Below, piece after piece: positions 1 to 27,900 of a stretch of 27,900 bases of DNA. The notes under the pieces are model-generated. The model saw nothing but the letters and a program-made list of their open reading frames with translations, was not told the DNA's origin and did not search any database. The position numbers and the translations under genes were made by a program. Origin of the DNA: Armatimonadota bacterium (GTDB lineage Bacteria; Armatimonadota; UBA5829; DTLH01); the NCBI GenBank assembly GCA_039680575.1, contig JBDKSP010000083.1, positions 1 to 27,900 of the forward strand. Direction: 5' to 3'. Every line of letters starts with the position of its first letter. The stretch's first letter is position 1.

Positions 1-193
1 CACACAACTTGCTAAAACTAAAGCAAACAACAGACAACAGAAGCGTAAGACGCAAGATTAACCTGTGCTGCTGGGACAATGACTTCCTGGCTTCCGTAGT
101 TGCTGGATTTTAGTGCGTAAGCCCTGATAGATAATGATCTACAGGTAGAATTTCAGTTGTAACACAGTCATATATGTAAGAGAGGAAAAGCCA

Positions 194-1357
194 ATGAAGG
201 AGTTCTTCCCAGGCATACAAAAGATCGAGTTTGAGGGTCCTGATTCAAGGAACCCGCTTGCTTTCAAACACTATAATGCCGCGGAGATGACTCTTCGGGC
301 AGCGTTCGAGTTCTTTACCAAGCTTGGAGTCGGGTTCTGGTGCTTTCACGACAGGGACATCGCCCCGGAAGCCGATGATCTCGCCGAAACGAACAGGCGG
401 CTGGACAGGATCGTCGATCTTGCGGAAAAACTGCAGAATGACACCGGCGTCAGACTCCTCTGGGGGACCTCAAACGCCTTTACCCGCAGGCGGTTTATGG
501 CCGGAGCCTCCACTAACCCATCGCCTGATGTATTTGCCTATGCTGCAAGCCAGGTAAAGAAGGCTATGGAGGTAACGAAGCGGTTGAAAGGCGCTGGATA
601 TGTCTTCTGGGGCGGGCGCGAAGGCTATGAAACGCTGCTCAATACGGATATGAAGCGAGAATTGGAGCATCTTGCCATATTTCTCAGGATGGCAGCGGAC
701 TACAAGAAAAAGATCGGGTTCGAGGGGCAGTTGTACATCGAACCGAAGCCCAAGGAACCGACGAAGCATCAGTACGACTTCGATTCTGCCACAGTCTACG
801 GATTTTTACTGAAAAACGGGCTCGATAATGATTTCAAAATCAACGTCGAGGCAAACCACGCGACACTCGCTGGCCATACGTTCCACCATGAGCTTGAATT
901 CTGTGCGGCAAACGGAATACTCGGTTCCGTTGATGCAAACCGGGGCGATGAACAGCTCGGCTGGGACACGGACCAGTTCCCCTCGAATATCTATGATACG
1001 ACGCTTGCAATGCACACGATCCTTCGAAGCGGAGGGTTTACCACAGGCGGGCTGAACTTCGATGCGAAAGTCCGCAGGCAGTCGATAGACCCGGAAGACC
1101 TTTTCTATGCCCACATCGGTGCGATGGACGCATTCGCGCGAGGATTGAAAACCGCTGCGAGGATTATAGAAGACGGGCGGCTCGCGGAAATAGTGAAAGA
1201 ACGCTACAAAGGCTGGGACTTCGGTATCGGTTCCGAGATCGAGAGCCGCAGAGCAGGGTTCGAGGAGCTTGAAGCGTACACGCTGGAACATGGGGAGCCA
1301 CACGTCCAAAGCGGCCGCCAGGAAATGATCGAGAACATATTGAACGAATATATCTGA
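194..1357 (+). CDS. xylA: Class II xylose isomerase with apparent in-frame N-terminal internal deletion (~50 aa); possibly non-functional
   Basis: Motifs FHDRD, WGGREG, EPKPKEP, NVEANHA, DANRGD, GWDTDQF and GGLNFDAK are present. The protein is 387 aa versus ~435-440 typical, and the usual HLRF.VAYWHT...DPFG...RPW segment is absent after [19 protein letters not shown] upstream. Confidence 0.92.
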
Positions 1358-1456
1358 TGGCTAGCTGAAAACCTATAATCGGAAATTCCGGTAGTTTTGT
1401 CGGTAATGGCGTATCGCTGTAATCCCGAAAAAGAATAGTGGGAGGGAGACGATACG

Positions 1457-1852
1457 ATGTGCAAGGGGATCGAAACCTTAAGAAGTGGACTGGAAGCTTT
1501 TAAGGTCAGTGATTACACGACGGCTGTGAGTTTACTCGAGCAGGCTACTATGGAGGACCACGAGGACTACCAGGCGTTTCTCTATCTGGGCGCGGCTTAT
1601 ACCGGCGCAGGCAGGAACAACGCGGCGATAGGGGCATTCAGAAGGGCAGCGGAGCTTCGACCTGAAGATGCGCGTGTGCATTACAATCTCGGACAGGCAT
1701 ACGAAGCTGCCGGAGTACCGAGAGAAGCTATGTTCGAGTATACTCAAGCACTCAAGATCAATCCATGTTACGCGAACGCTCAGACAGCGTTGACATCACT
1801 CAAAGCCCGAACCTCCGCTCAGAACGGTCGGAGAATGCAACTCAGCGCGTAG
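1457..1852 (+). CDS. Small TPR-repeat protein
   Basis: TPR consensus (AFLYLGAAY...A...FRRAAELRP; VHYNLGQAY...A...Y..ALKINP); GGAGG RBS. Confidence 0.85.
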   Translation: MCKGIETLRSGLEAFKVSDYTTAVSLLEQATMEDHEDYQAFLYLGAAYTGAGRNNAAIGAFRRAAELRPEDARVHYNLGQAYEAAGVPREAMFEYTQALKINPCYANAQTALTSLKARTSAQNGRRMQLSA

Positions 1853-1944
1853 CGGGCTCCGTTTATTTGTTCGTAGACTGAGCCTGCTTGTTGAGACGGC
1901 ACCGAGCAACAGGCATCCATGCATGCTTTGGGCGGACGGGTCTG

Positions 1945-1989
1945 CCGGGTTTGTCGAAGAGGCACGAACTACCTCTTCGACGAACCCGG
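1945..1989. terminator. Long hairpin between the convergent TPR gene and dprA (probable bidirectional terminator)
   Basis: ccgggtttgtcgaagagg (1945-1962) / cctcttcgacgaacccgg (1972-1989), 18-bp stem with one G-T pair. Confidence 0.6.
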
Positions 1990-2005
1990 ACTAATATTAT
2001 CCGGC

Positions 2006-3097
2006 TCAAAGCGCCCGGACATAGGCGTTTCCGGGGACTCGCTTGACTATTCCCTTCATTTCGAGCATCGTCAGCATTCCGATTACCTGCGAAGCGGGCA
2101 GTCTAGTCTCCTGGATGATCTGGTCCACATGTTTCGCCTGCAGCGACAGTGTCTCTACCAGTTTTCGCTCTTCATCCGTAAGCGATTCAAACGCGAAAGT
2201 CAGTTGAGGCTTGAGATTTTCTTCGGTTTGAATTCCAAGGTCTTCCAGTATCTGATCAGCCGACTCTACAAGCGTCGCTCCATCGCGAATGAGCGCATGG
2301 CAGCCCTGGTTACGGACATCGTCGACATTACCGGGCAGCACGAAGATATCACGTCCCTGTTCCTGCGCATACCGGGCTGTTATGAGCGCGCCGGAGCTTG
2401 GAGGGGCTTGTATGACAAGCAGTCCGATCGAAAGGCCGCTTATTATCCTGTTTCGCGCAGGAAAACGCCAACCTTCTGGCGGAGTACCCGGAGAAAACTC
2501 AGAGACCACCGCGCCGTTTTCAGCAACCCTGTCGAACAGCTCCTTATGCTCGGCCGGATAGCAGATATCGATCCCACAGCCGAGCACAGCGACGGTGCGG
2601 CCGCCTGCTGCAAGTGTTCCTTTGTGAGCTGCGGCATCGATTCCCCTCGCGCCGCCGCTTATAACCGTCAGTCCCCGGTTCGACAGGTCTTTGGCTATTC
2701 GCTCTGCCATACTCCTGCCGTAGACAGAAGCCTTTCTGGAACCGACGATGGCAATGGCGAATTTATCCGGTTCCTTCAACTCTCCACGGATAAAGAGGAC
2801 TATCGGAGGGTCGATGATCTGCTGCAGATTAGCCGGGTAGTCTTTGTCCTGAAAAGAAATCAGCCGGATATTCTTTTTCTGGAGGGTATCAAGAGAGCGG
2901 TCAAGATCGGATGGCTCAGGTGATAGCAGTTTTTCAAGAGAGCGCCCGGTCAGCCCTTCTACTGATCTAAGCTCGGTTTCCGTCGCCGAGAAGACAGCTT
3001 CAGGGCTGCCGAAGCACTCAACGAGAGCGGCTGCCCGCCTGGGGGCAAGTTCAAGCTTGCTCAGGCGGAGCCAACTCCTTATATCGGTTCGGTCCAT
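2006..3097 (-). CDS. dprA: DNA-processing protein DprA (Smf)
   Basis: Motifs AIVGSR, ISGGARGID, VSEFSPG, FPARNRIISGLS, SGALITA and LIRDGA; C-terminal winged helix (LTMLEMKGIV). Start overlaps the upstream gene's stop (TGATG). Confidence 0.96.
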   Translation of the reverse strand: MDRTDIRSWLRLSKLELAPRRAAALVECFGSPEAVFSATETELRSVEGLTGRSLEKLLSPEPSDLDRSLDTLQKKNIRLISFQDKDYPANLQQIIDPPIVLFIRGELKEPDKFAIAIVGSRKASVYGRSMAERIAKDLSNRGLTVISGGARGIDAAAHKGTLAAGGRTVAVLGCGIDICYPAEHKELFDRVAENGAVVSEFSPGTPPEGWRFPARNRIISGLSIGLLVIQAPPSSGALITARYAQEQGRDIFVLPGNVDDVRNQGCHALIRDGATLVESADQILEDLGIQTEENLKPQLTFAFESLTDEERKLVETLSLQAKHVDQIIQETRLPASQVIGMLTMLEMKGIVKRVPGNAYVRAL

Positions 3098-4818
3098 CAG
3101 GGCATGCCGCCGCCGAACCCACCTGGACTGGGAGGAGGCGGACCGTCACCTCCTGGTCCACCGGGAAATGGCTGGTTGCCAGAACCCTGCCCGGGATTAT
3201 TCTGTGATCCTCCCGGATTCTGACCACTATCGGGTGTGGTCGTCGTCGGTACTGTCGGCTGCGGGCGAGTGGCAGGTTTTTTCTTCTTGGTCTTGTCCTT
3301 GGTTACTACCTTTGGAGGAGGCATCGAGTTATCAACTACAAAAGACCAAGTATACTTTACCTCGTTGCCCTTCCAGTCATCTGCAATAATGGTCAGAACA
3401 TGCCTTCCGTCAGAGAGCGGCCTGACCGGGCTGGTAATAGGTGTCATGTAAGAGAGCTTCAATGTCGATGCATTGAAGGTGTAGTCTACCTTTTCATCAT
3501 CCACCAGCAGTTGGATGCTGCCGGGATTGACGCCGGTGCTCTCATCAAAAAGGACCGCTGATACCTGTATGGGAGGATGACCCGACATAGCCGTTCCCAG
3601 AAGCGGTGTCACATTGAACAGCTTGGGCGAGGTGTTGTCCGGGGCGTCGTTCCTAAAGCATCTGAGCGATCCGTCGTCGGTCAATACGAAAAGCGAGTTG
3701 TTGGCGACCACCGGCGGAGCAGAGATGGATGTGAAATCCGCCGACTGATTGTTGTTGCCGACAATCGAAGGAGTGTTTGTATAATTCCACGTAAGATTGC
3801 CGGTCTCTGCTGAAAATGCATATACCATACCACGGCTGGTCCCGACGAAGACCGTGTCTCCTGCAACAACGGGAGGAGCAGTTACGGGTATTTTGAGATC
3901 AGGCGCAGCAGCCCACTTCGCCTTTGCGGCGGACAACCCGACTGTATAGGCGTAAAGCTTCCAGTTGCGGCAGACCACGTAAACATCATCCCCCGCTACG
4001 GCAATCGGAGTAGCCACATCGCTCTGCAGATTGATCACATAGCGCAGTTGACCGCTCTTTACGCTCAGGACATAAATGCTGTTTCCCGACGGTATGAGGA
4101 CCATATTGCCGGAAACCACCGGAATGCTCTGCGCGGTGGAGGTCGGGAGCCTGTAAGTCCATCGAATCTTGCCGGTGGCGCTGTTCGCTGCGTAGATATT
4201 CGCGTCCAGGGAAGTGAAAACAACTATTCCGGGAGATATTGCGGGAGAAGCGGCAACATCGTCATTGGTGCGGAAACCGCTGGTCCATGAAAGCTCGCCG
4301 CTCCGCGCATCTACAGCATAAAGGTTATTATCGTCAGAGCCTACGAAGACCGTGCCATTCGATACAATAGGTGTAGAACGGATTGCGCTTTCCATGGAAA
4401 ATGTCCAGGACATAAGCCCTGTGGCTGCGTTAAGCGCGTACAGTTTGCCGTCCATACCGCCAAAGAACAACAAGTCTTCCCAAATGGTGATCCCGGTCTT
4501 TACAGCAGACTTTAGGCCTTCCGGACCTGCCGGGAATTTCCACTTCAGATTTCCCACGGCTGTATCAACCGCAAATATATGGTCTCCTGAGGAAAAGTAC
4601 GCGGTGTCTCCGAAGACTGACGGCGCGGATGTATTATTGGTAGACTTAGTGGTGTTGTACTGCCAGTGCAAGGTCAACGGCATGGTGAGTTTCTGCGGTG
4701 TATAACCTGTCTGGGCTTCATCATATCTGGCCATCGTCCAGTCACTCTCTGCTGCATGCGCCACTGTGCCAACAGCAAGCACCATGACCAGAGCGACAAC
4801 CAAGCGCTTATAGATCAT
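3097..4818 (-). CDS. Secreted PQQ-like/BamB-type beta-propeller repeat protein with C-terminal Ig-like domain and Pro/Gly-rich tail
   Basis: Signal peptide; repeated 'VFVGS.D..LYA.DA..G...W' units; low-complexity P/G C-terminus. Confidence 0.85.
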   Translation of the reverse strand: MIYKRLVVALVMVLAVGTVAHAAESDWTMARYDEAQTGYTPQKLTMPLTLHWQYNTTKSTNNTSAPSVFGDTAYFSSGDHIFAVDTAVGNLKWKFPAGPEGLKSAVKTGITIWEDLLFFGGMDGKLYALNAATGLMSWTFSMESAIRSTPIVSNGTVFVGSDDNNLYAVDARSGELSWTSGFRTNDDVAASPAISPGIVVFTSLDANIYAANSATGKIRWTYRLPTSTAQSIPVVSGNMVLIPSGNSIYVLSVKSGQLRYVINLQSDVATPIAVAGDDVYVVCRNWKLYAYTVGLSAAKAKWAAAPDLKIPVTAPPVVAGDTVFVGTSRGMVYAFSAETGNLTWNYTNTPSIVGNNNQSADFTSISAPPVVANNSLFVLTDDGSLRCFRNDAPDNTSPKLFNVTPLLGTAMSGHPPIQVSAVLFDESTGVNPGSIQLLVDDEKVDYTFNASTLKLSYMTPITSPVRPLSDGRHVLTIIADDWKGNEVKYTWSFVVDNSMPPPKVVTKDKTKKKKPATRPQPTVPTTTTPDSGQNPGGSQNNPGQGSGNQPFPGGPGGDGPPPPSPGGFGGGMP

Positions 4819-5007
4819 CGAAATCCTCCCTCGAAACAGACAAATGTCTTAAAAGAGCATTATTCACGATAAATCATGAACAGAGTACTCCCGAAACGAA
4901 TCAAGCACCCTAGCACGATTATATCAGGTAATACCAAAGTGAAGCAATGCGTCAATTACTCTTAATAGACCTTGCCGGGAGGTTGTGTGTTCCGTTTGAA
5001 CGCTATT

Positions 5008-5709
5008 TTACCAGAGATCAATGGTAATATCGGCGCCTCCGACGTTGACATTCGCCTGTCCTGATGCCGGGTTCACATTAAACACCAGTGGTCCGAAAGC
5101 GCTGCTCATACCGCCGATCCTGCCGGTCCGCTCGATGTTGCCCTTGGCAACGATCTTTATATCAGCTCCGGATGCCGAAACCTCGATGTTGCCTTTGAAT
5201 GTGTAAACCGCAAGCGGCGTCTCAATGGAAGCCCTGCAGGGTAAAAAACCGTTTGCTGTCACTCCCTGCTGATCGACCGCGTATGACACTTTCACCGGCA
5301 TTTCCCGGCAGAGCCGGACAACACCGTTTCCTGTAATGCCTTTTCCCGGTTCGACCACGAGGTTCGCGTCGCATATCGGCTGCCCCTGCGTCTGCACGGT
5401 CCCAGTGCCCTGCAGCCCTCTTCTATCGAGCATGAAGCTCCCGTCTATTCTGACTCCGCCAACATTGAAGCTGGTCCTGGTGCTTCCGATGACCAGTCCG
5501 GCAGAAGAACGGCTAAGATCAATCCGGCAGTTTCCTCCGCCGGGGACCGCCACGTTGCCTGTAGCACGCCCTGAACCATCCGCGTCTGACGACCCCTTTA
5601 TATTGCTTATGGTAAACCCGCCGAGTTCCATCGTTTCCGGCCAGTCAGCAGCAAGAACCGGAACCGCGAATAAGGCTATCATAATCCAGACAATAAACAC
5701 TAATCTCAT
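5008..5709 (-). CDS. Secreted hypothetical beta-rich protein
   Basis: 233-aa ORF with a hydrophobic signal peptide ending VLA-A and Gly-rich beta-strand pattern. Confidence 0.7.
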   Translation of the reverse strand: MRLVFIVWIMIALFAVPVLAADWPETMELGGFTISNIKGSSDADGSGRATGNVAVPGGGNCRIDLSRSSAGLVIGSTRTSFNVGGVRIDGSFMLDRRGLQGTGTVQTQGQPICDANLVVEPGKGITGNGVVRLCREMPVKVSYAVDQQGVTANGFLPCRASIETPLAVYTFKGNIEVSASGADIKIVAKGNIERTGRIGGMSSAFGPLVFNVNPASGQANVNVGGADITIDLW

Positions 5710-5844
5710 TGTATTAAGTATCTTTTACCAACCGAAATATATAATCGATTATCCGTAGAATATCTTTCCATAAATCTTCAGACGAAAAAACTGAATAAAC
5801 ATTGCCTGTAAGTAGTTGACAACTATTTGTGAACATGGTACAGT

Positions 5845-5873
5845 GTGGCAACCGAACGTTTGTTCGCTATAAT
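5845..5873 (+). promoter_or_regulatory. Sigma70-type promoter with an embedded LexA/SOS-type operator
   Basis: gtggca (5845-5850), 17-bp spacer, TATAAT (5868-5873). CGAAC-GTTT-GTTCG (5853-5866) lies in the spacer. GGAGGT RBS at 5878-5883. Confidence 0.75.
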
Positions 5874-5891
5874 CGGCGGAGGTATTGTGAA

Positions 5892-6374
5892 ATGGGCAAT
5901 GGACAGGGGACTTTACTGAGGGCACAAGCTGAAAATGGCAGGCATCCGGCGGACCGGCTGCTGCTTGAGGAAGCCGCGGATGAGATGCTTCGTGAGGAGG
6001 CTGGCGGGCGGAAGCGGGTCTATACGGAGAAGCAACTGGCAAGGAAGATAAGGCTCGAATCCAAACGGATTCCCGACGCCGGGGAGTGCTGTCTGCCTGC
6101 GGAAGCGCTGGATTACCTGCTCAGAAAGCAGATCAGCCTGATGATCGACTGCTCTCGACTGTCAAAACTGCAGGCGGCGGTGCTCTTTATGGTATCGGAG
6201 GGTTACAGCCTTACAGAGATCGCCAAAGACTTCGATATTTCATACGACTCGGTGCGGCGCGCTCTCAGAACAGCGCGTTCAAGACTGTCCAGGAACAATT
6301 CTCCCTACGATGGCCTGTACGAGGTCTACTGGAGCGAAGTGCACAGGTATATCTACAGGAAACGCACGGCCTGA
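5892..6374 (+). CDS. Sigma70 region-4/LuxR-like HTH transcriptional regulator
   Basis: C-terminal LSKLQAAVL.MVSEGYSLTEIAKDFDISYDSVRRALRTARSRL HTH pattern. Start re-assigned to ATG 5892 because of the RBS. Confidence 0.75.
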   Translation: MGNGQGTLLRAQAENGRHPADRLLLEEAADEMLREEAGGRKRVYTEKQLARKIRLESKRIPDAGECCLPAEALDYLLRKQISLMIDCSRLSKLQAAVLFMVSEGYSLTEIAKDFDISYDSVRRALRTARSRLSRNNSPYDGLYEVYWSEVHRYIYRKRTA

Positions 6375-6420
6375 GGGACTTTTACCTCCGAAAACGGGTG
6401 CATGTCCGGCATAAAACAAT

Positions 6421-6449
6421 AGGGCGAATGGTTTTAGGCCATTCGCCCT
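6421..6449. terminator. Hairpin between the convergent HTH and PPIase genes
   Basis: agggcgaatgg / ccattcgccct perfect 11-bp stem; a second small stem plus T-run lies at 6464-6484. Confidence 0.6.
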
Positions 6450-6482
6450 GTCTTGACATATCCAACCCGGGTGGGTTCTTTT

Positions 6483-7652
6483 TTACTTAGCCGGCTGCGG
6501 TGCGGGAGCCGGTTTGGACTGCGTCTTCGGAGCAATCTTGGTCGGAGGGACCGTCTGCTCGTCGGACATCTCTGCCGGCTTCGGATCAGGAAGCGTCGGC
6601 ACGAGGATGTTGTTTATTTTTGCATCGGATTTAATCGAATTGAATACTTTGCCAAGCTCCATCTGCATCCTCTGGGCAAGGATCCGCTTTCTTATGGAAT
6701 CCTTCTCAGCCGGAGTTGCATTTTTTCCGAGCTTGTCTACCTTCACCAGGTGATAGCCGAATTGTGTTTTGACCGGCTCGCTGATCTCGCCCGCTTTCAG
6801 ATTGAAAGCAGCGTCCGAGAACTGCTGGACCATTTCATTCCGCCGGAACCAGCCAAGCTCTCCACCGTTTTCTTTGTTGGACGGGTCATCGGAGTATTCT
6901 TTTGCGGCTTGCTCGAAAGACTTACCGCCTTTGATTTCCGCCAGTATCTTCTCAGCAGTCTCTTTGGCCGCTGTATCTGCCTTGGTTTTTTCCTCTAAAG
7001 TTGCATCCGGTGAGGTCGTCGCGGGTCTAATAAGGATATGGCGTGCCTTAATGAACTCGGAATACTCGGCATCGGTCAACTGAGTCTGCTTTTCGAGGAT
7101 CTTCTCAAGAGCAAGCTGTACCGTAATTGTCGAGTTTATTCGGGCCCGCGTCGCTTTGCTTCGCTGAAGAGTCGCGTCAAGCGTATCGCCTGGCCTGACA
7201 TTGCTGGACGCTACTTCAGTAAGCCTTGCATCGATATCAGACTGAGTAACGCTGACGCCATCCTTTTTCAAGGCCTGAAGTATCATCTTCGAATTTATAC
7301 ACTCTTCCAGCGCTTGAGGAGCGTACCAATCCCATAAAGCGTCCATCAGCTCACCTTTGGTGATATTCTCATTACCTACGGTGGCGACAACGGCGGAATC
7401 AGGTCCGGATTTAAATTTCTTCAGGTTGGCTTCCATTGTCGGCTTTATTGCCGTGGCAGCCGGTTTTACTGCCTGAGTAGCAGGTTTTGCGGCAGCCGGT
7501 TTAGCCGGCGCCGGAGTAGTTTTGGCGGGCGCTGTCTTCACAACAGGCGCCTTCTTTACCGCTGGTTTTGACTGCTCAGCAGCCCAGACGGTGCTCGGAA
7601 TGGCTACAGCCACTACCAGCGCGGTTGTGGCGATAAGCCTCTTATTGAGCAT
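6483..7652 (-). CDS. Parvulin-type peptidyl-prolyl isomerase (PrsA/SurA-like foldase)
   Basis: Motifs ARHILI, FEQAAKEYSDD, NGGELGWF, MVQQFSDAAF and EPVKTQFGYHLVKV; signal peptide and PAK-rich linker; AAAGGAG RBS before MLNKRL. Confidence 0.9.
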   Translation of the reverse strand: MLNKRLIATTALVVAVAIPSTVWAAEQSKPAVKKAPVVKTAPAKTTPAPAKPAAAKPATQAVKPAATAIKPTMEANLKKFKSGPDSAVVATVGNENITKGELMDALWDWYAPQALEECINSKMILQALKKDGVSVTQSDIDARLTEVASSNVRPGDTLDATLQRSKATRARINSTITVQLALEKILEKQTQLTDAEYSEFIKARHILIRPATTSPDATLEEKTKADTAAKETAEKILAEIKGGKSFEQAAKEYSDDPSNKENGGELGWFRRNEMVQQFSDAAFNLKAGEISEPVKTQFGYHLVKVDKLGKNATPAEKDSIRKRILAQRMQMELGKVFNSIKSDAKINNILVPTLPDPKPAEMSDEQTVPPTKIAPKTQSKPAPAPQPAK

Positions 7653-7855
7653 AAGTTGCACTCCTTTCAAGCTTGAGGTAGTTAACAGGTAAATGTTACT
7701 ACAATATAAATCAACGGTCAATAATGTCAAATGTCAACAGTCTGCACGGATAGAAATATGGCGCCTCCTGGGGATAGCGATGGGTAATCTTGACTGCCTG
7801 CTAACCCTGATCTATAATTCCCCCGGCAGATATATGATATTGGAGGCATGAAGCT

Positions 7856-8818
7856 ATGAAGATAGGTGTATTTACAGCACTTTTCGGGCAGCAGTCCAGA
7901 GACAAGGCACTTGATTACATCGCGGAATCGGGAGTCGAAGCGGTCGAGTTCGGCACGGGAAACTACTCCGTGGACCGGCATGTGGGTGTAGACCGGCTGC
8001 TTTCGGATGAAGGCGCACGTAAAGGACTTCTCAAAGCGGTCGAATCCAGAGGGCTCGTAATCAGCGCGCTTTCCTGCCACGGCAACTCGCTTCATCCTGA
8101 TGAGAAAATAGCAAAAGCACATCACGAGACAAGGCGAAAGACTATCGAACTTGCCGAAAAACTGGGAGTCACACACGTGGTGGATTTTGCAGGATGCCCT
8201 GGGGACGGTCCGGGTGCGACAAAACCGAACTGGGTGACATGTGCCTGGCCGCCGGATTTCACGGAAATTCTTGACTGGCAGTGGAACGAAAAAGTTATCC
8301 CCTACTGGGTGGAAGAGGCCAAATTCGCCGAAAAACACGGCGTTAGGATCTGCTTCGAGATGCATCCTGGGTTCGTGGTCTATAACCCGGAGACAATGCT
8401 CCGCATAAGGGAGGCTGCTGGAGAGGCTATAGGCGCGAATTTCGATCCGAGCCACCTGTTCTGGCAGGGAATCGATGTTATTGCGGCCATTCGCAAGCTC
8501 GGCAGCGCCATTTATTATTTCCATGCCAAAGATACCCGCATCGATGAGATCAATACGAGCATAAACGGTGTGCTCGACACCAAGCCTTACTCCGAAGAGA
8601 TCGACCGCTCCTGGATATTCAGGAGCGTCGGCTACGGTCACGGCTATCAGGTCTGGAAAGACATCGTGAGCACCCTGCGGATGGTCGGTTACGACGATGT
8701 GCTTTCAATCGAGCACGAAGACAGCCTGATGTCCGTAAACGAAGGCTTCCAGAAAGCTGTCAAGTTCCTGAAGCAGGTCGTCATGACGGAAGAGACAGGC
8801 GCGATGTGGTGGGCGTAG
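7856..8818 (+). CDS. Sugar-phosphate isomerase/epimerase (xylose-isomerase-like TIM barrel)
   Basis: Motifs FEMHPG, NFDPSHLFWQG, FHAKD and LSIEHED, ending MWWA; GGAGG RBS. Confidence 0.9.
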   Translation: MKIGVFTALFGQQSRDKALDYIAESGVEAVEFGTGNYSVDRHVGVDRLLSDEGARKGLLKAVESRGLVISALSCHGNSLHPDEKIAKAHHETRRKTIELAEKLGVTHVVDFAGCPGDGPGATKPNWVTCAWPPDFTEILDWQWNEKVIPYWVEEAKFAEKHGVRICFEMHPGFVVYNPETMLRIREAAGEAIGANFDPSHLFWQGIDVIAAIRKLGSAIYYFHAKDTRIDEINTSINGVLDTKPYSEEIDRSWIFRSVGYGHGYQVWKDIVSTLRMVGYDDVLSIEHEDSLMSVNEGFQKAVKFLKQVVMTEETGAMWWA

Positions 8819-8864
8819 TTAGCTGATTGCTTTTCGCTGTTCCCTTTCCGGATCGGAGCTGCAG

Positions 8865-10859
8865 ATGAGATTCATAATATTATTGATGGCTGCACTGGTC
8901 ATGGCTATCATGCTTGGATCATCTTCAGCCTGCCAGGAGAGGGTAATCCAAGCCGTGAAGACGACGCAAGCTCCGGTTCTTGACGGTAAGCTCGGTGACG
9001 CCTGCTGGCAACGCCCGCCTGACGCCGTCGATTTCTGGATTACTCAGACGACAACCCGCGCATTGGAGGATACCGCCGCGTGGATCTGCTATGACCGGAA
9101 GAATATCTATGTCGCCTTTCGCTGCAGCGACAGTCAGCCCTCAAAAATAACGGCCCAGCAGAAAAAACGCGGCGGGTCTATACGGACAGACGATTATGTG
9201 GCTATCGATATAGACCCCTGGCATACCCACAGGACTGCTTTCCAGTTTTATGTGACCTCTCTTGGGACACAAGTGGAGATGCTTCCCGGCGCTGGTGGCA
9301 GTAAGGTCGAGTGGCTGGGTGATTGGCATGCCGCCGTAGACATCGATGGCTCCGGCTGGACGGCTGAGATGGCGGTCCCCTGGTCTAAGCTCAAATATCC
9401 GGCAGAGCAGGATACAATGGGTATCTCTTTCTACAGACATCTCGCAAGAACGGATCAGTATTGGGTCAGTCCCGATTTGGGACCGAATTCCGATGAAAAT
9501 CTCATGCTCGACTGGACTGGCATCGAAACCCCCTCACCCAAATTGGACAGAGTTGCCCTGCACTACTCGAATGTTGGGTTGGGCGGCGTCAGGTTCAGCA
9601 ACGGTATCGACCTCAAACAGCAGTTGTCGCAGGAGACGAATGCGCTTATTACCATCAATCCGGACTTCGACAGTGTCGAGCAGAGTGTAGAAAGTATCGA
9701 TTTCAGCTATTCTCCCCGGGTGCTCTCGGATAACCGTCCATTCTTTACCGAAGGGAACCATCACCAGGACGATGAGTCCCGGATGTTCTACAGCAGGGAC
9801 ATAGAAGATGTGGATGCCGGGGTAAAACTGGCAGGCCAGACAAAGAACCAGGACTTTTCGGCGCTCATGACCACCGGCGGCAGCGGAGACAGGCATATGT
9901 ATTATAAATCCCGCTGGGACCTGGGTGATGTCAACCGCTTCGGTATTGCCGCAACCTCGACACGTGAACCGGGAGTGGAAAATAGCGTTGCCTCGTTCCA
10001 TGGCAGGCTGGGAAAGAATACAGGAAAACGGACCGATTACATCGAATACCGGCTCATGAAGAGCTTTAGTGAGGGTGATAACCGGGATGGGACTATTTCG
10101 ACGTTCGGCGCAAGCGGAGAAGGCGGCACGCGCCAGCTCAGTTGGGGACTGTGGTACACGGATATAAACCCGGATTATTATGCCGCGGACGGCATAGTCA
10201 CCGATCCGGATCTCAAAGGCTGGAATTACAGCCTGGGATACGGAGACGACCAAAACCTGGGTTGGCTTCGCGGCTGGTGGGTGAGTCTCAGTGGTAACGA
10301 TCATCGGTATCATTCCGGCTTGACTTTATCTAGAGGACTGTCCATCTCGGCGAGCGCATGGACGGTAAACAGCCAGTTTTATGCGGGCACATCCTGGAAC
10401 CGTCGCGGAGAAGGGAGCACGGATGACGGCAGCTATACCATCTACAATGACCGGATATACTCGCTTGGTACCGGCTGGAAACAGAACGATATGTACGCGC
10501 GCGGTTGGATGGACATCGACTTCGGCAGGCAGGCCGGAGGGAAATCGTTTCATGCGCAAATAAGGCAGGGAGTGAAACTGAGAAGTATGTTCCGCTCCGA
10601 TTTATCGATAGAATACCTCAGGATGACCGGACCGTACGCGCGAAAAGACAGGCAGTCTGTAGCGTCGCTCATCTATGACCTGTCGAGCGAGAGATCGATA
10701 TCGGCCAGGGTTATCGAACTGAACGGTAAGTTGAACCTGTCTATGGGTTTTCGGCAGGCCGTTCGACGCGGAGAAGACATTTACCTGCTCTTTGGCGACC
10801 CGAACGCAGACAGCACAAAAAACAGGGTGATCCTGAAGCTGATCCGTCCGTTGTTCTAG
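8865..10859 (+). CDS. CBM9-like sugar-binding domain plus DUF5916-type outer-membrane beta-barrel protein
   Basis: Signal peptide; P.LDGKL.D..W and GWTAEMAVPW (CBM9-like); INPDFDSVE and RPFFTEG (DUF5916-like). Confidence 0.8.
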   Translation: MRFIILLMAALVMAIMLGSSSACQERVIQAVKTTQAPVLDGKLGDACWQRPPDAVDFWITQTTTRALEDTAAWICYDRKNIYVAFRCSDSQPSKITAQQKKRGGSIRTDDYVAIDIDPWHTHRTAFQFYVTSLGTQVEMLPGAGGSKVEWLGDWHAAVDIDGSGWTAEMAVPWSKLKYPAEQDTMGISFYRHLARTDQYWVSPDLGPNSDENLMLDWTGIETPSPKLDRVALHYSNVGLGGVRFSNGIDLKQQLSQETNALITINPDFDSVEQSVESIDFSYSPRVLSDNRPFFTEGNHHQDDESRMFYSRDIEDVDAGVKLAGQTKNQDFSALMTTGGSGDRHMYYKSRWDLGDVNRFGIAATSTREPGVENSVASFHGRLGKNTGKRTDYIEYRLMKSFSEGDNRDGTISTFGASGEGGTRQLSWGLWYTDINPDYYAADGIVTDPDLKGWNYSLGYGDDQNLGWLRGWWVSLSGNDHRYHSGLTLSRGLSISASAWTVNSQFYAGTSWNRRGEGSTDDGSYTIYNDRIYSLGTGWKQNDMYARGWMDIDFGRQAGGKSFHAQIRQGVKLRSMFRSDLSIEYLRMTGPYARKDRQSVASLIYDLSSERSISARVIELNGKLNLSMGFRQAVRRGEDIYLLFGDPNADSTKNRVILKLIRPLF

Positions 10860-11178
10860 CGAGGGATGAAATCGAGCCTGCAGGTAAAATAATATATTAT
10901 TTATAGATGATATTAATACCAATATACGGCGGATAATATAGTGAAAAAAGCAACCTGGCTGGAGATTATCATCGACAACTCGAAATATAAATAGAATCCT
11001 TCATATATTTTCCATAATCACTCTAAAGTAATTTCCCTAATTTGGCGATGATAATGTCGTACGTACAAATCCACATTATTCACTCTTATAACGGATAATG
11101 TCTTCCTATCAAGCGCATATTTGTTCTTTGTCTACGGGAGCAGAGTCTTGGGATTGTCCAGAGGGATTTATTTTTAGT

Positions 11179-13158
11179 ATGTTGATATCCCGGTTATCGC
11201 TTGGAACCAAGGTATTTCTTATCTCAGCCTTTGTGATGCTCTTGACATCGCTGGGAGACGGCTTAATCCTCTATAGAGGAGCAATCCGCTCTCTTAGGGA
11301 AGAAGTCAGGTCCAAGCTTATCTGCAGTGCGAGAATCGCTGCGCTTCAGATCGATGCCGACCTCCACCGGCAGGTACGACTATCCGCGGATGAGACTACT
11401 CCAGCCTGCAAGAAACTTAAAGCCAAACTGGTTTCCATACTAAAGTCCAGCCCGGACATGCGCTATGTATATACGATAAGCAAGACCGGCAAAAAAGGTG
11501 TGCTGCAGTTTGTTGTCGATGGCGAAACGAACCCCGAGTTGACCTCACACATAGGTGATGTGTACGATACCCGCATCAGTTCCGAGATGCTCAAGGGGTT
11601 CAATGAAGCTACAGCGGACAAAAAGCAGACATCCGATAAGTGGGGAGACTTGCTTTCCGGTTATGCTCCTATAAAAGATGCAAATGGCCGCACGGAAGCT
11701 ATAATCGGCATGGACATGTCGATTGCTCAGCTTAAAAAAGAGGAAAGATCTCTGAGTGTGGTCGCGGTAAAGACCGGTACTGCGGCATTCATGTTGTCGA
11801 TCCTGCTCAGCCTGGCAGTCACAAGGTCCGTACTCAAGCATGTAAAGGTTTTTACGAAGGCAACCGAGCGAATCGAAGGCGGCGATCTGGATTTTCAGAT
11901 AGATGTCGGAGCATCGGATGAGATCGGCCAGTTCCGACGAGCCTTCAACCGTATGATTAAAAGCCTGAAGGAAAACCATGGCCGGTTGCTGGAACAAAGT
12001 ACCCGCGATTTTTTGACCGGGCTGTTCAACCACGGGTATTTTCACGAACGACTGGCGGATGAAATCGAGAGAGCTAAACGCTATGACCGAAACCTGTGCC
12101 TCTTGATACTCGACATCGACAAATTCAAGGCCATTAACGATACATACAGCCATCCGGTGGGGGACGGAATCCTGCGTCAGGTGGCGCTATTGCTTAAGGA
12201 AAATATCCGTAGTATCGACATAGCGGCGAGGTATGGCGGAGATGAATTCGCAGTGATATTGCCCGAAGCCGACATAGATCAAGGTCTGGAAACAGCCGAA
12301 AGGGTCAGAGCCTTAATCGAAGAGCATGATTTCTTCCTGAAATCACAGAGATATTCATTCATCGAAGATTGTGCGTCATCAAGAGTCAGCAAGCTAACGG
12401 TTACTATAGGATTAGCCGGTTATCCGCGTCACCATCACAGCAAAGAAGGCCTTATGATGGCTGCCGATATAGCTCTTTGCCGCGCAAAGCATATGTCCCG
12501 AAACAGTGTGTGTGTATACGATTCATCTATCTGCAGCGAACAGAACGTAGACCCGCAGGCGCTCTACCAGATGCTGAGAGACCCCAGCGCCGCTGCCATA
12601 CAGTCGCTCGCCGCCGCGGTAGATGCCAAAGACCGTTATACGCACGGCCATTCCGAGCGGGTTACGGAGTACGCCTCTATGGTGAGCAAAGAACTTAGTA
12701 TGGATGATGACCAGATAGAAGCTGTAAAAGTTGCAAGCCTGCTTCACGACCTGGGCAAGATCGGAATACCGGACTCTATTCTGAACAAACATGGAAGCCT
12801 GACTGAGGAAGAGAGGCAGACCATACAGCTTCATCCGTCCATAGCTGAGAATATCCTGCGGCGCGCCCCCCAGCTTGACCTTATCGTCCCCGCCGTTCTT
12901 TTCCACCACGAGAGATGGGACGGAGGAGGGTATCCTGATGGGCTCAAGGGAGATGAAATCCCATTAATGGCTCGAATTCTTGCCATTGCCGACTCTTATG
13001 ACGCTATGACATCCGACCGGCCTTATCGAAAAGCGCTTTCCCACGAAGATGCGCTCCTTGAGATCGCAGCAAACGCCGGAAAACAGTTCGACCCGGATCT
13101 GACGCAAGTGTTTATCTCTGCCATGTCCGCCAATACCGGAAATATGAAGGCCGCATAA
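11179..13158 (+). CDS. Membrane sensor-HAMP-GGDEF-HD-GYP c-di-GMP turnover protein
   Basis: Two TM segments flanking a Cache-like sensor; HAMP (DEIGQF..AFN.M); RSID...RYGGDEF; HSERV, LLHDLGKIG, HHERWDGGGYP. The start is uncertain (11098 or 11179). Confidence 0.92.
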   Translation: MLISRLSLGTKVFLISAFVMLLTSLGDGLILYRGAIRSLREEVRSKLICSARIAALQIDADLHRQVRLSADETTPACKKLKAKLVSILKSSPDMRYVYTISKTGKKGVLQFVVDGETNPELTSHIGDVYDTRISSEMLKGFNEATADKKQTSDKWGDLLSGYAPIKDANGRTEAIIGMDMSIAQLKKEERSLSVVAVKTGTAAFMLSILLSLAVTRSVLKHVKVFTKATERIEGGDLDFQIDVGASDEIGQFRRAFNRMIKSLKENHGRLLEQSTRDFLTGLFNHGYFHERLADEIERAKRYDRNLCLLILDIDKFKAINDTYSHPVGDGILRQVALLLKENIRSIDIAARYGGDEFAVILPEADIDQGLETAERVRALIEEHDFFLKSQRYSFIEDCASSRVSKLTVTIGLAGYPRHHHSKEGLMMAADIALCRAKHMSRNSVCVYDSSICSEQNVDPQALYQMLRDPSAAAIQSLAAAVDAKDRYTHGHSERVTEYASMVSKELSMDDDQIEAVKVASLLHDLGKIGIPDSILNKHGSLTEEERQTIQLHPSIAENILRRAPQLDLIVPAVLFHHERWDGGGYPDGLKGDEIPLMARILAIADSYDAMTSDRPYRKALSHEDALLEIAANAGKQFDPDLTQVFISAMSANTGNMKAA

Positions 13159-13367
13159 CATTAAAACTGCCGCAGTAGTTCACCTTCATATGTCACCCCG
13201 AATCAAGTTCAGAGTCCACTGGGTTCCTCTGCCAAAAACCTGGTATATAGCCTGGTATGTCCATTGTGGAATAATTTGTAAGAAATACCGGGAAGTGTTT
13301 TGTGTAGAGGGTATCATTATTAATAGCTTCTTTACTCGCTTCTCGCGAATAGCAGGAGGAATGTCAG

Positions 13368-13870
13368 GTGGATGAATACTGTTCGAAACCGGCACAAAGC
13401 GGCTTTTATCTGGTGATCATCGCAGTTCTGGCAGCATTCATGCTGCAGGGCTGCGGAGGTGGCGGAGGGGGAGGAACATCCACAACAGTCAGTACCGGCA
13501 TCTTGAGGGGTGTCATCTACGCATCCGACGGTGTCACTCCGGTAGCAGGAGCCACGGTCTATGTCCCGTCCGGTAGAGCATCGACACCGGAGCCGGCCAT
13601 TACATCGACTGTAACGGCTGAGGATGGATCGTTTACGCTTACGGGTGTTCCCCAGGAAATACGGTGGTCAAGGTCACAAAAGACTCGTGGTCGCAGAGCA
13701 TCAATGCCACTGCAATAGCGTCCGAGACCGTAGTCCTTCCAAAAGCGACTACCACGCTTCTGGATACAGCTCCAGCTTCACCTTTCGATAGCGGCTCGGA
13801 GGATTCGGGCGATTCGGACGATTCAGACGATTCAGATGAACTCGATGCACCTCCGTCTTCACCTTTTTAG
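13368..13870 (+). pseudogene. Lipoprotein with carboxypeptidase-regulatory-like domain, broken by a 1-nt frameshift near 13650-13653
   Basis: Lipobox LQGC followed by a poly-Gly run. ORF1 ...DGSFTLTGVP continues naturally as GNTVVKVTK... in the frame of ORF 13664-13870. Confidence 0.7.
13802..13837 (+). repeat. Four degenerate 9-bp tandem repeats (gattc[ga]g[ga][ct]) encoding DS(G/D)
   Basis: gattcgggc gattcggac gattcagac gattcagat. Confidence 0.7.
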
Positions 13871-13917
13871 GTGCGCTGATAAGAATACGGAGGATATGCC
13901 TTCGGCACAGCCTTAAC

Positions 13918-13964
13918 AGGGATTTAGAGAGATGGTGGCGCCTTCGCCGTCTCTTTAAATCCCT
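13918..13964. terminator. Long imperfect hairpin downstream of the lipoprotein gene
   Basis: agggatttagagagatgg / ccgtctctttaaatccct. Confidence 0.55.
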
Positions 13965-14103
13965 CCTTCTTCATAATCCGCGTTAAGAAGCCTCCTTACT
14001 GGTTGGATAACTGTTCCTTTGGGGAATATACAAGCAGCCTTTACGATATTTTAAGCCGTTTTTCCAAAACCCGTTAATCAACGCTCACATATGTGGTGGT
14101 GAT

Positions 14104-15675
14104 ATGAGGCTTGCAGCAATCTATACATCGCTGGTCTTTATCCTTTTTGCACAGGCTGTAGCACAAGATGAAACGGTTGCGCCGGTAACTGTCTACAGAA
14201 ACGTCGACCGGATCGAATTCACCGGTAATACAGTCATCTCAAGCGATGAATTGCTCGAGATCATCGGGATCAGACCCGGGCAACTCCTCACTAATGTTGA
14301 GCTCAGCAGGGGAATTCAGGCTATAACAAATGCGTATATGGATCGCGGCTATCTCGCTGTCGTGACTGGTGATATCGTTGCTCCGTTTCAGGAGACGGGG
14401 ATCCTTCGCGTCCCGATTACTGAAGTCCATGTGTCCGAGGTCAGGATAGAAGGGCTGCGGCGAACGAAAGAGTTTGCTATCCGACGGCTGCTGGAAGTGC
14501 AGCCGGGGGTGTTATACAATATTGCCGCCCTTCGCAGGGATGCTGAACGGCTGTTTGCGCTCAATGTATTCGAGTCAGTCAATGCGAGACTTGCCGAGGC
14601 AGATGAACCCGGCAGAGTTGTTGTTATATGGGAGCTTGTCGAACGGAAACGCACAGGGTTCATCACGCTCGGCGGGAGTTACAGTTCGAAAGATAACCTT
14701 GTGGGCAGCGTGACTGTCACTGAGTCAAATGTTCGAGGCCTGGCGGAACAAATCAGGCTGACGGTAAACGTCAATAGCCTGGATACCAGGTTTGGCGGAG
14801 AGCTTCTTTACTATACTCCGTGGGTCGCTCCAAAAACATCGATGACACTCAGGGCTTTCGACCTGGTTAGTTACAGGTTCGGGAGAGACCTTGTGAATGG
14901 GATGGATTCCGACAGGTACTTTGAGCGTGGAAAAGGCGGACAGGCGCTTTTTACCAGAACGCTGACCAATGTCCGCCGGCTTGTGGGTGGAATCCGATAC
15001 GAAGATATTAACGTATCCAACCTGCCGGTGCAGCTTTTTGTTGATAATACTCCATCCCAGGACGGGACAGTCGCTGCGATATCAGGCGAGTATGTTACCG
15101 ATCTTCGTGATTCGACCGTATATCCAACTAGCGGGATGCTGTGGCGGGCTATCATGGAGCCTGGCCGCGTTAACCTGGAAGATAACGGTGACAATTGGAT
15201 CACGAAAGGCTCTGTTGAGATGAGAAGGTTCTTTGCGCTCGACAGGATACCCGTATTGCCCGGCCAGACCGCAGCGCGAAGGCCGCGAGTCATTGCTGCG
15301 CGCCTTATGGCTGGATCATCCGTCGGTGACATTCCATTCTTCGAGCAATATTTCATTGGCGGGCTTGGAAGCCTGAGAGGTTACATCGAAGGCAGGTTCT
15401 GGGGAGATAACATGGTTCTTGCGACTGTCGAATACCGCAATCCATTCGGAAAATCGTTCACAGGAGTAGCATTTGTGGACGCCGGTGATGCCTGGGGAAG
15501 CGATTTCCAGTTCCAGCCAAATGTCGACACTGATTTCAGACAGCACAAGGGCTTTTCTCCTCGAGCTGGAGCTGGAATAGGTGTGCGTTATACCAGCGAT
15601 GTTGGCTCATTCGGTCTGGATTTTGCCTGGGGTGAGGAGTTCCGCACCCACATCACCCTTGGCGATACATTCTGA
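14104..15675 (+). CDS. Omp85 family (BamA/TamA-like) protein with POTRA domains
   Basis: POTRA-like IEFTGNTVIS and VRIEGLRRTK; GG..SLRGY motif; FVDAG; G.G.G.RY; C-terminal F. Confidence 0.9.
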   Translation: MRLAAIYTSLVFILFAQAVAQDETVAPVTVYRNVDRIEFTGNTVISSDELLEIIGIRPGQLLTNVELSRGIQAITNAYMDRGYLAVVTGDIVAPFQETGILRVPITEVHVSEVRIEGLRRTKEFAIRRLLEVQPGVLYNIAALRRDAERLFALNVFESVNARLAEADEPGRVVVIWELVERKRTGFITLGGSYSSKDNLVGSVTVTESNVRGLAEQIRLTVNVNSLDTRFGGELLYYTPWVAPKTSMTLRAFDLVSYRFGRDLVNGMDSDRYFERGKGGQALFTRTLTNVRRLVGGIRYEDINVSNLPVQLFVDNTPSQDGTVAAISGEYVTDLRDSTVYPTSGMLWRAIMEPGRVNLEDNGDNWITKGSVEMRRFFALDRIPVLPGQTAARRPRVIAARLMAGSSVGDIPFFEQYFIGGLGSLRGYIEGRFWGDNMVLATVEYRNPFGKSFTGVAFVDAGDAWGSDFQFQPNVDTDFRQHKGFSPRAGAGIGVRYTSDVGSFGLDFAWGEEFRTHITLGDTF

Positions 15676-15679
15676 GAAA

Positions 15680-16774
15680 TCAGATTATCTCCAGATAGTC
15701 CTTGTCCGGCAGTTGCGGGAATGGCGCTGCAGGGAGCGTCTGATACCAGTAGGCAACAGACGAAATGTCGTCCTGAAGCGGCAGATACCGCCCGCCGCTT
15801 CGCCACCCAAGCGCCTGGATGGTTACCCTGAGGTCATGCTCGAACCGGACCGGGTCGGCTATATGCCAGCGGTACAGCCCGAACCTCGTTTGTGATCTGT
15901 ACAGCCCGTCCGGGCGGATGACCTGAGGCAATCCTGCGTAAGGGGTTGTAAACTCACGGTAGCCGCCGTTTTCCTTGCCCAGGTCGAAGTCGTAAGAACC
16001 GCAGAAATAGTCCTCAGTGCCTGTCCCGCAGATAGTGGGCCAGTCTACATCGCCGTCCATATAGAACTTGATCTCGCCTTCGCCCCACCAGCCGCAGTTA
16101 TTGACTCCCCATGCCATGTAAGTCCCGACGTATTGCCCCTGTCCTTTGACTCCATCCAGGATCGTATGGACATCTTTATACGGCAGAGGGTTGACTCTTC
16201 GGAACTGGGCATGAAAGTAGGCTGCATCCTCCGGCACATCGGTCAGGGTGTAGTCTATCTGGTAGAAGAGCACCATAGGCTCGTCGTCGATGTTAGTTAC
16301 TGTCATTTTGCAGGATTTTTTGAACGGCATCTCCCAATAGCTGTTGAGTCCGCTTCTGGGATTGACGCAGACGGCAAGAGATGACACCTGCGCGTATTCG
16401 CCCCAGCCACAGGCGAAAAAGTCACCAATCGGGCATTCCACGGAGGGTGTTTCGCTGCCGTCCCAGTAGATTCTCAATATGCAGAACCGCCAGTGTCCGC
16501 TGGGAGTCATCCATATGTGCTGGATCGCGCCGGAGCCTTCGATGTCGGCCAGCGTCAGGCATTCGCCAGGCTGGATATTGGCAGCGGGGGATATTTTCCA
16601 GCCTTGCCCAAGGTCGCGAGCACATTTCGCGTTGATTCCTTCCGTTGCCATCCCGGCTTTGCCTTTTTCTCCGGTCGGGTTCTCAGCGCTTATCGAACGG
16701 GTTTTAGCCGACGACAAACGACTGAGGTTTCCCATGTGTACTCCAAGGCCGTTGAAACCTGTCATGTGACGCAT
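15680..16774 (-). CDS. DUF2961 / glycoside hydrolase family 172 protein
   Basis: Motifs RSISAENPTGEKG, PSVECPIGDFF, WWGEGEIKFY, GTGTEDYF, YRWHIADP and DDISSVAYWYQ. Confidence 0.92.
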   Translation of the reverse strand: MRHMTGFNGLGVHMGNLSRLSSAKTRSISAENPTGEKGKAGMATEGINAKCARDLGQGWKISPAANIQPGECLTLADIEGSGAIQHIWMTPSGHWRFCILRIYWDGSETPSVECPIGDFFACGWGEYAQVSSLAVCVNPRSGLNSYWEMPFKKSCKMTVTNIDDEPMVLFYQIDYTLTDVPEDAAYFHAQFRRVNPLPYKDVHTILDGVKGQGQYVGTYMAWGVNNCGWWGEGEIKFYMDGDVDWPTICGTGTEDYFCGSYDFDLGKENGGYREFTTPYAGLPQVIRPDGLYRSQTRFGLYRWHIADPVRFEHDLRVTIQALGWRSGGRYLPLQDDISSVAYWYQTLPAAPFPQLPDKDYLEII

Positions 16775-17005
16775 GATTCCTTTGCGTATGTTATTGGGAT
16801 ATATTTATGGATGGGCGTAGATAGCGGCGGCAACCACTAACGCGGCAATAAAAGCACAGAAAATCCTTCTCATCTGATTTCCTCATACTGCAACATGCCG
16901 CTTGCCCTGCGGCATCAAATTATAGATTTTAATTTTCCATCATTAATTAGCTATTGCAAAACCCGTACCATTACCAGCTTTTTGGGGTATTTATTGCTGA
17001 GGTTT

Positions 17006-17034
17006 TTGGCTGCAGAACATACGTTCGCAGTAAT
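17006..17034 (+). promoter_or_regulatory. LexA/SOS-type operator upstream of the head-packaging module
   Basis: AGAAC-ATAC-GTTCG at 17014-17027 matches CGAACRNRYGTTCG at 13 of 14 positions. It is flanked by ttggct and agtaat with 17-bp spacing. Another TATAAT lies at 17086-17091. Confidence 0.7.
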
Positions 17035-17145
17035 GCCCTGCAAATATCATTGTTTTGACCCCATATTTTGGCTGAGTTGTTGTCTTATAATAGTGAACAA
17101 CAAAATGCTGGCTTGGCAGCTAGAGTCATGACAGGGGAGGGCGGG

Positions 17146-17508
17146 ATGCTATCGAAAAAGCAGCGAAAAGCAATCAAACTGATGTTCCAAAAGCCTGACG
17201 AAGAAGTGGCGGCTGAAGTCGGGGTATCGATAGAAACTATCGCCAGATGGCGGCGTTCCAAGGAGTTCCAAAAGGCGCTTATCGCGGAGGAACGGGTAAT
17301 CAGGGCGGCTGCCGCCAGGATAACATCGGATGCGTCGCTCGTCGCTGCGAAGAACCTGCACAGCCTTCTTTCAAAAAGCGCCGATGGCAAGCTGAGCCTC
17401 GATACGCTCAAGGCGAGCGGTGCCTTTGCTGAGCGGGAGGAAGAACCGGGAGAGACTCTTGAGGAGATCATAAGAGAGGTAGCGAAAGGCGATGAGAGCG
17501 GAGATTGA
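17146..17508 (+). CDS. Putative terminase small subunit (N-terminal HTH)
   Basis: LSKKQRKAI...EEVAAEVGVSIETIARWRRSKEF HTH; overlaps the terL start; GGAGG RBS before ATG 17146. Confidence 0.75.
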   Translation: MLSKKQRKAIKLMFQKPDEEVAAEVGVSIETIARWRRSKEFQKALIAEERVIRAAAARITSDASLVAAKNLHSLLSKSADGKLSLDTLKASGAFAEREEEPGETLEEIIREVAKGDESGD

Positions 17509-18943
17509 CGCGAAACAGAGGATCGCTCTTGCCAAAAGGCTTTTCGGATGGCGGCCTCACCCAACCCAGAGAATATGGCTTGCGGACGAAAGCCGGGTAA
17601 AGGTTGCGGCCTGCGGACGCAGATGGGGGAAGACAGAGGCTGCCGCAGTCGATGCCGCAACGTTCGCCATAGCGGCTCCGGGTTCAGTTCAAATGATCGT
17701 AAGTCCAACTTATGATCAAAGTCGCCTCATTTTTGACGCTGTCGAGCGGATGATATTCGACCAGCCGCTCACCAGACGTGAATCGAAAGCCACCAAAACG
17801 CCCTATCCGAGGCTCAGGATCGGAAGAAGCCGGATTATGGCCCGGACGGCGGATGAGGATGGCCGGAACCTTCGAGGGCACTCCGCCGACAGGGTGATAG
17901 TCGACGAGGCGGCTTATGTGAAAGACGCTGTGGTCGAGGAAGTGATCGGTCCGATGCTCGCCGACCGCGACGGACAGCTCGTGATGATCTCGACTCCTTT
18001 CGGGAAGAACCATTTTTATCGCGCGTTTGTGAACGGGGTTGCAGCAGGCGAGGGTTCTAGTAAGCTGCATTTGGATAATATGCAAATGGTTGCATCCGAA
18101 TGCAGCGGATCTGCACCTGATGGAACAGGCAGCGAAGCGAAAGGCCGTGAAGAGCGGGGGATGGATGGAGTTTCATCTCCCTGCTCCGGCCGATACTCTT
18201 CATACCGGTTCCCATCCTGGAAAAACCCTCACATCAGCCGCGAGTATATCGAATTTCAGAGAAGTGTCGTCACCCCAAGGCAGTTTGCAGTCGAATACGA
18301 AGCGGAATTCCTGGACGACCAGACCTCAGTATTTCCGTGGGAGACCATACAGTCCGCAGTAAACCTCGGAAAGATCGAAATTGCTTCTGAAGAGCCGTGG
18401 ATTGTCGCCGGGGTCGATTGGGCGAGGTATTCGGACTATACCGCAGTCGTGGCAATCGATGTAGGGGCGTCACCTTCGAGAGTTATTGCCATAGACCGCT
18501 TCAACCGGCTCAGTTGGGAGTCCCAAATCGAGCGGGTGGCGGCATTTCTGGAGCGGCATCGTGTGAACGCTGTGCTCACGGACCAGACTTCCGTTGGCGA
18601 TCCGCTTTTAGAACAGCTGAGGAAGCGTCTCTGGGAAAACGGCGCGGGGATGGCAGTAGACGGCTTCACATTTACCAATTCCGGCAAGCGGGAGATTATC
18701 GACAACCTGGTTATACGGCTCACGAACCATGAGCTTGCCATACCCGATGATGAACAGCTCATCCGTGAGCTGCAGTACTTCGAATATGAGCTGACGACAG
18801 CCGGAAACGTGCGGATGAACGCCAGGTCCGGCTACACGGACGATATTGTGGCGGCGCTCGCGCTTGCAGCCTGGAGAGGCAGGTCACATTCGGGACCGGC
18901 GAGGTTTTTGGCAAGCGGCGAAAGGAGAAATAATGCTTACTAA
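17492..18943 (+). CDS. Terminase large subunit
   Basis: Walker A CGRRWGKT, Walker B VIVDEAAY, ISTP coupling motif, RNase H-like GVDWAR..DYT and DDIV.ALALA. Confidence 0.95.
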   Translation: MRAEIDAKQRIALAKRLFGWRPHPTQRIWLADESRVKVAACGRRWGKTEAAAVDAATFAIAAPGSVQMIVSPTYDQSRLIFDAVERMIFDQPLTRRESKATKTPYPRLRIGRSRIMARTADEDGRNLRGHSADRVIVDEAAYVKDAVVEEVIGPMLADRDGQLVMISTPFGKNHFYRAFVNGVAAGEGSSKLHLDNMQMVASECSGSAPDGTGSEAKGREERGMDGVSSPCSGRYSSYRFPSWKNPHISREYIEFQRSVVTPRQFAVEYEAEFLDDQTSVFPWETIQSAVNLGKIEIASEEPWIVAGVDWARYSDYTAVVAIDVGASPSRVIAIDRFNRLSWESQIERVAAFLERHRVNAVLTDQTSVGDPLLEQLRKRLWENGAGMAVDGFTFTNSGKREIIDNLVIRLTNHELAIPDDEQLIRELQYFEYELTTAGNVRMNARSGYTDDIVAALALAAWRGRSHSGPARFLASGERRNNAY

Positions 18944-20114
18944 ACTTCGATCAATACTAAAGAGACCAAAAATGAAGGAAATGATGGTAGCCGACCGGCT
19001 GGCGGGGGCGCTCGGGCGTGTCGGAGCGCTGGCCCCGGACGATCTGGTCACGAGCCGCGGCTATGAGATCTACGATCGGATGCAGTCCGACAGCCAGGTC
19101 AGGGCTTGTCTCAATATCAAGAAACTCTCTATTCTGTCCCGCGGATGGCAGGTGAGACCTGCTTCCGACAGGCCGGAAGATATAAAGATCGCCGATTTTG
19201 TGCGGTTTTGCCTGTCCGATATGCGCGGGTCGATCATAGATGTGCTGTACAACGTGCTCGATGCCGTCGCCAAGGGGTTCTCTATCTCAGAGATTAACTA
19301 CAAACTCATCGAAAAGGGACCTTACAAGGGAATGATCGGGCTCGATTCGATCAAATCGAAAGACCCGTCGGGAATCAGCTTCGAATCGGACGAGTTTTTG
19401 AACCTGATTTCTCTCAGGCAGAACAGTTCGATAGACGTGGGACTTCCGCCGGAGAAGTTTTTGGTCTACACCTACATGCCGCGCTATGAATCGCCTTACG
19501 GGACATCGGACCTTAGGGCGGCATACAGGCACTGGTGGAGCAAGGATGTAATCCTCAGGTTTTACAATGTTTTTCTTGAGAAGTTCGGCTCGCCGACTGT
19601 GCTCGGGGCTTACACTAGAGGCACTCCGAAGAGTCAGCAGGACGATTTGCTCAAGGTCCTCGACAGAATCCAGCAGGAGACGGCGATTGTGCTTCCTGAG
19701 GACATAAAAGTCGAGCTTCTGGAGGCTCAAAGAAACGGTGAGTCCGGCTATCTGCAGGCGATAGAGTACCATGACAGGCAGATCGCCAAATCCATCCTCG
19801 GCCAGACGCTGACGACGGATGAGGGAATGCGTTTCGGTTCGTTTGCGCTGGCGAAAGTGCATCTTGACGTGCTTAGAATGGTGCTGGAAAAAGTGAAAAG
19901 GGACATAGAAGAGTCCGTAATGACCGAGCAGCTCATCCGCAGGCTGGTGGATTACAACTTCCAGACGGACTTTTACCCGGAATTCTCGCTTGGGACGCTC
20001 CGCGAGCGCGACCTCGATCTCTTGGCGGGTGTTGTGGCGAAACTTGTGTCCGGCGGAGTGGTCGCACCGGATGAAGCCTGGATCAGGGACTATCTGGAGA
20101 TACCGGCGGGATAG
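18933..20114 (+). CDS. Portal protein, DUF935 / Mu gp29-like
   Basis: YDRMQSDSQVRACL, DAVAKGFSISEI, PYGTSDLR, FLEKFGSP, IAKSILGQTLT and GSFALAKVH; AAGGAG RBS before ATG 18933. Confidence 0.92.
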   Translation: MLTKLRSILKRPKMKEMMVADRLAGALGRVGALAPDDLVTSRGYEIYDRMQSDSQVRACLNIKKLSILSRGWQVRPASDRPEDIKIADFVRFCLSDMRGSIIDVLYNVLDAVAKGFSISEINYKLIEKGPYKGMIGLDSIKSKDPSGISFESDEFLNLISLRQNSSIDVGLPPEKFLVYTYMPRYESPYGTSDLRAAYRHWWSKDVILRFYNVFLEKFGSPTVLGAYTRGTPKSQQDDLLKVLDRIQQETAIVLPEDIKVELLEAQRNGESGYLQAIEYHDRQIAKSILGQTLTTDEGMRFGSFALAKVHLDVLRMVLEKVKRDIEESVMTEQLIRRLVDYNFQTDFYPEFSLGTLRERDLDLLAGVVAKLVSGGVVAPDEAWIRDYLEIPAG

Positions 20115-20179
20115 GTTTTGAATCGCGAAATGCGCGAAGAAGCACGAAAGACGCAAAAATGGGATTGGTGGAGATTTTT

Positions 20180-20245
20180 TATGCTGCGGGAATGGCAGAT
20201 TTAGGATAATTGTGCAATATGCACAGAATCAATTCCCGCAGCATA
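20180..20245. repeat. Nested inverted repeat in the portal-protease spacer
   Basis: tatgctgcgggaat (20180-20193) / attcccgcagcata (20232-20245) enclosing tgtgca-ata-tgcaca (20211-20225). Confidence 0.8.
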
Positions 20246-20288
20246 GAATGAGGGGTTCTTCAATCCTTTTCAACGAGAGGAATATCCG

Positions 20289-21284
20289 ATGAACATACAC
20301 AAAAGAAACGATGCCGACCCCGGAGATGGGATACAAAAATACGGAAATGTCGAGTTTGCCGATCCGGTGAACAAAAAATATCCGATAGACACGCAGGAGC
20401 ATATCCGCTCGGCGTGGGCGAAGATACAACTGCCGCGAAATGGGGTGCTTTATAGCCAGGACGAGATCGAATCCATCAAAAACAGGATCGTCCAGGCAGC
20501 CAAAAAGTTCGGTGTTCAGCTTTCAGAAGATCCCATTGAGCGGGATGCGAAGCTCTTTACTGCCGGGGACTATCCCGACCGTGGAATCGAGATCACGAAA
20601 GACGATCTGGACAGGATGGTGGAGTCTCATCAGCCTGTTCCGATCAAGATCGAGCATATAGACAGCCCGCTTGAGTTCGGAATGGTGACGAAACTCTGGC
20701 GGGCGGGGAAAGACCTCTTCGGCAGGCTCGTATTTACCCCCGAAGCGTGGGCGCTGATACAGTCATCAGATGCGAAAAAGCTCTCGGCGGCTGTAAAACG
20801 CGATAAATCCGGCATTACGGAGGTGAGCATAGTCAAACATCCGAGAATTGCCGGCGCAGCAGTGTTCGGCGGTGATACGGTCGAATTTCAATCTGAGATA
20901 AACGGAGGAGAAGAGATGTCAGAGACGAAATCAGCAGAGTTTTCTAAGAGAATATCAGACCTTGAGCGGGAGTTGAAGGCGCGTGACGTGGATTCACAGA
21001 TAGACACGCTGAAACGGGCAGGGAAGCTTACGCCTGCATCGGAAGAGCTTGCGAGAGCTATCCTTTCGGCGGGTGACTCGCAGGTTGTGACATTTGCCGA
21101 TGGTGAAGAGAAGCCGCTTACGGAGACTTTTCGCAGGTTTCTCGAAGTTCAACCAAAGGTAATCGAGTTTTCGGAGCTTTTCGACGGAGCGAAAGAGCCG
21201 GTGGAGATGAGCGAGGCTGAGCGCGAGCTTTATTCGAAGCTGGGACTGGAGCCGGAGTCTGTGGCGAAGTATCGGGGAAGGTAG
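20289..21284 (+). CDS. Mu gpI-like prohead protease/scaffold with N-terminal DUF6582-like domain
   Basis: N-terminal KYPIDTQEHIRSAW...IKNRIVQAAKKFGV; protease-like LFTAGDYP...ITKDDLDRMV...PIKIEH...LS; C-terminal coiled coil with GKLTPA; position between portal and capsid. Confidence 0.8.
   Translation: MNIHKRNDADPGDGIQKYGNVEFADPVNKKYPIDTQEHIRSAWAKIQLPRNGVLYSQDEIESIKNRIVQAAKKFGVQLSEDPIERDAKLFTAGDYPDRGIEITKDDLDRMVESHQPVPIKIEHIDSPLEFGMVTKLWRAGKDLFGRLVFTPEAWALIQSSDAKKLSAAVKRDKSGITEVSIVKHPRIAGAAVFGGDTVEFQSEINGGEEMSETKSAEFSKRISDLERELKARDVDSQIDTLKRAGKLTPASEELARAILSAGDSQVVTFADGEEKPLTETFRRFLEVQPKVIEFSELFDGAKEPVEMSEAERELYSKLGLEPESVAKYRGR
20916..21284 (+). CDS. Putative nested in-frame scaffold protein (Mu gpZ-like)
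   Basis: GGAGG at 20904-20908 ahead of in-frame ATG 20916 (MSETKSAEF); charged helical product of 122 aa. Confidence 0.6.
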   Translation: MSETKSAEFSKRISDLERELKARDVDSQIDTLKRAGKLTPASEELARAILSAGDSQVVTFADGEEKPLTETFRRFLEVQPKVIEFSELFDGAKEPVEMSEAERELYSKLGLEPESVAKYRGR

Positions 21285-21323
21285 CGCTTGGGAGGATTTA
21301 AGGGTAAGGCTCGTGGAAACACG

Positions 21324-21353
21324 TGTTTCGGGACGAACTGCGGTCCCGAAACA
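21324..21353. terminator. Hairpin after the protease gene
   Basis: tgtttcgggac / gtcccgaaaca perfect 11-bp stem. Confidence 0.6.
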
Positions 21354-21375
21354 TAAGAAAATTACCGGGGGAGAT

Positions 21376-21412
21376 AAAAAATGGGGAGTGGATAGCTAGC
21401 TATCGCACTCCC
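21376..21412 (-). terminator. Probable intrinsic terminator of the PocR-GGDEF gene
   Basis: gggagtg-gatagc-ta-gctatc-g-cactccc stem preceded on the + strand by aaaaaa (a T-run on the - strand). Confidence 0.6.
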
Positions 21413-21445
21413 AGAGAGGCAGTGTAACAAAAACTTTATCTTGAG

Positions 21446-22492
21446 CTATGCTGCTTTGGGTTGATCTATCGCCTGCGTTGATTCGCGGGATCTGCACAGA
21501 TTGGCAAAAGCTGCTTTGAACAGCGTATCGGGATCATCCGCAGCACAAGCCGGGTATGTAGCAAGCCCAGTATGCGCGGAAACCGGGATTTTCCGGCCGC
21601 GGGATACGATATCGCATGCGGCTATCCTTTTATCCAGCCGCCAGGCAACTATCTCGGCTCCGGCCTGATCGGCGCATCTCAGCATTACGAGGAATGAATC
21701 ACCTGCGTATCTTGCGACGAGGTCCGAGCTTCTGATCTCTTTCAGGATGATTTTCCCGACTGACTGAAGCACTCTGTCTCCGGTCACGTGCCCGTGGACG
21801 CTGTTGATCTCTTTGAATCCGTCCAGGTCGACCAAGAGCAGCGATATTGGGTAGTCATGCGTTTTGGCGGTCTCAAGCTCGCGCGAAAGGCATTCCCAGA
21901 AATATGCTCTATTGGCAAGCCCTGTCAGCGGATCGACTATCGTGTGAAGCATGTTCCCGCGTGAGGCGGTGGCAAGCTCGGAAACCATCGACTGAAGCGC
22001 GTTGAGCCCGGGCCAGACCTTGGTCTTCCAATCCGGCGCGGCGACAGGAATATTCGATGCGTATTTCACTGCCTTAGGAGCAGGTAATCCCGAATCAAGA
22101 GCGACAGCGAGCGCGGTGGGAGCGCCCGGTTCGGTTGTGACCAGTGATGTAACGACATAACCTACAGTCTCATCTCCTGCCTTTATCGGCAGCGCGATAT
22201 CTGTGAGGTCCATCGAACAGGTAAACTCGGCATGGGCGCTGCCCTCTGCTTCGTGTCTGCCGCAGTTTTTGCATGGTTTCTTGGCTTTTCCCTGCTTGGT
22301 GAACTGCCAGCAGAATGTCTCCAATTTTTCGGACATGGTCACAAGCCTGCCGTTCGAGGAGACAAAAAGTATCGGGATGCCGAGCGCTTCCGAGAAAGTG
22401 TCCTGCACCTGCTGGAGCGTCGTTTCCGAAACCAACTCCGTAAGATCGTCGAGGACTATATCATCCGTACTTTTTGCTATGTACCGTTTCAA
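21446..22492 (-). CDS. PocR sensor plus degenerate GGDEF (AGDSF) protein
   Basis: PocR pattern LQQVQDTFSEALGI...FC...C...FTC..DLTDIALPI...VGY; DPLTGLANR, DLDGFKEIN..HGH.TGD, RSSD...RYAGDSF; TTG start 22492 with GGAGGT RBS. Confidence 0.88.
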   Translation of the reverse strand: MKRYIAKSTDDIVLDDLTELVSETTLQQVQDTFSEALGIPILFVSSNGRLVTMSEKLETFCWQFTKQGKAKKPCKNCGRHEAEGSAHAEFTCSMDLTDIALPIKAGDETVGYVVTSLVTTEPGAPTALAVALDSGLPAPKAVKYASNIPVAAPDWKTKVWPGLNALQSMVSELATASRGNMLHTIVDPLTGLANRAYFWECLSRELETAKTHDYPISLLLVDLDGFKEINSVHGHVTGDRVLQSVGKIILKEIRSSDLVARYAGDSFLVMLRCADQAGAEIVAWRLDKRIAACDIVSRGRKIPVSAHTGLATYPACAADDPDTLFKAAFANLCRSRESTQAIDQPKAA

Positions 22493-22585
22493 ATACCCAC
22501 CTCCAGGCCTCAAATCTGAACCATATTTGATTATGGCAGGCTGTGCGAAATACTGGAGGGGCCAAAAGTAAGAAAGGAGCATACC

Positions 22586-23002
22586 ATGACTGCAACTACT
22601 ACTGCAAGAGAATCCAAACGAAAGGACGGGGAGCTTATCGCCTACAAGATGGCCGCCGTCAAAATCCCGAAAGGCGCGCTCGTCAATATCAACGCTGCCG
22701 GCTTCGCAACGAATGCATCGGACACAGCCGGAGAGACCTTCGTCGGAGTCGCCTATGAGACCGTCGACAATTCCGCCGGAGCAGCGGGCGACAAGGAGAT
22801 CAGAGTCGAGACTACCGGTACATTCGTTTTTGCCGACGGGGGCTCGAACGGCGCGCAGACAGATCTGGGAATCGAGTTCAAAATCGTCGACAACCAGACC
22901 GTGACCGATGCTGCCACCACGAACAACATCAAGGCCGGGGTGTGTGTCGAATCGGTCGATACTACAAACGTGCGTATCAGAATAGACCGCTACGCAAGCT
23001 AA
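22586..23002 (+). CDS. Capsid decoration/cement-like protein (DUF2190-like)
   Basis: IPKGALV...G.A..A......FVGVA.E.VDNS.GAAGD..IRV...G.F pattern typical of the gene next to Mu-like capsid genes; AAGGAG RBS. Confidence 0.7.
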   Translation: MTATTTARESKRKDGELIAYKMAAVKIPKGALVNINAAGFATNASDTAGETFVGVAYETVDNSAGAAGDKEIRVETTGTFVFADGGSNGAQTDLGIEFKIVDNQTVTDAATTNNIKAGVCVESVDTTNVRIRIDRYAS

Positions 23003-23017
23003 AGGAGGTGCTCGATA

Positions 23018-23473
23018 TTGCTCACAGCGTCAAATGAAACGACCAAACGCTCTCAGGAAGTGGCTGCAACCAGTGACGGTGCGCTGCGCGTCGATCCATC
23101 AGGCAGCCGTTACCAAGACCTGGGACTCGTTATCGATGACACTAACGTGGCTGCCGGGGCTTATATCTGGAGCAGCTACTACGAGAACACTCAGTGGGTC
23201 CGCAACCTGGTGCTTATGGTCAAGAGCGACAAACAGTATAGAGCTGTCGTTGTGGTGAAAGACACCGGCGGCATAGCTAATGGCGACTCTAATTACGATA
23301 GCCTTACCATTGCTGTAGCTGCTTCCGGCAGTAGCTATCGGCTACACAGACTGGGAGCAAGCACATCGATACCAGGAATCCTTGGTTATGCCGCGAAATT
23401 CGGTGTCAAGAACGAAGACTCATCGGCTGCCGCGACATCCGTTCAATTGCGCATACAACTTCTTGGGCTTTAG
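23018..23473 (+). CDS. Hypothetical beta-rich protein (possible head fibre/spike)
   Basis: AAGGAGGT RBS with TTG start, 151 aa, inside the head operon. Confidence 0.6.
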   Translation: MLTASNETTKRSQEVAATSDGALRVDPSGSRYQDLGLVIDDTNVAAGAYIWSSYYENTQWVRNLVLMVKSDKQYRAVVVVKDTGGIANGDSNYDSLTIAVAASGSSYRLHRLGASTSIPGILGYAAKFGVKNEDSSAAATSVQLRIQLLGL

Positions 23474-23481
23474 GAGGAAAA

Positions 23482-23724
23482 ATGAACAATCTTATAGATG
23501 CACTCACGAACGCGGGACTGGTCGAAGGCGGGATGATCGTGCTTGAAAGGTACGAAGACGGCACTATAAAGCAGACCGTAGATATTCAGACCTTTTCAGG
23601 TTTCTTTGCTGCGGCTATAGATTCCGCCGCACCGGGAAGCGAGTATGATGCGCTCGTTGCCGCAGACCAGGGTAAAGGCTATGCCCGGTTCTTCGACCAG
23701 TGGCACGCCGCAGGAATCATATAA
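23482..23724 (+). CDS. Small acidic hypothetical protein
   Basis: AGGAGG RBS, 80 aa, operonic. Confidence 0.6.
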   Translation: MNNLIDALTNAGLVEGGMIVLERYEDGTIKQTVDIQTFSGFFAAAIDSAAPGSEYDALVAADQGKGYARFFDQWHAAGII

Positions 23725-23755
23725 CGAATTCAACCAACAAAGGAGGTTATACTAA

Positions 23756-24670
23756 ATGGCTCTGGTAAAATCCGATATGCCCAGGCTGCTCGAGGCAGGG
23801 CTGAAAACAGTATTTTTCGAGGCTTATGATGCCGCATCGAACGACTCCGAGAAGATCATGACAGTCGTTCCGAGCGAGCAGGATACCGAGACTTACGCAT
23901 GGCTCGGCTCCGTGCCGAAAATGCGCGAATTCACAGACGAACGGCTTCCGGCAGGACTGCTCGAGCATGAGTACAAGATCAAAAACAAGACATGGGAGGC
24001 TTCCATTGCTGTCGACCGCGCCGCGATAGAAGACGATCTCTACGGACAGATCAAACTGAGGGTCCAGGGGCTCGCGCGTGAGACCAAGAGGCATATCGAC
24101 GAGATAGCATTCTCGCTTCTCACTTCCGGGTTCAGCGCCGTCTGCCATGACGGGCAGTATTTCTTCGACACGGACCATTCCGAGGGAATATCCGGCACAC
24201 AGTCGAACAAATGTACGGATGCGCTCTCGGCGACTGCGCTCCAGAACGCGATCACAGCGATGTCGAAGTTCAAGGACGACAGGGGCAAGCCGCTCGGTAT
24301 CTCGCCGGATGTGCTCGTAGTCCCGCCGGACCTGCAGTGGACCGCGCTGGAGTTGCTCAAATCGACTTATTATCCTGAAATAGTGGACCCGGCAGTCGGT
24401 TCCCAGAAACTTGCGGGAAATCCGCTCAAGAACCGGCTGGAACTGATCGTTTCGCCGTATCTTACGGATACCGACAACTGGTATCTGCTTGCCACGAACT
24501 GGGTGGTGAAGCCGATCATCTTCCAGTCCCGCGTGCCGGTGGAGTTCGCCGCGCTTGAGAGCGCGAGCGAGAACGGCTTTATGCGCGACCAGTACATCTA
24601 CGGCGTCCGCGCAAGGTACAACGCGGGCTTCGGCCTCTGGCAGACGGCTTATGGCAGCCTGGTAGCGTAG
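23756..24670 (+). CDS. Major capsid protein, Mu gpT-like
   Basis: ETYAWLGSVPKMREF, Y.IKNKTWE..I.V.R..IEDD..G, CHDGQYFFDTDH, LVVPPDL, YGVRARYNAGFGLWQ.AYGS; AAGGAGG RBS. Confidence 0.95.
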   Translation: MALVKSDMPRLLEAGLKTVFFEAYDAASNDSEKIMTVVPSEQDTETYAWLGSVPKMREFTDERLPAGLLEHEYKIKNKTWEASIAVDRAAIEDDLYGQIKLRVQGLARETKRHIDEIAFSLLTSGFSAVCHDGQYFFDTDHSEGISGTQSNKCTDALSATALQNAITAMSKFKDDRGKPLGISPDVLVVPPDLQWTALELLKSTYYPEIVDPAVGSQKLAGNPLKNRLELIVSPYLTDTDNWYLLATNWVVKPIIFQSRVPVEFAALESASENGFMRDQYIYGVRARYNAGFGLWQTAYGSLVA

Positions 24671-24682
24671 GGACAGTCGATG

Positions 24683-24729
24683 GAGATTCGTGCTTCGGGA
24701 TGAAAAGCGATCTCGAAGCATAGGATCTC
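24683..24729 (+). terminator. Imperfect hairpin immediately after the capsid gene
   Basis: gagat..gtgcttcgggat / atctcgaagcat..gatctc. Confidence 0.5.
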
Positions 24730-24754
24730 TCAATTCTCGAACCGGAGGTTTTAG

Positions 24755-25195
24755 ATGGCTATTTCTATTACAAATGCCGATGTAAAGCGAAAGTGCATGC
24801 TGCCTGCAGCGGATACTACTTACGACACCTCCATAGACGCGCTAATCGCTGAGATGCAGCCTGCAGTGGAGTTTACCATTGCGGATAACTACCTCGCCGA
24901 TACTGCCAATACCAGGCTCCAGTCGGCGCTCAAGCTCGGCATTCTTGAGGTCGTATCAGGCGAATTCCTGCAGCAGCTTGCCCGCGAGATAGGGAGTACC
25001 GAGGAGTTTTCAATCGGCGGGGTCACCATAGGCCAGATCAAGGAGCATGGCCCGGTGCTTGTTCAGCAGGGAGCAGCGCGGCTGGCACCGTTCCTGAAGA
25101 GTATGCAGCAGATGATGGCTGAATCGAGCATATCGAGTACCACGAAAGACACCGAGCCGGTATTTACGACTGACGAGACGGAGCAGGACCTATGA
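24755..25195 (+). CDS. Putative head-tail adaptor (neck 1)
   Basis: Position after the capsid gene; ITNADVK...D..IDALI helical pattern, EFSIGGVTI, L...A..LAPF. Confidence 0.65.
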   Translation: MAISITNADVKRKCMLPAADTTYDTSIDALIAEMQPAVEFTIADNYLADTANTRLQSALKLGILEVVSGEFLQQLAREIGSTEEFSIGGVTIGQIKEHGPVLVQQGAARLAPFLKSMQQMMAESSISSTTKDTEPVFTTDETEQDL

Positions 25196-25494
25196 GCGTG
25201 CTGTCGAGGATCAACAAAAAGATCGCAAAACACGGGGAAGACTTCCTGATAAACGGCGTTACTCAGGGCAGGGGGTTCTTCCAGGTATTGAGTTCAGGCA
25301 GCATGGGGATGTATTTCGATTCTTATGAGACTTCGGCTATCGTGCGCCCGGCGTTGATCCTTGTTACGACAGCTGATTCCCCGATAGCGGTTTCAGACAC
25401 CGTGACGCGAGATAGCCGGACTTACACAGTCCGAAAGATCGTGATTCAACAGCTCGGAGGGACGGCTGTGGTCAAAATAGCAGCGTTTTCATAA
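25192..25494 (+). CDS. Putative head-closure/stopper protein (gpFII-like)
   Basis: 100 aa, ATGA-coupled; beta-rich with I.V.DTVTRDSRTYTV..I motif. Confidence 0.6.
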   Translation: MSVLSRINKKIAKHGEDFLINGVTQGRGFFQVLSSGSMGMYFDSYETSAIVRPALILVTTADSPIAVSDTVTRDSRTYTVRKIVIQQLGGTAVVKIAAFS

Positions 25495-25514
25495 GAAATA
25501 AGGGAGGCTGGGCG

Positions 25515-25760
25515 ATGAGAGTGACTGCCAATGAGTCGGGTGAGGGAACTATCCTCGCCCGCCTTGCTGTTATCGAGAGCAAGATCGAGACTCTGATCGA
25601 AGAAGTCGCATCTGTCCGCGAGTTCATTCCGGCGAAGATGGTCGAACACGCCGAACGGATAACCGTGCAGGAGCGGAATATGCGGGCCATACAGTGGCTC
25701 GCGGGAGTTTTTATGGTCGCTATTATCGGGGCCTTTGTGGCCCACATTCTGGGGAGGTGA
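25515..25760 (+). CDS. Holin-like/XhlA-like membrane protein
   Basis: Coiled coil (RLAVIESKIETL...ERITVQE) plus a single C-terminal TM helix; GGAGG RBS. Confidence 0.6.
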   Translation: MRVTANESGEGTILARLAVIESKIETLIEEVASVREFIPAKMVEHAERITVQERNMRAIQWLAGVFMVAIIGAFVAHILGR

Positions 25761-25763
25761 AAT

Positions 25764-26075
25764 ATGAGCAACATATCATTCGGAGACTGGACAGCAGTTG
25801 CAATAGGCGTCATCGGTCTTGTTACAAGCTATGTGAGCAGCAAAAACAGGCTGCCGAAGTGGGCCAGGAAGTGGCTTTCTCGAATCGGTAGCGAAAACAT
25901 CGTAAAAGCCATAGAATATGCTGCCAAACTCTCTCTGTTGTCATCGGATGAACGGCGAAAAGAGGCGGTGGCCTATCTGATTGAACTTTCAGAGAAGGAA
26001 CTGGGCTTTGCTGTTCCGGAGAGTATCGCAAACCTGCTTGTGGAATTCATCTATCAGCAGTGGAAGAGGAAATAG
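25764..26075 (+). CDS. Putative holin (LL-H-like)
   Basis: N-terminal TM helix, then IVKAIEYA...ERRKEAVAYL...I.NLLVE..Y pattern. Confidence 0.6.
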   Translation: MSNISFGDWTAVAIGVIGLVTSYVSSKNRLPKWARKWLSRIGSENIVKAIEYAAKLSLLSSDERRKEAVAYLIELSEKELGFAVPESIANLLVEFIYQQWKRK

Positions 26076-26076
26076 G

Positions 26077-26553
26077 ATGGTTTCTCCGATAAAGGGCGGC
26101 ATCGCAAACCGGAGGTACAACAAAACGCTTCATGGCCGGAGCGTTTATCGAAAAATGGACGTACCCGGGCACAATGTAGTGCTCGGGTACAGCAGTCCTG
26201 GTGTCGGCGACGGGCTGGACATCTTTACCAATGCCGGTGAGCCAGTTTTCGCCATGCATGGCGGCAGGATCAACCGGATAGCCGACCGCAATGGCCGATT
26301 GGCCTGCATTTATATTGCCGGGAAGGACATGACGACCGTTTACGCCCACCTGCATATTCATGAGAAGATCAGGTTAGGGACAGTCGTCCGTGAAGGCGAG
26401 TGTATCGGCTGGGTGGGGCGAAAACTCAAGGACCCGCACCTGCATCTTGAAGCGTGGACTGGCGGAAAGTGTATCTCAGCGAAGACGCCGGCGCAGCTTG
26501 CGGTAAAGATAGGACAGATAATAGCTGCGAGTCTAAGTAACATCCTGTCTTAA
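26077..26553 (+). CDS. M23-family peptidase (putative endolysin)
   Basis: GLDIF..AGEPVFAMHGG, TVYAHL, V..G..IGWVG, PHLHLE; start re-assigned to ATG 26077. Confidence 0.8.
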   Translation: MVSPIKGGIANRRYNKTLHGRSVYRKMDVPGHNVVLGYSSPGVGDGLDIFTNAGEPVFAMHGGRINRIADRNGRLACIYIAGKDMTTVYAHLHIHEKIRLGTVVREGECIGWVGRKLKDPHLHLEAWTGGKCISAKTPAQLAVKIGQIIAASLSNILS

Positions 26554-26570
26554 TAGCAGGCCAGCTTGAC

Positions 26571-26622
26571 GTAGTGGCCGGTCTCCGTGCCGGCCATCGG
26601 CTCTGCAAGAGCCGGACTCTAC
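26571..26622. repeat. Inverted pair of GTAG-type REP-like palindromes
   Basis: GTAG-tggccgg-tctccgtg-ccggcca followed by cggctct-gca-agagccg-gact-CTAC. Confidence 0.6.
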
Positions 26623-26777
26623 CCATAGCTGCTACTAGAAACGGAGACTACTTAGAGTAATTGCCGGCTTTTTATGCGTCGTTTGAACAGCCGAGATGAT
26701 TTAAGCTAGAATAGGTGCTGAGGACGTTGGATATATTGCCTGGTGTAATAGAGGCAACCAATACCTCGGAGGTAAAG

Positions 26778-27731
26778 ATGCATTTAAAAAGGCTTGGTAT
26801 TGTTATCGCGCTGTTGGTTATTTCCGTGTCGTTGGCTGGAGCGCAGACGGAGCTTAAAGTCGGTGATGTCCCACCGGCGTTTTCGGAGAAAGCAGCGGTC
26901 AACGGAGGCCAGATTTCCCTGGAAAGTTATAGGGGTAAGGTTGTTCTGATCGACTTTTGGGCTACCTGGTGCGGTCCGTGCGTAAGAGAGATCCCTAATG
27001 TTAAGGCAATTTACGAGAAGTATAAAGACCAGGACTTCGCTGTAATCGGAATCAGCCTGGACAGGGAACAGAGCAAGTTGGAGGCATTCGTTAAGGATAA
27101 GGGCATAGCATGGCCGCAGATCTTCGACAGACAGGGCAAGATTGCCAATACCTATGGAATACGTTATATTCCGTCTACTTACCTGATTGACAGGGAAGGC
27201 AAGATTACGGCTGTCGAGTTGCGTGGGAATGATCTTGCGGTGGCAGTCGAGGATTTGCTCAAACGCCCACCAGTTGGTGTCGAGATCGGTAATACCGCTC
27301 CCGTTTTTAATGAGAAAGCCACTGATGGGAATCAGATCGATCTCGAAAGCTACAAGGGCAAGGTCGTAATCCTCAACTTTTGGGCGTCACTCAATAAGCC
27401 GTCCATAAAGGAAGCCAAGAATATTGCGGCAGCGTACAATAAATTCAAGGATAAAGGCGTTGCCGTTATCGGCATCGACCTCGATAAAGATCAAAAAACG
27501 CTGGATAAGTTCCTGAAGAAAAACAGAAATATATCCTGGCCGCAGATCTACGACCCCGGTATCCAGAACAACATCTCAACGAAATACAATCTCAAGAAAA
27601 CACCGTACACGTTCATTATCGGGAAGGACGGCAGGATTGTGTCCGTCAACCCCACGGGAGCAGACCTTAAGAAAGCCATCGAGCGGTCGCTTAACAGCGA
27701 GACCGATACTGCGGCTCCGAAAGCTGAGTAG
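26778..27731 (+). CDS. Secreted tandem TlpA/redoxin (thioredoxin-like) protein
   Basis: Signal peptide; domain 1 GKVVLIDFWATWCGPC; domain 2 GKVVILNFWASLNKPS; GGAGGT RBS before ATG 26778. Confidence 0.9.
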   Translation: MHLKRLGIVIALLVISVSLAGAQTELKVGDVPPAFSEKAAVNGGQISLESYRGKVVLIDFWATWCGPCVREIPNVKAIYEKYKDQDFAVIGISLDREQSKLEAFVKDKGIAWPQIFDRQGKIANTYGIRYIPSTYLIDREGKITAVELRGNDLAVAVEDLLKRPPVGVEIGNTAPVFNEKATDGNQIDLESYKGKVVILNFWASLNKPSIKEAKNIAAAYNKFKDKGVAVIGIDLDKDQKTLDKFLKKNRNISWPQIYDPGIQNNISTKYNLKKTPYTFIIGKDGRIVSVNPTGADLKKAIERSLNSETDTAAPKAE

Positions 27732-27839
27732 CAAAGCAAAGACAGATGGGTTTATGCGTTTAGTTGAATAATTACTAAGTAGCCCCCGTTGGTTTCAGTA
27801 GGCTTCCATAGGGAAAGAGTGATAGGAGGTACTATTCCG

Positions 27840-27900
27840 ATGGATGTCTTTCCTCTTGCTACTGAAGACCGACAGTATCTTGAATATGTATTTCGGACAA
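27840..27900 (+). CDS. Start of a CDS truncated by the window end
   Basis: GGAGGT RBS at 27825-27830, ATG 27840, open to the end (MDVFPLATEDRQYLEYVFRT). Confidence 0.4.
   Translation, partial: MDVFPLATEDRQYLEYVFRT

What the first reader, a model, noticed from the sequence alone, without database searches (positions are those of the whole stretch)
17006..26622. Tail-less, non-mobile Mu-like head, neck and lysis module: candidate new GTA-like DNA-packaging system
Seen: uninterrupted terS, terL, DUF935 portal, protease/scaffold, decoration, gpT-like capsid, two neck genes and then directly two holin-like genes and an M23 peptidase. Most have good RBSs, and several are translationally coupled. 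The window has no tail tube, sheath, tape-measure or baseplate gene, and no integrase, transposase, repressor or replication gene. Host genes (GH172, redoxin) flank the module directly. Known: phages normally place tail genes between neck and lysis genes; GTAs and PBSX are host-controlled packaging modules without their own replication; cf-PICIs make tail-less capsids but carry integrase and replication genes. Inference: the clean neck-to-holin junction and intact ORFs fit a domesticated element that packages host DNA into tail-less heads, borrows tails, or has its tail locus elsewhere.
Basis: partly seen in the sequence, partly recalled or inferred. Interest (0 to 1): 0.9.

Follow-up and report, generated by a model that had tools for sequence, protein, structure and literature searches.

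The report
Host-inherited tail-less phage head module
An uncultured Armatimonadota bacterium and most of its relatives have inherited, like ordinary genes, a set of virus genes for building a capsid, filling it with DNA, plugging it and bursting the cell, but none for a tail, so it looks like a tamed virus part whose job (perhaps gene transfer) is still unknown.

Summary
The genes are real: terS, terL, Mu-type portal, DUF6582/scaffold, cement-like protein, gpT capsid, a neck adaptor and a stopper (both confirmed by fold), two small membrane proteins and an M23 peptidase.

- The module is not uninterrupted. An antisense GGDEF-PocR gene (21446-22582) splits it.
- The window is a whole contig. 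It ends in a repeat 170 b after the redoxin gene.
- The genome does hold a contractile tail cluster, but inside a separate complete prophage on contig C77.

- The capsid gene occurs in 132 of 401 Armatimonadota genomes, near-universal in some families and not found in any sampled genome of others. It is mostly single-copy and intact.
- Its identity tracks RpoB identity. The two trees share 10 of 18 splits (label shuffles: at most 3).
- dN/dS is 0.06-0.18, and dS equals that of the flanking host genes.
- Twenty-four related loci have host genes on both sides and no tail or integrase. One carries an IS transposase inside the module.
- 25 of 40 module-bearing genomes have no sheath or tape-measure hit.
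- In distant families terL lies 0.35-2.3 Mb from the capsid genes.
- Endolysin types are swapped, but lysis is kept.
- A LexA-box-like site recurs upstream of terS.

The packaged DNA and the purpose are untested. This scan reported the same kind of module earlier on other DNA.

The parts
17015..17026 (.). GAAC-N4-GTTC palindrome (LexA/Cheo-box-like) upstream of terS: candidate operator
   Evidence: 2 matches in the window, 0.45 expected; a perfect box lies upstream of terS in 5 of 12 distinct related loci, and a box with one mismatch in 3 more; similar boxes lie upstream of a Y-family polymerase cassette and a GyrI-like gene in this genome. The assignment to LexA is inferred.
17068..17508 (+). 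Small terminase (HTH). The likely true start is the ATG at 17146, which follows GGGGAGG.
   Evidence: phrog_7344 3.6e-10; phrog_2538; RBS; homologues match from about residue 27.
17492..18943 (+). Large terminase, T4-type ATPase plus RNaseH-like nuclease
   Evidence: Walker A G42-T48, Walker B D138/E139 and the acidic residues D309, D364, D370, D450 and D451 are invariant in 16 homologues. The naming of these motifs is from general knowledge.
18933..20114 (+). Mu-type portal protein
   Evidence: PF06074 6.8e-79; phrog_113 3.1e-94. Its start overlaps the terL stop by 11 nt.
20289..21284 (+). DUF6582 N-domain plus Mu I-like scaffold C-domain. A protease domain in the middle is possible but not shown.
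   Evidence: PF20223 4.2e-30; PF10123 residues 216-327; phrog_976; BLAST to a Mu I-like protease aligns only the scaffold part; structural lead to GPO/Mu I for residues 70-207.
21446..22582 (-). Antisense PocR-GGDEF diguanylate cyclase inserted in the module. It holds the same place in all 5 assessable genomes of the family.
   Evidence: GGDEF 1.1e-34, PocR 3.2e-18. L001, L002, L005 and L013 have it antisense between scaffold and cement (43-93% identity). dN/dS 0.158.
22586..23002 (+). Cement/decoration-like virion protein
   Evidence: phrog_1731 2.8e-25; weak Phage_cement_2. It also precedes the capsid gene in the Mu-like myophage L037.
23018..23473 (+). 151-aa protein of unknown function; variable accessory gene
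   Evidence: No family hit. Found only in L001 and L013, with fragments in L073. dN/dS 0.127.
23482..23724 (+). 80-aa protein of unknown function; variable accessory gene
   Evidence: No family hit. Homologues in L001, L013, L006 and L085.
23756..24670 (+). Major capsid protein, Mu gpT family
   Evidence: PF10124 1.5e-75; phrog_371 5.8e-82. Distribution.
24755..25195 (+). Head-tail adaptor (SPP1 gp15-like fold)
   Evidence: Model pLDDT 79. The top 7 VIA matches are all phage neck adaptors: P74-26 neck Z 8.5, phage 812 Z 7.3, SPP1 gp15 Z 7.1, T4 gp13 Z 6.2, SaPI1 neck Z 5.9. The Foldseek E-values were weak.
25192..25494 (+). Stopper/head-closure protein (SPP1 gp16-like fold)
   Evidence: Model pLDDT 88.7. 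Foldseek prob 1.00 to the R4C stopper, the T1 stopper, a chain of the SPP1 connector complex (7z4w_1) and the lambda neck 8k37_M (TMq 0.65); a separate SPP1 gp16 entry (2kca) scored prob 0.87. E-values 6e-3 to 3e-2.
25515..25760 (+). 81-aa protein with a C-terminal transmembrane helix (holin/antiholin or spanin-like; inferred)
   Evidence: KD19 2.32 at residues 62-80. Conserved in f1, f4 and f5 loci. No family hit.
25764..26075 (+). 103-aa protein with a hydrophobic N-terminus (holin-like; inferred)
   Evidence: KD19 1.46. Conserved directly upstream of the endolysin in f1 loci, and next to a different endolysin in L074.
26077..26553 (+). M23 peptidase without a hydrophobic N-terminal segment: likely the endolysin
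   Evidence: PF01551 1.3e-13; endolysin PHROGs. Other endolysin families take its place at the end of the module in other lineages.
26545..26650 (.). Genome-wide multi-copy repeat (MITE-like) at the end of the module. Similar short hairpin repeats lie at 20113-20250, 21325-21355 and 24685-24722.
   Evidence: depth spikes and unitig breaks. (14-mers present in 9 or more copies in the genome).

Best explanation
This is a host-domesticated, vertically inherited remnant of a Mu-like virus (a 'viriform'). It keeps only the head, DNA-packaging, neck-closure and lysis functions.

Proposed working:
1. On induction the two sub-operons are expressed: terS-terL-portal-scaffold, and cement-capsid-adaptor-stopper-membrane proteins-M23. 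Induction is probably by DNA damage through a LexA-type operator upstream of terS, with input from the c-di-GMP enzyme encoded inside the module.
2. gpT procapsids assemble on the Mu-type portal and scaffold.
3. TerS/TerL pump DNA in by a headful mechanism.
4. The adaptor and stopper seal the portal.
5. The membrane proteins and the M23 peptidase lyse the cell, releasing DNA-filled capsids without tails.

Shown: the gene content, the folds of the two neck proteins, conservation, vertical descent, purifying selection, the absence of linked tail genes, and dispersal of the genes in some lineages.

Inferred: that particles form, what DNA they hold, the induction signal, and the benefit. The most likely benefit is population-level DNA exchange of the GTA kind, either after the capsids meet free phage tails or after they decay near competent cells.
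For: Gene content and intact catalytic motifs.

Neck folds: adaptor, with the top 7 of the 50 entries VIA listed all neck adaptors; stopper, Foldseek prob 1.00.

Distribution of the capsid gene:
- 132 of 401 Armatimonadota genomes.
- By family: f1 5/5, f2 24/28, f3 2/2, f4 10/11, f5 5/6, f18 17/18, f29 20/29.
- None found in f8 (0/27), f27 (0/20), f26 (0/15), f25 (0/13).
- Mostly one copy. About 5 of the 132 show a stop or a split.

Vertical descent:
- Capsid identity tracks RpoB identity. Capsid/RpoB: genus 94/93; family 78-84/76-82; order mostly 66-73/66-69 (two outliers at 56 and 59).
- Trees of 21 genomes share 10 of 18 splits (shuffles: mean 0.27, maximum 3). Patristic r 0.80, Mantel 0/9999.
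- AU tests do not reject f2 (p 0.39) or f1+f2 (p 0.24) as clades.

Selection, window against the same-genus relative L001:
- dN/dS: terL 0.057, portal 0.060, capsid 0.071, M23 0.184. Flanking host genes: 0.06-0.21.
- dS: 0.39-0.59 for 12 of the 13 head, neck and lysis genes (h151 1.57), against 0.34-0.50 for the flanks.

Context in relatives:
- 7 loci (69 flank ORFs, Pfam) and 17 more (150 ORFs, PHROGs) have ordinary host genes on both sides.
- None has a sheath, tube, tape-measure, baseplate or integrase gene. The one transposase hit is an IS copy between cement and capsid in L073, and one low-complexity 'tail protein' row has no aligned stretch (L080).

Tail search:
- Sheath PF04984 in 11 of 43 and tape measure PF10145 in 14 of 43 genomes of the class.
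- 25 of the 40 that carry the module have neither.
- Four complete single-contig genomes with the module also lack Neck1 and Baseplate_J hits.

Signs of long residence:
- terL lies 0.35-2.26 Mb from the capsid locus, among host genes, in G210, G103, G138 and G141.
- Gene order is rearranged in L074 and in f29.
- Endolysin families are exchanged at the module's end (M23, VanY, phrog_2649, 435, 465, 291).
- Host MITE/REP repeats sit in the module's spacers.

Regulation leads:
- A GAAC-N4-GTTC box lies upstream of terS in 5 of 12 loci, and with one mismatch in 3 more.
- GGDEF genes lie inside or beside the module in f1, f4 and f29, and beside the lone terL of G210.
Against: - No expression or particle data. 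No RNA run holds the stretch.
- Tail genes were sought with only four families, plus PHROG scans of the flanks. A short podovirus-type tail or an unrecognised tail encoded elsewhere is not excluded. Several conserved ORFs in and near the modules have no known function.
- The module's position differs between genera of the same family. That could mean mobility, not rearrangement.
- Small 15-16 kb, apparently circular elements with the same head genes exist in family f29, so mobile relatives are alive.
- The capsid and RpoB trees differ in 8 of 18 splits.
- No protease domain was detected by HMM, so capsid maturation is unexplained.
- The antisense GGDEF gene leaves only 3 nt between its start and the cement gene's start, so the promoter of the second sub-operon is unknown.
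- The LexA assignment is weak. The genome has 42 such boxes against 45 expected, none lies upstream of the three lexA-like genes, and 4 of 12 loci lack one.
- Some copies are damaged: the G141 terL has a TAG stop and L073 carries an IS between cement and capsid.
Confidence: 0.7

Rival explanations
1. It is a full GTA or defective phage whose tail is encoded at another locus, by genes too divergent or too unusual for the families searched (for example a short podovirus-like tail). Complete tailed particles would then be made.
For: In distant families the system's genes are already scattered (terL up to 2.26 Mb away), so further loci are possible. The adaptor and stopper, which in phages form the tail-docking face, are conserved under selection. 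Tail detection used only PF04984, PF10145, phrog_26 and PF04865, plus flank scans.
Against: No tail-family hit in four complete genomes that carry the module. tblastn with 1102 ORFs from 67 related loci, including Mu-like tails, found none in this genome outside C83. The only tail cluster here belongs to a complete unrelated prophage, and that kind is patchy in the class (11/43).
Confidence: 0.12
2. It is a capsid-forming phage satellite (cf-PICI-like), or the integrated form of a small mobile capsid-encoding element. It would spread horizontally with the tails of helper phages and would not be host-owned.
For: The gene set is the same as in cf-PICIs: terS, terL, portal, scaffold, capsid and connectors, with no tail. 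cf-PICIs release tail-less DNA-filled capsids that join foreign tails (abstract of bioRxiv 10.1101/2025.02.11.637232). Apparently circular 15.3-kb and 16-kb elements with the same head genes occur in G291. Their capsids are sister to the chromosomal f29 copies (99/95 and 100/99). The module's neighbourhood differs between genera.
Against: No integrase, replication or regulatory module lies next to any of the 24 chromosomal loci. Presence is near-universal and single-copy within families, and identity tracks RpoB. dS equals that of the flanks. terL is separated from the capsid genes by up to 2.26 Mb, which is incompatible with transfer as a unit. Lysis genes are present.
Confidence: 0.1
3. The module is host-owned, but its selected function is not gene transfer. 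It could be an altruistic anti-phage or stress response, with capsids and terminase sequestering or chopping DNA and programmed lysis releasing DNA, for example for biofilm matrix under c-di-GMP control.
For: Lysis genes are kept even when the endolysin type is replaced. Diguanylate cyclases recur inside or beside the module. A candidate SOS operator is present. No delivery device was found.
Against: A whole packaging machine, adaptor and stopper are kept under strong purifying selection. That is more than lysis or DNA release would need. No defence-system context was seen in the flanks. Nothing here tests this idea directly.
Confidence: 0.06
4. It is a decaying prophage remnant that happens to have lost its tail, integrase and early genes.
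For: It consists of phage-derived genes with no replication or integration functions. A few copies are damaged: G141 terL has a stop, L073 has an IS insertion, and about 5 of 132 capsid genes are split or carry a stop.
Against: All 13 genes are intact, with dN/dS 0.06-0.18. The same tail-less set is conserved down to about 45-55% capsid identity across families. The module co-diverges with RpoB.
Confidence: 0.02

Closest known systems
Gene transfer agents / viriforms (RcGTA-type of Alphaproteobacteria; also BaGTA, VSH-1, Dd1, VTA; names recalled, RcGTA papers seen as listings and abstracts)
   Same: Phage-derived structural, packaging and lysis genes fixed in the host chromosome without replication or integration genes. 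Clade-wide vertical inheritance with purifying selection. Genes scattered over several loci in some lineages. Links to host signalling: c-di-GMP affects RcGTA according to the abstract of PMC9143464.
   Different: All described GTAs are tailed particles (recalled). No tail gene is linked here, and none was detected in most carrier genomes. The head is of Mu type (gpT, Mu portal), not HK97/RcGTA type. Packaging of random host DNA and transfer are untested. The host phylum is Armatimonadota.
[quoted passage not shown] EcCIEDL933; bioRxiv 10.1101/2025.02.11.637232, abstract and outline read)
   Same: They encode their own terminase, portal, capsid and connectors but no tail. They are shown to release tail-less DNA-filled capsids that later join free phage tails. 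Their size class matches the apparently circular 15-16 kb relatives seen in G291.
   Different: cf-PICIs are mobile satellites with integrase, regulation and replication genes, and identical copies occur across species. The chromosomal module here has none of these. It is inherited vertically, carries lysis genes, and is split over distant loci in some families.
Mu-like myophage head modules (e.g. locus L037, IMG/VR contig)
   Same: Same order and families: terL, Mu portal, protease/scaffold I, phrog_1731 protein, gpT capsid, then neck proteins.
   Different: L037 continues with Neck1, sheath, tube, chaperone, tape measure and baseplate, and it has a MuF-like minor head protein. The window's module has none of these and passes from the stopper straight to lysis genes. 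Capsid identity is only 37%.
Tailocins / PBSX-type defective phages (recalled)
   Same: Domesticated phage structural modules released by lysis of the producer, often SOS-induced.
   Different: Tailocins keep tails and lose heads. This is the reverse case. PBSX has both heads and tails.

Membership tests
Gene transfer agent (viriform) | Phage-derived particle genes resident in the chromosome, without the element's own replication, integration or immunity genes | tested here: met
   Searches (window; 24 related loci): no integrase, repressor or replication gene. The only transposase hit is an IS copy inside L073.
Gene transfer agent (viriform) | Clade-wide vertical inheritance under purifying selection | tested here: met
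   46 of 52 genomes in the class; congruence with RpoB; dN/dS 0.06-0.18; dS as in the flanks.
Gene transfer agent (viriform) | Tailed particle able to deliver DNA to a recipient cell | tested here: not met
   No tail gene in or beside 24 loci. 25 of 40 carrier genomes have no sheath or tape-measure hit. 4 complete genomes have no hit to any of the four tail families. Unrecognised tails are not excluded.
Gene transfer agent (viriform) | Packages random host DNA in pieces too small to carry the whole element; no preference for its own genes | not testable with these tools
   Needs sequencing of DNase-protected particle DNA.
Gene transfer agent (viriform) | Expression under host regulatory control | tested here: inconclusive
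   LexA-box-like site upstream of terS in 5 of 12 loci, and with one mismatch in 3 more. GGDEF genes inside or beside the module. No box at the lexA paralogues. No RNA data.
cf-PICI (capsid-forming phage satellite) | Own terminase, portal, capsid and head-tail connectors, and no tail genes | tested here: met
cf-PICI (capsid-forming phage satellite) | Integrase and attachment sites; regulatory (alpA-type) and replication (pri-rep) modules | tested here: not met
   None in the window or in 24 related chromosomal loci. No tRNA in the window.
cf-PICI (capsid-forming phage satellite) | Horizontal spread: patchy distribution, near-identical copies in unrelated hosts | tested here: not met
   Capsid identity falls in step with RpoB identity. 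Families hold the gene in either nearly all or none of the sampled genomes.
Mu-like transposable prophage | Mu portal and gpT capsid families | tested here: met
   PF06074 6.8e-79; PF10124 1.5e-75.
Mu-like transposable prophage | MuA/MuB-type transposition genes, MuF minor head protein and a tail module | tested here: not met
   No such family among the 35 ORFs scanned in the window. The canonical relative L037 has MuF and a full tail. A dedicated genome-wide search for MuA was not run.

The most novel reading that the evidence does not exclude
Armatimonadota, and by earlier notes of this scan perhaps Zixibacteria and a Verrucomicrobium, own a 'reverse tailocin': a chromosomally inherited, SOS- and c-di-GMP-wired machine that packs host DNA into sealed tail-less Mu-type capsids and lyses the cell. 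The capsids would become infectious only by capturing free tails of whatever phages are around. Small circular capsid-forming elements seen in family f29 may be its ancestors. This would be a GTA that outsources delivery, and a new route of gene flow in uncultured phyla.
Probability: 0.3. Interest if true: 0.92.

Novelty: new variant of a known kind. Interest (0 to 1): 0.8.

Why it matters
Known domesticated phage parts are either tailed DNA carriers (GTAs) or headless tails (tailocins). The only tail-less DNA-filled capsids described so far come from mobile satellites (cf-PICIs).

Here a head-only, lysis-competent packaging system behaves like a host gene set. It appears in about a third of the sampled genomes of a poorly studied phylum and is near-universal in several families. 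That implies a selected function for tail-less capsids. It could reveal a new mode of DNA exchange or programmed lysis.

It also gives a clear experimental target: express the 9.5-kb module, look for capsids, and sequence their DNA. In addition, the finding shows that 'incomplete prophage' calls in metagenome-assembled genomes can hide conserved host systems.

I found no paper describing this in the held library.

Tried and rejected
- Expression: the look-up of sequencing runs listed no RNA holder, so expression stayed untested.
- Read laying: the three DNA runs are contigs only. They showed repeat-caused breaks and no module-skipping joint with long flanks. The joints listed there have sides of 20-44 nt and fall in the multi-copy repeats, so I do not read them as excision.
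- The promoter/terminator scan gave no excess over shuffles.
- PDB profile searches with the adaptor and stopper alignments found nothing useful. Folding was needed.
- The repeat finder did not capture the short spacer repeats. k-mer counts did.
- Pairwise BLAST of the scaffold protein to a Mu I-like protease aligned only the scaffold part.
- The GAAC-N4-GTTC box is not enriched genome-wide (42 against 45 expected) and is absent upstream of the three lexA-like genes.
- PHROGs and Pfam gave no integrase, replication or tail assignment for the non-structural half of the two small G291 elements. There were only a CsrA-like regulator hit and three weak helix-turn-helix or excisionase-like hits.
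- The look-up of earlier findings by sequence found nothing. The look-up by words did.
- 'Decaying prophage' was rejected.
- 'Module continues on another contig with tails' was rejected. The same-genus relative L001 carries the same module on a 124-kb contig, followed by redoxin, a pyrimidine-nucleoside phosphorylase, a pentapeptide protein and ClpB.

Full report
WHAT IS THERE

The window is the whole 27,900-b contig C83 of a 2.97-Mb, 122-contig assembly. Relatives are titled Armatimonadota MAGs.

On the + strand from 17.0 to 26.6 kb lie, in order:
- terS, with an HTH (phrog_7344)
- terL (Terminase_6N/6C)
- a Mu-type portal (PF06074, 6.8e-79)
- a 331-aa protein with an N-terminal DUF6582 and the C-terminal scaffold part of Mu protein I
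- a cement-like protein (phrog_1731)
- two small unknowns (151 and 80 aa)
- a gpT capsid protein (PF10124, 1.5e-75)
- proteins of 146 and 100 aa
- two small membrane-type proteins
- an M23 peptidase

Shine-Dalgarno sites precede most of these genes. terS/terL, terL/portal and the 146/100-aa pair overlap by 17, 11 and 4 nt.

In 16 TerL homologues the Walker A and B motifs and five acidic residues of the nuclease half are invariant. The motif names are from general knowledge.

CORRECTIONS TO THE OBSERVATION

1. A 378-aa PocR-GGDEF gene lies antisense at 21446-22582, so the module is two sub-operons, not one uninterrupted run.
2. HMMs detect no protease domain. There is only a structural lead for residues 70-207 to P2 gpO and Mu I.
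3. The contig ends 170 b after the redoxin gene, and that end is a multi-copy repeat. The window itself therefore cannot show what lies to the right.
4. The genome does hold a sheath, tube, tape measure and baseplate. They lie on contig C77, inside a complete, unrelated myophage-type prophage with its own portal, capsid and the methylase-protease fusion that this scan noted before.

THE NECK GENES

Alignments of 20 and 19 homologues gave models with pLDDT 79 and 88.7.
- The 146-aa protein's seven best VIA matches are all phage neck adaptors: P74-26 Z 8.5, phage 812 Z 7.3, SPP1 gp15 Z 7.1, phiCD508 Z 6.5, T4 gp13 in two entries (Z 6.2 and 5.6), and SaPI1 Z 5.9. Its Foldseek E-values alone were weak, and helical folds call for caution.
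- The 100-aa protein matches stoppers (R4C, T1, a chain of the SPP1 connector complex, the lambda neck) at Foldseek prob 1.00, with TM up to 0.65.

So the heads can be sealed. In SPP1-type phages this is the stage at which a finished tail docks (general knowledge).

CONSERVATION

- The capsid gene found 30 loci in species-representative genomes, 13 of them Armatimonadota at 68-94% identity.
- tblastn of the window's proteins shows the same gene set in these loci. In the four other assessable genomes of the window's family, the antisense GGDEF gene sits at the same place.
- In the 401 sampled genomes of the phylum, 132 have the capsid gene. By family: f1 5/5, f2 24/28, f3 2/2, f4 10/11, f5 5/6, f18 17/18, f29 20/29, f13 22/47, f16 11/24, f10 6/32.
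- None was found in f8 (0/27), f27 (0/20), f26 (0/15), f25 (0/13), f21 (0/12) or f22 (0/11).
- Most carriers have one intact copy. About five show a stop or a split.

VERTICAL DESCENT

Identity to the window's capsid falls with kinship and tracks an RpoB segment. Capsid/RpoB values:
- G198 94/93
- G267 84/82
- G298 80/77
- G004 78/76
- G180 80/76
- order-level genomes mostly 66-73/66-69 (G313 and G303: 56/67 and 59/66)
- f5 53-54/63-66

ML trees for 21 genomes share 10 of 18 splits, against a mean of 0.27 and a maximum of 3 in 2000 label shuffles. Patristic distances correlate at r = 0.80 (Mantel 0 of 9999).

The main disagreements are G303 grouping with f5 and f4 grouping with f1. The AU test does not support them against the taxonomy: p 0.39 for f2 and 0.24 for f1+f2 as clades. 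These groups were tested after the tree had been seen.

Against the same-genus relative L001:
- dN/dS is 0.057-0.184 for all 13 module genes, and 0.158 for the GGDEF gene. The three flanking host genes give 0.06-0.21.
- dS of the head, neck and lysis genes is 0.39-0.59 (h151 1.57), against 0.34-0.50 for the flanks.

The module has therefore sat in place since these species split.

NO TAILS, NO MOBILITY GENES

- Flanks of seven loci (69 ORFs, Pfam) and of 17 more loci (150 ORFs, PHROGs) are ordinary host genes. There is no sheath, tube, tape measure, baseplate or integrase. Two exceptions: an IS transposase inserted between cement and capsid in L073, and one low-complexity 'tail protein' row in L080.
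- L001 shows that the window's module is followed by redoxin, a nucleoside phosphorylase, a pentapeptide protein and ClpB.
- tblastn with 1102 ORFs from 67 loci, including complete Mu-like myophages, found no tail homologue in this genome outside C83.
- In the 43 genomes of the class that are at least 90% complete, sheath occurs in 11 and tape measure in 14. Of the 40 that carry the module, 25 have neither.
- Four complete single-contig carriers also lack Neck1 (phrog_26) and Baseplate_J hits.

The canonical Mu-like myophage L037 (capsid 37% identical) has MuF, Neck1 and a full tail after the same head genes.

SIGNS OF LONG RESIDENCE

- Gene order is rearranged in L074 and in f29.
- In G210, G103, G138 and G141 terL lies 0.35, 0.57, 1.0 and 2.26 Mb from the capsid genes, among host genes. 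In G138 the portal sits with it. No terL was found in G022. The G141 copy has a TAG stop.
- The endolysin at the module's end belongs to different families in different lineages: M23 here, VanY in L010, and phrog_2649, 435, 465 and 291 elsewhere. Lysis, not a particular gene, is what is kept.
- Host multi-copy hairpin or MITE repeats occupy the module's spacers. This scan described a MITE family in this genome before.
- The chromosomal neighbourhood changes between genera, but pieces recur. ClpB, transketolase and GH172 appear near it in G198, G180 and G004. ParAB-SPOR-ECF sigma lies beside it in G298 and G004.

REGULATION LEADS

- A GAAC-N4-GTTC palindrome lies at 17015-17026, 53 nt before the TTG and about 120 nt before the likely ATG of terS.
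- Perfect boxes lie upstream of terS in 5 of 12 distinct loci from families f1, f2 and f5. One-mismatch boxes lie in 3 more. Four loci have none.
- In this genome, boxes with AT-rich spacers lie upstream of a DUF6504-IMS (Y-family polymerase) cassette and a GyrI-like gene, and about 310 nt before ligA.
- Against the idea: the box is not enriched overall (42 against 45 expected), and none precedes the three lexA-like genes.

GGDEF proteins lie inside the module in f1 and directly beside it in f4 (L004) and f29 (L076, L077, L087). A PAS-GGDEF-HD gene neighbours the lone terL of G210. c-di-GMP affects RcGTA according to the abstract of PMC9143464. Here the link is by position only.

MOBILE RELATIVES

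- In G291 (f29) the 24,958-b contig C3 repeats itself exactly with a period of 15,312 b. This fits a circular 15.3-kb element or a tandem copy.
- It carries capsid, portal, terL, cement and scaffold, plus about 7 kb of ORFs with no integrase, replication or tail assignment.
- Contig C2 (16,096 b) is a relative at 80-94% nucleotide identity.
- Their capsids, with a third copy on G130 C2, form a clade (99/95) sister to the chromosomal f29 copies (100/99). Mu-like myophages lie outside all of them.

So capsid-forming, tail-less small elements exist beside the chromosomal modules. This suggests where the module came from and keeps the satellite reading alive for some lineages.

LITERATURE AND EARLIER NOTES

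- Searches for 'gene transfer agent' with 'Armatimonadota' returned 2 unrelated papers.
- 'Gene transfer agent' with 'tailless' and 'domesticated' returned 4 papers; I read passages of one.
- A five-term search and 'DUF6582' (0 papers) found no description of such a system in the held library.
- The cf-PICI preprint (abstract and outline read) shows that tail-less DNA-filled capsids can be released and later join foreign tails.
- This scan reported the same kind of module before on other DNA: five notes on Armatimonadota, one on Zixibacteria and one on a Verrucomicrobium. Those are unchecked AI notes. My tests were run independently on this window and its relatives.

MECHANISM AND RIVALS

Best reading (0.7): a host-owned, vertically inherited head-packaging-closure-lysis system that makes tail-less DNA-filled capsids and releases them by lysis.

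The main rivals are:
- tails encoded elsewhere by unrecognised genes (0.12)
- a cf-PICI-like satellite (0.10)
- a host function other than gene transfer (0.06)
- a decaying prophage (0.02)

LIMITS

- There are no expression or particle data.
- Tail detection rests on four families and flank scans.
- The trees use one gene each, and selection was measured on one species pair.
- The ORF calls in relatives are crude.

Noticed in passing
G000 contig C77, about 17-56 kb (loci L068, L069): A complete myophage-type prophage on the minus strand. It has a portal (phrog_2739), a 1554-aa MuF-like protein, a 1179-aa methylase-protease fusion, a capsid (phrog_2522), Neck1, sheath, tube, tape measure, baseplate with PAAR, and a fibre. 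It is the only source of tails in this genome. Nothing links it to the Mu-like heads.
   Followed up: partly
window 20113-20250, 21325-21355, 24685-24722, 26545-26650, 27775-27900: Short hairpin or MITE-like repeats, present in 9 or more copies in the genome, sit in the spacers of the module. They cause unitig breaks and depth spikes. The contig itself ends in one.
   Followed up: partly
L122 (G291:C3:1-20000) and L123 (G291:C2): An apparently circular 15.3-kb element (exact self-repeat with period 15,312 b) and a 16-kb relative carry the same head and packaging genes, plus about 7 kb of ORFs with no integrase, replication or tail assignment. They have no tail genes and no integrase.
   Followed up: partly
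window 21446-22582 against L001: The antisense GGDEF-PocR gene has about half the synonymous divergence of its neighbours (dS 0.226 against 0.39-0.59). Across genera it diverges faster than the capsid at the protein level (43-50% against 78-84% identity). Only 3 nt separate its start from the start of the cement gene.
   Followed up: no
window 5854-5865: A second perfect GAAC-N4-GTTC box (CGAAC..GTTCG type) lies at the start of a sigma-70 region 4/HTH gene (5829-6374). The genome also has three LexA_DNA_bind paralogues (C106, C43, C117).
   Followed up: partly
L010 (G126) 4741-6906: Three extra genes sit between terL and portal. One is an antisense ClpP-like SDH-type serine protease (PF01972, 7e-124). 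It might stand in for the undetected capsid protease in that lineage. That locus ends in a VanY-type peptidase, not an M23.
   Followed up: no
L073 9004-10026; G141:C1:94114-95379: Damaged copies. An IS transposase is inserted between cement and capsid in G328. There is a TAG stop inside the lone terL of G141.
   Followed up: no
L019 (Coatesbacteria MAG) and L021 (Zixibacteriota MAG): Their gpT-type capsid proteins are nearly identical (branch lengths about 0 and 0.07), although the records name different phyla. L021 shows protease, cement and capsid with no tail hit downstream.
   Followed up: no
window 2006-3097 (-): A DprA (natural-transformation) gene lies 14 kb upstream of the module. I found no evidence of any link.
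   Followed up: no
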